Position numbers and translations under genes: made by a program
Notes under the pieces: generated by a model
Seen by the model: the letters and a program-made list of their open reading frames with translations, nothing else
Databases searched by the model: none
Told to the model about the DNA's origin: nothing
Part shown: positions 1 to 58,099 of the stretch, one piece after another
How the letters are laid out: every line of letters begins with the position of its first letter
How positions within the stretch are numbered: position 1 is the stretch's first letter
Source of the DNA: an uncultured virus (IMG/VR IMGVR_UViG_3300042691_010759)
Lineage: Duplodnaviria > Heunggongvirae > Uroviricota > Caudoviricetes
Length of the DNA: 58,099 nt
IMG/VR virus record: IMGVR_UViG_3300042691_010759
Strand: one strand, 5' to 3'

Positions 1-3000
1 TGTAGTAAGAGACTTTTTAATGAACGCAATTAAATCACGCATTTCACCTTGAAGAATTTCTGTACCATTCTCAATTCTAGAGGTCCAGTTCATCTCCTTT
101 AACAGCTTTTCTTTTTGAAATTGTGTTAGTCTTTCAATACTGTTTTCATATTTCTTAAGTAGCTTATATCTATTTGATTCTCCTTCTTTATCTTGAACAG
201 CATCCCAGGCTTTGATACGTACATTAATATCTGTTTCATCAGACATAAAATCTGTAGGTACTCCTGCTTCCATTAAACCATCTTCAATAAGCTTTCTTAG
301 CTGGGTTGAGAAGATAACTTTACCTTTAGATTCACTATGAATGTTAAGCTGATTTTTCAAGAATTCTAAATGAATAGTGTTCTTTGTAAAAGGCTCGGTT
401 AATTCTAATGTCCTATTCTCCTTATAAAGAGTATCTGCACCACTAGCTTTACTAATAGTACTCACCTTAGATCCTGACTCAAACGTCAAATACTTAATAC
501 CTTCTTTGAGCATTTTCTTATGAAGAGCTTCTGCATTTTTATTCTTAACTACAGATGGTATTAAAGGCATGAGTGAATACTTATGGAAAGCCATAAGATT
601 TAATCTATTACTATGTGATAGCGGTCCCCAATATTGTGCTTTAATTACAGGGAAGAACTCTTTAACTTGAGCAGGTGATATGCGCTCTCCTTTAACAATC
701 TTTCTGAATAAAGCTTCTTGTGTATCGGACCAATCTCCTTCTGCAACTTTTAATTCACGGTATGCATCAAATGTAATTAAACCTTGAGCATCTGCTTCAG
801 TCATTTTTTCATAAGGTCCAACAGCATCTTCACCAAGTTGTGCTAGATAACTATCGTAATAAGCCGATTTCATATTCTGATCTTTTACTACAGCTGTAGC
901 AAAAGTTCCATCAAATAATGATTGAGCAATACCGTCTTCTTCTGGTAATGATTTAGCATAACTTGTCTCCCATAAACGTCTATTGATATAGTTTTGCATT
1001 GCAGAATCCGTTCTATAAATAGTACCGGTAGATCCAGCTCCCGCATTTCGCTTATGAAATTCTTCTTTTACATGATTATACAATGCTAAATCCCCATAGA
1101 ACATAGCTAATGATTCAATATTATGTATCCAGTTGTTATATACATATGATTTTACTAAAGCATCTTTAGCTGAAGATAGCGTCATTGTAACACCTTCTGC
1201 TTTACCTTCTTGAATAATCTGCTCTGTAATAGTTGATGTAGCAAAATCATATTCCTTATATAACTTAGAAACTTCTTGATACTCGCTATCAAAATAACTA
1301 GTAAGAGAATCATAAATAGATTTTCTTAATCTCTCATTACTATTAATAGTATCTTCAATATCAAGAGTACCGTTTGCTAAGTTTAAAAGTAGAGTTCTAG
1401 TTTCTGGCAATAGTACATCATCAAAAGCTGAAAAGTCACCTCCTTGCTTTAAATACTTGAAATCATAAGTTTCAGGATCCATAGTTTTTAAGATCCGTAT
1501 TCTTTTAATTTCAGCTATAAGATGTGGAGTAAGTGAATCAAACAACTTTTTATTATACGCACTAGAAGGCCCTGCAAATAAATGAGCCGGAATATAATGC
1601 CTATTATTACCTCCGCGTATAGGTCCATCTACAACAACACTATAAGATGTACCCTTATCAGCATGTCTCATTAATTCTGGAGTACCCGCAAAAGATAAGT
1701 GTAAATCTAATATTAGTTTAGTTGCTTCATCCGCATTTGCAGATGCAATACCATTTGCTGAAGAATCATCAGCTTCTTTAAGAAGAGCTCCGGAAAGATT
1801 TGTTAATCGCAGTTCTACTAGATCACCATTATCCTTTAATCTTCTTTCTCCATATTTAGGATCGGTTTGCGGAACATCTAAATTAAATATAGACTTAAGC
1901 CAAACTGAAGCTTCTGCAAAAGGATTATAGTTTGGATTTGGTGAACCATCTGGTAAAGTTTCTCTAATATCCAAATAAGACATATGTCTTTGAGAAATTA
2001 AAGACATATAGTTATCCGCATTATTAATTGCATTGACAATTACAGTCAAAGTATTATTTAGTGAATGTTCATACTGAGAGTTACCTTCAGCATTTGTCAC
2101 CATAAAGTTTGATATTAGATCAGAATATCTTGCCTCAAGAATTTGAAGAGCTTTAAATCTATTAGATTGATTTTCTGTTATCTGATCTAAATTTCTTACT
2201 TTAACTAGAAATCCTTTTCTATCTTTTTTTGTAAGCAACTTTTCAAGTTCTTTCCTAAAATAATTTGCACCAAATCTTCTAGGATTAGAAGAGATTTCAT
2301 TTCGTATTTCCTGAGCATCAGTAAGATTAAACCCAATTGCTTTGTAAAATTCAAAAGCATTTTGATTTATTGTGCTAGCAGGAAAATCATCTAATACAGC
2401 TTGGATATCTAGATAAGGACCATTCTTGTCACTTAGTATATATTTTGACTCGCCTGGACGTGTAGCCATAAACTGATTATTCCATCTTCTACCAATGGCA
2501 TAATCAGCATTAAATGCTTCACCAACTTTAGAAGTATATTCAGTTCCTTCTCCACTAACAGATCTTGTTACTGTTAATTGGATAAGTGGAATACGTGTTT
2601 TATTAAAAGCCTGCCAAAAGTTAGTCCACATTTCCATTTGTGGCTTCTTGATATTCTCATCATAAAGAGGCCCAAGTCTATCTAAAATTTGACGTACTGG
2701 AGGATAACTTGCAGACTCTTTGATAAGTCTATTATACATATCATCAATGCTACTAGAATTTTGAGTTACTCTAGCCACTCTGTTCCATACTGCTTGAAAC
2801 TCTTCTAATTCAGGAACACCAAATCTATTTAGCTTTCTAGTGATGCCATCTTCTTCTGTTTTCTGAAGTGTTTTAAATAAGTATAGTATTTCAGTTTTAG
2901 CAAGCTCTTTAAGTGATGTTTCTGTACCAGCTCTATTATACCCTTCCCGGCCTTTCATGAAAGTGTCCTCTTCATTCATGTTTTCAAAATCAAGAACTAC

Positions 3001-6000
3001 TTCCGCGTCAGAGAATAGTTTTGATTTAAACATGTGATTAGCAATAACACCTCTGATCTTTTCACCAGGTTTAGGCATCTGTTCTTTCAGTTCTAACAGA
3101 TTTCCATCAGCATCTTTTTTACCAAATTCATTAAGTGCAAATCCAATTAGTTCAAGATCTTTACCTATAAGATCTTTCTTTAAACTATCTGGTTCATTGT
3201 CATAAAGTTCTTTATAGTTATCGTAGATCTTTTTTAACCTATACTGCACATATTTATATGCTTCCAAGCGTACAGAATCTTTCTTAACTATATCTCTTGT
3301 TGCTGTATAACTTGCTTTGCTTTTCAACTCTTCCATGCGCAAGTTATCAGCTTGGATTAAAGCTTCTCTTTCTGCTCTAGGAATTCTTTTATAATAGTCT
3401 CCGGCAAATTGGGATTTGAGAACTGCTAATTCATTTTGTTCTTTAATTGATAAACCGCTGTTAACGGCATCAATGAACTCTGCAAATAAAGAATCAATAG
3501 TCTCATTGATACGTTGCGTATCTTCATTATTGATTTGATTTACACCATTTCTATTTTCTAAAGCTAGGATCCCACTCTGAAGTTCCCCAAACATCATATT
3601 GTCTGCGCTAAAGTTATACTCATAGAGATCACCAACACGCAACTTTTCAAAAAGCTCATTTATTTTTTGATCAGCTTTTTCATTAAGCATTATAGAGTAT
3701 TCAGAAGTACCTTCATTAAATAGCATCTTTAAGAAGTTCCATATCTTTTGGAAGATGTTATTCTTAACTGGTTCATTCTTGGTCGGCTTCTGACCTTTAA
3801 GCATAAACTGACGGAATTCTTCAGCAAGCCATTCCTCAATCTCCATAAATGAAGCATCTGCAAATTTTACAGTTCTTCCTTCAAATGTTTTGAAACTTCC
3901 TTTTTTACTCCTTACTTCTTGATATAGGGATTTCTTTTGATCAATAGACATGAATGCCTGGGTAAACCCATGCCACGCTTCATGATAAAGATCTGAATAA
4001 TCAGCACCTTTGAATAAAGTAATTCCGCTAATAGCCCAGCTAGCTACAGCTTTTGGATTCCTTGTATTAATAGCACGGAAAGCCTCCTTAAATGGAAGAA
4101 GGTTATTCATGTAAATTTCTTCTCCTGTCTTTGGATCTTTCCACTTAAGATTTTCATACCAGGTTTTAGCTTCACGTATTTGTTCTGCAGTTGCTGATAA
4201 TTCTTTTTCTTTAACATCCAATATTTTGTAAAGCTCATCATCACTTAAATTACGAGCATTATTTAGAAAGTCATCAGGATCTTCTTGAGTATTAGGTTCT
4301 GATGATGGTACATTTTGAGAACGTGTAACAATAGGATCCGGAGTTGTATTATTTCTTTCTTGTACAGTATCTGGATACAACTGATTGTTACCCTTGTCTG
4401 TTAATTCAAAAGTAAAATAAGAATTCAGTTTTACAAATTTACCTTGAGAATTGACATCAGCTGAAGAATAAAAATTATCAATTAAAAATTGATGATAAGA
4501 CATACGTTCTGTTGTTAATACAAAAGAACCATCATCTTGCTTATTTAAAACAGGCATATCAAACATATCCTGTTCTACTAACTGATTATCAATAGCAATT
4601 TTAGTTTGTCCTAGTACCCATAGTTTACCACTTGGTAATCTAAGAATGTTATTTGGCCGGGCTCCTTCTATTGAAGAAACAATAGTTCTACCATTTACTT
4701 GACTTTGTGTAATTTCATTTTGAGGAGTAAGTAATGTAAAGTAATCTAATATTTTTTGCCTAGCCTGTGCAAGTTCTTCAGGAGTGTTTGTAGAAAGTCT
4801 TTTTCCTTGTAGAATGATTTTATGATTTAGTAGTCCTCCACTTTCTCCTTCTTTAAGTTCTGCTAAAGTCAAACGTTCTGCAGTCTGATTTAAAAAAGTA
4901 CTTAAGAATTTTTTTCTTTGACTATAAGCCAAATCATTTCCAAACTCATCTCTAATATTACCAAGTATAAGGTCTAGTAACAAATCTCTATTTGTAAACT
5001 CATCCTTACTTGTAATTACATTTTTACCAATGGTCGGGCGTTCAACTTGCAATGGTTGACCATAAGTACCTTCCGGAAAGAAATAACTATGTCCTTCAAC
5101 CATGCCAATACCTAAACTTACATCTTCTGGTTTTGCTACTTTAAATTTGAATTGTTCATTAGCATTCTTAAGAGGATTTCTAAACTTAATTACATCGGTT
5201 TCTATAAAGCCCATACTTCCCCCTGTGATAGCTAATTCAACAGTATTAGTTGTTTTATCTTTAGCTATATGTCTACGAATATCATTTAAAGAAGTAATCT
5301 CATTCTTAAACTTTTCAATAGCGGCAGCTTCTGAAATTTTTAATGTTCTCTTTAAGGAATTGATTCTTTCTTTATCATCCGCAGTAAAGCTATCTGTTCC
5401 TTTAAAAGAACCATCTCCATTAAAGTATCTATCTGTGGAACGCATTTTATAATATGCAATCTTACCTGTCCCTAGTGTAGGAACGCCATCTTGATCAAAT
5501 TCAAATGGATCTCCAGAAGCATCTGTTAAAACAAGTAAGACTCCTTTCCTATCAGGATCTTTTGATAAGTCAATATCATCACCTACTCTATCTTCAATTT
5601 GTGATATAGACATTGCGGTTAAATAGACTTTTCCAAAACCATAAAAATCAAAGTTTGGATCAGCACTATTAAATCCAGAAGATGTCTGCTTTTTGAGTTC
5701 TTGAATTAAATTACGTTTAACCTTATAAAGGAAAGCTGTATTCCCAGTAAAGGGAATATTTCTATTAGGATCATTTTTACCATAAGGAGCTTCTAAACTC
5801 ATATCAGAAAACATAGTTGGAGCAAAAGCATGCCATGCTTTATCAAAGAAACCTTTTACCCTTCTAATAATGTTTCTTACTATATTTTCTCCTCCTGTAG
5901 TTGGAGGTGGTGTACCTGCAGGATCTTCAGATTCTGGTTCTCCTTCATCTACTTCAGGATCACTAGTATTATCTGTAACATCGGCTAAACCATCTGCTAC

Positions 6001-6357
6001 GTCTTGCAATCTTCTGATACCCAATTCTTGTTTAGTATTCTCTAATCCGGAAACTTCATCACTTGTTCTAATAATAATCTCATCCAAAGCATCTCTAGAA
6101 AATCCTTGATCTCTAAGTTTATTTTTAATCTCAAGACTTCTTGATGCAAATTGGTCAATCCAAATTGGAACTAATCGTGCATAATCTAAAGCCTTAGCTT
6201 CATTATTATCAGACACATCCATTACCTTGTCATAGATTTTTTTCATATAATCTTTGACATCAAAAGCTTGCCCTGTTGCTAAAGCTTCTTTTAAATCTTT
6301 AGCAACCTTCTTTCCAAAATTGATTTGTTGCTCTTGGCCAATTGAACATCTTAACAT
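1..6357 (-). CDS. Giant virion-packaged RNA polymerase (crAss-type vRNAP) with zincin domain, 3'-partial (>2119 aa)
   Basis: Not in the ORF track. ATG at 6357 (MLRCSIGQEQQINFGKKVAKD...) lies 1 nt after the stop of the upstream gene. Spot translations in the same frame give HEAWH...EEWLAEEF (3984-3814) and MTEADAQGLITFDAYRE...FHKYSLMPLIP...LTFESGSKV...FSTQLRKLI (~800-290), which resembles the first double-psi barrel region of crAss vRNAPs. The catalytic DxDxD was not seen and is presumed beyond the window. Not every codon was checked. Confidence 0.85.
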   Translation of the reverse strand, partial: MLRCSIGQEQQINFGKKVAKDLKEALATGQAFDVKDYMKKIYDKVMDVSDNNEAKALDYARLVPIWIDQFASRSLEIKNKLRDQGFSRDALDEIIIRTSDEVSGLENTKQELGIRRLQDVADGLADVTDNTSDPEVDEGEPESEDPAGTPPPTTGGENIVRNIIRRVKGFFDKAWHAFAPTMFSDMSLEAPYGKNDPNRNIPFTGNTAFLYKVKRNLIQELKKQTSSGFNSADPNFDFYGFGKVYLTAMSISQIEDRVGDDIDLSKDPDRKGVLLVLTDASGDPFEFDQDGVPTLGTGKIAYYKMRSTDRYFNGDGSFKGTDSFTADDKERINSLKRTLKISEAAAIEKFKNEITSLNDIRRHIAKDKTTNTVELAITGGSMGFIETDVIKFRNPLKNANEQFKFKVAKPEDVSLGIGMVEGHSYFFPEGTYGQPLQVERPTIGKNVITSKDEFTNRDLLLDLILGNIRDEFGNDLAYSQRKKFLSTFLNQTAERLTLAELKEGESGGLLNHKIILQGKRLSTNTPEELAQARQKILDYFTLLTPQNEITQSQVNGRTIVSSIEGARPNNILRLPSGKLWVLGQTKIAIDNQLVEQDMFDMPVLNKQDDGSFVLTTERMSYHQFLIDNFYSSADVNSQGKFVKLNSYFTFELTDKGNNQLYPDTVQERNNTTPDPIVTRSQNVPSSEPNTQEDPDDFLNNARNLSDDELYKILDVKEKELSATAEQIREAKTWYENLKWKDPKTGEEIYMNNLLPFKEAFRAINTRNPKAVASWAISGITLFKGADYSDLYHEAWHGFTQAFMSIDQKKSLYQEVRSKKGSFKTFEGRTVKFADASFMEIEEWLAEEFRQFMLKGQKPTKNEPVKNNIFQKIWNFLKMLFNEGTSEYSIMLNEKADQKINELFEKLRVGDLYEYNFSADNMMFGELQSGILALENRNGVNQINNEDTQRINETIDSLFAEFIDAVNSGLSIKEQNELAVLKSQFAGDYYKRIPRAEREALIQADNLRMEELKSKASYTATRDIVKKDSVRLEAYKYVQYRLKKIYDNYKELYDNEPDSLKKDLIGKDLELIGFALNEFGKKDADGNLLELKEQMPKPGEKIRGVIANHMFKSKLFSDAEVVLDFENMNEEDTFMKGREGYNRAGTETSLKELAKTEILYLFKTLQKTEEDGITRKLNRFGVPELEEFQAVWNRVARVTQNSSSIDDMYNRLIKESASYPPVRQILDRLGPLYDENIKKPQMEMWTNFWQAFNKTRIPLIQLTVTRSVSGEGTEYTSKVGEAFNADYAIGRRWNNQFMATRPGESKYILSDKNGPYLDIQAVLDDFPASTINQNAFEFYKAIGFNLTDAQEIRNEISSNPRRFGANYFRKELEKLLTKKDRKGFLVKVRNLDQITENQSNRFKALQILEARYSDLISNFMVTNAEGNSQYEHSLNNTLTVIVNAINNADNYMSLISQRHMSYLDIRETLPDGSPNPNYNPFAEASVWLKSIFNLDVPQTDPKYGERRLKDNGDLVELRLTNLSGALLKEADDSSANGIASANADEATKLILDLHLSFAGTPELMRHADKGTSYSVVVDGPIRGGNNRHYIPAHLFAGPSSAYNKKLFDSLTPHLIAEIKRIRILKTMDPETYDFKYLKQGGDFSAFDDVLLPETRTLLLNLANGTLDIEDTINSNERLRKSIYDSLTSYFDSEYQEVSKLYKEYDFATSTITEQIIQEGKAEGVTMTLSSAKDALVKSYVYNNWIHNIESLAMFYGDLALYNHVKEEFHKRNAGAGSTGTIYRTDSAMQNYINRRLWETSYAKSLPEEDGIAQSLFDGTFATAVVKDQNMKSAYYDSYLAQLGEDAVGPYEKMTEADAQGLITFDAYRELKVAEGDWSDTQEALFRKIVKGERISPAQVKEFFPVIKAQYWGPLSHSNRLNLMAFHKYSLMPLIPSVVKNKNAEALHKKMLKEGIKYLTFESGSKVSTISKASGADTLYKENRTLELTEPFTKNTIHLEFLKNQLNIHSESKGKVIFSTQLRKLIEDGLMEAGVPTDFMSDETDINVRIKAWDAVQDKEGESNRYKLLKKYENSIERLTQFQKEKLLKEMNWTSRIENGTEILQGEMRDLIAFIKKSLTT

Positions 6358-6358
6358 C

Positions 6359-9300
6359 TTAACAAATATTTATATCATCTTCCCAATTATCAGAATCTGC
6401 ATCATCTGCGTTTAAAACAGAATCAACAATATCCGGATCTGTAATTACATCATTAGCAGTTGTAATAGTATCATTAGATACTTCCTGGTCTTCCTCATTT
6501 ACTTCTTGAACATCATCAAGTGGTGTATTTCGCAAAGCGTCACTGTCTTTAAATAAGACTTTGTCTGACATCTCATCTTCAGTTATGTATTCTTCAACAG
6601 TCATATCATCAAGATGTTGTACAGTAATAAATCTACCTGTGCTATCTTTAGATGTTACACGGGCAGGCGTTTCATTACCATCATTTAAAATAAGTATATC
6701 TCCTTCTGCTATCTCATCAAAGTTAATAGAAATTGCCAATTGTTCCTTCCTTGCTTGAATTAAATTTTCAATTTCAGTTCCCGTATATCCGGCTGCAGTT
6801 CTCAACAAAGGATTAGTTTGAAGTTCTACTAATAATTGAGATCTAATTTCCATAAGCTCTCCATAACTTTGTGCATTATCTATTTCAGTCTGAACTCTTT
6901 CTCGTATCTCTTGTCTCTGCTGAGCTAACTCTTCACGCGCCGCTTGCTGATCAGCTAATTCAATTTCAGTTCTTTCTGCTTTAGTTAATCCCTGATATGA
7001 AATTCTCCAAGCTTCTCCAGCTGACATTAGTCTAATTTCACTTTGTGTATATCCTAATGTTCTTAGTTTAGCTTTAACTTCTCTGGTTTTAATAGTAGGG
7101 ATACTTGCCGCTGAATCAACAATGTACTTATTGATTAAACCACCCCAATCTTTTTCCGGATTACCAGGATCTGTTGTTTGGAATATAGCTTGCTCTCTAT
7201 CACTAAGAACTTCTCTATTTTTAATTTTCTCAGCAATAGTGATAATGCGCACTCTTGATACGACATTATTATCAGTAAAGTTATTCCATTCTTGATCTGT
7301 AACATCTTCTTTTGATGTAGCCGGTCTTGTAGCTTGTGCTGTACCAGGTGTTGCTCCAGTTCTATTATACTGCTTGATTAAATCTTCTTTCTTTTTCCAC
7401 ATTGGACTTTTCAGATACATTGCAAATTCATCAGATTCAAAAAGCTCATCTCTTGTTTTATCTGCATAGTTTTCATCTAAAGCGTCATTGCCTCTAGCTT
7501 CTCTATCAGTATTCTCTTTAATATAAGCATCCATAATAGCATTAGCCAATGTTGGATGCTTTGTACGTAAATCTGTTATTGAAATTTGATTTGTTACATT
7601 AGCTACTTGAGGCGCTTCTTCAGTAGTTTCTTCAGCCTTTCTAGCAATTGGAGATAATGAAGTATACATTGAATCCAACTTTGCAGCAATAGCATCCATA
7701 GCAGCATTTAATACTGTACCATTAGGTGTAGTTCCTAATAGTTTACGCATTTGACGAAGAACTTTTTGAATAAAAGTTTTCCAAGAATTCTGAGATTTAT
7801 TATCCTGTTTAGATGTAACAGTACCTAAAAACTTTTGGAATCTTTCATTGGCCATTGCTTCAGCAACAAATCCGTTTACATTAGCAAAACCTTCAAAGCC
7901 TCTTTTAGAAGGATCCACCATTGCACGTTTTTCATCATCTGTAAGTTTGTCATATGCCTCTCGCGCTTCATTCATAAGCGCTGTCATTTCCTTATTAAAT
8001 CCAGCATCTTTTTCTAAAGCTTCAGCTGCTCTTCTATGCATCTCTTGCTTAAGAATAACTTGCTCTAAGGCCGCACCTTCAAGTCCCTGCTTGTAATCAT
8101 TTGAACTCCATCGTGCATCAATAACTGTTTGCGTTGTTTCACTATAGCTACCAGGTTGAGTTGAGTTATTGACAAAAGATACGGTTTCTTTTTTATCAGC
8201 AATTTCCATAAGTTTCTTAGCTAATTCCTTTTCTCTAGAAGTAGCATATTGACTTTTTGAAATAGCATCTAATACTTGAATTAATGGGACCTTTGTTTCC
8301 GGTGCATTAACATCAAACCCAAATTGCTTAGCGTAATCGCTATAAGTCCTTTTGTCATTTTTAAGTTTAGATCTACCTACTTGAGTATATGGATCAGACA
8401 TTACCTTACCAATATCAATATTAGATATTACAGGCACGTATTTTTTAAGTACTTCAATAGCTTTTTCATAATCATCTGAATCCGCCGGTACTTCTAATTT
8501 AGAATCACTTTGCTCATTTACATAATAAAATACATCAGGAATCTTACCTTCTTCCTTAAGAGCAACAAGATCTTTAACATCAAAGAACATACCTGCTTCA
8601 TAAAGGTCATTAAGCATATCATTAGTATCTATCATTTTAAGATATTCTTCTAATGACTTTTTGATTTCTGCTTTTCTATTCTGATATACTTGATACCGCA
8701 ATTCTTTTATTCTATCAAAACGCCTTTTAAAATTTTGAGGATCTAACAAACCATTAACAGCATCATTTGCTTTAAATGATCTATCTTTAAGTAAATGATA
8801 ATCTATCATTTCACGGAAAGTTGTTTCCATACTTTGAGTATTTATATACTCACCATTTACTTTTCCTAAGTACTGGGTATAATTATCAAATGATTGTCTA
8901 ATAGCATCATAATCTTCTTCCGTGAACTTTCCTCCTGGTTGTAGATTAGTAATACCTTTTTGAATTGCTTCAGTAAAAGCGTTTAATTTATCATAACGCT
9001 GCTTTTTATCAGACAAAAATCTTTTTTGTTCTTTATCAACAGGTTCTCCTGGAAAAGCATCAATTTCTGTTTTTAATACATCTAACTCTGAAGAAGCGCT
9101 TTTTATATCAAATAGAACATTAAATTGAGAATAAGGCGTGTTTTTTAAACCAGATACATCTTTTGCTTTTTCTAATATACTTTCTTGGCGAGCCAAAGAT
9201 CTATCAAAGCTGTATTGATTAAACACCATTTCTTCAATAGCAGAATCCCATGCTTGTGCACCTATACTTTCTTCCAGCCATTGTTGACTCATATACTTAT

Positions 9301-11431
9301 GCTTACCTGGCTTAAAAGGATTACTATATTGTTTTGACGCTAAATCCCAACGCATTTTAATCTGCTCTGCTCTTTCAATAGATACATCTAAAACTTTATT
9401 CCATTCTTCAGATGTCATATTGTATGACTCTTTAATTTCATCCGCAGATAGATTTTTCATATCAGAAAGTCTTTCTAGATGTGTATCAAATCTTCCATAC
9501 TTAAGTGCCGTAGCTACATGTTTAAATCCTGATGAATCCTTAAAATCATAATAAGATTGCATGTCTCCTTCTTTTTCAGCAAGAGTCATTAGTTTTGCAA
9601 ACTCTCCTTGCTCAACCATATTAATAAGATCTTCAGACAAATATTTTTCTGGATCTGCATTAAACTGATTTAAAAGTTCAACAGTTTCATTAAGTTTAGA
9701 ATTTCTATCTGCTTGTACTTTAGCCCATTGCTGAGGATCTTTAAATCGCATACTCAGATCACTCCATCCTTGTTTGCTAGTTGCTTTACCTGCTACATTA
9801 CTAATAGCGGCCATTGGACCTCCCATTAGAAATCCTGACATAAACGTTTCAAATCCTTGAGCACTTACTTGCTTTAAAAGATTATCTCCTAAATAAGAAT
9901 AGTAACCCCCTCTAGCTACATCTCCATTAAAGTTTGCAGTATAATAATCTTCTTGCCAGCCTGCAATAGTTTCTTGTGCTGTTTCTTGAAGACCTTCTGC
10001 TAAGTTTGCAGTACCATATTTTGATAAACTATTTAGCACAAGTCTTGGTGTTTTTATTTTTTGCCATTGTCTGCTAAAGAATCCATCTGAAAGTTTAGTG
10101 TAAGCATCTTTTATTCCTTTCTTTGGATCATAAAGAATTTTACCTGGAATACCGGCATCAATGATATCGGCACTCATGTTTCTAAACTTACCTCTTATTA
10201 AACCATCAAAAGTTATTTTATTTGATAACAAAATAACAGGCATGTTCCATAAACTTGTAGAAACACCAGCATCAGCTGCCGTTGTTCTAATATCAATTGC
10301 CTCTTCTTTAGTAGGCATTCTACCTTTCTTTTGTTGGAATTCTTCAAGAAGATCCCTTTCCATTTGATTCTGAACCATTCCTCCTTCTAATGAGGACTCT
10401 GCATAAGCAAGTCTAGCTTGTCTTACATCTGCATAAAATGCTCCAAAACCCTTTGCTGTCTTAGCAAAACCTGTTAAGTTATCTGCTTTATTTAGTGTAC
10501 TTAGAAAATCTGTTGTGTTATCTAGAGGATTAATAAAATTGGCTCCAGCCTTAACTGCATCTCCAAAATATTTTCTTGCTTTATTTACATCTTTAAAATT
10601 AGCTAGAGTCTTTCTTAAGTTTCTAGCCATTTTCCAACCTTGATTTATTTTGCGGAATGCTTGAGCTCCTCTAGCAGCCATTAACCCCCCTGTTGCGGCC
10701 ATAGCTGGTACAGTAGCCGGTGCTGCTAAGCCAGCAGTACCTACAGTAGCAATACCTAATCCTGCTTCAGCTGCTAATAATGCAGCTTCTTCTACAAGCA
10801 TTTCGCTAACTATACCTAAAGTATATCCTGAGTTTAGATATAAGTTTGTAGTAAATCCCGAAAGGCCTCCTTTAGTAGAAGAACCTGTCATCATTTGTCT
10901 TTCAAAAAACTTTGCATTTTGAGTGTCAGTAACAGCACCCCAGTTACCCGGAAGAGCATCGTGAAATGCGGTTGCTGCCAATCTAGCCATAGGCTTAGTA
11001 GCTCTTCGCATGTCATCCCACCAACTAGATTGCTCATTATATAAAGCTTCATTGTCTCTAAATGGAGAAAATCCTAGCTTATCAAACTCCGGACTTGTAG
11101 CATATCTGTCATAAAACTGATTCTGTTGTAAAGGATTTCTAAAATCTCCTACAGTAGTTTTCCCAAAATAAAAAGGATCTTCCTTAGTACCTATATTATT
11201 TGTAGCATTAAATAACGTTTGCTGAATAGTATTAGTACTAAACGTTGGCATTTTGGGATTAGCATTAGGAGTAGGTATGTGAGGGTTCACAATACTTCCT
11301 TGCATACTAATAGGAACTGGAGGTTTTAGTGTTAAATCCTCAGCAGATAATAAATCATCCCCTATATCAGATATCCCTGTTGGACCTAAATAAAGTGCGG
11401 AATTAGGATCAAGTTCTTCAAATCTAGGCAT
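6359..11431 (-). CDS. Large ejected cargo protein (1690 aa) with hydrophobic segment and degenerate zincin domain
   Basis: ORF track; lies directly upstream of the vRNAP as in crAss cargo modules. Contains an Ala/Gly hydrophobic stretch (AALLAAEAGLGIATVGTAGLAAPATVPAMAATGG), an EGLQE..QE motif and a zincin-like region KQEMH...GFVAEAMANERFQKFL. Confidence 0.75.
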   Translation of the reverse strand: MPRFEELDPNSALYLGPTGISDIGDDLLSAEDLTLKPPVPISMQGSIVNPHIPTPNANPKMPTFSTNTIQQTLFNATNNIGTKEDPFYFGKTTVGDFRNPLQQNQFYDRYATSPEFDKLGFSPFRDNEALYNEQSSWWDDMRRATKPMARLAATAFHDALPGNWGAVTDTQNAKFFERQMMTGSSTKGGLSGFTTNLYLNSGYTLGIVSEMLVEEAALLAAEAGLGIATVGTAGLAAPATVPAMAATGGLMAARGAQAFRKINQGWKMARNLRKTLANFKDVNKARKYFGDAVKAGANFINPLDNTTDFLSTLNKADNLTGFAKTAKGFGAFYADVRQARLAYAESSLEGGMVQNQMERDLLEEFQQKKGRMPTKEEAIDIRTTAADAGVSTSLWNMPVILLSNKITFDGLIRGKFRNMSADIIDAGIPGKILYDPKKGIKDAYTKLSDGFFSRQWQKIKTPRLVLNSLSKYGTANLAEGLQETAQETIAGWQEDYYTANFNGDVARGGYYSYLGDNLLKQVSAQGFETFMSGFLMGGPMAAISNVAGKATSKQGWSDLSMRFKDPQQWAKVQADRNSKLNETVELLNQFNADPEKYLSEDLINMVEQGEFAKLMTLAEKEGDMQSYYDFKDSSGFKHVATALKYGRFDTHLERLSDMKNLSADEIKESYNMTSEEWNKVLDVSIERAEQIKMRWDLASKQYSNPFKPGKHKYMSQQWLEESIGAQAWDSAIEEMVFNQYSFDRSLARQESILEKAKDVSGLKNTPYSQFNVLFDIKSASSELDVLKTEIDAFPGEPVDKEQKRFLSDKKQRYDKLNAFTEAIQKGITNLQPGGKFTEEDYDAIRQSFDNYTQYLGKVNGEYINTQSMETTFREMIDYHLLKDRSFKANDAVNGLLDPQNFKRRFDRIKELRYQVYQNRKAEIKKSLEEYLKMIDTNDMLNDLYEAGMFFDVKDLVALKEEGKIPDVFYYVNEQSDSKLEVPADSDDYEKAIEVLKKYVPVISNIDIGKVMSDPYTQVGRSKLKNDKRTYSDYAKQFGFDVNAPETKVPLIQVLDAISKSQYATSREKELAKKLMEIADKKETVSFVNNSTQPGSYSETTQTVIDARWSSNDYKQGLEGAALEQVILKQEMHRRAAEALEKDAGFNKEMTALMNEAREAYDKLTDDEKRAMVDPSKRGFEGFANVNGFVAEAMANERFQKFLGTVTSKQDNKSQNSWKTFIQKVLRQMRKLLGTTPNGTVLNAAMDAIAAKLDSMYTSLSPIARKAEETTEEAPQVANVTNQISITDLRTKHPTLANAIMDAYIKENTDREARGNDALDENYADKTRDELFESDEFAMYLKSPMWKKKEDLIKQYNRTGATPGTAQATRPATSKEDVTDQEWNNFTDNNVVSRVRIITIAEKIKNREVLSDREQAIFQTTDPGNPEKDWGGLINKYIVDSAASIPTIKTREVKAKLRTLGYTQSEIRLMSAGEAWRISYQGLTKAERTEIELADQQAAREELAQQRQEIRERVQTEIDNAQSYGELMEIRSQLLVELQTNPLLRTAAGYTGTEIENLIQARKEQLAISINFDEIAEGDILILNDGNETPARVTSKDSTGRFITVQHLDDMTVEEYITEDEMSDKVLFKDSDALRNTPLDDVQEVNEEDQEVSNDTITTANDVITDPDIVDSVLNADDADSDNWEDDINIC

Positions 11432-11434
11432 GTC

Positions 11435-14400
11435 TTATTGATTTAGTAGTTCACTAGGATTCTTTATACCATTTTTCATATTAAAGTCTGATACAATAGA
11501 TCTATTCTGCATCGCAATAGAATTTAATAAGTTATCATAACCAGCAACAAGATTAGTTAAATCTGTTGTAGGTGCATGATAATTTGTATAAGGAGTCATA
11601 ATAGGATTTCCACGTTCATCTAATCCTGCCATAACACTACCGCTTACCATAAATGCGCCAGATTGCTTGTCGCTAGTAATTTTAAAGTCTTTAGCATATT
11701 CTGGATGAGAATCCATATTAATTTCTCCTCTCCATCCCATAAGTTTTTCAAGATGAGATTTTTCAGATCCAGATGCAAAAATATTAGTAGCTTCAGATTT
11801 AGGTACATAAATTGTCATACCTTCATTTACAAGAGCATCCATATACGGCCTCATAATCCCAGGATTATCTTCACTACCTTTATATTTGTTGACATAGTTT
11901 TGGTTAAGCTTAATATTTAATGCAGTCATATTCTCATCTCCTCCTGCAATATTCTGATATGTAACTTGAGGAATAGGTCTTGAGTCACCTTTCTTCATAT
12001 TAACCATATCTCTGTATAGAGTATTAAGAATTAGAGAAGCTCCTTCTGCTGAAGCTTCTGGTAATTTTTCTTTAGGTCCTCCTACATCTACAAGTGTATT
12101 AGAACTATTTAAGGCATCTTTTAAAAAGCCCATGGTTCCCATTGTAGCGGTACTTCTATAAAACTTAGGATCTGCGGCCTCAAATCTTAATCCTTGTACC
12201 GCTGCATTACCTGCTCCATTAATTCCTAACCAAGCTCTGTTTCCATCAGGACTTACATATTCACTAAATGCTCTTTTCCACATGTCATGAATACCCGGAG
12301 CACCCATAGCAAGATCATCATTATATCCTCTATTACCAATAGTAGATATGCCATATCCTTCGCCTTGACCACCATATGCTTCTGAACCATAACCACCCCA
12401 GTTAGCTACATCATTAGGTGAATCGTAGTCCCAGTTGCCCCAGCCAGATTCTTCAGATCCCCAGCCTTCTCCCCATTCTCCTTCAGGAGAAACACCAGGT
12501 ATAATCCATTCTACAACATTAACAATTTCTCCAGTAAGACCTGCAGCAGTAGTACCAATTGCATCAACAGCAGAAAGTAAAGTATTTCCTACACCACTCC
12601 AGAAACTTTCTTTTACTTGTCCAGTTTCTTCGTCATAATATTCATTGTATTTCAAACGTCTATCTCCGGAATACATTGCTGAAGCTTGTTGTGAACTATA
12701 ACCTTTACTAACCATAGTTTCAACAAACTTATTTTTTGTTACTGTGTGTCCTTTCTCATCAATATATGATTCAAAAGCATCAGCCCATAGATCGCCATAT
12801 TCAGCACTAGATCTAGCTCCTGCAACAACAGAAGCAGATTCATCTGAATACCATTTATCCATTTGTTCAAGAGCAGCATATTTAGCTTCAATGCTTCTTC
12901 TGTTTTCTGCAGTTTTTTCCCATACTTGAGTTAGGTGTGGCCGCACAACTTCATTACCATTCTTTTTAGCATACATATGCTTAATAGTACCTTCATAAAC
13001 CTCATCTACATCAGAACCGGCCATGTTATTAATGTTAGCACTATATCTTTTAGCAATAGCATATTTTTGTGAGTGTGTAGCATTAGGATCCGCAAGCTGT
13101 CTTTTAATTTCTTTTGCTTGTTCAACAGTAAATGCAGAAGATGCTCTTTTTGCTCCTTGACGTTTATCACTTTCTCCAATACCACTTAATGTTCTATCTG
13201 GTGTCATTGATGCATTAGCCATAGCATCTACCATTGCTACTAAGTCTGCCTGAGCTTGCGTATCTCCATTTTGTGCCGCACTTGTTGTAGCAGTATAAAC
13301 CTCATTCAAGACACCGCGTTCTGCACCACTAAGATCAGACTTAAGAGTTTCTCTATCTTGTCTGAACTGATTAAATCCTTGTTGAGTTTGTTCATAACTC
13401 ATCTCATTAGGATTGCCGGGATCTGTACCACCCATAACATCAACAGCAGATGGTGTATTGTATTCACCACCACCAGTCGCTGCTAGTTGTTCTGCATATT
13501 GTTTTAAGTCAAACTTATACTTTTCAATTTCAAGTTTATTCTTATGCTGAACATCTTCTAAAAGCATTCTATTCTTTTGTCTATAAGACTCAAGACCGTA
13601 TTCATCAGCTTTCATTTTAAACTCATAATCTTTATAAGCAAGAGTTTGAGCTGCCGCATTTATGTCTTGACCTAAAAGAATTGAAGCCATTGCATTATCA
13701 ATATACTCTGCACTATACTTAGCATTAGGTATATTACTAGCCGTAGTTAAATTATTTGTTGCTTCTTGTACTACACCTTGAGATTGGCGATAAGCATTTT
13801 CTTGTGTTACAAGATCATTGTAAACTTGTGCAGTTTCGCTACCAGGCATTGCTCCATTTTGTTGAATATTAGTTTCAACTTTCTTACGTACTTGAGATGT
13901 AACATTAGTTTTGTCTTCAAGTTGCGCACCAGCTGCCTTTAAATAACCATCAATACTAGGAGTCATTTGTGCTACATAAGCTTGTTCAGCAGCTTCTTCT
14001 GAACCATATTGAGAAGCATTACCGGATACCCAATCTTTTCTATCTACATAAGATTTTGTTTTATAGTAATCAGCAATCATAGGATCATTACCTAAAGAGC
14101 CCATAAATAAATTCTGAAGAGGCCCAACAAGCATTGGTCCATTCTTAGTAGTAGTTATATAGCCTCCTTGTAGCTGATCAATGGATATGTTTAAGCCTGC
14201 CTCTTTAGCTAGAGCCATTGCTTTCTTCATTACATCTTGATACGGTGAATATCTTACATTGGCAAAGTTAAGGGCTTCATCTGCTGAAGCATTTTGAAAT
14301 TCCATAGCTTTATACTGAAGCGCTTTTTCACCACCTTCCCACCATGCACCACCACATTTATCTGGATCCACACAATTACGGAAACCATCAGACCTCCTCA

Positions 14401-14755
14401 TTTCTTTTTGCCAATTCTTGGTCCAAACCATATCCTTAACGATATTTTTATTTTCCAATAATTGACTAAATACCCCAGCAGCAGCCTGTACATTCTGTTG
14501 CTTGGATAAATCCATGGTAGACATTTTCTTAATATCTTGATCAATTACTTTAAAGAAATGATCTTTAGCCGCTATATTGTCTTCTCGCATCATTGGAGAA
14601 TTCAACAGAGAGCCATACATTGTACTTAATTGGTCGCGCGCTGCATCCTGTCTTCCTTGTTTAAACTGTAAAACTTGAGAATACAAAGTAAAGTCCGGAG
14701 CAAAAGGTTGAATCTCTGGTATGTATGGTGCTACTCCTTGTAAATATGTTGCCAT
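11435..14755 (-). CDS. Ejected cargo / internal virion protein (1106 aa)
   Basis: ORF track; cargo-module position; helical Q/A-rich N-terminal half; amphipathic plus W/G/E-rich internal segment. Confidence 0.65.
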   Translation of the reverse strand: MATYLQGVAPYIPEIQPFAPDFTLYSQVLQFKQGRQDAARDQLSTMYGSLLNSPMMREDNIAAKDHFFKVIDQDIKKMSTMDLSKQQNVQAAAGVFSQLLENKNIVKDMVWTKNWQKEMRRSDGFRNCVDPDKCGGAWWEGGEKALQYKAMEFQNASADEALNFANVRYSPYQDVMKKAMALAKEAGLNISIDQLQGGYITTTKNGPMLVGPLQNLFMGSLGNDPMIADYYKTKSYVDRKDWVSGNASQYGSEEAAEQAYVAQMTPSIDGYLKAAGAQLEDKTNVTSQVRKKVETNIQQNGAMPGSETAQVYNDLVTQENAYRQSQGVVQEATNNLTTASNIPNAKYSAEYIDNAMASILLGQDINAAAQTLAYKDYEFKMKADEYGLESYRQKNRMLLEDVQHKNKLEIEKYKFDLKQYAEQLAATGGGEYNTPSAVDVMGGTDPGNPNEMSYEQTQQGFNQFRQDRETLKSDLSGAERGVLNEVYTATTSAAQNGDTQAQADLVAMVDAMANASMTPDRTLSGIGESDKRQGAKRASSAFTVEQAKEIKRQLADPNATHSQKYAIAKRYSANINNMAGSDVDEVYEGTIKHMYAKKNGNEVVRPHLTQVWEKTAENRRSIEAKYAALEQMDKWYSDESASVVAGARSSAEYGDLWADAFESYIDEKGHTVTKNKFVETMVSKGYSSQQASAMYSGDRRLKYNEYYDEETGQVKESFWSGVGNTLLSAVDAIGTTAAGLTGEIVNVVEWIIPGVSPEGEWGEGWGSEESGWGNWDYDSPNDVANWGGYGSEAYGGQGEGYGISTIGNRGYNDDLAMGAPGIHDMWKRAFSEYVSPDGNRAWLGINGAGNAAVQGLRFEAADPKFYRSTATMGTMGFLKDALNSSNTLVDVGGPKEKLPEASAEGASLILNTLYRDMVNMKKGDSRPIPQVTYQNIAGGDENMTALNIKLNQNYVNKYKGSEDNPGIMRPYMDALVNEGMTIYVPKSEATNIFASGSEKSHLEKLMGWRGEINMDSHPEYAKDFKITSDKQSGAFMVSGSVMAGLDERGNPIMTPYTNYHAPTTDLTNLVAGYDNLLNSIAMQNRSIVSDFNMKNGIKNPSELLNQ

Positions 14756-14806
14756 TATCTAATTCTTTTGATCAAAAATAATATATGTTTACCAAACCTC
14801 TCAAGT

Positions 14807-17725
14807 TTATCCTGGTATTAATCCATATGCTGCAGGATTAATGTATCCGGGATACATTGGTGCCATGCCTGGAACACTAGGCATTGCTGCAGGAGGAAAT
14901 GCAGGTGTGCTAACATCTTGACCTGTAACAAGTTTAGTAGCTAATTCTAAAGCTTTATCACCAGATATTGTTGGATCACTCGCTTTTAGCATAGACGCTG
15001 CGTCTGCAATAGCTAAAATTTGATCATTTTGATTTTTAGGTGTTATAGGTACAGGGTTAAACTTCTTAACAACTAACGTATTAATGTCTCGGCCATTCCA
15101 GTTAGGATTAATTGCAAAATCATCTGACATTTCATTTGTTAAATTTATATTTCTCCAATCTTTAGTAAGATTATTTTTCATTGCATTTACTAATCCGACA
15201 CCTCCTATGAATTCTCTATTAGCCATCTCATTACTCATTTCAACTTCATCAAGATATCTTTTCATATTTCCTGCAATACCTGCTGAGAATTGTGTTCTTG
15301 CTGGAGCATTAAACTGCTTAAACTGATTTTCTACAGCTGTATTAAATCTGTTAGCCATCTCTTGAGCCTGAAGTGTTGCTTCCGGATTCATTAATTGGCT
15401 AGCCACAGATCCATATCGCTGACCTGATAAGTATGGATTATTAACTGCTAAATTTTGAGCTACAGCTTGTTGTCTTTGAACAGGTGATTGAAAATCTGTA
15501 AACTGAGGAGTAGCTTCGTAATACATAGGATTAACTAATGCCGGTTCACCTTTTCTTCTATTGAGCAAAGCCCAAGTAGCGTAGTTAAGATTGCGTACAT
15601 CTTCAGGGAAAGGTCCAACAGGTTCTACCTGTCCTGGATCTGCTGCTGGCAAATGTTTATAAGGATCTTCTACTACTTCATCAACTAGTTCATAATCTAG
15701 TTCTTTTAGTAACGGCTGATACAACTGAGCTTGTCCTGTAGTAGTATTTCCCCACCATCCATCAACATCAGAAATTGTACTATGTCCTTCTGCTAAACCT
15801 TTACCTTCATCACCTAATCCTACTTGAGTTTTAGTTAATGGTTTAAAGTCTTGAAGATCCGTTTTAAATTTATCATCATTATATAAATTCTGCATTCCAA
15901 TGTATGCAGTTTGAAAAGCAACAGTCTGCGAAATAGAAAGCGGATCTACACCAAGCTCTTTGGCAGCTTTAGTATATTGACGCGGTAAACCAGTTTGACT
16001 ATCAATACCTTTGTCCCATGTATCTTTGACATCCTTTTGTCCAATACCCGGATAATTAGCATTAATCATCATAACTTGCTGCTGAGCTCTCAAATAGTTA
16101 TTAATGATTTCTTCATCAGTAATAGTTTTAGCACTTTCAACATCTCCCGCAGTAACCACACCTTTTGGTTTTACTTGTCCAATAAGATTGCGATATTGTT
16201 CTACTAATGCTTTTTGAAGATCTGGACTTGACATAATCTTATGTTCAAGTCTACCATACGCTTCTTTTAGTGAACCAAGGCGATTATCTAATTGATCTAA
16301 AGATCTTCCTTCATAAGGAGCTACCTTGCGTCCTTTGACTTTATACCATCTACCGTCTTCTTTCTTAATATAGTGTCCTTCTTGAACTTTAGCTAAATCA
16401 AAACCTGCTTGAGTAGGATCCCATTTAACAGCATCTTTTGGTATGTTAACTGCTTTAGTTGGTGTAGGACTTTCTATAGTACGCGGTTTATTAGGATCTT
16501 GTGATGTTCCGGAAACCATAGATTGTGGAGTATCAATTGAACCTACTACTTCACCTTTTTTATTTATGATAACAAGACCTTGTCCCGGAATACTCATTAC
16601 CTGATCTCCAGGTTTAAGTTTTATATCACCAGGTGTTACATTACCTCCTCTTTTATACTGCTTCAAAGAACGTTTCTCACCACCAAATCTTGACATGTTT
16701 CCATACTGATTATAGTTCATGCCAAACTGTATAGGTGTAGTTCTTGTAGGATCCATTTCAGAAAGTCCTTGTTTTACTTGATCTCCTAGTAACCATCCTC
16801 TATCACCTTGCATACCTTGAATAGACATATTATCTGCTAAAGTTCTATTAGCTAATTCTTCTGTAGTTACTGCAGGATTCAATGCATTTCCAACCATAGT
16901 AGCTAAAGGAACTACATTGGATGCTAACATACCATCAGTTCCCCACCAATCATCTTTTCCAAATAATCTTCTACGTTCTGTCATAGAAATATCAGTACCA
17001 ATATAAGGGCCCCCATCATAAAATCTAGGACCTCCAAATCTTGATACATCTAAATCCATTCCCTCACTCTCTTCTTCTTCTTCAGAATGTTGAGCAATTT
17101 TCATAGGATCAATTCCCATTTTCTGCATGAATGGACCAGCAACACTAGGAATACCTTCTTGAAAACCTTTAGTAGATTCTTGAACTAAAGCTAAAGCCCC
17201 AAGCTTAGATACATAATTCTTCATCATAAGCTCTGCAGTTTTTCTTTGTAGCTTATCTGAATTAGGATCTGCAAGTATTTCTCTGTACTTATTAAGATTA
17301 AATTTCTTAGAAATATCAGCAGGAGTATATCCGGTTTTATCTTCTGTTAAACCAAAATATCTTTGAATATCAGGGTTCTTTATTTTCATCGCGTTATCCC
17401 GCGAATAAATAAATGAATGCTCTGGTAGATTTAATGGTGTACCACCTCTACTATGACGCTTACCCTTAATGTGATAAAACTCAGCAAGCCCATCATCATT
17501 AAGATTTGTAAGAACAGTTTCCCCTTCTTCTGCTTCAAGATTTGCATGCTCAGTAGGTACAGGTTTCAAAGTTTTATTCACTTTGATTTCTGCTGTACTT
17601 CTGTTATCGCTAAATCCTTTACCAGGAGTAACGGTGTTATCTTCAGGAGGAGTGTGTGGACCAAAGGTTCTAAATGATCCACCTCCTTTAAACTGAGGAA
17701 GTTTGGTGATAATAACTTTCTTCAT
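14807..17725 (-). CDS. Cargo protein (972 aa) with crAss cargo-protein-1-like N-terminal compact domain
   Basis: ORF track. The N-terminal ANLEAEEGETV...KGKRHSRGGTPLNLP..SFIYS...TPADISKK pattern recalls the conserved crAss cargo protein downstream of the muzzle gene. Carries GG motifs. Confidence 0.6.
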   Translation of the reverse strand: MKKVIITKLPQFKGGGSFRTFGPHTPPEDNTVTPGKGFSDNRSTAEIKVNKTLKPVPTEHANLEAEEGETVLTNLNDDGLAEFYHIKGKRHSRGGTPLNLPEHSFIYSRDNAMKIKNPDIQRYFGLTEDKTGYTPADISKKFNLNKYREILADPNSDKLQRKTAELMMKNYVSKLGALALVQESTKGFQEGIPSVAGPFMQKMGIDPMKIAQHSEEEEESEGMDLDVSRFGGPRFYDGGPYIGTDISMTERRRLFGKDDWWGTDGMLASNVVPLATMVGNALNPAVTTEELANRTLADNMSIQGMQGDRGWLLGDQVKQGLSEMDPTRTTPIQFGMNYNQYGNMSRFGGEKRSLKQYKRGGNVTPGDIKLKPGDQVMSIPGQGLVIINKKGEVVGSIDTPQSMVSGTSQDPNKPRTIESPTPTKAVNIPKDAVKWDPTQAGFDLAKVQEGHYIKKEDGRWYKVKGRKVAPYEGRSLDQLDNRLGSLKEAYGRLEHKIMSSPDLQKALVEQYRNLIGQVKPKGVVTAGDVESAKTITDEEIINNYLRAQQQVMMINANYPGIGQKDVKDTWDKGIDSQTGLPRQYTKAAKELGVDPLSISQTVAFQTAYIGMQNLYNDDKFKTDLQDFKPLTKTQVGLGDEGKGLAEGHSTISDVDGWWGNTTTGQAQLYQPLLKELDYELVDEVVEDPYKHLPAADPGQVEPVGPFPEDVRNLNYATWALLNRRKGEPALVNPMYYEATPQFTDFQSPVQRQQAVAQNLAVNNPYLSGQRYGSVASQLMNPEATLQAQEMANRFNTAVENQFKQFNAPARTQFSAGIAGNMKRYLDEVEMSNEMANREFIGGVGLVNAMKNNLTKDWRNINLTNEMSDDFAINPNWNGRDINTLVVKKFNPVPITPKNQNDQILAIADAASMLKASDPTISGDKALELATKLVTGQDVSTPAFPPAAMPSVPGMAPMYPGYINPAAYGLIPG

Positions 17726-17726
17726 A

Positions 17727-20700
17727 TTAGATGTATTTAATAGCGCCTCCGGCAGCTAATATATCTGCAATTTCTTGTTCACTTAACATAATAGGTTCTT
17801 GCATAGGGTACATTCCGCCATTTGCATAGATAGGTCCTCCGTATTGTTCATATTGATATGTACGTCTAGCTTGTGCATCTAAAACTTTTTTTCTTTTACC
17901 TTCTGGATCTTTCATAGGAATAAAATCTCCTGCAGGATTTCCAGAAAGATTAATCAACCAATTATCTTTAGAATCTTTTCTATACAAAACACCCGGTCTT
18001 CCTGAATACTCATACATTGGTAAATTACGTGTTTCACTATTTGGTCCAGCTATATCAATATATCTATTTCCAGGTAAACCTACACCCGCTTCTCCTGTAG
18101 TAATATTTCCTTGCTTAACCATCTGTCTTAAAGATGGCGGTGCATCAGATACACCATATAGCACATTATAGTTTCTATCTCTACCAATTTGATAAGGGGT
18201 AAAGTTACCAGTACGTTGTCCCGGATAATAGAAAATAGAGTCTTGAGCCAATCCTGGATTTGGATTAGCAAAACCAACAACAGCTGTAGGATCATTTTCT
18301 AATGCTGACATTTGTTTATACAATTGATTTTCAGCTATTACTTCTCCCATTGATGAAGGCCCAATCTTAGGCATAACCACATTCGTAGTAGAAGCTACGG
18401 TAGGGCTTACAGGTGGATCCCCATATTCTCCTCCAATATTAAACATTCCACCAAACCTTTGAGTAGGAATGTAACCTCTCCTAGTAGGAACCTGACTCAT
18501 GTCTTCAGCTCGTCTTCCTCTAAAAAGTCTTCTACGTCCCATTCCTTCATCTTCACCAGCCCATGGTGCAACACCTGGTTGATTCATTTCTGCTATTTTT
18601 TGATTAAGCATTTGGCGTGTTTGAAAATCTCTTTGAGCTTGAGAGGGTGCGGTATTAAAAGTTGGCGTTGGTAAATCAGTAGGTCTTGGTAAATAACCTT
18701 GTACTGGATCATTATATATTGTATTACCAATATTTGGATCATTTACTATTAAATCTGTATTTCTATAACCAAACGGATTCCCCTGAAATTCATTATTCAT
18801 AAATGAATAAGGTTCATTTCCAAATCCTTTTAAATCTTGTGGTGTAATTGCCACTTGTGAAGTTCCTGGCATAGTGTTGTTATCTACAGCATCTGGAGAA
18901 TTAGGACTACCTAATAATGCTGTACCAAAAGTCATGTATACATTTTTTCTACGCGGTCTTCCTCCAATCATACCATACTTAGTATCACTACTAAAAGTTT
19001 CAACATTGGTATTAGGTCCCCAAGATAAAGCTCTTATTCCCGGAGCAACTTCAATATAACCTGGAAAACCTGCTCCTGGAAATTGAAATCCTGCACCACC
19101 ACCAACAACATCAGTAACATTACCTAATCCACCAGCAACAGTATTACCTGCTCTCTCAGCTTGTTGAGCTAACCAAGTATTATAATCATTCATAGGATCA
19201 GCGTTATTACCACCTGCTCCAGCACCTGCTCCAGCACCCGCTCCATTTCCAGTAGTTGTGCCTTTACCTTTTCCTTTACCTTTATTTGGATCTGTAGCTT
19301 CATCTACAACCCTACTTGCGGAAGGAGCCCATGGTTTTCTATGAGACCAATATTGTTCAAATCCCTCAGCTGGCCCCATTGGATTATAAGTAAATGATCC
19401 TTCAGGATAACCGTAAGTTCCGGGAGGAATAGACCAATATCCTGTAACTCCAGGAATCTTTGGTATTGCATCTCCTTCTGATCCTGGCAAAGGCTCTTCA
19501 CCTCCCCATCTTGGATTAAAACTTTGCCAATGGTCAAAATCAGAAGACTTATAATCAACACCTGGATTATAAGCATGATATGATCCATTACCGCTATCTA
19601 CTTGCCACATTCCTGACCTATTTGTACCTGCTGCTAAAGCATCTATGTTTAATGGATCATTTGGGTTTCCACTACTAAATCCTTGTAATCTAATACGTCT
19701 TCCATCTGGACTAACCATATCGCTCATATCCTTAGCAGAAGAAGAATGGTTGTGAGATGGTAAGTTACCACCCATATGATACATCCATTTACGCGGATCC
19801 ATCATTCCGCCAAATTGATTTTGAACTTCCATTCCATACTGACCATAAGGTCGTAAAGGATTTAATAGATTTCCATTTGCATCTACAGGTCTACCATACA
19901 TATCTTTCTTCATGGTCCAAGGATTTGTTAATAAATCAGAAGTACCGGTTCCTAACCCTAAATCTGATGTATTTATATTTTGATTTGTTGTTTGTGTATT
20001 TATATTAGCAGTTTGATCTAGCGGACCATAATTAGGAACATCTTCCCAATTACGCCAATCAATCATATCATTTTTAATATCTCTTTTTTGTTCTCTTAGC
20101 AAATCTCTTTGCTCTAGATTTGCTTCACTTCTATTCCACCAAGGCGAGTAGCCCATGTCTCTTCTTGCTTGAGACAAATCAGCTTTCACATCCTGTTTAG
20201 CACCTCTTTGGAATTCTTTAGCAAGCTTCCTGCTAGCTAAGCGTTCTTTATTAAAGATGTCACCGGCACCGTAAAGATAGTCACCAGTTTCGTCTTTAGC
20301 TCTAGCTTTTCCAAAAATACCATATGCTTTAGGATCAAATTGTTTTCCGTTTAACGCATCATCTTCACCTGATCTATAGTATTGTCTTTGTTTTACTTTA
20401 GTCTTAGGTCCTTGTAATTTACCTGCCACTAAGCTTTTTCCAAAGTCAGTACCGAAGTCCATAAGTCCCTGCATGAATTTTTTACCTGGACGATCTTGTT
20501 CATAAGCATCAGCCCATGAGCCAATTGTAGGATCAGTAACATTCATTCCAAATGTACCAAAGCCATCATAGTTATCATAGAAATTACCGCCAAAATTAAA
20601 TCTCGGTGGCATACCTGTACTCTCTGTATATGCATTACGTAGAATATCTAATGCTCTTTGGTCATTAACATCTTCCACATTATCAGTTAGATAATCTTCA

Positions 20701-20849
20701 AACATTGATTTCTTTGCTCCAATATATGTATCAGTATTTACATTTTGTGGAGCATTAGGTCCTTTAAAGTATTGTTTATTATGCTTTTCCTTGGCTTGTT
20801 TATTTATAGCCTTTTGCATATCACTAAACATATCTTGAAAATTATTCAT
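17727..20849 (-). CDS. Gly/Pro/Asn-rich, largely disordered putative cargo polyprotein (1040 aa)
   Basis: ORF track; no Cys seen; low-complexity (KG)n/(GA)n linker; several paired GG motifs; C-terminal ~50-aa repeat shared with the upstream gene. Confidence 0.55.
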   Translation of the reverse strand: MNNFQDMFSDMQKAINKQAKEKHNKQYFKGPNAPQNVNTDTYIGAKKSMFEDYLTDNVEDVNDQRALDILRNAYTESTGMPPRFNFGGNFYDNYDGFGTFGMNVTDPTIGSWADAYEQDRPGKKFMQGLMDFGTDFGKSLVAGKLQGPKTKVKQRQYYRSGEDDALNGKQFDPKAYGIFGKARAKDETGDYLYGAGDIFNKERLASRKLAKEFQRGAKQDVKADLSQARRDMGYSPWWNRSEANLEQRDLLREQKRDIKNDMIDWRNWEDVPNYGPLDQTANINTQTTNQNINTSDLGLGTGTSDLLTNPWTMKKDMYGRPVDANGNLLNPLRPYGQYGMEVQNQFGGMMDPRKWMYHMGGNLPSHNHSSSAKDMSDMVSPDGRRIRLQGFSSGNPNDPLNIDALAAGTNRSGMWQVDSGNGSYHAYNPGVDYKSSDFDHWQSFNPRWGGEEPLPGSEGDAIPKIPGVTGYWSIPPGTYGYPEGSFTYNPMGPAEGFEQYWSHRKPWAPSASRVVDEATDPNKGKGKGKGTTTGNGAGAGAGAGAGGNNADPMNDYNTWLAQQAERAGNTVAGGLGNVTDVVGGGAGFQFPGAGFPGYIEVAPGIRALSWGPNTNVETFSSDTKYGMIGGRPRRKNVYMTFGTALLGSPNSPDAVDNNTMPGTSQVAITPQDLKGFGNEPYSFMNNEFQGNPFGYRNTDLIVNDPNIGNTIYNDPVQGYLPRPTDLPTPTFNTAPSQAQRDFQTRQMLNQKIAEMNQPGVAPWAGEDEGMGRRRLFRGRRAEDMSQVPTRRGYIPTQRFGGMFNIGGEYGDPPVSPTVASTTNVVMPKIGPSSMGEVIAENQLYKQMSALENDPTAVVGFANPNPGLAQDSIFYYPGQRTGNFTPYQIGRDRNYNVLYGVSDAPPSLRQMVKQGNITTGEAGVGLPGNRYIDIAGPNSETRNLPMYEYSGRPGVLYRKDSKDNWLINLSGNPAGDFIPMKDPEGKRKKVLDAQARRTYQYEQYGGPIYANGGMYPMQEPIMLSEQEIADILAAGGAIKYI
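19209..19283 (-). repeat. Low-complexity coding repeat: (KG)4-TTTGN-(GA)5-GG linker
   Basis: Short tandem units (cacctgctccag and cctttacct-like) encoding KGKGKGKGTTTGNGAGAGAGAGAGG. Confidence 0.7.
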
Positions 20850-20887
20850 ATCATTCCTATATAATAAATATACTAAATTTTTTTGAC

Positions 20888-23800
20888 TTATCTAAACATT
20901 CTAAGATTAGTCCTACCACCAAAACGTTTTTCAAAGTCCCAAGGAAGAGCTTCTAAAGCAATGTTTGGTCTATCACCTGCCTCACCAAACATTCTATAAT
21001 ATTCTGCAAAAGGTATAGATCCGTAGTCATTACGGTATACATCTTCAAAAGGTTTAGTAACTCTAAATCTTTGTCCTCTTGGTAACGCTAGCTCACGCTC
21101 ACTTACATATGTAGCTCTACCTTGACCATAAGGAAAAAACATTTTAGTATTTGCCGGTGCTGTTATCTGAATTCGATGTCCTCCAAAATTGCCTAGTGGT
21201 GAAGCACCCCATCCGGGATCAGACTCGGGTATTCTAGGATCCATTAAATCTTCTGCATTAAATGGTCCTGCTGTACTCCATACTCTATCCATCGCAAACT
21301 CATCCCCTTCTAAAAGATCTTGCCAAGTTAAACCTTCAAGTTCTTGATCACCTCTTCTTATTTTTCCTAATTTATAATCCAAATTATCAAGTCTATGCAA
21401 TACAGTAGGTTCATCAAAGTGTGATGTAAAAGCATTCTGCATAGCACTATTTAAAAATTCACTATGTGCCGTCTGGTCAGCCATTGGCATATTCATCCAG
21501 TTTGAACCTGATTCATATATAGTACCAGCAGCTCTAGAAACAGGATCCATTTCTCCCATTTGAATCTTATCCATAAAGCCATAGTCAACAGCTTTTTTAG
21601 GAACGCCTGGTCTATTAACTACCCAAGGCGCATTTTGTGGTAGTTTTTCAGCTTCTTTAATAAGACCATATTGATATAATTGTCTTGGTAAACCCTCAAC
21701 ATTTTGAGGTTCAAAACCAAATTCTTTCTGAAATTTATTTCTATAGTATTTACTATTTGCTAATCTATTAGCAGCTCTTGATAATTCTTTACGTTGTGCT
21801 GTAGTTTTACCTGCAAATGCTGGTATATTTTCAAAGCTTTCAACATTCCAACCACTAGAACCATTAGGATCATAGTATCTAGGATCTAACTTATAAGGTT
21901 CCCAAGGCGCTGCTTGATATAAATCATCAAGTGTATATGCTGTATTTCTTAATGGATTTTTACGATTACGTAAAGCTGCTCTACCTAATGGCATGCCTGC
22001 CATAAATCCTGTATAACCTAGTAAACCTGCATTAACTAAATTAGGATCTTCCCAAGTTTGAGAAGCAACATACGGAAGTAGTCCTGCTTTTGAAACAGCG
22101 GTTATGTTATCTAAATTAAAAGCATCATATGCTCTACCTGGCAATTGATTAAATAAATCCGCAGCAGAATCAAGTTTTGCAGTTACATCTTGTGCGGCAT
22201 ACTTTGGAAGATAATTTCCAGCTTTAGACTTAGCATACAACCAATTAGTAAATCCTTCATTATTCTTAAAGAAATTAAAAGCATCTTTTTCAAACTTTCC
22301 TGTATTAGGTTGCCAATTAAAATTGCCAGGTCTTTTTACACCAAGTCCTTTTAGAAGTGGATATTCGGCAGCTTTAGTATAAGCTTGAAAAGCGGGCTTA
22401 AAATATTTTGGTATAGTACCCGTAGCTCCTGGTATAGTTAAATTAAGTGCTGTATTAAGTAGAGCTTCGTTCCTAGCATCAGTATCCCCTCTTCTCTGCG
22501 CAGCAATAGCATCAACTCCTGATCCAATACCTTCATATAAACCGTATGCGTCAGCAGCTGTACCAAGAGTTAAACCCTCTAAACCTGTACCAGCAAGAAA
22601 TGGTATTTCTTTTGCAGCAATTGTTCCTAAACCTTCAAGTGCGCTAGGTAATGCCCTTAATCCTAAAGGCAGTGTCCAAAACCAATCTGCGGACTGAATA
22701 GCATCATTACGCTCATGAGGTTTTAGATTAGCTTGACGCAATTGTTGCTGCCTTCCATAATCTTGTTCTAATTCTTTATTAATTTGTCGAGATAATCCAG
22801 CTTGATTTTGAATATCAACAGCTGTCTGTAAATCCGGAGCTCCTACATAATCCCCTGCAACTTGCCGTAAAGTTTCTCCCCTATCAGGTATTAAATATCT
22901 ACTCTGAATACCAGCAGAAGGATTATATCTAGAAGATGGGCTAATAGGTTGTCTTTGTTGTTGTGCCTGTGGAGATTTAAGAGCAAAAGACTGATCAAAC
23001 ACTTGCTGGCTTCTATAATCGTCAATACCCTGATTGAAATCTTGTACAGATTGAAGTTGTTCTAGTGTTTGACTTCTAGGTGTAATAGGTTGATAAGAAG
23101 TTCCATAAGAATTTATTCTAGGCAAGTTTCCAGGTGTAGCAGCTTCTCTCTCTTTTTGAATAGCATATAATGAGTTAGGATCTTTATTTGCTTGGTTCAT
23201 CCAACCCTTATTTCCAGCAGGAGTATTAGGAACAAATGTCTGAGGTTTTTTTGGGAAGCCCGCCGCAGGTTTTTCTTGAAAACCTACTTCATTTTTCCAA
23301 CGCATTTGGTCATAGTAGTCTTGATCAAAAAGTTGTTTGGCTCCTTTGTTTAATTGAGCACTCCTTTTTGCTACATCGCCTTTTGCTAGCGGTTGAAAAT
23401 TACCAGATCTATTCCAGTCAACTTCCCATTTGTTTCCTACTTTTCTATAAACACCTTTACTTCCCGGATAGGTATAATAAGATCCGGTATAAGGTCCGCC
23501 ATTATTAAATCTTGTTAAGCCTCCATATTGTTTTAAATACGCGTTGGCTCCATTTGGTAAAACTAAACCGTCTGGTAAAAGATTATTATCAGATAAAGTT
23601 CTAACAATATTAAAAGCTTGTCTTTCCGGAAGAGGTGATAATAATGTACCAACAAAATTATTGAACATGTCCTCACCAGCTTCAGGTAGTTTATATTTCC
23701 ATTCTCTAGGATCTGTAAATAATGTACCCATCTCATGAGCAACACCCATTGCATTGGCTATTGGAATACCAGGAACAGTACCTAAAGAACGCGCAGTATA

Positions 23801-24196
23801 ATAACCTGCCATAGGATGTCTAATATTATCTGCAGGATCTTCTCCTTGAGGAACATCATTATTTGAAATAGCCCAAGCTTTTTGCATCGGAGATCCCAAT
23901 AGCTTATCTATTTTATCTTCAAAACCAGATGCTTTAAGAGTTCCATATTGTTGACCAGGATTAGCAAAATTAAAACCCATGTTTCTATTTGCTACAACAG
24001 GTTTTGCATACTGATTTAATACGTTATATCGCTGTTGTATATTTCCTTTAGTAAGAGGTACGTAATTACCGTTAACGGATTTATACCACGTATCTCCCTC
24101 TTTCATGTATCCCGTATTATTATAATTGTAATACTTCTTTGGAGGAGTATTAGCAAAGCGGGTACTGCTTGTAAGTTCTTTTTTATTCAAACTCAT
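20888..24196 (-). CDS. Multidomain cargo/effector protein (1102 aa) with C-terminal ADP-ribosyltransferase (VIP2/Alt-like, R-S-E type)
   Basis: C-terminal TVLHR (R at 21392-21394), VWSTA (21280-21269) and SERELALPRGQRFRV (ExE at 21100-21092). N-terminal DNIRH...AHE...EDMFNNFVG domain. Two ~50-aa repeats. Confidence 0.7.
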   Translation of the reverse strand: MSLNKKELTSSTRFANTPPKKYYNYNNTGYMKEGDTWYKSVNGNYVPLTKGNIQQRYNVLNQYAKPVVANRNMGFNFANPGQQYGTLKASGFEDKIDKLLGSPMQKAWAISNNDVPQGEDPADNIRHPMAGYYTARSLGTVPGIPIANAMGVAHEMGTLFTDPREWKYKLPEAGEDMFNNFVGTLLSPLPERQAFNIVRTLSDNNLLPDGLVLPNGANAYLKQYGGLTRFNNGGPYTGSYYTYPGSKGVYRKVGNKWEVDWNRSGNFQPLAKGDVAKRSAQLNKGAKQLFDQDYYDQMRWKNEVGFQEKPAAGFPKKPQTFVPNTPAGNKGWMNQANKDPNSLYAIQKEREAATPGNLPRINSYGTSYQPITPRSQTLEQLQSVQDFNQGIDDYRSQQVFDQSFALKSPQAQQQRQPISPSSRYNPSAGIQSRYLIPDRGETLRQVAGDYVGAPDLQTAVDIQNQAGLSRQINKELEQDYGRQQQLRQANLKPHERNDAIQSADWFWTLPLGLRALPSALEGLGTIAAKEIPFLAGTGLEGLTLGTAADAYGLYEGIGSGVDAIAAQRRGDTDARNEALLNTALNLTIPGATGTIPKYFKPAFQAYTKAAEYPLLKGLGVKRPGNFNWQPNTGKFEKDAFNFFKNNEGFTNWLYAKSKAGNYLPKYAAQDVTAKLDSAADLFNQLPGRAYDAFNLDNITAVSKAGLLPYVASQTWEDPNLVNAGLLGYTGFMAGMPLGRAALRNRKNPLRNTAYTLDDLYQAAPWEPYKLDPRYYDPNGSSGWNVESFENIPAFAGKTTAQRKELSRAANRLANSKYYRNKFQKEFGFEPQNVEGLPRQLYQYGLIKEAEKLPQNAPWVVNRPGVPKKAVDYGFMDKIQMGEMDPVSRAAGTIYESGSNWMNMPMADQTAHSEFLNSAMQNAFTSHFDEPTVLHRLDNLDYKLGKIRRGDQELEGLTWQDLLEGDEFAMDRVWSTAGPFNAEDLMDPRIPESDPGWGASPLGNFGGHRIQITAPANTKMFFPYGQGRATYVSERELALPRGQRFRVTKPFEDVYRNDYGSIPFAEYYRMFGEAGDRPNIALEALPWDFEKRFGGRTNLRMFR

Positions 24197-27100
24197 TACC
24201 TAGAACTTAATAGATTATTATTAACAACAACTATAACTACCATATTTCTATTCCCAGAAACTCTACGTCTCAACAGAACATTTGTAATGTAGTGACGAAA
24301 CTTCTTTCTTTCTAGCTCAAATTTATCATAATTTAAGTTAGTAGGATTCAAAGTCTTAACATATCCATTTGGAGATGTGTTAAAGATAACTCTTTCAGCT
24401 ACACTAAACTCACCTCTGTCATCTGTAATATCCCAAAACTGATTGAAGCGATACTTCTGTTCTTCTTTGGAATATAAGATGTCAATGTTATTAAAGTTTA
24501 TAATAGGATACGCAATAATCCCTGGTGCATTATTCTTTGGCTTTAAATTCAATCGTAACAACCCAGAACACTGCTCTGTATTGTAAACAATAGCTTCATC
24601 AAAGTTAAAGTCTAAGTCATGGAATCTGTCATAGCAATTTTGGTCATACTTATAAACTTCCATGTAATACTCAATGTTTCTTAGAGTATTAACTGTTGTT
24701 TTACTTGTAGCCGCAATTTCAATTTCAAATGGATAGTCTGTCCCGTAGAAATTACAGAAACTATCACATCTATCATTGTGTACCCAAATACCATTATCAT
24801 TAGTAGTCATAAAAGTATTCTTACTAGCTAGGGTTAAATCCGGATGCCAGTCATGGTAAGAAACCCATATCTTATTTTTTGGATCATAGCTAAATGTCCA
24901 AGAAGCATCTTCAAAATATCTAGGATCTCCTAGCTCAACACGTAATACTTTATTAACTAAGAACACACGGCCGTCAACATAATCTACTTGATCAGCAATA
25001 TCTTTTCTAAGAGCGTAATCTTTTTTACAAAAGAATACTATCTGATCTGTATTATCAAATACAGATTGACAACCAATACCTACTACAGGATTATCTACAA
25101 GTTCAAATTCAGGAAAATCTTTTAACAACTGATATGGTAGGTAGGTAGCAAACCACCACTTCATATTTAAGTTTGATATTTCAGAAAGAGCACTTGTGAC
25201 TTGGAAAATCTTACCTTGGTTCTGACTCATGTAAAACATTCCAAGCGGAGTATTAACTATTGATAGTCTATTTTGACAAGAACCATATTCATTTGGTTCA
25301 TCAACATTTACTAAATTTTGAAGAGGCTGTGAAAATAAACCTCCATCTCCAATTGTAAGTTTTAGATTACTATCTGTTTCTAACTGATCAACACCGGCAA
25401 AGAATATCGGACTTTCTGTTTCAAATAATAAGATTGCTCCACTCTTAGATATAGGATGTATTCCCGTTACCTTACTTGAGAAGTCTTTATAGTTAGCTGC
25501 TAAATAAACTCTCCAGTAATCTTTCTTGTTTTCCTGGTCTTGAGGTAAAGAATAGATTACCCGTTTTGGTCTGTATATATAACACTTCTCTGCAACTTTA
25601 GGATCATACGTTGGTTCCTGTAAAAATCCCCAAGGTTGATAGTTATTGAACAGCTTACTTACACTTAGAGAATAATCATACTTGTAGTAGTTACCAAACT
25701 TTACGTATGGTGGTTTAAACATCTCTCTAAGATCTGTATACTGTTCTCTATCGTAATGTCTTTGATAAGGTAAAGCATCCCAATCACGGTAGTCAAGATT
25801 AATCTCACTCTCTACAAAGAAGTCTTTAACTCCAGAATTGAATAGATAAAAGAACGCATCTGTGATACCAAATCGCCAAGGCACTCCACCATTGCGGCGG
25901 TCAAATGCAAATTTACGGGACGGTATACTAATTTGTGTAAAATCAAATCCAGATGTAATAACGTTTCCTATAGAATTAATGAACTCATTAAAATCAAAAG
26001 CTTCGGTATCCATCCAAAACTTTGGATGGGGAAGCATCTTATAAAAACGGTAATCAAACTCAGTACCATTTGGTAAGTCATACAACCACTCATAGAAGAA
26101 GAACATGGTATTCTTTTCTGTGTATCTTCCTACATACGTATCACCATTAAATAAGACCTCTGTTTTAGTCTGGGATATATCTGTTGGACATGTGGAAACA
26201 GGAACCTGAATAATTCCTCTGAGCTGTCCATATTGATTTCCTAGACGTTGTTTTAATGCAACATAGTGACCACTAGCCGTGGTTTGGAAATTCTTTGAGA
26301 CATTAGCATCAGTTTCATTGTCCCATTCAATACCATTCGTTCCTGCAACATCGCTAAATGTTTTTTGTGTTGTATCTGTAACTGTAGGATCTGAAAAAGT
26401 ATCTTCAGTTTCAACTACAACTGTTCTGCTTCTAAAAATGTTATTAATTCTATAATTACTAAAATCCTGTAATATAGGATCTAGATAAACTTCTTCTTTA
26501 ATACCTCTTCGTATATTTCCAATAGAAGGTCTTTTATATTGATTATAAAAACCATGTGATACATACTGAAGAGCATATTGTCTCCAAGGTAGCCAAGCTT
26601 GAATAAGTTTGATAAAATCATTAATACCAGTACTCCAATCACTTACAAATAATGGTGCATTATTTAAAAAACGTAATGGACCAGGTAAGGCTGTCCAATC
26701 TGGTTCTATCCAATCAATTTCATAATAACCAGACTGAGATCCAGGAGATAGTACAGAAGCACTACTTGTTCCCCAAACCTGATTTAAAAAACCTTCCCAA
26801 GGATTAAAACTTCCTAATGCACCGCCTAATGCTGTAAAATCTCCTGTTAAATAATTTGTTATCCATAATGCTTCTGCTCCTTGAGCGGATCCAAATTCTG
26901 CAATCGTAGCAGCTGAAGAACCTGTACCTAAACCAATAGGTTGATTACCTGCTCCTGCAGGACCTAAAAATACTCCACCTAAGTTAAGTCCTCTACCCGG
27001 AATCCATTTAATTCTTTTATTGCCATCTTTAGTATGGCTTTTACGCATACCATATGACAATCCCGCAAGAGCTGCGAGTATAAAAGCCGTATTAGATATG

Positions 27101-29130
27101 AGCTTGAATTTAGGATGCTTATCTGGGAATTGGAAGTTACCTTCAACATTACCCCAAAATTCACCATAAATCTTTACTTCCTTATTAGAAAGGAACGGAT
27201 TTCTAAAGTTTGTTTCTGGTGAATGAAATGTAAAGACATCCTGCCGGTATCCTGTATAAGGTTCATGCTCTTGAATATAATAATTAAATGGACAAAGACT
27301 ACAGTTAACTGTCGCAGACTCATTTAAGAACTTATCACTACCAAGATAGTTATATGGGTAGTTAGGATATAATCCCTGGCGTGTTGAAAAGTTATCAGGG
27401 ATCTTATATTCACGCATATTATTAATCATTCCTTTTGCAAAGACTGATTTATTACCTTCTCTAGATCCGCGTAAAATTTCATATCCAACTACTCCTGGAA
27501 TTGGAACACCGTTATTATCAACCGGCGGAAGAATATTATTAAACTGAACACTCATGATTCTAATTCTAGAACCATTATTAGTAAAGTGATTTGTAGTATC
27601 TCCTACGGTATCTGTAGCATTCTCTGGAAACTTATGATGACGTATTGGCTTACCACATAAATCAAAATCAGTGTTTGTAGTATTTCCTATGTTAACGCCG
27701 TTCTCATCAACATAAGTAGCATTCCATATTTCAGGTTGATTATCATCATAGAACTCTGTAGATTCCCAATAAGCCATTTCACCACCAGCAATGATCTGAC
27801 CGCCGTCTGGTAAAGTACTTGTAGGATATGCAAAATCTCTTGACGCAGTATTATAAACACGCCATCTAAAAGGAGTTAATCCATCATTGATATCTACTTG
27901 TGAGTCCTGATTAAAAACTAAAGCCGTATCAAAAGGTGTAGCTACTCTACCGGGAATATGATATGACGCACTCCTATCTCCTGTATTATACACCCAACGT
28001 ATAAAGAAAGCATATACCTCGTCACGTAAATATCCTGTGTTAGTTCCGCCTTTTCTGTAATAATCAGCAGGATATTCAACTGCCACCCAATTAGATTCAA
28101 TCTGATTAGCTAAAGGCTGATAGTTAAAATCAAATCTTTCTCTAGGACCTGTTCTGATTAAGTAAGATCCATTCTTAAATATACCATCTGATTTTTCTAC
28201 AACCGGTGTACGTAAAAGAATATCCTGAATACTAATATCAGCCCATGTAGTAATAAAAGAATCAATAGCAATTCTCTTTTGACGCGTGCTATAAAAACCA
28301 ACTCTTCTAGCCTGGGTAGCTTCAGCTACACGTTGAACTAAGACAAGTTCAAATTCTTCAAAGATAGAGTCATCTGCATCAACAACAATTTCTAAAGAAG
28401 AAGACCGGTTCTCATGTGTAAATAATCCTTGTATATTAGACGGCATAGAATATTCTGTTACACGCTGTCCATTAAGAACGTATGCACCTACTACATAGTA
28501 AGAACCATTAAGTAACTCACCACTAGTAGGACCTACCTCTATCTGAAAACAAAGACTATCAATAAGAGGAGCAATACGTAACTTTTCACAATTTAATTGA
28601 TCTGTATCTACACACTCAATACATCCGCCAGGATCTGCACCATTATCATCCGTACAATTTTGTATCCACGGCGGATTATCTAAATTCATTGTCCTATCAG
28701 GATTAAGAGCATCCGCCCAATAAACTTGCTTAGTACAATCAAAGTTAGTTCTAGACTGACCTATAATAAGATAATCCTTATTAAAGCTTAGACATGGATC
28801 ATTAACAACTGTTCTATAAGTACAACCATCCTCATCAAACACACCAATCTCAGAGTTACTATCATCAGTACTATATATAGCCCACTCTGCTTTATCTAAA
28901 TGTATTGCACCAATAATAGTATAAGGGACTAATTGGCATAATCTATTAGACGCTTCATTACTTAGCTCAGCAAGATCTCCTACTACACTATTGTTAACAG
29001 CATTCCTAGCACCTATCCAAGATGCTTCTGCTGTATACATTCCTTTTGCGTCTTTTCCTATTCCTTTAAGGAAAGTACTTATCTCTCCGGAAGATGTATT
29101 AGTTAGCTTGCTTGATGATTTCTTAGCCAT
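24196..29130 (-). CDS. Muzzle / tail stabilization protein (crAss Tstab-like, 1644 aa)
   Basis: Size, position after the ring proteins, and motifs such as ARNAVN, VYWAD..NPDR, GYLRDEVYAFFI.W and SWTFSYDP...WVSYHDW.P typical of crAss muzzle proteins. Confidence 0.8.
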   Translation of the reverse strand: MAKKSSSKLTNTSSGEISTFLKGIGKDAKGMYTAEASWIGARNAVNNSVVGDLAELSNEASNRLCQLVPYTIIGAIHLDKAEWAIYSTDDSNSEIGVFDEDGCTYRTVVNDPCLSFNKDYLIIGQSRTNFDCTKQVYWADALNPDRTMNLDNPPWIQNCTDDNGADPGGCIECVDTDQLNCEKLRIAPLIDSLCFQIEVGPTSGELLNGSYYVVGAYVLNGQRVTEYSMPSNIQGLFTHENRSSSLEIVVDADDSIFEEFELVLVQRVAEATQARRVGFYSTRQKRIAIDSFITTWADISIQDILLRTPVVEKSDGIFKNGSYLIRTGPRERFDFNYQPLANQIESNWVAVEYPADYYRKGGTNTGYLRDEVYAFFIRWVYNTGDRSASYHIPGRVATPFDTALVFNQDSQVDINDGLTPFRWRVYNTASRDFAYPTSTLPDGGQIIAGGEMAYWESTEFYDDNQPEIWNATYVDENGVNIGNTTNTDFDLCGKPIRHHKFPENATDTVGDTTNHFTNNGSRIRIMSVQFNNILPPVDNNGVPIPGVVGYEILRGSREGNKSVFAKGMINNMREYKIPDNFSTRQGLYPNYPYNYLGSDKFLNESATVNCSLCPFNYYIQEHEPYTGYRQDVFTFHSPETNFRNPFLSNKEVKIYGEFWGNVEGNFQFPDKHPKFKLISNTAFILAALAGLSYGMRKSHTKDGNKRIKWIPGRGLNLGGVFLGPAGAGNQPIGLGTGSSAATIAEFGSAQGAEALWITNYLTGDFTALGGALGSFNPWEGFLNQVWGTSSASVLSPGSQSGYYEIDWIEPDWTALPGPLRFLNNAPLFVSDWSTGINDFIKLIQAWLPWRQYALQYVSHGFYNQYKRPSIGNIRRGIKEEVYLDPILQDFSNYRINNIFRSRTVVVETEDTFSDPTVTDTTQKTFSDVAGTNGIEWDNETDANVSKNFQTTASGHYVALKQRLGNQYGQLRGIIQVPVSTCPTDISQTKTEVLFNGDTYVGRYTEKNTMFFFYEWLYDLPNGTEFDYRFYKMLPHPKFWMDTEAFDFNEFINSIGNVITSGFDFTQISIPSRKFAFDRRNGGVPWRFGITDAFFYLFNSGVKDFFVESEINLDYRDWDALPYQRHYDREQYTDLREMFKPPYVKFGNYYKYDYSLSVSKLFNNYQPWGFLQEPTYDPKVAEKCYIYRPKRVIYSLPQDQENKKDYWRVYLAANYKDFSSKVTGIHPISKSGAILLFETESPIFFAGVDQLETDSNLKLTIGDGGLFSQPLQNLVNVDEPNEYGSCQNRLSIVNTPLGMFYMSQNQGKIFQVTSALSEISNLNMKWWFATYLPYQLLKDFPEFELVDNPVVGIGCQSVFDNTDQIVFFCKKDYALRKDIADQVDYVDGRVFLVNKVLRVELGDPRYFEDASWTFSYDPKNKIWVSYHDWHPDLTLASKNTFMTTNDNGIWVHNDRCDSFCNFYGTDYPFEIEIAATSKTTVNTLRNIEYYMEVYKYDQNCYDRFHDLDFNFDEAIVYNTEQCSGLLRLNLKPKNNAPGIIAYPIINFNNIDILYSKEEQKYRFNQFWDITDDRGEFSVAERVIFNTSPNGYVKTLNPTNLNYDKFELERKKFRHYITNVLLRRRVSGNRNMVVIVVVNNNLLSSR

Positions 29131-29136
29131 TGCAAA

Positions 29137-30135
29137 TTATAATCTTGTGAATTTATCTAGGGGACCTCCGTAACTTCTAAACATAGAGTAATACTTATTA
29201 TAGAATGCTTTTCTGTTCATTCTATACACTTCACGCATCTCCTCAAAGTTTGGCGTATTAACAATACTCAATGCATCATTGCGAGATGCTCGGTATCTTG
29301 TTTCTATAAGCTGAATCTTACTTGGATTAACTTGCTCATCATTCATCACAAGGTTCTCTAAAATCCTTTGCTTCAATGCATATTCATAATACTCATTAAG
29401 CTTTGGATGATTAGGTACAAGAAGATTACCCTCATGGTCTTCCATCATACCTTGATAGTTAAGGTATACTTTACCTGTTTCAAAGTTAGTATGCAGCCAG
29501 TTACCTTCTTTTATTTCTCCTCTTAACTCACCATCCCAATATAAATTAGGACAATGCTTATCCACATTCTTTGAGTTAGTTATTTTTAAGGGAGCCATTT
29601 GGTTATAATATCGTGTTTCAGATTTAAGGACCTGAACAATTTGTGTCACTTCTCCCTTACAAGTAAGTGTACAAGAATCCGGATTATTACAACAAGAATT
29701 ACAAGTATCATTATATACAGGTTCGCCACATTGTCCACATGGATTAGTGGGTTCTTGTGGAATAATTACATCAGTACAAAAATCAATTTCTCTAGGCGGG
29801 GCTTGTTGATACTCTGGAGTTACAGTACCTATAGGTCTTTCTTCAATGTGTGTACCTTGAGGATAATAGGTTTTAACCTCATACTTATTACATACAAACG
29901 CAAAGTTTAGAACATAGAAATCATTAGGTAATCTTACCTTATGTTTTTCTACCTCAAGCATAACTTCTTTTGTTTGATAGATTCTCAAACCTAAATCATA
30001 GTTTACTCTTTGAGCAACTTTGATTAATTCTTGAGGTTCTATGATTCCCTCCAGCTGATACTTCTTGAAATCATTAGAAGCATCAGCAAAGAGTTCATCA
30101 AAGGTTCTGTATTGTAAGGTATAGTTGTAGCTCAT
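29137..30135 (-). CDS. Tail ring / tubular protein (R1-like) with Cys-rich insertion
   Basis: Immediately upstream of the muzzle; WLHTNFETGKVYLNYQG..EDHEGNLLVP...YYEYALK motif typical of crAss tail tubular proteins. Confidence 0.7.
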   Translation of the reverse strand: MSYNYTLQYRTFDELFADASNDFKKYQLEGIIEPQELIKVAQRVNYDLGLRIYQTKEVMLEVEKHKVRLPNDFYVLNFAFVCNKYEVKTYYPQGTHIEERPIGTVTPEYQQAPPREIDFCTDVIIPQEPTNPCGQCGEPVYNDTCNSCCNNPDSCTLTCKGEVTQIVQVLKSETRYYNQMAPLKITNSKNVDKHCPNLYWDGELRGEIKEGNWLHTNFETGKVYLNYQGMMEDHEGNLLVPNHPKLNEYYEYALKQRILENLVMNDEQVNPSKIQLIETRYRASRNDALSIVNTPNFEEMREVYRMNRKAFYNKYYSMFRSYGGPLDKFTRL

Positions 30136-30218
30136 TTCTTTTTCTTTTTAGCTGTATTAGCAATAACTACTTTACCAGATTTGCTATAGATGGGATGTGC
30201 TTTAAACTTTGTTGCCAT
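30132..30218 (-). CDS. Small basic peptide (28 aa, MATKFKAHPIYSKSGKVVIANTAKKKKK)
   Basis: Not in the ORF track. Fills the gap exactly, with a TAATG overlap upstream and an ATGA overlap downstream. Confidence 0.55.
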   Translation of the reverse strand: MATKFKAHPIYSKSGKVVIANTAKKKKK

Positions 30219-30892
30219 TATCTCATAATATTTTGACCATCATCAGCTCCATCTGAAGGGATTTGGCCGGCCGTTAGTATTTCTCTAAGTACAAATTGTT
30301 CAATCTCAGAAAACATATGTTCTGGAATTGCCAACGTTCTGTCTTGTTCTGATCTACATTCATCAGACTGATCACTACAATTTAAAGCTTCTGTGCTATC
30401 TTCAAATATAGCTTGTAAACGAATCGCTTCCCATTCTACATCTGGTACATAAATGTAACCATCTAAATACCAATAATACTTATTCTTGTTATACTTAAAT
30501 GAACTAGTCTTAGTCATATTAGTATAAACTGTAGGATAAGTTCTTATAAGAGATACAGAATAATCTAAGGAAGATACTTCACGTATTACCGGACCCATTG
30601 TTGTTTCAAGAAACTTTGGAAGTTTTTCTTTTGTTCTTTTGATGGTACAATTAGTTTTGATCCCAATACAGCAAGCTTCTACTTTATCTACTTCAATTAA
30701 TTCAACACACGGGATCTCACTAAAGAGACTTGTGTATTTAAAAATCTCATTCATCATAGACTCTCTCTTAATAAGAGTCTTGGCATATTTCCATATGAGC
30801 TGATAAATAAAACGATCCGTAATAAAGGCATCTTCTTTAACGCTTTTAATTACGTTTCGCACTCTTGATATTGCTTCTGCTATTGTAGACAT
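30218..30892 (-). CDS. Tail ring protein (R2-like)
   Basis: ORF track; PCVELIEVD...C..KRTKEKLP...YYWYLDGYIY...IFED pattern; synteny. Confidence 0.65.
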   Translation of the reverse strand: MSTIAEAISRVRNVIKSVKEDAFITDRFIYQLIWKYAKTLIKRESMMNEIFKYTSLFSEIPCVELIEVDKVEACCIGIKTNCTIKRTKEKLPKFLETTMGPVIREVSSLDYSVSLIRTYPTVYTNMTKTSSFKYNKNKYYWYLDGYIYVPDVEWEAIRLQAIFEDSTEALNCSDQSDECRSEQDRTLAIPEHMFSEIEQFVLREILTAGQIPSDGADDGQNIMR

Positions 30893-30894
30893 CT

Positions 30895-31482
30895 TTACAT
30901 TTTAAATTCATTATATCCATCTGGAATAACTGGTTTTAATGTACGTTTGTAATCATCCTTACGATACTTATCAAATCTAATTGATATTTTCTCTGTAGGA
31001 CTTACAAGCGCATATTTCGCCCAATTTTCCTTATATGCTTCTGAAGCTATTTTCCTAAATACTTTAGAAGCTCTAAAAGACCATACCTGCTTATTAGCAA
31101 ATGGGTACTTAGTATTATGATTAGTATAAAATATCTTGAGTAGCTTATTATCAGAATCCCAATTTTTATGAACCGTTCTTACCCCATACTCAAGAGACTT
31201 TTTAAAATCTACATTTTTCTTTTTAGCTGGGGGACAGCTTGCCATAAAAATAAATCCTAATCCTTCAGGTAACTCAATACCATCTCTATTATCAATTATA
31301 CCGTTTACTACTTCTGCATTGAATGTCATTACTATATCCTTAAACTCCTTAAGCTCAAGACCTAAATATTCCGGATACTTTTTTTTAAATTCTTTTAATG
31401 TATTTGTAGTTAATACACTTATCCGTTTTGTTCTAAATCTTGGGCCTTTAACGTCTGGTTTTTTAATTTCATTCATGAGCAT
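30895..31482 (-). CDS. Divergent IHF/HU-like DNA-binding protein
   Basis: Helical N-terminus followed by GIELPEGLGFIF and a late F+ASK.F+K motif, as in crAss structural-module IHF homologues; basic. Confidence 0.6.
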   Translation of the reverse strand: MLMNEIKKPDVKGPRFRTKRISVLTTNTLKEFKKKYPEYLGLELKEFKDIVMTFNAEVVNGIIDNRDGIELPEGLGFIFMASCPPAKKKNVDFKKSLEYGVRTVHKNWDSDNKLLKIFYTNHNTKYPFANKQVWSFRASKVFRKIASEAYKENWAKYALVSPTEKISIRFDKYRKDDYKRTLKPVIPDGYNEFKM

Positions 31483-31491
31483 AGTCCTATT

Positions 31492-31500
31492 ATAATATAC
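31492..31500 (-). promoter_or_regulatory. GTATATTAT putative phage promoter box
   Basis: The same 9-mer recurs in intergenic gaps at 34855, 39996 and 45468. This copy lies downstream of a terminator. Confidence 0.55.
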
Positions 31501-31561
31501 TGATTTTTTTTAACTTATTCAAGCTTCTATTTCAAAGGTAAACTAATTTTCTTATTTATTG

Positions 31562-31596
31562 TAAAGTAAAAGCCCTGAACTATACAATTCAGGGCT
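31562..31596 (-). terminator. Rho-independent terminator
   Basis: Minus strand AGCCCTGAA-TTGTATAG-TTCAGGGCT followed by TTTACTTT. Confidence 0.85.
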
Positions 31597-31637
31597 CTCT
31601 TGTCAGTCACAGTAAACCAACAAACTATGACATATTT
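31562..31637 (-). ncRNA. Candidate 3'-UTR-derived small RNA with anti-(AAACCAACAA) seed loop
   Basis: Hairpin GTCATAGT-[TTGTTGGTTT]-ACTGTGAC (31631-31606) followed by a terminator. The loop is the reverse complement of a motif at five start codons. Confidence 0.5.
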
Positions 31638-32600
31638 TTAGCAGACATTGTCTATAATTACTAATCCCGGATCTCCCGCACTAACACTAGCAAGTATTAC
31701 GCAATTTGCAATAACTACATTAGCAGCTCCTGCTTCAATAACTTCTCTCCAAAGTACTATGGGAGTAGGAGTAGCTGTTTCAGAATTTGCTCCATTACAG
31801 GTTGTATAATATAAACTGATATCATCACCAGTAGGATTGCTAACTATTAATTGAGCACAAGGCTGACAATTACAAGATTCTTTACCAGGAAAGAGTGGTG
31901 TTACCGTACCTACTCCTGTTACAAATGGATCTGGTACAGAAGTAGCACATATTACTACAAGTTCTCCTACTGCTAGCGGTGGCCTAAATACTGAACCAGG
32001 AGGCGATGGATTACCGTCATTATTAGTACCATCACAAGCACCATACAAAAGAGAACAAGTATCAAGAATAGCTGTCAAGTCTGCATTAATACCACCTACT
32101 GTATTAATTGTAAGAGTAGGCGGAACAGAGTAAGTAAAACCATTATTACCTGGTAGTGGTACTACTGTAAGAATTGCTCCTAAACCATCTACATTAGAAA
32201 TTTGCCAAATTACATCGGTTCCATTAGCAGTAATTGTTTCCCCTATAAGGTATCCTGAACCAGGAACATCAATTGAAATTTGAGCTACACTAGTTTCATC
32301 ACAATTTATTTGATATGGTAAACAAGGATCCGCTTGTTCTGGAATTAGAATTGTAAATTGAGATGCCGCATCCGGAAAACCATCTCCATTACTGTCTACA
32401 GGATCTGAGCATTGTGCCAATACATAACCTTGATATAAAGCTCCCTCACAAAAATTAGTAGGTACTGTGATAAGAAGTGTGTTTACTCCAACAGTACAGT
32501 TTACGGTTTGGCATGTAAATGTAGCCGGTCCAGGTTGTAGTCTATAACATACATCGTGTGGTCCCGCCCATCCTGCTGTCCATGAAATTTGTATATCCAT
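31638..32600 (-). CDS. Cys-rich beta-structured virion/fibre protein (320 aa)
   Basis: ORF track; FN3-like N-terminus; PGSGY..G...GAIL.V....GF.Y..PPT.TI..GG fibre-type repeat; many Cys. Confidence 0.55.
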   Translation of the reverse strand: MDIQISWTAGWAGPHDVCYRLQPGPATFTCQTVNCTVGVNTLLITVPTNFCEGALYQGYVLAQCSDPVDSNGDGFPDAASQFTILIPEQADPCLPYQINCDETSVAQISIDVPGSGYLIGETITANGTDVIWQISNVDGLGAILTVVPLPGNNGFTYSVPPTLTINTVGGINADLTAILDTCSLLYGACDGTNNDGNPSPPGSVFRPPLAVGELVVICATSVPDPFVTGVGTVTPLFPGKESCNCQPCAQLIVSNPTGDDISLYYTTCNGANSETATPTPIVLWREVIEAGAANVVIANCVILASVSAGDPGLVIIDNVC

Positions 32601-32630
32601 TATATTTATTTTTAAGTACTAAAACTTTTA

Positions 32631-33344
32631 TTATAGAGGATAAGGATAAACCTTGATCTCAATTGATGTATTGTCTAAAATATCATCAGATGGAACAAAA
32701 GCTGTCGTATATGTTCTAATAGCTATGTTATTATTATCTTGATAATATGCTCTTACAATACCTAGTTTTTTTCCAACATGATTTACTAAAACATGAGTAT
32801 TAGGAGTAAAACCAAACGGAAGAGCTAATACATATTCACCAACGCCAAAGCGAGCTGGCTGAGGTATACCACTCTGAAACTGATCGTTAAGCGTAGTCTC
32901 AAATAGATAAGCAAAAGGATCTTGTCCACCTTCTTGTACTAAATTAGCTCTATACACTTGATATATAGGAGGAGGTGTAATTAACCCACAAAAATAAGTT
33001 ACTACATCTTGTAATGCCTCCGTGAATGGTGTTCCCGCTGGCGATACCCCACCTATAGGTTGTTCAGGACACTGAATACCTTCAGCTAAAACAGGTTCTC
33101 CTGAGTTTTGGCAGAAGTAATTAACAATATTAGCTAAAGCTTCAGCTACAGTATCATCTTGATTAACTACAGGTGTTTCATCACATACAATATCTTCACC
33201 TGTATAGTAAATACAAGATGCATTAAATGTTTCTGAACAAGGATTTGAATCTGGACAATTAACACCATCCCCACAAGGAGGAGGTGTTAATAGTCCTGTA
33301 TCTTTACATCCGCATGGAACTTTATGTCCGCAATCTTTTCCCAT
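32631..33344 (-). CDS. Cys-rich fibre-associated protein (237 aa)
   Basis: Shares C.YYTGEDI.C...DTV.EAL..IV.YFC motif with the upstream gene; C-terminal YRA.L.Q.G...P...R.GVG.Y...SIEIKVY fibre-type domain. Confidence 0.55.
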   Translation of the reverse strand: MGKDCGHKVPCGCKDTGLLTPPPCGDGVNCPDSNPCSETFNASCIYYTGEDIVCDETPVVNQDDTVAEALANIVNYFCQNSGEPVLAEGIQCPEQPIGGVSPAGTPFTEALQDVVTYFCGLITPPPIYQVYRANLVQEGGQDPFAYLFETTLNDQFQSGIPQPARFGVGEYVLALPFGFTPNTHVLVNHVGKKLGIVRAYYQDNNNIAIRTYTTAFVPSDDILDNTSIEIKVYPYPL

Positions 33345-33362
33345 TTCTTTTAGTTTTTATAA

Positions 33363-34850
33363 TTAAGCTACCGGTACTACTAGTACAGCACTTGCATTTG
33401 TTGGAGGAACACATGGTGCTGTTATAGTTGTCACTAATTGATAAGGACAATCTGCGGATCCTACAACAATCCTAACATAATAGTCAGTGCCTTGCGTTAA
33501 TCCACTAAATGTTCCAGAAATTAATTGACCAACAGATGTTACATTAGTAGACTGAGAACTGATCATTACAGACTGTGTAGCATTCCATAATTGAACTGTT
33601 ACTAATTGTGGTACAGCACCAATCCAAGTTGTTGAATAGTTAATACTTGTAAGATTAGGTACTAACTGAACTACTGGACAATTAATTGCAGCAGGTGCAA
33701 CATCTGAAACAAACCCTTGACATTCTGTTCCTGTAGCAGGATCAAATACACAATACGTAAATGCGGCCGTAATATCATAATTACCATTTACAGGTGTTGC
33801 ATTTAAAGGAACACTTAAACCTGTAGGATTATTTAGCAATGATACTAATGGTGTTGTAATTGTTAATGTTCCACCTAAGCTATCCGTAAGTGTAAGTACA
33901 GATCCGCCAACACAGTCTGTATAACCAACTGGCAAAGATCCTGTAAGATATACTATAACTTCTGTAGGTGTAGAAATAATAGCATTCATTTGAACAATTA
34001 CACCTGCACATCCTGTTTCACAACAAGTAGTTTGAATAGTCTGAATAGAAGCCCTGATATCACATAGCGTTAACCAAATATTTGTTACAGCATCTGACAT
34101 GTTTGCAACAACATCCGCCCAACCAGGAATATCCTGCATTGTTCCAGATCCTGACAATTGTGGAGAATTGTTAAGTCCTGCACACTGTCTTAGAATAGCT
34201 TGGTAAATATCTTGAGGAGTACCAGTAGCTGTTCTTAATTCACAAAACTGTTGTTCTAAAGCATCTAATACTACATTCATTGCTGTAGGATTAGAAGGAA
34301 GCACGCAGTTTGGTTGAACCAGAGGTAAAACTACTTCAGGATCTGTTTGATTTTCTAGAATGGTAATTCTTTCCTCATGATCTAATAAAGTAGAATTAAT
34401 TGTATCAATCTGTCCAATCAATTGACATACTCTATTTCCAATAGCAACTACGTAATCTTTTAGTTGCATAGTTGTAATAGTATCACCTTGGGGATTCTGA
34501 TAATAGAAAGATGAACAAATTGTCACTTCACAATCAGGACATCCTAAAGAGCCACCGGGATTTACAACAGGATCTTGATTACAACAAGTACATACTTTAT
34601 CTATCAAGAGTTGAATAAGATCCTCAAAATCTTTGGGACCACACTCAAGCAAATTAAAGCATGACAAATCATAATTGTCAATATTGAATGTTTCTAACAA
34701 ATCACAAAGTTCCGTAGCTAACTTGTAAACAACATCAGTAACCGAATCTCCTTTACATAGATTTATGCACTCAATGTCCGGACCTTGCCAAACAACGCAG
34801 TTTGATGAAACTGGGCTGCAAGATTCTTTATTTAGATTTAAAGGCTTCAT
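33363..34850 (-). CDS. Cys-rich fibre protein with coiled-coil segments and C-terminal FN3-like domain (495 aa)
   Basis: SSNCVVWQGPDIEC...GDSVTDVV.KL...LC motif; heptad stretch IDTINSTLLDHEERITILE; TFSGLTQGTDYYVRI. Confidence 0.6.
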   Translation of the reverse strand: MKPLNLNKESCSPVSSNCVVWQGPDIECINLCKGDSVTDVVYKLATELCDLLETFNIDNYDLSCFNLLECGPKDFEDLIQLLIDKVCTCCNQDPVVNPGGSLGCPDCEVTICSSFYYQNPQGDTITTMQLKDYVVAIGNRVCQLIGQIDTINSTLLDHEERITILENQTDPEVVLPLVQPNCVLPSNPTAMNVVLDALEQQFCELRTATGTPQDIYQAILRQCAGLNNSPQLSGSGTMQDIPGWADVVANMSDAVTNIWLTLCDIRASIQTIQTTCCETGCAGVIVQMNAIISTPTEVIVYLTGSLPVGYTDCVGGSVLTLTDSLGGTLTITTPLVSLLNNPTGLSVPLNATPVNGNYDITAAFTYCVFDPATGTECQGFVSDVAPAAINCPVVQLVPNLTSINYSTTWIGAVPQLVTVQLWNATQSVMISSQSTNVTSVGQLISGTFSGLTQGTDYYVRIVVGSADCPYQLVTTITAPCVPPTNASAVLVVPVA

Positions 34851-34854
34851 ATAT

Positions 34855-34863
34855 ATAATATAC
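34855..34863 (-). promoter_or_regulatory. GTATATTAT putative phage promoter box
   Basis: Recurrent 9-mer in a 22-nt intergenic gap, only 4 nt from the ATG. Confidence 0.45.
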
Positions 34864-34872
34864 TTAAAATAT

Positions 34873-37836
34873 TTAACAATTACAAGGTACTAGAGTTTCT
34901 ATTACATTAAAGTCTGTTCCACCAGTTGCAACAAAGTCAGTAGGTAGTCTTCCTGGCTTACTGCATACATATACATTTGTTGTTCCTCTTTGTGCTGGAA
35001 TATCATACTGTTGAACAATATCATTACAGTCTAGATACGTAAAATAGACTCCTGAATTTCCTCCAGAATCTAAAAATACAGAATACAAAACAAATCCTGT
35101 TTGTTCACCACCACAATAGTCTATTACAAATGACTCAAAATAATCAGGATCAACTGTATATATTCCTATAGGACATGTACCTACTACATCAAATGTGCCT
35201 ATCTCATCTCCACCATCATAAGCGTATAATAACCATGATCCTGGAGGATCTGTAGTATTCCAGGTTTCGTTATAGATTTCATAATCTATATTATCTATTG
35301 TAAAAGAATAATATGAAGTACCATTTAGATATGTTCCTGTTGGTGGAACTACGATCTCTATAGGTGCACCACCTGTTGGTGTTGCATTAATTTTTATACA
35401 GTCTTCACATGGTAGGAATACTGGAGCTGTACAATTAGTTTGACATTCTAGTAATGTTTGATATGTTCCTCCTGTTCCTTGTACTTCTACACAATTAAAA
35501 TCTACACAGTTATATGATATATCCGGTGGACAGCCAGCATCTGTACAATTTTCATAAATTGTTCCAGGTGTCCAATATACTGTAACAAGTCTATGAGTAA
35601 TCTCAACTACTGTATAACACACATCGTCAATAACAATTACGTTTCCTAATACATCATATTGATTATCAATTCTAACTACTTCTGTTACTTCAGGCTCGTT
35701 ACATTTTTGAAGAATGTATCTTGTTAATGGAGGACAAGCTGTTGTACAACAAGTTACTGAAATATTTGTAGGACAGCAATTTACACTTAAAGGGCAACAA
35801 TCAAAGTTTGGATCAAGTAATGCATCAAGATTTAGCATTTCTTTTTTGATTTGATACTTTCGCATATCAATATCACAACAAGTTTTAATTCCGTATCTAA
35901 CGGCAATCATTTCTTGATATACTGCTTCACTAAATTTACAATTTACTTTTTCATAATAGTCAGCAGGACATCCTGGAGTATTATAACCAGGTCTTACAGA
36001 TCTGCTAGACAATTCAAATACCGGTTCAGGAACCGGCTGAGGCAAACACTCTTCACAAAGATTAAAACAATCTAAAACAACAATAGGTTCCGTAGGCCAT
36101 ACTTCATCTTTACAAAGGTACTTTTCTACAGTTGCACAATGAACATTACCTAACTGATCCTGCCATTGAATAACTTTACCTATATAAGCTTCAAATGAAG
36201 GAGTCTCTGTAGATATAGTTGGATACTGCTCACAATCAATTAGCTTATAACAAGGCTTTAAGCATTCCGGACAATCGCTAACTGCTGCTACTCCTTGCAT
36301 GATACCTTCCCAATCAGCAATAAACGCATCTTCAGGAATATCTGTTCTTAAAATTTCAGTTAACTTTAAACAACCCCTTATATTTTCACTAGCTTCATTT
36401 TCAATATACGTTATAACTAAGTTGATGATATCATTTGGACAAGGTACAAAAACGGGATTTGGTATTGTATAACCTGGAAAACAATCTCCATCAAAACTTA
36501 AATAAATAGTTCCTTGAAAAGCCGGATCTCCGCTACTTCCAGGCCAATCTATTGGTAAATCTGTAACACAATCATTTAGAGTATAATAAGTATTACATAT
36601 ATTACAATTATCAGATTGATGATCTTCTGCAACAAAAACATTTGTTACGCTAACTTCCTCACAAGGCTGAACATCTAGAACCGTGAAACAACCAAGCTCA
36701 TTTAAAATATTTAACGGATCACTGAAACTATAAATATTACCAATTACAAGAAGCGTAGTTTCTTCTGGATCTAATGATATTTCAAGTGGTGTACCAACGC
36801 CATTACATGGATTAATAAGATAACAACAAGGTGTTGGTATTTGAGTATCTTTAAATGTACAAGTTGGTGTAGTTCCACAAACATCTCCTTCTATAACACT
36901 ACCATTACATAACCACTGACCACTAGTATCTGTAAGATCCGGAATATCATTATCAATATAAGATTGCGTAGTAAATATGATATAAGGTAAAAGATCTTCA
37001 TATACATTACCACAAGTTGCTGAATCAGGAAAATCAGGATCTACAAAATCCGCAGTATCTGTTAAGTTAGTTTGAAATTCTGATAATGTAATATCATAAA
37101 TTTCTCCAGCAAATGATGCGGCAGATGAAACATTAAACCCTTCTAGAGTAATTGTATGTTGTCCTGCAGTTAATGTAATCGGGATAACATGCCAAAATAG
37201 AAATGGTCCTCTTTGATTAGTTGTTCCATTTAAAGTAACAATTAGATTACCATCTACATATAATCGGCATTCATTATCGCCACCTAAACCAATTAAATAT
37301 TGCTTAGATGTTTCAAGATTAACACAAAAATCAAATGATACACTTCCTTGTGGTGCAGCACACACAAATGGTACATCTAGCCAAATACCTGCATTATTTA
37401 AACGTCCGTTATATTGTGCTCCAGTAATTAAAGGATCAATACAATTTATAGGTAATGTAACATCGTAATCTAAACCCCATAAAGAACTTTTATGTCCAGG
37501 TTTTAAAATAGCACTAGGATTTCCAGGATTTGCAGGATTTGCTGCACCTAACAAAATTTCAATAGCTCCTCCAATATTATCTTCTAAATAATAATCTGAG
37601 GAACTATTAGTTGTCCAATTTCCTGATATAGGAAAAGTATAACCGCTAACATCTTCATACAAACGTAATCCGTCTGCACTATATCCTTGATTTACACATC
37701 CTTTAACAATAGGAATAGTAGCTCCTGTCCAAATTGCATCTTCTACAATTTCAGATTCGCAAAGTCCCGTTTTAGGATTATATTGGTATCCTTCAGGACA
37801 ACCATTACAAGGCGGTAAAGGATTAGAGTTAGCCAT
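34873..37836 (-). CDS. Large Cys-rich virion protein (987 aa) with PA14-like domain and Cys repeat modules
   Basis: GLGGDNECRLYVDG...ITLTAGQHTITLEGFN (PA14-like); CPEGYQY...C; about 59 Cys by manual count. Confidence 0.6.
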   Translation of the reverse strand: MANSNPLPPCNGCPEGYQYNPKTGLCESEIVEDAIWTGATIPIVKGCVNQGYSADGLRLYEDVSGYTFPISGNWTTNSSSDYYLEDNIGGAIEILLGAANPANPGNPSAILKPGHKSSLWGLDYDVTLPINCIDPLITGAQYNGRLNNAGIWLDVPFVCAAPQGSVSFDFCVNLETSKQYLIGLGGDNECRLYVDGNLIVTLNGTTNQRGPFLFWHVIPITLTAGQHTITLEGFNVSSAASFAGEIYDITLSEFQTNLTDTADFVDPDFPDSATCGNVYEDLLPYIIFTTQSYIDNDIPDLTDTSGQWLCNGSVIEGDVCGTTPTCTFKDTQIPTPCCYLINPCNGVGTPLEISLDPEETTLLVIGNIYSFSDPLNILNELGCFTVLDVQPCEEVSVTNVFVAEDHQSDNCNICNTYYTLNDCVTDLPIDWPGSSGDPAFQGTIYLSFDGDCFPGYTIPNPVFVPCPNDIINLVITYIENEASENIRGCLKLTEILRTDIPEDAFIADWEGIMQGVAAVSDCPECLKPCYKLIDCEQYPTISTETPSFEAYIGKVIQWQDQLGNVHCATVEKYLCKDEVWPTEPIVVLDCFNLCEECLPQPVPEPVFELSSRSVRPGYNTPGCPADYYEKVNCKFSEAVYQEMIAVRYGIKTCCDIDMRKYQIKKEMLNLDALLDPNFDCCPLSVNCCPTNISVTCCTTACPPLTRYILQKCNEPEVTEVVRIDNQYDVLGNVIVIDDVCYTVVEITHRLVTVYWTPGTIYENCTDAGCPPDISYNCVDFNCVEVQGTGGTYQTLLECQTNCTAPVFLPCEDCIKINATPTGGAPIEIVVPPTGTYLNGTSYYSFTIDNIDYEIYNETWNTTDPPGSWLLYAYDGGDEIGTFDVVGTCPIGIYTVDPDYFESFVIDYCGGEQTGFVLYSVFLDSGGNSGVYFTYLDCNDIVQQYDIPAQRGTTNVYVCSKPGRLPTDFVATGGTDFNVIETLVPCNC

Positions 37837-37841
37837 ATGTT

Positions 37842-37970
37842 TTATTTTTTTACAGTAACAAGCTTGGCATTATATGCCGCAACACAATTTGCGCAACATT
37901 CTTTGCCATCTTTTGCTACTCGTTTTTTACATCCACAACTTAAAGTTGATCCGCAGTTTGAACATTTCAT
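37842..37970 (-). CDS. Small Cys-rich (zinc-finger/metallothionein-like) protein, 42 aa
   Basis: Not in the ORF track: MKCSNCGSTLSCGCKKRVAKDGKECCANCVAAYNAKLVTVKK*. Fills the gap and is preceded by the AAACCAACAA motif. Confidence 0.75.
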   Translation of the reverse strand: MKCSNCGSTLSCGCKKRVAKDGKECCANCVAAYNAKLVTVKK

Positions 37971-37989
37971 ATTTGTTGGTTTTTAATTG

Positions 37990-38538
37990 TTAATGACAAG
38001 TTTTACAATCAAATTTACTAAGAAGTTTCATAGCATAGTTGTATAATTCCATTCCTTTTTTTGGTTCATGGCAAAATTCAACTTTTGCTTTAGCAGCTTC
38101 TAAATATGATTTAATCTTTGCTAAATCACGCATCTTCTTATCTATCTCAGCTGTTGGTTCACAAGCTGCAATATCTAATTCGCATAATGCTTCTTTATAG
38201 CAAGTTAGCGCTTTAGTGATCCGGAGATGGTTATATTCCACATATACTAAATTGTTTGGGGCCACGCTATACTTAATGATATAAATACCGTCTGGTAAAT
38301 TTTGTAAAGACGTTCCGCAGTCAACAGTTTGTATATCTAAATCACATGCAGATAGATTTAGAATAAAGTTTTGTTCTATTCCATCAAACTGAATTGCATA
38401 ATTGAACCCAGGTAATGTTATTTCCAATATGGGACAATCATATGGAACAGTTGGACTATAAACGCTAGTATCAACTAACTTTAGTACGCAACTATTCATT
38501 GTGTCCGGTGCTTCTACGCTTAAAAAATGTTGAGCCAT
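37990..38538 (-). CDS. Putative tail hub / fibre-attachment protein (182 aa)
   Basis: L.LVDTS.Y...LEITLPGF...LPDGIY.IKYSVAP motif followed by a helical C-terminus; crAss synteny. Confidence 0.55.
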   Translation of the reverse strand: MAQHFLSVEAPDTMNSCVLKLVDTSVYSPTVPYDCPILEITLPGFNYAIQFDGIEQNFILNLSACDLDIQTVDCGTSLQNLPDGIYIIKYSVAPNNLVYVEYNHLRITKALTCYKEALCELDIAACEPTAEIDKKMRDLAKIKSYLEAAKAKVEFCHEPKKGMELYNYAMKLLSKFDCKTCH

Positions 38539-38550
38539 ACTCCTAAGATA

Positions 38551-38592
38551 AAAAAAAGGAGAGAAGAGTTTTCACTCCACTCTCCTTTTTTT
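38551..38592 (-). terminator. Rho-independent terminator (potentially bidirectional)
   Basis: aaaaaaaggagag...gagt-tttc-actc...ctctccttttttt inverted repeat downstream of the 448-aa gene. Confidence 0.85.
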
Positions 38593-38614
38593 AGTTTAAC
38601 AATGGTTATTATTA

Positions 38615-39961
38615 TTACGGTGCCGGTACAAGTGCCGCAATATCAAATACACAAGCTGTTGGTGTTAGAATCTCAACTTCTTCGCAATCTGTATTACAAG
38701 CAGCAAATAGGTTTGTGAAATAAGTTTCTAACGTTACAGAATCTGGTGTAACAATATCCAACAAGTACTGATCGTTATCAAATGTTCCAGAAGGATTATT
38801 GAAACGTGGTACAGAATGCAACAAGAACACACGGTCATACATTGCAGTTCTATTAACTACATTCCAAATATCTGTACCTTGAGTAATCTCACGGATACGA
38901 AGATCAGAATGCATAAAGTTTTGCAAGTAAGATTCATGAAGAATTACATCGCGTGCTACTGTCTCACCAAGACCTTGTGCTTGAATTCCAGGACAAGTCT
39001 CAACTACACACAATCCTTCAAATGTACACGGATCACCATTCAAATCAACTTCAGAAGCATAAATTTGAATTGGCTCAAGTCCATAGTAATCTGTAGGACA
39101 GAAAGTACAATCGTTGAATTGAGTATCAACATATGCACCAATCAAAATCAAACCTGCAGAAGTTACAGTTGGAGGAATGTTAGCCCAAATCTGGTTAACC
39201 GGTAATCCTAGTTCAGCTGCTACAGTAGCATCTTGAGCATAAGCAACACCATCAACAACAACTACTGGACGTACAAAATCCTTAAGATAAGGATTACCAG
39301 CATCAGAAGCTGCATTATAGTTTGTTGTAGTTACAGGTAAACCTGCAATTTGCTGAGCAAAAGACAAGTAAACAGTAGCTGGATCTACTGGAGTTGGATT
39401 GTCCGGATCATCACAACATCCTGTATAAACTCCAAGAGTTTGATATAAGTTGTGATTAGCAAAACGCAAAGCTGCCGTACCTTTGATATCAATTCTTAGG
39501 TAGTACGTTTCTTCACAGATAAACTCCTTATTACATTCAAGACCGTTATCCGGAGTACCACCAATTTGAAGAACCGCTGCAGAAGCCATTCCTGCCTTTT
39601 GAACCCAGGCTTTACGTAAGTACTTAGGATTGATTTCCTTAGACTTGTTTGATGCTTGGTATCCACCATGAAAAGGTCCCTGCTTGTCCTTAATCTTAAT
39701 AGCTGCACTAGCTACATAGAAAGGACAACATTCTGGAGATTCTGTAAGAATAGGAAGAGACAAATCTTTATTTGCTCCTTTTGCTCCAAAGATACCTGTA
39801 GTACCAGGTCCCAAAAGATAAGCAGCGCTAGTGTTCTTCAGTTCACTTACATGAACACCCGCTGTAGTCAAAATTCCGTTAACCGTTGATGCACTTGGGG
39901 CAATAGTGTCTGCCTTTGTTGCGATAAACGTTTTACGGAACGCGTGATTAAAGTAACTCAT
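38615..39961 (-). CDS. Abundant structural protein, probably auxiliary capsid protein (448 aa)
   Basis: Has its own promoter-like box and terminator, suggesting high expression; position matches the crAss auxiliary capsid gene; C.ETYYLRIDIKG motif. Confidence 0.55.
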   Translation of the reverse strand: MSYFNHAFRKTFIATKADTIAPSASTVNGILTTAGVHVSELKNTSAAYLLGPGTTGIFGAKGANKDLSLPILTESPECCPFYVASAAIKIKDKQGPFHGGYQASNKSKEINPKYLRKAWVQKAGMASAAVLQIGGTPDNGLECNKEFICEETYYLRIDIKGTAALRFANHNLYQTLGVYTGCCDDPDNPTPVDPATVYLSFAQQIAGLPVTTTNYNAASDAGNPYLKDFVRPVVVVDGVAYAQDATVAAELGLPVNQIWANIPPTVTSAGLILIGAYVDTQFNDCTFCPTDYYGLEPIQIYASEVDLNGDPCTFEGLCVVETCPGIQAQGLGETVARDVILHESYLQNFMHSDLRIREITQGTDIWNVVNRTAMYDRVFLLHSVPRFNNPSGTFDNDQYLLDIVTPDSVTLETYFTNLFAACNTDCEEVEILTPTACVFDIAALVPAP

Positions 39962-39995
39962 TTTTCTTTTTTTTTAATTATACAAACATTACACT

Positions 39996-40032
39996 ATAAT
40001 ATACACATTTTCTTTTACAAATAAAAGAAAAT
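39996..40032 (-). promoter_or_regulatory. GTATATTAT box (39996-40004) preceded by an 11-bp inverted repeat (40007-40032)
   Basis: attttctttta-caaa-taaaagaaaat perfect inverted repeat next to the recurrent 9-mer. Confidence 0.55.
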
Positions 40033-40041
40033 TGCAAATTT

Positions 40042-40746
40042 TTAATTATTTGATTCAACTTGAGAAGATGCTGTTTGTTGCTGATTAAATGATTCAATAT
40101 CACCAGCTAGAATTTTGGCAGCTTCATCAATGAATAATTCAACAATATCATCCTTGAATTCACACTCAACATTCACAGTAGATAGAACTTGAGTATAAGG
40201 ATCTACACAACCCTGAATTTCAATACGTGTAGGCTGTCTATAATATGAAAGACTAGCGGTATCAATATCAAATTCATTATTTGTATAGATTCTTACCTTA
40301 TTTCCTTTGAGAGTACAAAAGGTTTCTCCCCAGGATAAACTAGGTTTTTTAATCTCATCTCTTAGTAACTCATCTACATTTGCTTCTTCAGCAAGATAAA
40401 TTACCATTCTTTTTGGCTTGTCACAACATTCTGTACCAGCTTTGCTACTAAGTCTTTTCCATTCAAAGTAGTTAGCCGGTAAGTCATTTGACTCAAAATA
40501 GAGATCCCTCTTTTGCAAAGGGATCTCTAATTCAGTCAGAAGAATTTGTAAATCATCAATACGGCGCTTAGATTGCTCATCTCCAGTCTGCTTAATATTC
40601 ATACCGTGAAGATTTCTACGACACCACGCAACTTGTCCTTTATTGAACGCTTCAACAATTTGCCAGCACTCAATATTATCATAATCGCTTGAGGCTAGTT
40701 TATTTAGTCTCTGCTGAATCTTAAGTTGGATAGTTGCGTTATTCAT
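40042..40746 (-). CDS. Head-tail ring protein (R3-like, 234 aa)
   Basis: LNKLAS......I...FNKGQ...EQSKRRIDDLQ.L...Y.R.P..I...CEF....E..IDEA pattern typical of crAss ring proteins. Confidence 0.7.
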   Translation of the reverse strand: MNNATIQLKIQQRLNKLASSDYDNIECWQIVEAFNKGQVAWCRRNLHGMNIKQTGDEQSKRRIDDLQILLTELEIPLQKRDLYFESNDLPANYFEWKRLSSKAGTECCDKPKRMVIYLAEEANVDELLRDEIKKPSLSWGETFCTLKGNKVRIYTNNEFDIDTASLSYYRQPTRIEIQGCVDPYTQVLSTVNVECEFKDDIVELFIDEAAKILAGDIESFNQQQTASSQVESNN

Positions 40747-40764
40747 TAGATGATCACTTTAAGA

Positions 40765-41130
40765 TTACTTAAAACGAATATTATTAAGAAGAGTGTTACG
40801 CATAGCTCCACCTTTCTTATATCCTTCACCCATTTGATTTAGCTCATTAATTGTATTTTGATTTGCCGTAGCTGTTTGACCAAGTTTTTGGTTAGTATAG
40901 GCATTGGCTGCATTTAATTGCATTTGATACAAATCTTGAGCTCTTTGTTCAATAGGATTTCTAGCTACATTATTAACACCAAACATTTCCTCATAAGGTG
41001 TACCACTATTAATAGCAGTTAATATCTTACCAGCCTTTTTATTAAGGCGGTTTTCTTCTCGCACCATACGGTTGTTAGCCATATTTTTACGCATATTTCC
41101 AAATATGCCACCATCATTGTACTTTTTCAT
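40765..41130 (-). CDS. Hypothetical protein bounded by YxxGG motifs (121 aa)
   Basis: ORF track; begins MKKYNDGG and ends ...GYKKGGAMRNTLLNNIRFK. Confidence 0.7.
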   Translation of the reverse strand: MKKYNDGGIFGNMRKNMANNRMVREENRLNKKAGKILTAINSGTPYEEMFGVNNVARNPIEQRAQDLYQMQLNAANAYTNQKLGQTATANQNTINELNQMGEGYKKGGAMRNTLLNNIRFK

Positions 41131-41148
41131 AACTCAAAAGTTTACTAA

Positions 41149-41262
41149 TTAACACGCGCCTTTTTTCATACCGCCCTTTTTCATCATAGGAACTGGCTTT
41201 TCCATCATCTTTTTAGATCCTGCTTTCTTAACAGCAGTCTTCTTTGCTATTGTTTTTTTCAT
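41149..41262 (-). CDS. Small Lys/Met-rich peptide (37 aa, MKKTIAKKTAVKKAGSKKMMEKPVPMMKKGGMKKGAC)
   Basis: Start re-assigned to ATG 41262, 10 nt after the upstream stop, avoiding the overlap in the track ORF. Confidence 0.65.
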   Translation of the reverse strand: MKKTIAKKTAVKKAGSKKMMEKPVPMMKKGGMKKGAC

Positions 41263-41272
41263 ATCACTTGTT

Positions 41273-42409
41273 TTATTTGTTCCAATATTCTTCTTCAATA
41301 TCTTTAAGTAGACGGATAAGAACATCCTCATTTAGAGGATTCTTTAAATATTGTACTACATCAGATACGTTACGGCCTAACATAGTAGATGTAGGATTGT
41401 AATACAACATTCCATCTGCTTTAAGACTGATTATTCTATAAAAAGATGCATCTTTTACAAGAGCTCTTAATTTTAGAGTTTCCATATCTAAACGTACTAT
41501 CTCAATGAATCTTTCAGCAGCTTTAGCTGGTGAAGCTTCTGATCCATTACCGGCGATGTATTCATCCATAAGATCATACAATACATCTAGCGGTGTTGAA
41601 ACAGTGTATCTGGAACCTGTGCCATCTATTACCTTTGTTACATAAAGTAGTTTCTTAGGATTCTTCTTATAAAGAGAATCTAATTCACCAATAGCTTCAT
41701 TCTTAAGTTTCTTGAAAGTTGTTCTAGAAGAAACTGTAAATGTTTCTTTATCAAGGAAGAACTTTGGTGGCTTAATCTTAGTTATGGCATCGTCATAGCT
41801 CTTAGCTATAAGATCAAATCCTCCAGCTTCAATAGCCATAAATTTAATTAAATCATAAGCGTCCTCAAGAGGATCAAAAAATACAGGTTCGTTTCCACAA
41901 CGGATTGTAATTTTGCTCCAAAATAAATGATTATTGGGTTTCAATAATTGAACTTTATCCCAAAACGCTTCGTCATCAATTTTGATAACATTACTGGCAA
42001 GTTGTTTTTCTAAAAAAGAAACAACCATTCTTATGTTTTTTATTACAGCTTCTCTAGTTTCAGATTCTAATCTCTGAACTTCTGGCGCAAATTCATCAAG
42101 TCCTGTAATATATCTTATCACTCCATTTTTTTCTAGGGCCGCAATCTGTTCTTCATGATACGTACCTGGAAAAAGAGCAAAGCCGTAATCTTCTAATCCC
42201 ATGTTTTCTTGTTGAGGATTTACATAAGGCTTGATAGAAATTTTACCTACCTTCTTAAACATGTCTTCAATTTTAGGAGTCTTCTTAGTAGAAGTTTCTA
42301 CCATAATTTCTGGTACATTCGGTTTAAGAATAGTAGCTTCTGGAGATCCTAATACTTCAGCAGTATCTCCTTCAATAAATACAGATTCTCTTTTTGTTGT
42401 TCTTGACAT
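41273..42409 (-). CDS. Conserved crAss-type protein downstream of MCP (378 aa), function unknown
   Basis: ORF track; synteny; C-terminal LG.N..DVV.YLKNP.N motif. Confidence 0.65.
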   Translation of the reverse strand: MSRTTKRESVFIEGDTAEVLGSPEATILKPNVPEIMVETSTKKTPKIEDMFKKVGKISIKPYVNPQQENMGLEDYGFALFPGTYHEEQIAALEKNGVIRYITGLDEFAPEVQRLESETREAVIKNIRMVVSFLEKQLASNVIKIDDEAFWDKVQLLKPNNHLFWSKITIRCGNEPVFFDPLEDAYDLIKFMAIEAGGFDLIAKSYDDAITKIKPPKFFLDKETFTVSSRTTFKKLKNEAIGELDSLYKKNPKKLLYVTKVIDGTGSRYTVSTPLDVLYDLMDEYIAGNGSEASPAKAAERFIEIVRLDMETLKLRALVKDASFYRIISLKADGMLYYNPTSTMLGRNVSDVVQYLKNPLNEDVLIRLLKDIEEEYWNK

Positions 42410-42410
42410 A

Positions 42411-42473
42411 ACTATTTATTTGTTGGTTTAATAGTGCCTGCCGGTGTGCGAAGTCCGGTAACGCGTTCAGGCA
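42411..42473 (-). promoter_or_regulatory. Structured leader: GC-rich stem plus hairpin presenting AAACCAACAA
   Basis: TGCCTG...CAGGCA outer stem (42473-42435) with internal CCGG/CCGG, then ACTATT-[AAACCAACAAATA]-AATAGT just before the ATG. Confidence 0.45.
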
Positions 42474-42512
42474 AAAAAGAAAAAGGGAGGAGAGGTGGAC
42501 CTCCCTTTTTCT
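42474..42512 (-). terminator. Rho-independent terminator after the major capsid gene
   Basis: agaaaaagggagg / cctccctttttct inverted repeat with a U-tract on the minus strand. Confidence 0.85.
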
Positions 42513-42519
42513 GAATTTA

Positions 42520-44145
42520 TTAGAATGATCCTCCAGTAATTGGGTTTCTCATAACAATCTTAAGGACTTTAGTAGGATCCTTAACCCAAATTGCAGGCAT
42601 CATTTGTGTCATGTATACACGGTATCCGTTAAACTGACCTGATGACTGGAATCCTTGGCTACGTCCCATATAATCCATAGTACCATTTTGATACCACCAC
42701 TTCAATTGGTTATCCCAAGCCAACTTCAACATGTAAATGTTGTCATTGTTGTTATCAGTGATATCAAAGATAATAAATGAATAAGAAGAAAGCGCAAATC
42801 CATCAATTACCGGGTTCTCAATGTCATTTGTATGAACATTGTCAAACGCAGGATTAATCACAAACTGAACGTTAGCCAAGAATGGAATAACGTAGCTTGT
42901 AAATGCGTATCCAAATCCAAGATTCATTCCTGTACCAGATACTGCATTGATACCTGACTTATCACCGTTAACCTGGATGAAGTTATCAGATGCTGCTTCA
43001 CGCTTAATTGCTTCATTCACCATACGCATACCACCCATACCTGTTTGTACGATGATTTGACGTTTTGGATCCGGACCAGTAAATTCTACGCGTCCGTTGT
43101 AGAAATTGTAAAGCTCAGTACGGAACAATTCAAGATCAAAGCTTGATTTGTTATATACACGCTTGAATGAGTTATCAAGCTGCTTCCAAAGTCCAACAGA
43201 AAGACGTAAATCATCTGGACCATCCTGACGAACTCTACCTCCGTGTCCCCACATTAGGTAAGTCTCAATATCCGTTGCAACCTTAGTAAGGTGTGCCGCT
43301 TCAAGAGAAGTAAGGAATGTACGAGAAAGATCACCATTTGCCATAGCTTTCTTAACGTAATCTTTACCCATAGTTCCTACCATCTGCTCAATAGTAGATA
43401 CAGAAGGATCCATGTTTTTGTCAAAATTACGCCAGATTTCAGTTACAGGAATTGTACCATCAGCATTCAATCCTCCTTTAATCTGCATATCTGCACGAGA
43501 AGAAATTGAATAATGTACGTGAGCTTCTGCACCACCTACATAGTTATAGAACTCACGGTATCCAGATCTTGTAGTGATGTCAGAGAAACGCTCTCCATAT
43601 TCTCCACGCGCAGAACCTTTACGGAAGAATTTAGTACCAGACTTCAAGAACTTAATGTCCATGTACTTATAGCTATCGTTGTTCACGATACGTACAGTGT
43701 AAATAAATCCGTCTCCAACAGGAAGAATGTCATCTTCTGCAGAAACAATTAATTCACATCCGTTGTACTTGTCATAAGTAATGATGTCTCCATGTCCAAA
43801 TTCACGCTTATTAAGCTTGATTCGGAATGTAGTTTCATCAAGTCCTGGTTGCTGGCTTGGTTCAACATTCTCAACAATATACGGAAGATCCTGTGAAATA
43901 GGCGTTTGCCATTTCCACTCTCCACGGATATTGTCAACTTCGATAATGTTCTTACCGCCAAAGCTTGACATCTGATAAAGAGGCATTTCTACCTTCTGAG
44001 TCATAGCCCAGATATCAACTGGTCCCATGTCAGTAGGCTCTGCATCCTTCAGCATGTTTGCCAAGTGGTAAGAGTCAACATGTGAGCTTGCCTGATACGA
44101 AGTGTCTCTCAGAAACAAGCCATTGTTAAAAGTTGGTGTACTCAT
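42520..44145 (-). CDS. Major capsid protein (crAss-type HK97 fold, 541 aa)
   Basis: Size; order portal-scaffold-MCP; followed by a strong terminator; E.YLMWG.G...GLW.QL, TG.GG and IWVKDPT+ motifs. Confidence 0.85.
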   Translation of the reverse strand: MSTPTFNNGLFLRDTSYQASSHVDSYHLANMLKDAEPTDMGPVDIWAMTQKVEMPLYQMSSFGGKNIIEVDNIRGEWKWQTPISQDLPYIVENVEPSQQPGLDETTFRIKLNKREFGHGDIITYDKYNGCELIVSAEDDILPVGDGFIYTVRIVNNDSYKYMDIKFLKSGTKFFRKGSARGEYGERFSDITTRSGYREFYNYVGGAEAHVHYSISSRADMQIKGGLNADGTIPVTEIWRNFDKNMDPSVSTIEQMVGTMGKDYVKKAMANGDLSRTFLTSLEAAHLTKVATDIETYLMWGHGGRVRQDGPDDLRLSVGLWKQLDNSFKRVYNKSSFDLELFRTELYNFYNGRVEFTGPDPKRQIIVQTGMGGMRMVNEAIKREAASDNFIQVNGDKSGINAVSGTGMNLGFGYAFTSYVIPFLANVQFVINPAFDNVHTNDIENPVIDGFALSSYSFIIFDITDNNNDNIYMLKLAWDNQLKWWYQNGTMDYMGRSQGFQSSGQFNGYRVYMTQMMPAIWVKDPTKVLKIVMRNPITGGSF

Positions 44146-44183
44146 TTGTGTGGGTATTTAATTATTAATTGTTTACTTATTTA

Positions 44184-45437
44184 TTACCTTCCGAAGAAGT
44201 TTCTTTGTTTTCTTGGAATACCCGGTCTAGAAACAGTTCTTCTAGTATCAGTATCTTCCTCTTCTTGCTGTGCTATAGTTGTTTTAGTAGCTTGTTCAGT
44301 TTTCAAAGTTCTCATAATTTTAGCATTAGTTTCCTTATCTTGAACTGATCTTACTTTTTCTTTGTAGCCATCTGGATCAGCAAGTAACCAGAGAGCTTCC
44401 GCAATCAAATCATGTCTTGGTTCTACCCATTGGTATTTTTCCAATAAGTGACCTAACATATTTGTTTGCCTTCCATTAATTGATGGATAATTTGATTGAA
44501 CAAGACCTGCATAAAGCATATTTTGTGTCTTGTTATCTAAATCAATACCATTCAATTTAGATGGTTCTAATGCAGAATAAACACTCTCAATATACATTTG
44601 AGATTGTTCTCTACGCATAGCAGATTGCTTTTCTTGTTCAGCAATTCTTTGATTCACCATTTGTTGTTGCATTGCATCCAACTTTGGTTTAAATTGTTTT
44701 GCTTTCTTTTCAAGATCTCCGCGATCCTCATAGCTATAGATCTCTTCTTCAATTTCTTCAGGAGTACCAAATCCGGTAGCCTGTAAATAAGCTCTAATAG
44801 CATATTTTTGACCTGCTTCAGATGCAATGTCTAATTCATATACTTCACGTGATGCAGCCAATGCTGAAAACATTCCTTTTAAATCATCTCCACCATTAGC
44901 AAGGTAATCATACGCTTGTTGCATTTCTGGGGGCAATGACTGGAAAAATTGTTGAGCCACCTGATTTCCCATCTTATTTTGATAGTTCTCAAAATTAGCT
45001 TCAAGTAATTCCTCAAAATCCTCAGCTGAATAGTCTTCTAGTTTTTTGTCATCTTCAAAAGGAAATATGATACCTTTATCAATCAGCTTTTTAGTAGCAC
45101 TAATTAATGCTGCTGGTCTACCTCCTTTATTTTTAGAATCTGTATCAACATCAAAATCAGATCCTGATGGAGGAAGTAAAGGATTATAATCATCATCATC
45201 CTCTTGCTCATCCTTAGTAGAAGTACTTTGCGTAGTATCCGCATTTACCGTTGCCTCTTTTACAAAAGGCTTGTCAAGGAACGTTGTGTCAACCGATAAA
45301 GGACTAAATACGCTTTTCTTTTCCGGTTTATCTCCCTCATTAGGAAGCATTACATTGTCAGCTCCAATATTCAGAATGTCATCAATATTGATGTCTACTT
45401 CTTGAACATTAGTAACTTCTTTTTTTTCATCACTCAT
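44184..45437 (-). CDS. Acidic putative scaffolding/assembly protein (417 aa)
   Basis: Highly acidic N-terminus, coiled-coil core and basic C-terminus; lies between portal and MCP. Confidence 0.65.
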   Translation of the reverse strand: MSDEKKEVTNVQEVDINIDDILNIGADNVMLPNEGDKPEKKSVFSPLSVDTTFLDKPFVKEATVNADTTQSTSTKDEQEDDDDYNPLLPPSGSDFDVDTDSKNKGGRPAALISATKKLIDKGIIFPFEDDKKLEDYSAEDFEELLEANFENYQNKMGNQVAQQFFQSLPPEMQQAYDYLANGGDDLKGMFSALAASREVYELDIASEAGQKYAIRAYLQATGFGTPEEIEEEIYSYEDRGDLEKKAKQFKPKLDAMQQQMVNQRIAEQEKQSAMRREQSQMYIESVYSALEPSKLNGIDLDNKTQNMLYAGLVQSNYPSINGRQTNMLGHLLEKYQWVEPRHDLIAEALWLLADPDGYKEKVRSVQDKETNAKIMRTLKTEQATKTTIAQQEEEDTDTRRTVSRPGIPRKQRNFFGR

Positions 45438-45476
45438 AATTGTTGGTTTTTTTATGACTGTACATTAATAATATAC
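45434..45476 (-). promoter_or_regulatory. GTATATTAT box (45468-45476) and AUG-sequestering hairpin with AAACCAACAA loop
   Basis: TCATAA-[AAAAACCAACAA]-TTATGA, where the 3' arm contains the start codon. Confidence 0.55.
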
Positions 45477-45549
45477 GCAATTTTAATTAAAATAAATCTG
45501 AAATGTTTGAAGAAATACGTGTATTCAAAAATATTTTACCATTATATGG

Positions 45550-48339
45550 CTACGATTTTTTACCACCTTCTTTCTTTGATTCTTTTTCTGTTATCTTTAA
45601 GTCAAATTGGTTTTTATTTTCTCTAGCAATTTGAAGATCTTTTTCTTTCATTTCTCTTTGAAGAGCCAGTTCTTCTCTTTTAATATTCATTTTCTCAGAT
45701 TGCTGATTTCTATTATCATTTGCTTTCTGAGATTGCAGATCCATTACATGCTGATATTGTTCAGTTTTCTTAATTTTCTCAACGCTATCTATGTAGTCCG
45801 ACTGAAGATTTTGATTAATATCTTGCATAGAACCATAACCCGCAGATTTAATTTCTGCAACCATAAGATCAACTCTTCTATCTTTTTCTTTCTCTCTTGC
45901 CTCATGTTCAAGTGCCATAGCTCTTTCTTTTTGAGAAGCTTCCAGAGCGGCCCGTTGCATTTCTTCTGCTTGCTCTCTTTCATCCATACGCATGCGTATA
46001 GCCTTATCTTCAATACCTTTAAGTGTACTGTTTAATGTACTCATTGAGTCAGCCTGGATAAGTTGTCCTAAATCATAAATAGATGCTCCAGTAGTATTAT
46101 TGCCTGCTGCTAAACGCTTCATCTGGTCAAGGATTGCTCTATGATTAGCTTTTGTACTGCAATAAACATTTATGTCACGTAACAAAAGATCTTCTCCATT
46201 TATCTCAAAGTTTACTCTTTCATCCATACTTGTCATATGTTGAAGACGTATAGATGGTTTTGTAGAGTGATACCATTGAGCTAGATCAGTTCTCATTTCA
46301 TGAACTCTAGGCATTAGATGGTCAGAGTGCTCAACAAAATGCATTTCAGTTTGAGCATAAGATCCTATTTGAGTTTGCTCAACTTCTGTAGCTGTTACTG
46401 TTTGTCCAACAGGTTGCCCCATACGTTGTGGATTAACTCCTACAACTTCAAATGCTTGCATCTTAAAGTAATTTGCAAGTTGAATACGCGACATTAATCT
46501 ATTAGTCTGAGAAAGATCTAATTGTTGGAAGTGACCAAAATTTAAAGCATTCTCTGTATTTGTGATTGAAGTATCTAAAGGAAGTATCTGAAAATCCTTC
46601 ATTGCTACATATGCTTTAGCATAATTACCCTTACCCCAATCCTCACCTAGTGAATGACGCGGTAAAGTATTTTGATCAAGCATTACTACAGTTCCTATTT
46701 CATCTACAAGGATATCGGCAATTTGATTATTAACTATGTTGTACCCTACCTGGAAAGGTTTCATGGAGTCAACTAATGATGTTGAACGCGTATTACGATC
46801 TGAAAAAACTCTACCCTCTACAGGAAGTTTACAACCATAAAGAGTATTATCTCCTTTGAATTGAAATTTCAAAGGTTTCATTCTATTTTGGTTAATACCT
46901 AGATATATAGGATTTACACCACCTGAGTTTTCAATACCCAAGAATGTAGGCTGATTAGGACCTATCTTTACTCCTCCCCAAACATGATTAATCCATACCC
47001 ATTCAATATGCTCACCAAAAACTAGATTTGAAGCTGTCTTATTCTTAATTAGTTGATTATTGTAAATAGGTTTATCTGATACTTCGTAATCTTCACTTAC
47101 AATCTGAGTAGTTACTTCACCAGCTTCATCAATCTTTGTAAGATGACCTATTCTACGTTGAGATTTCCAATAAGCCGTAGTAACACGTAGCATTGTAGGT
47201 CCTTCATTGGTTACGTAGTCTTCAGATTCTTGAAGAACCCACTCTACAATATCATTCCCATTATACACAAAATTATCACGCATAGAAGTGAACTGACGGT
47301 ATGCTAAAGATGGAGATCCCGTATTCCAAGCATGTGATTTAGTAGCATCATAAAAAGTACCATCATTTTGATATCCTCCTATAGGATATCCTGCAGCACC
47401 TATAGGATAATTTTGTTGTAATGATTCTAACTGCTCTTCATTCATAAGCCATCCGTACTTATCAATAACAGCCGGAACAGACATCATTTCAATTTTGCCT
47501 ACATTGTTTCCTTGAGATATATATCTAGTATCTGGAGATTTGTGATAGAATGTAAGAACCGGATTCCACAACTCTACGTCATAATCATCTTCAAGCATAT
47601 TAAAGTGCCAAAATTCTCTATCAGCAATTAGTTTATCCCGGAAACCTCTTTCTTCAAGCTCATCCATTCTAAACCTTTCTTCATCAATTAGATGTTGTTT
47701 TGAAGCCCACTTTTCAGCTAATACTTCATAATCTTTACTATAAAAGTCTTGTATTTCAGGAAGAGTTTTGAGATTTTCAGGTTGTAATTTTTCTTGCATC
47801 ATTTGGGCTCCTTCTTCACTTTCAGGATCCATACCCATATCAATCATCTGATTAAGAAGTTTTGCTTCTGCATATTTTACAAGAACATTCTCAATATCTT
47901 GTCTTTTCTTCTCAATGATTTCATTATGCGTGTATTCATCAACTGCTCTAAAACTTACCCTACGATTTCTTTTAGCAAATTCACTTACAAGTGTATTTAC
48001 AACATTTGGTATAATAGGATAGAACTTTAACTCCAATGCCTCATACTCATCATCTGATGCTAGCTGATGAAGTAAATCATTCATCTCATTATTTTCAGCA
48101 GGGATGTAATCTGTTTTATCAATGATACCTTGAGCAAGTTTATAGTTCTTCATCAATCTGCGCGCATTTCTGCGTAATTGTTTTAAACCATTCCACTCTA
48201 GCCAGTCCATATTCCAGGCCGCCCACTGCTCATCTTTTTCTACCGTAGGTAAAAATTGCAATGGTTGAGAAACGCTCCACAATCTATTGTGTTTAGCCTT
48301 CGCTCCATTCTTTAAATCTAAAGCGTTAAGTATTTTCAT
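45550..48339 (-). CDS. Portal protein (929 aa)
   Basis: Follows TerL; FYPIIPNVVNTLV.E..KR, W.W.N.VW.G.KIG, KLP..G and SLVD.MKP.Q..YNI..NQ motifs of crAss portals; C-terminal coiled-coil barrel. Confidence 0.9.
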   Translation of the reverse strand: MKILNALDLKNGAKAKHNRLWSVSQPLQFLPTVEKDEQWAAWNMDWLEWNGLKQLRRNARRLMKNYKLAQGIIDKTDYIPAENNEMNDLLHQLASDDEYEALELKFYPIIPNVVNTLVSEFAKRNRRVSFRAVDEYTHNEIIEKKRQDIENVLVKYAEAKLLNQMIDMGMDPESEEGAQMMQEKLQPENLKTLPEIQDFYSKDYEVLAEKWASKQHLIDEERFRMDELEERGFRDKLIADREFWHFNMLEDDYDVELWNPVLTFYHKSPDTRYISQGNNVGKIEMMSVPAVIDKYGWLMNEEQLESLQQNYPIGAAGYPIGGYQNDGTFYDATKSHAWNTGSPSLAYRQFTSMRDNFVYNGNDIVEWVLQESEDYVTNEGPTMLRVTTAYWKSQRRIGHLTKIDEAGEVTTQIVSEDYEVSDKPIYNNQLIKNKTASNLVFGEHIEWVWINHVWGGVKIGPNQPTFLGIENSGGVNPIYLGINQNRMKPLKFQFKGDNTLYGCKLPVEGRVFSDRNTRSTSLVDSMKPFQVGYNIVNNQIADILVDEIGTVVMLDQNTLPRHSLGEDWGKGNYAKAYVAMKDFQILPLDTSITNTENALNFGHFQQLDLSQTNRLMSRIQLANYFKMQAFEVVGVNPQRMGQPVGQTVTATEVEQTQIGSYAQTEMHFVEHSDHLMPRVHEMRTDLAQWYHSTKPSIRLQHMTSMDERVNFEINGEDLLLRDINVYCSTKANHRAILDQMKRLAAGNNTTGASIYDLGQLIQADSMSTLNSTLKGIEDKAIRMRMDEREQAEEMQRAALEASQKERAMALEHEAREKEKDRRVDLMVAEIKSAGYGSMQDINQNLQSDYIDSVEKIKKTEQYQHVMDLQSQKANDNRNQQSEKMNIKREELALQREMKEKDLQIARENKNQFDLKITEKESKKEGGKKS

Positions 48340-50552
48340 TTTCTACCAATGTTTTTAAAAGGCAATCTGGGTTTGTTTCCATTAGCCATATTAGATCTAT
48401 TTCTTCCAATATTACGGAAAGCATCCCTATTTAATTTATACAAATCTTGGGACTTTTCCAAGTTTTTATCCAACTCATTTTCAATACGGATAACTTTTGG
48501 TATTGAAGACTGCCGAACTTTAGCAAAAGCAACTAGTGCTGCTAGAGCTACTAAGCGGTCAACGTTAACACCTGGTCTGTAGGCACTCATCTCTTTAAGA
48601 GCCATAATATCAGGTATTCTTTGAATACCATAATGCTTCTTCAAAATTAGTCCTTCTGGATTAACATCTTCATCTATTACTTCTTTTAACCACTCAATTA
48701 AATAGCTCAAGAGGTGATTCTTAAATAACGTACCTACGTTTCTCCATCCGTATTCTTGATATACAGTCTTATTAGCTTGAGCTTCTTTTAGGAAGATCAT
48801 TTGGTTCTTAGGTATTAAATACTTTTGTTTTCTCTCAGCTATCATATACTGAATAAACAAGGATATGTTATTTTCAACAAGAGTCCAGGCATTATACCAT
48901 TCAATAATAAGTCTTAAACGTTTGTGTGTATTATTGATATCATCATAGCGGCCGCACCATGCTGCTACAATTTTGTCACCTTCAATGAAAGTTTTGATAC
49001 CATTCTCGTCTTTGCGAGTTACTTCAACAGGATTTTTATAAACATAGATAGAACATAGTGATTCTGAAGTTGTAGTCTTACCTTCACCCACGGGATCTAT
49101 TGAAGCAATATATTGAGCAAATGCTGGATCTTTATCAGGTCTTTCAAAAACTACAATTGCTCCTTCTTTATCTTCTTCATTTAGCTTAATAGGAAATGTA
49201 GAAATAGGAATTTTATTTGTTTTCTTTACTATAATCTCACCGTTTAGTCCTTCATCTAAATCAAGAATTTCATAAGGATAATCTTTATTTTGTATTCTCC
49301 TCATTTGATCTTCAACAAGATTTGATGGAAAAATTGATTCTTCTCTATAAGCAAAAGCTTCTGTGATATTTCTAGGATGCTGAGAGATCCTTAGCTGATA
49401 TTTTTCTGGAGTTAATTTTTTCTTCCATTCGGCAAACTTTTGATCTAAAGCTTCAAGAGCTTCCTGTACGCGAGAATTACCAAAATCATCAATATAAGGA
49501 GGCATTCCCCATTGTTCTGGAATAAATAAACCACTTTTTCCAATAGTGCCTTTTTCATCAATTAAATCAGTTTCTACAGCGTAGATGTCATTATCATCAG
49601 GATGGAGAGTCATTGCCTTTAATGGTTCACAATCTGTAAGTTCTCCTACAGATCCTGCAATAATAAACATCCCTGTAGTAATATCACCAGCTTGCATGGC
49701 AGGACGAATGAACTCAAATGTTTTATCAGCTCTAGGAGCAATACCACCTTCTTCATAGAAGAATAGGGTGCATGGTCCACCGACTCCTTTTGTATCACTT
49801 TGTTCAAAAGACATTCCTTGAATCATTCCTTTAAGTCCTACTTCTTTTTTTCTACCATTTTGTGTGACTTCAATTTTCTGTTGCCATTCTAAAACTTTAC
49901 CTGGATTCATTGGACGATACCATGCTGTGTTTCCGTTAAGAAAAGCACGGTATTCATCTAAAAATTTCCAAGATCCGGATAAGTTAATAAAGTCTTTAAG
50001 AGATGCCCCAATTTTTAAGATTGCTCCTGGATCAAACCAAATTCTATTTATCATTTTACCCATATGAAAATAAGAAGATGCAATCTGACGTTTCTTAGTT
50101 ATACTGGAATGTTTATAATGAATTTCAGCAAGTTCTTCATATAAAGCCATATGTAACTGAACATCCCAAATTTGTGGGAAATCAAATTTCTTTTTGATTT
50201 TATCATAGATTGGTAAGAAGTTTATCCAGAAATAATAATCTCTAGGTAGAAACCAAGTCTTGCCGTTATTTTTAAAAATAGCACCATTTACAGATTTTTC
50301 TTTTTCAAAATCCCAATACGTATAAAAGTCTTTAGACTTAAATGGAGACATACAATAAACATTACCTTGACTCCTAAATCGCCTAGCTTGCTCATTAAAT
50401 AAATAGGCTGTTTCATCAAAATTATATTTACCAGGCTCCTTAAAAGTACTTTTTACAAAGTCTCTATACTCTTGAATATCCGTAAAGACTGTAGTAGTCC
50501 ATACTCCATTTTCATAAGTAGGTATTTCTTTATTAAAATCTAGGAATTCCAT
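48336..50552 (-). CDS. terL: Terminase large subunit (738 aa)
   Basis: Walker A-like KKRQIASS, Walker B FFYEEGG, coupling motif GSVG, and RNase H-fold ASIDPV...LVENN...NVDRL. Confidence 0.92.
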   Translation of the reverse strand: MEFLDFNKEIPTYENGVWTTTVFTDIQEYRDFVKSTFKEPGKYNFDETAYLFNEQARRFRSQGNVYCMSPFKSKDFYTYWDFEKEKSVNGAIFKNNGKTWFLPRDYYFWINFLPIYDKIKKKFDFPQIWDVQLHMALYEELAEIHYKHSSITKKRQIASSYFHMGKMINRIWFDPGAILKIGASLKDFINLSGSWKFLDEYRAFLNGNTAWYRPMNPGKVLEWQQKIEVTQNGRKKEVGLKGMIQGMSFEQSDTKGVGGPCTLFFYEEGGIAPRADKTFEFIRPAMQAGDITTGMFIIAGSVGELTDCEPLKAMTLHPDDNDIYAVETDLIDEKGTIGKSGLFIPEQWGMPPYIDDFGNSRVQEALEALDQKFAEWKKKLTPEKYQLRISQHPRNITEAFAYREESIFPSNLVEDQMRRIQNKDYPYEILDLDEGLNGEIIVKKTNKIPISTFPIKLNEEDKEGAIVVFERPDKDPAFAQYIASIDPVGEGKTTTSESLCSIYVYKNPVEVTRKDENGIKTFIEGDKIVAAWCGRYDDINNTHKRLRLIIEWYNAWTLVENNISLFIQYMIAERKQKYLIPKNQMIFLKEAQANKTVYQEYGWRNVGTLFKNHLLSYLIEWLKEVIDEDVNPEGLILKKHYGIQRIPDIMALKEMSAYRPGVNVDRLVALAALVAFAKVRQSSIPKVIRIENELDKNLEKSQDLYKLNRDAFRNIGRNRSNMANGNKPRLPFKNIGRK

Positions 50553-50554
50553 AT

Positions 50555-51067
50555 TTACATCTGATCATATCCTAATTGCTGACCTCCTCTCACGTGAGAT
50601 TCTTGTTCTGCTGCTAAATCTTTAGCTACTCCCTTATATGATTGACGAATTGCATCAAATTCTTTTGCAACACGTATAAGAGAATTAATATTCCCATCCC
50701 GGCCTGCTGTTACACTTGTTGTTTCCATATAGTTTGCTAAATTATCAAGCATTGTTGTAATAGCGTTATATGCCCTAACAGTGGGTGTTTCATACATTAG
50801 GTAAGCTTTCATTAAAGCATCCGTAATTTCTTCTTCATCCAATGAAAAATTAATATCAAGATCCCTTATGATTATATCTTCTCTAAGATCTCTAGGTATA
50901 TTAAAAAAAGGATTTTCTTCACTAGGACATGCCATATAAAAAACATAAGCATAAATCTTTAAAGCATCCTCTGGAAACCTTTCTTGTATTACACGAAGCC
51001 AGTTAATCATTTGGCAATGCTCCGTAGGTTTAACTACGTTATTCTCTATTTCAAATAGTTTTATCAT
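50555..51067 (-). CDS. Conserved helical protein upstream of TerL (possible terminase small subunit)
   Basis: ORF track; position; C-terminal VRGG motif. Function inferred from position only. Confidence 0.5.
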   Translation of the reverse strand: MIKLFEIENNVVKPTEHCQMINWLRVIQERFPEDALKIYAYVFYMACPSEENPFFNIPRDLREDIIIRDLDINFSLDEEEITDALMKAYLMYETPTVRAYNAITTMLDNLANYMETTSVTAGRDGNINSLIRVAKEFDAIRQSYKGVAKDLAAEQESHVRGGQQLGYDQM

Positions 51068-51891
51068 TTGTCGTAAGCTTCAGGATGTAATTTAAGATAT
51101 TTAATGATATTATTCACTTCATTCTTTAAATAAGGAACGTCATAAGGAATAACATCTTTTACAATAGGATCTCCCATTGGATCATAAGCAACAATAGGAT
51201 ATCCAAAATCATCTTCTCCTTCAACTTCAAATATGATATGATGAATTTGCATTTTACCAGGCTGAAGTGAGTGATTATGTTTTAATGTAATATACATATA
51301 CAAACTCATTTGTATTGCATAATGATTGAAGTTACAATCCTCTAAATGATTTAGAGGACCGGTCATCATATTTGTAATACCTTCCCAGCTTGTATATCCT
51401 TTAAGCTTAATTTCTTTGTTAGTCTTGTAGTCATAGATATTTACTTTGTTACCTACTACTTCAATCCTATCAGCTTGTCCGCAGATTCTTGCAGACTTTA
51501 AATAAACAAGGTGTTCCGGATATATACCAGGCGTTAGATTTTGATCTGGTGAAAGTTTAACACCATCCTGCTCAATAGGTCTAATAATTGGAAGATTTAT
51601 ACCTTCTCTCTGAACAGTATCACAAGCTATCAATTCTTTTTCTCTTTGGTCGTGATACCAACTTCCTAAATCTACTGCTCTTTTATTTTCTGTATCCCAG
51701 GTATCTATGATGTCATCTATAGACATACCATACCACTTAGATTTTTTATTAGCTGCGGATTTTTGTGCTTGTGCAAGTTTATCAAATTTAGGTTTGAACA
51801 AACCTATAACACTTGTCGCACTAAGCCATTTTTTATCAGGATCATTTATACTTTGATACTTATGATTCTGAGCTGTGAATTGTAGTTCCAT
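51064..51891 (-). CDS. PD-(D/E)XK nuclease (RecB/Cas4-like exonuclease)
   Basis: SATSVI, GSWYH, PEHLVY...ICGQADRI...IYDYKTNK...Y.IQMSLY. Start taken at MELQF (51891); the track ORF extends to 51948. Confidence 0.85.
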   Translation of the reverse strand: MELQFTAQNHKYQSINDPDKKWLSATSVIGLFKPKFDKLAQAQKSAANKKSKWYGMSIDDIIDTWDTENKRAVDLGSWYHDQREKELIACDTVQREGINLPIIRPIEQDGVKLSPDQNLTPGIYPEHLVYLKSARICGQADRIEVVGNKVNIYDYKTNKEIKLKGYTSWEGITNMMTGPLNHLEDCNFNHYAIQMSLYMYITLKHNHSLQPGKMQIHHIIFEVEGEDDFGYPIVAYDPMGDPIVKDVIPYDVPYLKNEVNNIIKYLKLHPEAYDK

Positions 51892-52201
51892 CTTGATCTT
51901 GAGATTTGAATTGGTCATTGAGTTGGTCTTCTTCTTCTGGAGTAACAAATGCTTTCCATTTTTGAATATCGCATTCTGCGGATAGAGATCTAGTCTTAAA
52001 CTTTAAACTACATCCACATAAATTGCAACACGGCCCGGTTCCTATAACCACGCACTTATCTCCTTTATGTTCACACTTATCACAAATATCATTACGTTCT
52101 TTTGCAATAAGTTCTATAAATTCATCTTTGGCGATATAATTAGTTATGCCATCAATTATTTTATAGCGTTCTTTCCAAATTTTAGATAACCTACTTGCCA
52201 T
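51860..52201 (-). CDS. Zn-finger-like Cys-rich protein (113 aa)
   Basis: R..IC..C...C......CC..CGC.L..K..S....C...KW. Confidence 0.7.
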   Translation of the reverse strand: MASRLSKIWKERYKIIDGITNYIAKDEFIELIAKERNDICDKCEHKGDKCVVIGTGPCCNLCGCSLKFKTRSLSAECDIQKWKAFVTPEEEDQLNDQFKSQDQDGTTIHSSES

Positions 52202-52556
52202 ATTTTTGTTTTAAAAAGTTTGTTCTTCTTTCTTGATCTTCACTTATAAGTTTTTGCAAATTTCTTACTCTTTCTAGGCGCATCTCTAAATCCTTTTTGA
52301 TAGCCATTTGATTAAAAGTTTCTGGTTGCAAAATGTTTAAATGATTTTCATACTTGTTAATTAACTTTGGTAATTCAATGGGTTTAGCTTTAAATAAACC
52401 AAGGTTTTCCACTTGAATGTAGTGGCAGTCTAAATTACTTAATGCTTTTCTTAGAGTTGAATAATAAAATCCCACAACGTCTTCAATAAGTTGTTGATCA
52501 CATCCTAGTTTTTCAGATGTAGGATATATGAAGTGTTTACTATTCTTGGGTAACAT
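52191..52556 (-). CDS. HU/IHF-like DNA-binding protein (121 aa)
   Basis: SEKLG....LIEDVV..YY..LRKAL......IQVENLGLFK matches the HU helix-helix-strand pattern. Confidence 0.6.
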   Translation of the reverse strand: MLPKNSKHFIYPTSEKLGCDQQLIEDVVGFYYSTLRKALSNLDCHYIQVENLGLFKAKPIELPKLINKYENHLNILQPETFNQMAIKKDLEMRLERVRNLQKLISEDQERRTNFLKQKYGK

Positions 52557-52905
52557 AAACCATTTTATAATCTAAAATAATATTACCTTTTGTTTGAATC
52601 TGTAAACCTTCATTGAGATTTATCTTCTTCTTACTACTACCGTCCTTTCTCACAAGCTTCATTTTTGAAGCTTTTGTGAGAAAGTTACGGACAGTTTGAG
52701 AGGTTTTAAATATATCTTCTTCTACTGCTGAGTTACAGAATTCAGATAAATCACATTCTCCATAAGCACCAAGTAATGTTAAACAACTTAACTCACTTGA
52801 ACTAAGCTGTAGATCATGCACAAAACAATACGTTAAAAGCTGATATTTAATAATATCTCTATAGCCCATACGTACTTTTTTGGTCACTAAATTAGCTTGT
52901 GCCAT
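52540..52905 (-). CDS. Putative winged-helix DNA-binding protein (121 aa)
   Basis: LS.SEL..L....SQTVRNFLTK.....LV.K...KI.LN pattern. Confidence 0.55.
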   Translation of the reverse strand: MAQANLVTKKVRMGYRDIIKYQLLTYCFVHDLQLSSSELSCLTLLGAYGECDLSEFCNSAVEEDIFKTSQTVRNFLTKASKMKLVRKDGSSKKKINLNEGLQIQTKGNIILDYKMVYVTQE

Positions 52906-52926
52906 AATTGTTGGTTTAAGTTTTGT

Positions 52927-53301
52927 TTAATCTGGAGTAGCTAATCTGCGAGATTTTTTTTCTGTTATCTCAGCTTCTTCTTTTACTACATGCATTTGTT
53001 CAGGATGCTGGGCTTGTTTCATGGCTTCTTCATGAGCTTTTTCATACTCAGCCCTTGCTTGCTCCATTGCCTGTTCCTGCTGTTCCATATGTGCAAATAA
53101 TTGAGCCGTTTTAGCTATTGCATTATAACGCTTAAACTTTGCTTCTTCTATTTCTGCAAGAAGTGTTTCGTACTGGGATTGGATTTTTAAGAAGCCTATT
53201 TCTTCTTTATAGTCTGCGACAATTTTACTTCGCATTTTTTTTACCTCTTCTGGAGATAATGCTTTTTCTTGAGGTGTTCCCTCTGCTTGTTGGTTTTCCA
53301 T
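52927..53301 (-). CDS. Hypothetical coiled-coil protein (124 aa)
   Basis: ORF track; E/Q/A/K-rich helical sequence. Confidence 0.75.
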   Translation of the reverse strand: MENQQAEGTPQEKALSPEEVKKMRSKIVADYKEEIGFLKIQSQYETLLAEIEEAKFKRYNAIAKTAQLFAHMEQQEQAMEQARAEYEKAHEEAMKQAQHPEQMHVVKEEAEITEKKSRRLATPD

Positions 53302-53305
53302 AATA

Positions 53306-53361
53306 AAACTTTCTATGTTATACTTAATAGCAAATATAACATAGAAAGTTTAAATATCAAA
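53306..53361 (-). promoter_or_regulatory. Bacteroidota-type sigma70 promoter embedded in a 17-bp perfect inverted repeat
   Basis: TTTG (53361-53358), N19, TATATTTG (53338-53331) fits the -33/-7 consensus TTTG...TAnnTTTG. IR arms at 53306-53322 and 53335-53351. Confidence 0.7.
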
Positions 53362-53372
53362 AGTTTAGTATT

Positions 53373-53552
53373 TTAATTAGCTTTCCGTCTACCTGCTGCA
53401 GACATTTTAGCCATCTTTGTTTTACCGTACTTCTTACGTCCAATAGAAGCAGCAATGGCATTTGCTTGTTCTTTTGTTTTTCCAGACTTCTGAATTTTAT
53501 TGGAGAGAGCTTTAAATCTAGCTCCGGATCCTAGTTTTGCTTTTGCTGCCAT
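53373..53552 (-). CDS. Small very basic protein (59 aa)
   Basis: Not in the ORF track: MAAKAKLGSGARFKALSNKIQKSGKTKEQANAIAASIGRKKYGKTKMAKMSAAGRRKAN*. TAATG overlap with the upstream gene. Confidence 0.8.
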   Translation of the reverse strand: MAAKAKLGSGARFKALSNKIQKSGKTKEQANAIAASIGRKKYGKTKMAKMSAAGRRKAN

Positions 53553-53710
53553 TACTTTGTTTTTATACTGAAATTAAGAATAGTAATCATATAAAACTTA
53601 GAATTAATATCTGCTTCTAAAGTAAATACATCAATTTTACCAAGTCTAAGTTTTAGTTGAAACTTATCCCATTGTTTATTGTGAATCTTCCAGTTGTTTC
53701 TAAATTTCAT
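53552..53710 (-). CDS. Small hypothetical protein (52 aa, MKFRNNW...)
   Basis: Track ORF with start moved to ATG 53710, 4 nt after the upstream stop. Confidence 0.65.
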   Translation of the reverse strand: MKFRNNWKIHNKQWDKFQLKLRLGKIDVFTLEADINSKFYMITILNFSIKTK

Positions 53711-53714
53711 AATC

Positions 53715-54233
53715 TTATGCTTCGTTAGTACTGATTGTTCCTTTAGCATCTAGCCATACCTTTCTTACGTTTGCCGGTTGAGCCACCTTCCATTTAGTAC
53801 GGCGAGCTTTGTATAATCTACTCTTGAGAATCCGAGTTACATTCATTGCATTTCCTTGGTTTCCTCCAAGAACATGGTATGCTGTATCATCTTCTCCTAC
53901 ATAAATTCCAACGTGACCGCCACCATCTCTTTTAAAAGTTAGAATATCTCCAAGCATAGGTTCTGGAGAAGCTTCACCATACTTAGCCCAATTAAGAGCC
54001 CAAAGAGGATCTTTAACTCCATCTACTCCAGCCATATGCGCAGCATATGCCATTGCAAGTCCGCACCAAGGAATCTCATCTTGCTTATAGACCTTCTCTA
54101 GACCAACAACTTTAGCCCATCTAAGGATCTCTGGATTATGGTTTGGTCCTACTATTTCTTTAGTCCCAATTATTTTTACAGCTTCTATAAGAAGTTTTGG
54201 GGACTTCTCATTCTTTAAAAAATCGTAACTCAT
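53715..54233 (-). CDS. TIGR02594-family NlpC/P60/CHAP-like peptidase (putative endolysin)
   Basis: G.KEI.G..HNP.I, DEIPWCG, GDIL.F.R.GGGHVG.YVG and VLGGNQ motifs. Confidence 0.85.
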   Translation of the reverse strand: MSYDFLKNEKSPKLLIEAVKIIGTKEIVGPNHNPEILRWAKVVGLEKVYKQDEIPWCGLAMAYAAHMAGVDGVKDPLWALNWAKYGEASPEPMLGDILTFKRDGGGHVGIYVGEDDTAYHVLGGNQGNAMNVTRILKSRLYKARRTKWKVAQPANVRKVWLDAKGTISTNEA

Positions 54234-54240
54234 AATGTTC

Positions 54241-54708
54241 TTAATATGCCGTGTATATTGTTTTGCCGTTTACTCTTGAAGCTTTTAAAATCTGCTTTCT
54301 ATTTCCTGTAGGTTTAAGAGATATATGTACCCAGTCTGGATTTGAAGTTGTGCCAAATTCCCAAATCATTTGATCAAATTCTAAATTATCTTTTACAAAA
54401 TTGAAGATGTCTTTGTTTGATACGCCTCCTAATATATCCCCATCTATATCCATAGCTTGTCCTAAACAATGCTGGGATGTTTTAGAAGATCCTGGAATAG
54501 CTTTATTTAATGCTAGAGATCTATAACCGCTTGATAGCTTAATAGGTTTTCCAAAGTGTTCTCTAATAGGTTCAAACACTTTTTCACATAAGTTCTTTGC
54601 ATCTGCTAAATGTTTTGGATCGGTAACGCTGTTATCAATACCTTTTCTTTTTGCTGTATCACTATAGCAGAACTCCGCCATACTGATATGCTTTGATAAT
54701 TGACTCAT
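54241..54708 (-). CDS. Peptidase M15A-family Zn peptidase (putative endolysin)
   Basis: SSGYRS..LN, SQH..GQA.DI and WVHIS motifs. Confidence 0.88.
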   Translation of the reverse strand: MSQLSKHISMAEFCYSDTAKRKGIDNSVTDPKHLADAKNLCEKVFEPIREHFGKPIKLSSGYRSLALNKAIPGSSKTSQHCLGQAMDIDGDILGGVSNKDIFNFVKDNLEFDQMIWEFGTTSNPDWVHISLKPTGNRKQILKASRVNGKTIYTAY

Positions 54709-55214
54709 AGTTTAAATATTTTCTTGACTACTAAGATAATAACTAAGATGATAACTGCAAGAATAACCCAAGCCCATGGTTGTTTATTTTCTATCCTTGT
54801 GGTAACACGCTCTGTTTTATTCTCTTGTTTGTTAGCTTTTATATATGCCTTTAGCTGCTTACCTAAAGAATCATTCTGAAGCTTCATCATCTTTTCCAAA
54901 TGCTTATAGTAATCTTCTAGAGCTTTTCTCTCCTGACGAGACATTACAGGTGCAATGTTATTATTAACAGTGTATATGGAACTATCCTTCTTCAGAATCT
55001 CTTTATATGTATTTGTTACTGTGTCATATACAATCTCTTTGTTATACACATACTGCCAAACTGTATCTGGTTTAATTATAGCCCCTTTACGTTTAGCTAT
55101 ATCAATATGTTTTTGAGCTTTTGCTAAATGCTGTTCAATAGAACAAGAAGATAAAGAAAAAATGAAGAGTAGAACAGTACCTGTTACCCATCTATAGTTA
55201 TAATACCACTTCAT
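54705..55214 (-). CDS. Lipoprotein with C-terminal transmembrane helix (unimolecular spanin-like)
   Basis: Signal peptide with lipobox LSSC; C-terminal WAWVILAVIILVIILVVKK; located in the lysis cassette. Confidence 0.65.
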   Translation of the reverse strand: MKWYYNYRWVTGTVLLFIFSLSSCSIEQHLAKAQKHIDIAKRKGAIIKPDTVWQYVYNKEIVYDTVTNTYKEILKKDSSIYTVNNNIAPVMSRQERKALEDYYKHLEKMMKLQNDSLGKQLKAYIKANKQENKTERVTTRIENKQPWAWVILAVIILVIILVVKKIFKL

Positions 55215-55692
55215 AGAAATTATTAATTACACACCAATTATATAAATCTTGTGGAGAAATTCTATAGCTTCTTTCCACACCATAAACCCATGCTACATAT
55301 TCTGAACAAGTCATTCTATTATAATCATCCTTATTTAATTTCCAAGAGGTATTAGTAACTAGTGTAATAGGATGTTTAATGAGTAAACTTTCAAAATCAT
55401 AACCAGTATTTCCCACTTTAGTTAAGGCTCTTAAAGCCAAAGTTCTGTGATCAATTTCTTTAGTAGATCTATACACTTTGAATGTATAATCATATTTTTC
55501 TTTCCAAGCATCAAAAGGGCGCACATTAACACCATCTTTTTGTGCATCAATTATATATGGTTGTCCCCAAATTTCAATAAACATTGCAGAATGAGAAAAC
55601 TTAGACTTAGTAAAATATTTGATTAGTTTACTAATTAGTCTATGTCCTGTACAATGTAAAATATCTCCTGTCTTAAGCAATGTCGGATTCAT
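55198..55692 (-). CDS. Permuted papain-like NlpC/P60 amidase (YiiX/YebB, C92-like)
   Basis: LKTGDIL, S.FSHSAM, G...YDF and MTCSEYVAWVY (His precedes Cys). Confidence 0.8.
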   Translation of the reverse strand: MNPTLLKTGDILHCTGHRLISKLIKYFTKSKFSHSAMFIEIWGQPYIIDAQKDGVNVRPFDAWKEKYDYTFKVYRSTKEIDHRTLALRALTKVGNTGYDFESLLIKHPITLVTNTSWKLNKDDYNRMTCSEYVAWVYGVERSYRISPQDLYNWCVINNFYEVVL

Positions 55693-55999
55693 CTGTTTTA
55701 ATTCTTTTTAATGACAAGACATTTGCCATTAATGATTGCGTCTGATATCCGGCTAAAAATGCTGTCAAATAATTAATCGGCAACAACTCTTTCATACCAG
55801 TATCGGTGCAAATTAATAAAATTGCGGGAATTAACAAAAAAGATGCAAGCGAAGACATTATAAATTTTCTAGAAAAGTTGCTCAACAACGCACCTTTCAT
55901 GTTTCCAATCTTCATTAAGATGTGTACAAGAAGTCCTGTATAAGCTAAAGCCCAGTGTAGAGGGCTAAGGTCTGCTATATGTTTAATCTGTTCTACCAT
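55673..55999 (-). CDS. Small multi-pass membrane protein (holin/antiholin-like)
   Basis: Three hydrophobic segments; AFLAGY...SL motif; adjacent to a holin. Confidence 0.55.
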   Translation of the reverse strand: MVEQIKHIADLSPLHWALAYTGLLVHILMKIGNMKGALLSNFSRKFIMSSLASFLLIPAILLICTDTGMKELLPINYLTAFLAGYQTQSLMANVLSLKRIKTDESDIA

Positions 56000-56519
56000 T
56001 TTCTTTATCTCTTATATTATAAATTTTTGCTAATAGTCTAACTAGCATAGATTTCTTATCCCATCCTAATCTTATGAAATTTTCAATATTAGATCCAAGC
56101 AATTGAAGAATCACAAAGTTTAACCAGGCAAAGTTTACAAAAGCATAGATATCTATCTCATAACCTAACATTGTTGGAGATTGAGCATAGACATCTAGTA
56201 TATTTGTACACCCTAGCATTAGCCAATAGATTCCAAGCTTTAACCAACCTTTACCAAATTGATCAGATTGCCAACCCATACCTTCTTTTTGAGAGGCCTT
56301 AATCCCTGTGTACATTTCTAAAAAAAACAGAATAACAATGACTATCCCTACAGGTAATTCAAACCCAAACATCATCCGGAAATAATATGCAACAGCTGCT
56401 AGTATACCACTGATTGCTGTAGCTTGAGCAGCAAAGTCCGGATGGAAGGCACTATGTAAAAAGTGTGTAGTATCTCTGTATCCACTAGATTGTACTATGA
56501 GAGAGAAAAACTTGTACAT
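55983..56519 (-). CDS. Holin-like membrane protein
   Basis: 3-4 TM segments with E..TGI.AS...S..F.KG..KL..Y and SNIEN..RLG motifs of phage holin family 4-like proteins. Confidence 0.7.
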   Translation of the reverse strand: MYKFFSLIVQSSGYRDTTHFLHSAFHPDFAAQATAISGILAAVAYYFRMMFGFELPVGIVIVILFFLEMYTGIKASQKEGMGWQSDQFGKGWLKLGIYWLMLGCTNILDVYAQSPTMLGYEIDIYAFVNFAWLNFVILQLLGSNIENFIRLGWDKKSMLVRLLAKIYNIRDKENGRTD

Positions 56520-57163
56520 TAGAAGTTACCGTTATAGATTGAAACTAAGCTATCTCTAAGTGCAACGATATAATACGATGTTTGAGCATATCCATCATTC
56601 TCATATGGAGAACCAACCTCATTAGTCAACCATTGATAAAAATCTCTAGCATCTGATCTCTCATACCAAGCAATCATATCAGAAGTATCCTTATCAAACA
56701 TTTGAGTCTGAAGTAGAGTAAGAGTACCAACACGTATGTCTTCAGCTATATTTTTTCTCATAGCCTCAACTGTTCTCATTCGCGTTCTTTTGGTCTCAGT
56801 AATTACATTCATCCATACTTGCTTATCTTCTTCATCTGACCATAGCTGAATACGTAAAGCATAAGGGCTAAAGAAACATAAACCCCCAATAAGTTTCTCC
56901 TCTTGAGTCAGATTAGCATAATTCTGAAAGTTAGGCCCAACTGAAGCATAGAACAAAGGCTTAATGTAAGTTCTTCTTCTACCCCAGTCTAATCCATCAT
57001 AATTATACCAATTAGTAATTGAAGAAATATCTTCATAGGTTGCACCAGGACTTACTGTACTTGTTATATAAGGATCAGAAGGTATATTCTCTACCTGTCC
57101 AGTATTTGGGTTAGTATATGTATCTGTAGCAGGATTATATCCTATAAGTTTGTAAAGTATCAT
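56519..57163 (-). CDS. Hypothetical protein (214 aa), possibly fibre-associated
   Basis: ORF track; translationally coupled on both sides. Confidence 0.6.
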   Translation of the reverse strand: MILYKLIGYNPATDTYTNPNTGQVENIPSDPYITSTVSPGATYEDISSITNWYNYDGLDWGRRRTYIKPLFYASVGPNFQNYANLTQEEKLIGGLCFFSPYALRIQLWSDEEDKQVWMNVITETKRTRMRTVEAMRKNIAEDIRVGTLTLLQTQMFDKDTSDMIAWYERSDARDFYQWLTNEVGSPYENDGYAQTSYYIVALRDSLVSIYNGNF

Positions 57164-57810
57164 ACTCTAAGTTTTTCGTAGACAATTTCTTCAAATGTAA
57201 TAGACGCTTGTGCTGTAGGTGCTCCAACACTCCATTGAGCTGAAAAATTGAATGTATTAGTAGTTGTTGTATCAATAGAAAAAGTTCCATTAGATGGATC
57301 AACATCAGTTAGTCCGGGATTTGCTTCAATTGCATCTCCAATGGCTACATTCATTCCTGATATTAATGTACCTGCTGCACCATCTGTTCTAATAGCCAGC
57401 TGAGCATCAATCCATATTCCTTTGTTGTTTTGACCTGCAGGCAATTGAATAGCTTTAGTAGCAGAAATTACAATGATTCCAAAAGTAGAAGAATTTACTT
57501 TAAGTCTAATTTGAAGTCTTTTTAAAGAAGCGGGGCCTGTTGAATACCTTGCATAAGCTGTAAGTCTAATTCTATCTCCCGCAATTAATTCACCAGGAGC
57601 AACTACAAAATCAAAACCGTTGGTAATGATATTAGTTTCAGCATTACTATTAGTTACAGTATTTGAATCTCCTGTAGATCCATCAATAACTCCTACAACT
57701 CCAGAAGCATCTCCTGTAAGAAATGGGTTTGATGCAGATGGATTATCCGCATTCATTGCTGCCTGATACTGATTGTCAGGCAGATTTCTAGTTATTCCTG
57801 CTTTGCTCAT
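57160..57810 (-). CDS. Putative fibre/spike protein (216 aa)
   Basis: N-terminal AA..A..PS.SNPF.T motif and beta-rich C-terminal domain. Confidence 0.5.
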   Translation of the reverse strand: MSKAGITRNLPDNQYQAAMNADNPSASNPFLTGDASGVVGVIDGSTGDSNTVTNSNAETNIITNGFDFVVAPGELIAGDRIRLTAYARYSTGPASLKRLQIRLKVNSSTFGIIVISATKAIQLPAGQNNKGIWIDAQLAIRTDGAAGTLISGMNVAIGDAIEANPGLTDVDPSNGTFSIDTTTTNTFNFSAQWSVGAPTAQASITFEEIVYEKLRV

Positions 57811-57812
57811 AG

Positions 57813-58099
57813 TTACGTAGTATATTCAATGATAAATGTTGTACCTGTTGCATCATACGCAATAGCTCCATAAGTATCTCTATTTGCTATAGGGGCCCAT
57901 GGAATACTAACACCTGCTGGTATTGATGCTCCATTCCAAATTCCCGCAGCATTTCCTGCATTAAGCATAGATCCACTTAAAGAACCTGCTGGAACAGAAC
58001 CAACACCTACAGCAGATATAGTATTATGCGTTCTTAGCGCAGGTGTAAGTTTTGTATTTATTGCAGCAAGAGTAGTCTCTGTAGCAAAGTCCTCAGCAT
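57813..58099 (-). CDS. 5'-partial structural/fibre-type protein
   Basis: Open frame ...AEDFATETTLAAINTKLTPALRTHNT...IAYDATGTTFIIEYTT* ending in TAA at 57813-57815. Confidence 0.7.
   Translation of the reverse strand, partial: AEDFATETTLAAINTKLTPALRTHNTISAVGVGSVPAGSLSGSMLNAGNAAGIWNGASIPAGVSIPWAPIANRDTYGAIAYDATGTTFIIEYTT

Follow-up and report, generated by a model that had tools for sequence, protein, structure and literature searches.

The window, that is, the whole 58,099-nt stretch of DNA analyzed here, comes from an uncultured freshwater crAss-like phage, and all its long open reading frames (ORFs) are on the minus strand. The landmark genes, assigned by PHROG families, are the following:

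42520-44145 (-), major head protein (MCP)
45550-48339 (-), portal
48336-50552 (-), terminase large subunit

Several further virion proteins were recognized by PHROG, and the window contains ORFs of 972-2119 aa; terminase, portal, and MCP of crAss-type families are thus found together with giant downstream proteins, as in crAss-like phages. The only tblastn matches of the MCP, about 25-28% identical, were to Lbo-JY46, csAssE-Sib, and phages of Flavobacterium and Cellulophaga, the best named relative being Leptolyngbya phage Lbo-JY46 (27.7%). No close DNA relatives were found among named phages, and one collected contig (G001), 8.7 kb long, is an identical piece of this phage.

The element considered in this study (minus strand, 31640-31561) is located right after a variable late gene encoding a 320-aa protein. 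This protein belongs to one unnamed PHROGs family, and has no Pfam match and no relatives in viral contigs. The element consists of the following parts, in the order of transcription:

31638..31640 (-), stop codon TAA of the 320-aa upstream gene (31638-32600), separated by AAATAT from the 5' arm of hairpin 1 (sequence)
31624..31631 (-), 5' arm of hairpin 1, GTCATAGT (= GUCAUAGU) (sequence and RNAfold; stem backed by 72 distinct sequences)
31614..31623 (-), loop TTGTTGGTTT (= UUGUUGGUUU), the proposed seed (sequence)
31606..31613 (-), 3' arm of hairpin 1, ACTGTGAC (= ACUGUGAC) (sequence, RNAfold, and stem covariation)
31597..31605 (-), 9-nt linker TGACAAGAG (= UGACAAGAG), which together with the end of the 3' arm gives GACUGAC, the second complementary segment
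31561..31599 (-), presumed intrinsic terminator, a GC-rich stem-loop AGCCCTGAA/TTGTATAG/TTCAGGGCT (31596-31571) followed by TTTACTTT (RNAfold)

On the sense strand, RNAfold forms both hairpins at -29.0 kcal/mol (z -4.73; 0/200 shuffles equally stable), the first with an 8-bp stem, corresponding to 7 bp in the alignment of relatives, and the second with a 14-bp stem followed by the U-tract UUUUACUUU / TTTTACTTT. The plus-strand fold is weaker, with an interrupted stem (-21.0 kcal/mol, z -3.24, 1/200 shuffles), as is expected from the U-G pair in the sense-strand stem. The initial annotation had described the same layout on the minus strand, from the stop codon and AAATAT through arm, loop, arm, and linker to a terminator, and had argued from the closing G-U pair for a minus-strand RNA; both the sequence and the folds bear this out, and G-U pairs also occur in the stems of relatives. 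The loop is predicted to be unpaired with a probability of 0.78-0.98. At the position of the second hairpin the relatives have GGGG and T-runs, and a simple consensus terminator scan returned 0 sites. In most relatives, the linker retains ACAA(C/G) as an A/C-rich core. This core could pair with UUGU of the loop in an alternative fold, RNAfold's choice for a few of them; it may serve for self-masking or as a protein or RNase site. The assembled contigs of one metatranscriptome run (X20) placed over 26500-46400 cover parts of the MCP and neighboring genes, with none over 31148-31811; the contigs of one DNA run (X2) were placed over the same range.

Relatives were collected from IMG/VR as 80 loci anchored on the MCP and as 12 + 80 loci anchored on a 224-aa virion gene, located about 0.7 kb downstream of the hairpin. 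The exact loop is found 674-745 nt upstream of the 224-aa gene in 59 of the 78 loci with enough upstream DNA. The remaining loci have loop variants of one or two bases, or carry the element 1.5-1.9 kb upstream of the 224-aa gene, a spacing that suggests an inserted gene. Since an ad-hoc structural scan proved noisy, with false negatives and positives in coding regions, a covariance model built from 72 distinct element sequences was used instead. Of 92 loci, a set that takes in the training sequences and four contigs present twice, 90 contain exactly one match each, and every match is on the sense strand; in the two loci without a match, the upstream DNA is just 32 and 437 nt long. Among contigs selected through the MCP alone, 14 of 16 match the model at E<=0.001, and a single strong match is present in the window and in each of seven genomes or long stretches (G002-G008), including the complete genomes G002 and G003. 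Lack of conservation, which the initial annotation had listed as fatal to its proposal, is thereby excluded. In one relative, a second, weak match (30.1 bits) lies distant from the usual place (G016:C1:96486-96563 (-), L213).

Among the 72 sequences, GTTGG is invariant in the loop and TTGTTGGTT is conserved in at least 90%, while the stem sequences differ. Nevertheless, the stem is kept: 89.4% of 500 cells of the 7-bp stem are paired, as compared with 24-48% when the partner is slid, and neither the observed pairing nor the covariation score was reached by any of 500 shuffles. Compensatory changes on both sides are seen in five of the seven pairs. Two other measures fall within the shuffle range, namely, the number of pairs with both-side changes (229/500) and the number of further pair types (53/500). 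The same stem is predicted independently by RNAalifold. Finally, 78 of the 500 stem cells are G-U or U-G; these would be A-C mismatches on the other strand, which indicates selection on the sense-strand RNA. By these comparative measures, the hairpin is selected as an RNA on the sense strand.

The surroundings of the element are those of a 3' UTR. In 66 of 70 elements, the GTTGG core follows the end of an ORF (at least 80 open codons) at a distance of 9-40 nt. The TAnnTTTG box, the consensus of the Bacteroidota-type -7 box, occurs upstream of 5 and downstream of 48 of the 70. Given the close upstream stop codon and no host-type promoter before the hairpin, we conclude from the sequences that the element is the tail of the upstream gene's mRNA, not a gene with its own recognizable promoter. 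Two features of 3'-UTR-borne small RNAs (sRNAs) are seen here, location at an mRNA 3' end, downstream of the stop codon and sharing the presumed terminator, and a conserved accessible seed against the start regions of several mRNAs. The initial annotation had offered an sRNA or the 3' end of the fibre mRNA; a conserved structured 3'-end RNA with a loop complementary to leaders is retained from this reading, but the label "fibre" is not. As for promoters within the phage, a GTATATTA-like motif lies at 45469-45476 (-), and similar motifs are found 10-30 nt upstream of the ATGs at 34850, 31482, 39961, and 20849. In relatives, the motif is found again 5' of the tagged 417-aa gene, where it often reads TTTG..TATATTA; it may be a late promoter.

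The complement of the loop, AAACCAACAA, has seven exact copies in the window, as compared with 0.18 expected, and 0/100 shuffles reach seven; its one-mismatch variants are not enriched there (11 versus 7.59 expected, with 15/100 shuffles reaching 11). Five copies are on the sense (minus) strand, four of them 2-10 nt 5' of start codons and one in codons 2-5. Of the two plus-strand copies, one is the hairpin itself. The other, at 18271-18280, corresponds to a second sense-strand TTGTTGGTTT inside a 1040-aa gene; it is coding, has no hairpin-terminator context, and does not score with the covariance model. The sense copies, below called tags when in leaders, and the adjoining segment are as follows:

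45440..45449 (-), leader tag AAACCAACAA of the 417-aa gene, which lies between portal and MCP; 2 nt 5' of its ATG at 45437
45455..45460 (-), CAGUCA 5' of the tag of the 417-aa gene, the complement of UGACUG in the 3' arm/linker
42420..42429 (-), leader tag of the 378-aa gene, which follows the MCP; 10 nt 5' of its ATG at 42409
37973..37982 (-), leader tag of the 42-aa Cys-rich ORF; 2 nt 5' of its ATG at 37970
52908..52917 (-), leader tag of the 121-aa gene; 2 nt 5' of its ATG at 52905
53287..53296 (-), 10-mer within the 124-aa gene (ATG at 53301), starting with the third base of codon 2 and reaching codon 5

All five tag positions had been given correctly in the initial annotation, and the count of the loop complement that it proposed as a check gave the excess reported above. 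The ATGGA-AAACCAACAA arrangement of the 124-aa gene is also present in several relatives. Three of 38 leaders in the window are tagged.

The tag is likewise tied to gene starts in the relatives. In 79 MCP-anchored loci (1.22 Mb), AAACCAACAA is found 137 times in the sense and once in the antisense orientation, and 96 of the 137 sense copies lie at most 20 nt upstream of an ATG opening an ORF of at least 35 aa, mostly 1-4 nt away from it; the reversed motif gives counts of 2 and 4 in the same loci. In nearly all relatives, the core AAACCAA(C) is found ahead of both neighbors of the MCP gene, the one on the portal side and the one that follows. A small Cys-rich ORF is often tagged as well, and tandem copies occur in some relatives. 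In genome G003, 11 of 157 leaders are tagged (0.5 expected), including those of opposite-strand genes; in genome G002 the tag is not among the top k-mers. As only a minority of genes is tagged, the tag is a regulon mark and not a general ribosome-binding signal of the phage. The predicted accessibility of tagged leaders (0.51-0.84) does not differ from that of 32 other genes (0.55 +/- 0.17). The earlier claim that the loop is antisense to start regions can thus be extended from one phage to the clade, where the complementarity is kept with a conserved, strand-specific, start-adjacent tag.

The products of the tagged genes could not be named by similarity, as no target protein has a Pfam match above the cut-off or a match in PDB sequence and profile searches. 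For instance, the 417-aa protein has only a sub-threshold Pfam match to DUF6511, and the 121-aa protein has no domain match; these results, and the unnamed PHROGs family of the 320-aa protein, leave the names scaffold, wHTH, and fibre of the initial annotation, respectively, without support. The predicted model of the 417-aa protein is mostly helical, with the first approximately 105 residues disordered (pLDDT 67.5), which would be compatible with a scaffold-like protein but is no proof of one. The model of the 378-aa protein (pLDDT 84.9) has no Foldseek match at E<=0.001. In its residues 308-377 (gene at 41273-42409, -), 62 C-terminal residues superpose on the RecA C-terminal domain (Z 9.4, rmsd 1.9, VIA-align), and the rest of the model has no convincing structural match. 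The 42-aa ORF (37845-37970, -), which falls under the 60-aa ORF cut-off, encodes eight Cys residues, and similar small Cys-rich ORFs follow the tag in relatives.

The predicted duplexes of the loop with the leaders of the five listed genes and with one further site have energies of -12.2 to -16.6 kcal/mol, as compared with a median of -6.75 for 40 starts. The further site, AACCGGCAAAC at about 53760-53775 (-) inside a 172-aa lysozyme-like gene, pairs with the loop via two G-U pairs (-14.3 kcal/mol) and ranks fourth among the 40 start regions; it was absent from the target list of the initial annotation. When the stem arms are included, full duplexes across the AUG of four targets reach -18.3 to -22.1 kcal/mol, as compared with 7.8 required to open the hairpin. 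Pairing of this kind, also proposed initially, is thus possible in this phage, but the 5' arm is different in most relatives, and so it is not a conserved feature.

Covariation between loop and tag, another expectation stated at the outset, was looked for without success. Of the 37 tags in seven genomes whose loops vary, 28 pair better with the canonical loop, five with their own, and four equally well; the peripheral loop variants are not mirrored in the tags. Support for the loop-tag pairing therefore comes from joint conservation.

A second complementary segment behaves differently. The junction of 3' arm and linker, GACUGAC (GAYUGAC in relatives), is complementary to GUCARU 5' of the tag; in the leader of the 417-aa gene, (G)UCAGUC(A) lies 5-10 nt upstream of the tag. 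Among 26 genomes with both regions, six combine junction GACUGAC with leader GUCAGU, three combine GAUUGAC with GUCAAU, 14 have neither, and three are discordant, so that the class of the junction equals that of the leader in 23/26, with the second site absent in 14/26. Self duplexes at this site average -8.01 kcal/mol versus -5.73 for cross pairs, and 0/20,000 permutations reach the self mean; the comparison ignores relatedness (related genomes share states), and as few as two evolutionary events may lie behind it. In the first 15 genomes alone, the values are -10.49 and -7.94. The switch from C-G to U-A is a compensatory change between loci approximately 14 kb apart, the closest natural counterpart here to compensatory mutations made at the bench. 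By sequence comparison, then, the 3' arm/linker co-varies with a segment upstream of one tag, that of the 417-aa gene, and this second site is limited to part of the clade.

Among cultured relatives, the most distant is Lbo-JY46 (PP438436.1), which has a weak syntenic match to the covariance model at 91570-91647 (-) (L198:33666-33743 (+); 26.3 bits, E 0.007-0.026). This is the best match in its genome: an A-U-rich hairpin with UUUGUUGGUUG, which has the same loop core, then a terminator; the homologue of the 224-aa gene follows 1.75 kb downstream. The tag AACCAACA is not enriched in the Lbo-JY46 genome, ATAAACAA is only about 2-fold (15 versus 7.5), and 8-mer complements are swamped by A/T-rich noise. 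The 221-aa protein of this phage has no relatives in viral contigs. Lbo-JY46 is recorded on a cyanobacterial host, and TAnnTTTG-like boxes (TATCTTTG, TAATTTTG, TAACTTTG), typical of Bacteroidota promoters, stand before many of its genes. A 19-nt degenerate pattern searched in GTDB genomes gave 28 stretches, none of which scores with the model at E<=0.01; these are chance matches. For the phage of the window, a Bacteroidota host is suggested by two sequence features only, the TAnnTTTG boxes and the A-rich leaders free of Shine-Dalgarno (SD) sequences. Two studies describe Bacteroidia ribosomes as ignoring SD sequences, with leader structure and upstream bases tuning initiation (PMC6847099, PMC9976891).

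Since the loop mirrors a tag standing just before the starts of several virion genes, the hairpin probably controls their translation through RNA pairing. The best reading, to which we assign a probability of roughly 0.6, is a base-pairing riboregulator carried on a 3' UTR, whose G/U-rich seed acts against C/A-rich leaders and reduces 30S loading. The 3' UTR of the last variable late gene would carry a structured RNA made of a 7-8 bp hairpin, an A/C-rich linker, and an intrinsic terminator, either as a released fragment of roughly 70 nt or still as part of the mRNA. Its loop UUGUUGGUU(U) would pair with AAACCAAC(AA), the C/A-rich tag located 1-12 nt 5' of the starts of, in this phage, the 417-aa, 378-aa, 42-aa Cys-rich, and 121-aa genes; for the 417-aa gene, the duplex would be extended by pairing of GACUGAC of the 3' arm/linker with GUCAGUC upstream of the tag. 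Covering an unstructured C/A-rich leader by the AUG could lower 30S loading in a host that does not use SD pairing, and the amount of the late tail-gene transcript might thereby throttle or time the synthesis of head-assembly proteins. Because the RNA would originate at the end of a unit of tail genes and the capsid gene has tagged genes on either side, the output of tail and head proteins could be coupled, which we offer as speculation.

Actual RNA-RNA pairing, action in trans, and repression are the three steps that we infer, the last of them for a host phylum that is only suggested, and activation is the main rival. The same pairing could have a positive effect, the RNA serving as an activator or adaptor that protects from nucleases, displaces a repressor, or recruits ribosomes in an SD-blind host. 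The comparative evidence for pairing applies equally to both signs of the effect; the tagged genes adjoin the MCP gene and are expected to be needed in quantity late, when the RNA, coming from a late unit, would be made; and some relatives have tandem tags. However, a duplex that comes within 1-12 nt of the AUG is normally an obstacle to 30S binding, tags made of A and C only should already be unstructured, so that with their ordinary predicted accessibility there is nothing obvious to open, and no ribosome-binding feature is seen in the hairpin RNA. We consider activation unlikely.

The constant location of the element before the terminator, at the 3' end and close to a stop codon, together with the single strand used by all genes of the window, would also suit a role in cis. 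This could be a long-range 5'-3' contact on one late transcript, comparable to the 3' elements of plant viruses, or only that of a 3' stabilizer or protein-binding hairpin with an incidental likeness to the tag. Yet the tags are 6-22 kb distant, beyond several terminator-like sites and promoter-like motifs, and those in G003 also stand before opposite-strand genes, and it is very unlikely that more than 100 genomes would keep an incidental 10-nt complement along with a second site that co-varies; a cis role is improbable. Finally, the plus strand of the locus, GTCAGTCAC-AGT-AAACCAACAA-ACT-ATG-AC, resembles the leader of the 417-aa gene, and a family of sites changing with its protein would also yield the second-site association, but the idea of a DNA-level inverted copy of the promoter and leader of that gene (GTCAGTCA...AAACCAACAA...ATG), a relic or an inverted regulator-binding site, is highly improbable, given a stem kept by compensatory and strand-specific G-U pairs, an ATG missing from the 5' arms of most relatives, sense-strand tags (137 to 1) tied to start codons and not to promoters, some of them following terminators, and an element that always adjoins a terminator. 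In particular, the inverted relic of the scaffold-gene start that the initial annotation had named as an alternative is excluded by the conserved single-copy sense-strand structure and the conserved strand-specific tag.

The repressing riboregulator favored here would combine a defined seed and tag with a small regulon and would be present in every relative examined, so that the post-transcriptional control of virion assembly in SD-independent hosts could be tested by simple reporters. The hairpin also provides a compact RNA marker for this freshwater phage clade. A bolder and quite unlikely extension is a translation address system private to the phage, in which one RNA from the end of the tail-fibre transcript reads an 8-10 nt tag and sets ribosome access, perhaps positively as a stand-in for SD/anti-SD pairing; if true, the output of head and tail would be stoichiometrically coupled across the whole crAss-like clade.

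Rfam 15, including GcvB and the phage C4 antisense RNA, has no match at the gathering score in the window, and at E<=10 the matches around the site are at chance level, the best being RAGATH-27 with 20.4 bits versus a gathering score of 76.1. The literature searches found no sRNA, antisense RNA, or other riboregulator of crAss-like phages, and for the motif string only primer and siRNA sequences were among the matches listed. Several known systems are nevertheless comparable. CpxQ and SroC are base-pairing sRNAs derived from 3' UTRs, and DapZ is cut from an mRNA 3' end and shares the terminator of that mRNA. The element resembles the CpxQ/SroC type in lying directly after a stop codon without a recognized promoter of its own, in sharing the presumed terminator of the mRNA, and in its conserved seed; the sRNAs of that type are processed, whereas the element is known from sequence. 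Among phage RNAs, the c4 antisense RNA of P1/P7 and the CI RNA of P4 act in trans, their exposed segments pairing with short repeated sites in the phages' own transcripts; they govern immunity and lysogeny, in P4 through transcription termination. In contrast, the proposed targets here belong to the virion and late genes of a crAss-like phage that is apparently lytic, and no relationship to these RNAs was seen in sequence or Rfam.

In the mode of recognition, a precedent is GcvB, which, according to PMC3879156, silences ACA-containing translation-enhancing sequences just upstream of ribosome-binding sites; there, and as proposed here, a single-stranded G/U-rich seed faces C/A-rich sequences near the starts of many mRNAs. 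Unlike the enterobacterial GcvB and DapZ, to which it has no homology by Rfam, the element would present its seed in a hairpin loop, is phage-encoded, and would target the phage's own genes in a likely host phylum that uses no SD. The trans-acting sRNAs of Bacteroides, such as GibS (PMC7366714), whose similarity was compared by the Rfam scan, differ in being host-encoded with their own promoters, and share with the proposed regulator both base pairing and a phylum without SD-led initiation.

Follow-up and report, generated by a model that had tools for sequence, protein, structure and literature searches.

A conserved start-codon tag and a candidate antisense hairpin in a crAss-like phage

The window – the whole stretch of DNA analysed here, 58,099 nucleotides in length – carries a short conserved sequence, AAACCAAC, that tags five phage genes at their start codons. 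Comparison of related sequences leads us to consider it probable that these tags are read by the phage itself: a trans-acting antisense RNA, the candidate for which is a hairpin at 31606-31631 on the minus strand, would pair with them and repress translation. Gene order and protein homology indicate that the phage is a freshwater crAss-like phage. Genes for TerL, portal, gene 77, MCP and gene 75 follow one another, with homologous proteins, in the order that parts of PMC7886860 give for this group, and the MCP matches those of Fpv3, phi17:2 and csAssE-Sib at 24-28% identity. The possibility that the first 6 kb use a non-standard genetic code was considered and rejected, the region holding one long open reading frame in the standard code.

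The tag and the genes that carry it

The motif is real. Seven exact copies of the 10-mer (AAACCAACAA) occur in the window against 0.18 +/- 0.39 expected, and none of 100 shuffles reached seven; the excess vanishes if one mismatch is permitted (11 versus 7.6 expected). A preliminary description had placed five copies at plus-strand coordinates 37973, 42420, 45440, 52908 and 53287, all exact on re-checking, and had put each within 10 nt of a start codon. Four of them end 2, 10, 2 and 2 nt before the ATGs at 37970, 42409, 45437 and 52905; the fifth lies just within ORF 52927-53301, as codons E-N-Q-Q, rather than in a leader. The two remaining copies are on the opposite strand: one is the hairpin loop at 31614-31623, and the other (18271-18280) lies within a coding sequence, where no role was found. 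An eighth copy, outside the window, stands ahead of an early gene at about 13698 of genome C1.

All five tagged genes are on the minus strand. The tag at 45440-45449 precedes by 2 nt a 417-aa gene (44184-45437) that gave no confident family match; its place between portal and MCP, that of gene 77, suggests a scaffold. About 33 nt before its ATG is GTATATTA (45469-45476), a putative late promoter; boxes of this TATAT[TA] type occur in 57/61 scaffold, 9/61 post-capsid and 3/61 portal leaders. A second box, CAGTCA (45455-45460), is complementary to the 3′ arm and tail of the hairpin and is a clade-restricted extension, with GTCA in 17 of 20 scaffold leaders of one clade and 0 of 41 elsewhere. The tag at 42420-42429 stands 10 nt before the ATG of a 378-aa gene in the gene-75 position (post-capsid; 41273-42409), for which no PDB match was found and whose 2106 homologues include none that is named, the viral clusters matched being likewise all unnamed. 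At 37973-37982 the tag is 2 nt ahead of a 42-aa Cys-rich ORF (37842-37970), conserved in relatives and without a match in family searches, and at 52908-52917 it is 2 nt ahead of ORF 52540-52905, whose 121-aa product has a predicted winged-helix, FUR-like fold (Atlas structure match to FUR, TM 0.57). The copy at 53287-53296 occupies codons 2-5 of a 124-aa gene (52927-53301). The major capsid gene (42520-44145, likewise on the minus strand; phrog_11589), which is followed by a terminator-like hairpin at 42488-42505, served as an untagged control.

Whether the motif is as common away from start codons, one of the points on which the preliminary description had staked its own refutation, was checked in 80 overlapping sequences (79 loci and the window): AAACCAAC occurs 150 times in 39,866 nt of leader versus 84 times in 1,149,040 nt of coding sequence. 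AACCAA is present in 63 of 66 unique orthologous putative-scaffold leaders, in 49 of 51 post-capsid leaders (13/13 in whole records) and in 28/29 or 24/25 small Cys-rich leaders, as defined by cluster or by BLAST, whereas none of 58 capsid, 66 portal or 67 terminase leaders has it; shuffled leaders contain it by chance in 5-13%. Two or more copies are found in 23 of the tagged post-capsid leaders (23/51 overall), with double copies in 12/66 scaffold and 7/25 small-gene leaders. Spacing from tag to ATG varies from 1 to 17 nt, and some tagged genes sit on the opposite strand. Leaders of ORF 52540-52905 carry the tag in 12 of 35 cases, which points to its being a target only in some members of the clade.

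These data bear out the earlier suggestion that the motif is not an ordinary ribosome-binding site: it is gene-specific, enriched in leaders, and matched 55 times versus 37 for controls in 61 Bacteroidota genomes. Shine-Dalgarno-type sites are purine-rich and general to highly translated genes, but tagged leaders contain only 1-2% G and MCP leaders lack the tag. The tag is a gene-specific mark rather than a general ribosome site. The looser variant once proposed at the MCP start does not belong to the set, given the absence of AACCAA from all 58 MCP leaders and a co-folding gain with the hairpin of -1.4 kcal/mol, compared with -11 to -18.5 kcal/mol at the five sites. A GTDB pattern scan returned nine hits, four with the same word at Bacteroidota start codons and none a hairpin-terminator element.

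In the family of ORF 52927-53301, 39 of 53 orthologues carry AACCAA between -30 and +36, in three reading frames; 33 of the 53 have it within the coding sequence, and in six it lies upstream of the ATG instead. The N-Q codons are spelled AAC-CAA in 28 of 35 cases versus 148 of 1017 elsewhere (a 14.6% background), codon usage which indicates that the coding copy is kept against codon bias and selected at the nucleotide level.

A hairpin between stop codon and terminator

The anti-tag hairpin has an 8-bp stem and the loop UUGUUGGUUU (31614-31623), begins 6 nt past the stop of the minus-strand ORF 31638-32600, and is followed directly by an intrinsic-terminator-like hairpin with a U tract (31562-31597); the two together give a z of -5.2. 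The element is a conserved one-strand structure ending in an intrinsic terminator, in the position of a 3′-UTR-derived small RNA. The late gene whose 3′ UTR carries it is variable, a different gene standing upstream among relatives. Only 7 of 61 records have a late-promoter-like box within 200 nt of this hairpin; in the window the nearest one upstream, at 34855-34863 on the minus strand, is where the transcript carrying the hairpin at its end would begin.

Conservation of the hairpin is extensive. Found once per record, it is present in 72 of 73 related records, these having been chosen by protein homology. The loop GUUGGU is invariant in 64 of 64, the stem is 85% paired with 18 two-sided changes, and none of 500 shuffles matches its covariation. 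The late strand folds better in 61/63 records and has more G-U pairs (82 versus 28). Distance from stop codon to loop has a median of 16 nt and is 9-26 nt in 65 of 70. RNAalifold did not recover the first stem from the first alignment; a covariance model (R2) gave one strong match apiece in the window and in 11 of 12 related records, and found no hairpin in the twelfth, G005, which is 86% complete. In a distant clade the hairpin was found by pattern at the same place; no first stem is predicted in G246 and G253, and R2 scored the copies of the distant clade weakly (E 0.16, 0.35) or missed them, so that those copies rest on pattern and position. R2 matched nothing in 150 Bacteroidota genomes, a search that scored 32 candidates per genome without a positive control. 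No Rfam family, GcvB included, matched the hairpin (best E = 2, 20 bits against a cut-off of 76), and no equivalent was seen in stretches of about 31-41 kb each from Fpv3, phi17:2, csAssE-Sib and bajarodcaudo virus 1.

In a fraction of the folding ensemble the seed is hidden by a second, alternative fold (mean 0.46 paired). This fold beats the shuffle median in 50 of 63 records and all 20 shuffles in only 4 of 63, and stays a putative feature of the RNA. In a single RNA run (X1), available as contigs, near-identical contigs lie over several late genes, cover of 1-20000 is sparse, and none falls over 31202-31802, a contig gap that proves nothing.

Pairing, its probable effect and the alternatives

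A central issue is whether loop and tags are partners. The loop is the same-strand reverse complement of the tag, and is complementary to several distant mRNAs at their translation starts. Within the window the scaffold leader is the best-pairing with the hairpin among 129 leaders; co-folding gains are large at the five sites and about -1.5 kcal/mol for MCP, portal and 40042, and the predicted duplexes extend over the AUG. The most telling case is Lbo-JY46, an isolate of 28% capsid identity, in which both leaders flanking the capsid gene lack AACCAA: for pairing with its own altered loop, the scaffold and post-capsid leaders take the top two places among 168, whereas none of 61 canonical loops places both in the top five, and 1 of 400 shuffles places them in the top two. 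Its sister G246 has a loop flank differing by one base and a matching change in the post-capsid leader; own loop-leader energies are -16.9 and -14.7 kcal/mol, swapped ones -12.6 and -10.9. There are counter-examples: in G248 and G249 the loop has changed and the leaders have not, and in these two, as in G247, G250 and G254, the genome's own loop comes close to last for the post-capsid leader. Over all records the advantage of the own loop is small (mean rank fraction 0.38 for scaffold, 0.46 for post-capsid, 0.52 for MCP). The comparison indicates that loop and tags change together in one distant branch, the Lbo-JY46/G246 lineage; together with conservation of the hairpin, this supports the early proposal that the motif is a pairing site for the RNA at 31606-31631. 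Co-variation between the hairpin tail and the GTCA box was rejected as independent proof: the agreement (14/18) comes from one clade and is confounded by kinship, and independent pairs stand at 1:1, not significant.

The form of the target is a separate matter. The motif had been described as twice displayed in a hairpin loop, and both pairs of arms exist (TCATAA/TTATGA at 45452-45457/45434-45439, ACTATT/AATAGT at 42430-42435/42411-42416); the folds, however, are weak (-5.3 and -6.0 kcal/mol, equalled by 21 and 22 of 200 shuffles) and the feature is unconserved. Among relatives, a base pair with p>0.5 closes around the motif in only 25 of 58 scaffold, 19 of 62 post-capsid and 24 of 51 small-gene leaders, and mean MFEs of tagged leaders are -1.4 to -2.7. 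In kissing-loop antisense pairs of the CopA/CopT type the target, too, lies in a conserved loop; here target-side loops are not conserved and loop-loop kissing as such finds no support. What the leaders present seems to be an open, A-rich strand.

We propose that the hairpin, with which a late transcript is predicted to end, is made as the mRNA 3′ end or as a piece cleaved from it, and that it would base-pair in trans with the tag through its GUUGGUUU loop. In the cell this pairing would block ribosome loading, with repression as the probable effect. The tag's CC most often occupies positions -11 to -8 and is bracketed by A-13/A-12 and A-6/A-3, the adenines that promote initiation in Bacteroidota (PMC6847099); because of this placement the duplex would mask all of the initiation adenines. 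With late transcripts accumulating, the RNA would lower the output of the putative scaffold, the post-capsid protein, the Cys-rich protein, and the winged-helix protein with its neighbour, leaving capsid, portal and terminase untouched – possibly a timer or a stoichiometry control for assembly. Sites within coding sequence and tagged genes on the opposite strand fit a trans-acting blocker.

The same RNA could act on the same tags to activate, by recruiting or positioning ribosomes (as a stand-in anti-Shine-Dalgarno, the host's own being hidden), by opening leaders or by stabilising mRNA. That Bacteroidota ribosomes do not read Shine-Dalgarno sequences (stated in part of PMC7797042), that the tag CC occupies a Shine-Dalgarno-like position and that weak folds cover the AUG in two window leaders would all suit activation; we nonetheless think it unlikely, since tag spacing varies, 33 of 53 copies in one family are inside coding sequence, leader folds are unconserved, the predicted duplexes run over the AUG, and the most needed protein, MCP, is untagged. 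There is some small chance that tag and RNA form a private phage ribosome-site code, in which the RNA would substitute for the anti-Shine-Dalgarno, or would act as a translation-coupled switch that clocks capsid assembly; in the coupled version the hairpin would start under the terminating ribosome and its second fold would hide the seed.

RNA-binding translational repressors such as T4 RegA raise another possibility: the tag might be an operator of the RegA/CsrA type for a phage or host protein, with the hairpin an opposite-strand decoy or unrelated. The double copies suit a dimeric protein, the CC is invariant, and the loop read on the opposite strand would display the tag itself, but fold, G-U pairs and U tract all favour the late strand, the Lbo-JY46 and G246 leaders diverged from the consensus together with the loops of their own genomes, and a same-strand reverse-complement loop with leader-matched changes would go unexplained; a candidate binding protein was not identified, and we rate this explanation rather unlikely. 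Pairing in cis, the 3′ end joining leaders of one long late transcript, is very unlikely: although the hairpin lies at the end of the gene block containing the small Cys-rich target, and L119 has only one gene between, terminator-like hairpins after MCP and after 38615 separate it from other targets, two of which lie at a distance of 21 kb, and there are tagged genes on the opposite strand too. Least probable is a tag that acts as a generic, unstructured A/C-rich enhancer, its complementarity to the loop being a product of chance. C/A-rich enhancers exist (PMC3879156, in part), and the tag word does stand at some Bacteroidota start codons (the 4/9 matches above); as the sole explanation the idea is contradicted by the untagged, equally A-rich MCP leaders, by the counts in the 61 Bacteroidota genomes, by selection of the tag inside coding sequence and by the invariant loop, though enhancer activity may coexist with the RNA model.

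Known regulators and significance

GcvB depends on Hfq and has its own promoter. Like the candidate antisense RNA described here, it uses one G/U-rich seed against many mRNAs, with C/A-rich (ACA) targets at start sites and masking of enhancers (as described in part of PMC3879156). It differs in being a chromosomal enterobacterial small RNA for amino-acid genes, whereas the present seed sits in the loop of a hairpin, within a phage 3′ UTR, and would be directed at the phage's own late genes. CpxQ, DapZ and SroC, base-pairing RNAs derived from 3′ UTRs, likewise have the seed between stop codon and intrinsic terminator and no evident promoter of their own; the replaceable upstream gene and lytic-type phage origin set the present element apart. 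RNAIII and RsaE of staphylococci are loop-seeded and multi-target too, but they read host Shine-Dalgarno sequences; the invariant loop on a covarying stem would read translation starts through a private phage tag, in a lineage that does without Shine-Dalgarno use. Phage-encoded pairing RNAs include lambda aQ, DicF and Esr41, which are cis-antisense or prophage RNAs against host genes, and none, as far as the account in PMC12197685 goes, is a conserved regulon over a phage's own assembly genes. Autoregulation of bS21 in Bacteroidota through an extended Shine-Dalgarno is similarly a gene-specific pairing at a start site, shown by natural covariation, with 16S rRNA as the partner (from sections of PMC7797042) where here it would be a phage hairpin. 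No description of such a tag and hairpin system was found in the literature covered, six supplementary files of PMC10690425 included; the target map and the loop-tag co-variation are tested in the present analysis.

The prevailing view is that phage late genes are set by promoters and leader strength. If the repression reading is true, assembly genes in a very common phage group would come under a further, new layer of control, a multi-target antisense regulon kept across phages that share only 28% capsid identity. The claim is directly testable, since Lbo-JY46 (PP438436), a deposited isolate, carries a naturally re-coded version. If true, it would also give Bacteroidota, a group that does without Shine-Dalgarno pairing, an orthogonal 8-nt handle for switching translation on and off.

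Tagged and untagged late genes

The AAACCAACAA tag (core AACCAA) occurs seven times in the window against 0.18 copies expected. Four copies stop 2, 10, 2 and 2 nt upstream of the start codons at 45437, 42409, 37970 and 52905; a fifth, which the preliminary description had also counted among copies near starts, is intragenic, forming codons 2-5 of ORF 52927-53301. A survey of unique leaders from about 80 capsid loci plus the window, scored for AACCAA within 30 nt of the ATG, found the core in 63/66 leaders of the gene preceding the MCP – 'scaffold' (44184-45437) by gene position alone – in 49/51 of the post-capsid gene following it (41273-42409), in 28/29 of a small Cys-rich ORF (37842-37970) and in 12/35 of ORF 52540-52905. 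At the same loci it was found in none of 58 MCP, 66 portal and 67 TerL leaders, nor in those of 40042 (0/39), 38615 (0/28) and 37990 (0/25), and shuffled leaders carry it at 5-13%. Thirteen whole records place the same families on top (13/13, 11/13, 11/11 and 5/13), with some early genes scattered among them. Start codons came from a simple first-ATG caller and a few are wrong, for example the scaffold of relatives G002 and G067, whose rows were excluded from the scaffold rank summary. The tag is gene-specific.

Two features of the preliminary description fared less well. The hairpins said to display the motif in two leaders do exist; they stand at chance level (21 and 22 of 200 shuffles) and are unconserved, the motif being enclosed in a leader fold in 25/58, 19/62 and 24/51 relatives (scaffold, post-capsid and small-gene leaders). 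The looser variant ascribed to the MCP start does not make that leader a regulon member: the 0/58 count and a co-folding gain of -1.4 kcal/mol rule it out.

The small Cys-rich ORF, overlooked with a 60-aa cut-off, is conserved (42-80 aa; motifs CxxC, CxC and CCxxC) and had no family match. The product of ORF 52540-52905 is predicted to have a winged-helix, FUR-like fold, which makes it a candidate regulator of the late phase. A long, near-perfect A/T-rich inverted repeat (53301-53350; -22.4 kcal/mol) ends at the ATG of ORF 52927. Outside the window, early/middle genes at 13712, 15502 and 39617 (plus strand) of the full genome record have AAACCAAC or AAACCAA leaders; the family of the last is tagged in 4/11 records.

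Phage, host and ribosome binding

The window represents the late arm of a phage whose record spans 120 kb. TerL (48336-50552), portal (45550-48339) and MCP (42520-44145), all on the minus strand, follow the crAss-like order set out in the accessible text of PMC7886860, and the closest named capsid proteins share 24-28% identity with the MCP. Window 1-24196 holds a series of very large ORFs (1,000-2,100+ aa) that found no PHROG match and are probably virion cargo proteins. A GTATATTA(T/A) box (minus strand; 45469-45476, ~39996-40004, 34855-34863, ~31492-31500, ~20865-20873) sits 10-45 nt upstream of several late genes, is retained in 57/61 scaffold leaders and is likely the late promoter.

Because the leaders bear a signature of Bacteroidota (PMC6847099, accessible text) – A-rich, with peaks at -13/-12 and scarce G – we infer a Bacteroidota host. 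The tag is not a general ribosome-binding site of such hosts, since across 61 Bacteroidota genomes taken together the stricter pattern matched 55 times and the control 37 times; this, with the gene-specific counts, bears out the earlier view that the motif is no ordinary RBS. Four Bacteroidota records (L304, L307, L308 and L310) have AAACCAACAAA immediately upstream of an ATG, so the phage loop could hit some host genes.

Orthologues of ORF 52927 carry AACCAA at -30..+36 in 39/53 cases: 31 have it solely in the coding part, 6 solely upstream and 2 in both places. Among the 14 others, the rows as read include five in which the word spans the ATG and three with seemingly wrong starts. Since the coding tags use three frames (27, 5 and 1) and AAC-CAA is the spelling of 28/35 N-Q pairs here versus 148/1017 elsewhere, the RNA word itself is, on these counts, under selection, whichever side of the AUG it occupies.

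The anti-tag hairpin and matched changes

The proposed partner is a late-strand hairpin (31606-31631; 8-bp stem, loop UUGUUGGUUU) with a terminator-like hairpin and U tract directly 3' of it. Present once per record, it is kept in 72/73 records of relatives picked by protein homology, a median of 16 nt past the stop codon of whatever gene lies upstream, and its loop GUUGGU is unchanged in 64/64. The late strand gives the better fold in 61/63 (G-U pairs 82 vs 28). An alignment of 29 copies shows 85% pairing in the stem, against 27-56% in slid controls, and 18 two-sided changes (0/500 shuffles, a test that relatedness inflates). It matched nothing in Rfam and belongs to none of its families; a search of 150 Bacteroidota genomes, a weak test, found none. 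Because no promoter-like box is kept nearby (7/61 have one), the hairpin probably forms the 3' terminus of a late mRNA, or else is cut from such a message. An alternative fold masking the seed is possible, at a level not clearly above chance. In one RNA run from freshwater, near-identical contigs cover several late genes and none covers the hairpin; such contigs show neither strand nor transcript ends, and DNA carry-over is possible. The exact loop word recurs on the late strand at 18271-18280, within CDS 17727-20849, and no role was found for it there.

Do loop and tag change together? Among near clades the core is nearly invariant. A second box, GTCA, mirrors the hairpin's tail; one clade has it in 17/20 scaffold leaders and the rest in 0/41, and a three-member subclade shows a matched C-to-U/G-to-A change between tail and box; the association is confounded by kinship, independent pairs standing at 1:1. 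The most telling case is a distant one. Isolate Lbo-JY46 (L312, PP438436) has, in the same place and with a terminator next, the loop word with an altered 3' flank, and its scaffold and post-capsid leaders are without AACCAA. Its own element ranks these leaders 1 and 2 of 168 for pairing; 61 canonical elements put them at about 51 and 60, none of them ranking the pair within the top 5. Of the shuffles, 1/400 did as well as the isolate's own element. Because nine related contigs mostly retain AACCAA in both leaders and the loop-plus-terminator at that place, it is the Lbo-JY46 line that altered both. In its sister G246 the loop differs by one flank base, whose complement is present in the post-capsid leader: post-capsid pairing is -16.9 and -14.7 with own elements, -12.6 and -10.9 with swapped ones, and the own element ranks 1 of 70 in both. 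Against co-change count G248 and G249, whose loops are altered and leaders unmatched, and 5/9 distant phages in which the own element ranks low for the post-capsid leader; overall the own-element advantage is modest (mean rank fraction 0.38 scaffold, 0.46 post-capsid, MCP 0.52).

G246 (L337, ~16041) has a second loop-like copy ~130 nt upstream of the main element. Lbo-JY46 was deposited as a Leptolyngbya cyanophage; given that its head module is crAss-like and its leaders are rich in A and free of SD sequences, that host label may be wrong. A literature search for the isolate turned up no paper.

Proposed start-codon occlusion in trans

Co-folding with the hairpin gains 11-18.5 kcal/mol at this phage's five tag sites versus ~1.5 at three untagged genes, and four of the predicted duplexes extend to the AUG. 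The tag's CC lies mostly at -11 to -8, and adenines flanking the CC position promote initiation in F. johnsoniae (PMC6847099, accessible text). The loop would pair with the tag and occlude ribosome access at the start codon; this fits better than ribosome positioning, because spacing varies and coding copies exist. Action in trans is favoured by the terminator-like hairpins that set most targets apart from the element and by the location of some tagged genes on the opposite strand.

The mode of action would resemble the enhancer masking of GcvB in the accessible text of PMC3879156, exerted here from a 3'-UTR position. The accessible portions of a phage-sRNA review (PMC12197685), a Crassvirales review and the phi14:2 preprint describe nothing comparable, and a literature search, covering the PMC10690425 supplements in part, found no report of such a tag-hairpin system.

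The tag is real and conserved, and is most likely the target half of an antisense regulon encoded by the phage; the conserved hairpin and the matched changes in Lbo-JY46 and G246 favour the earlier proposal that the tags pair with the RNA at 31606-31631. The putative scaffold, the gene-75-position protein, the Cys-rich peptide, and the winged-helix protein with its neighbour would be turned down as capsid production goes on, and lowering these products while capsid continues would be the system's purpose.
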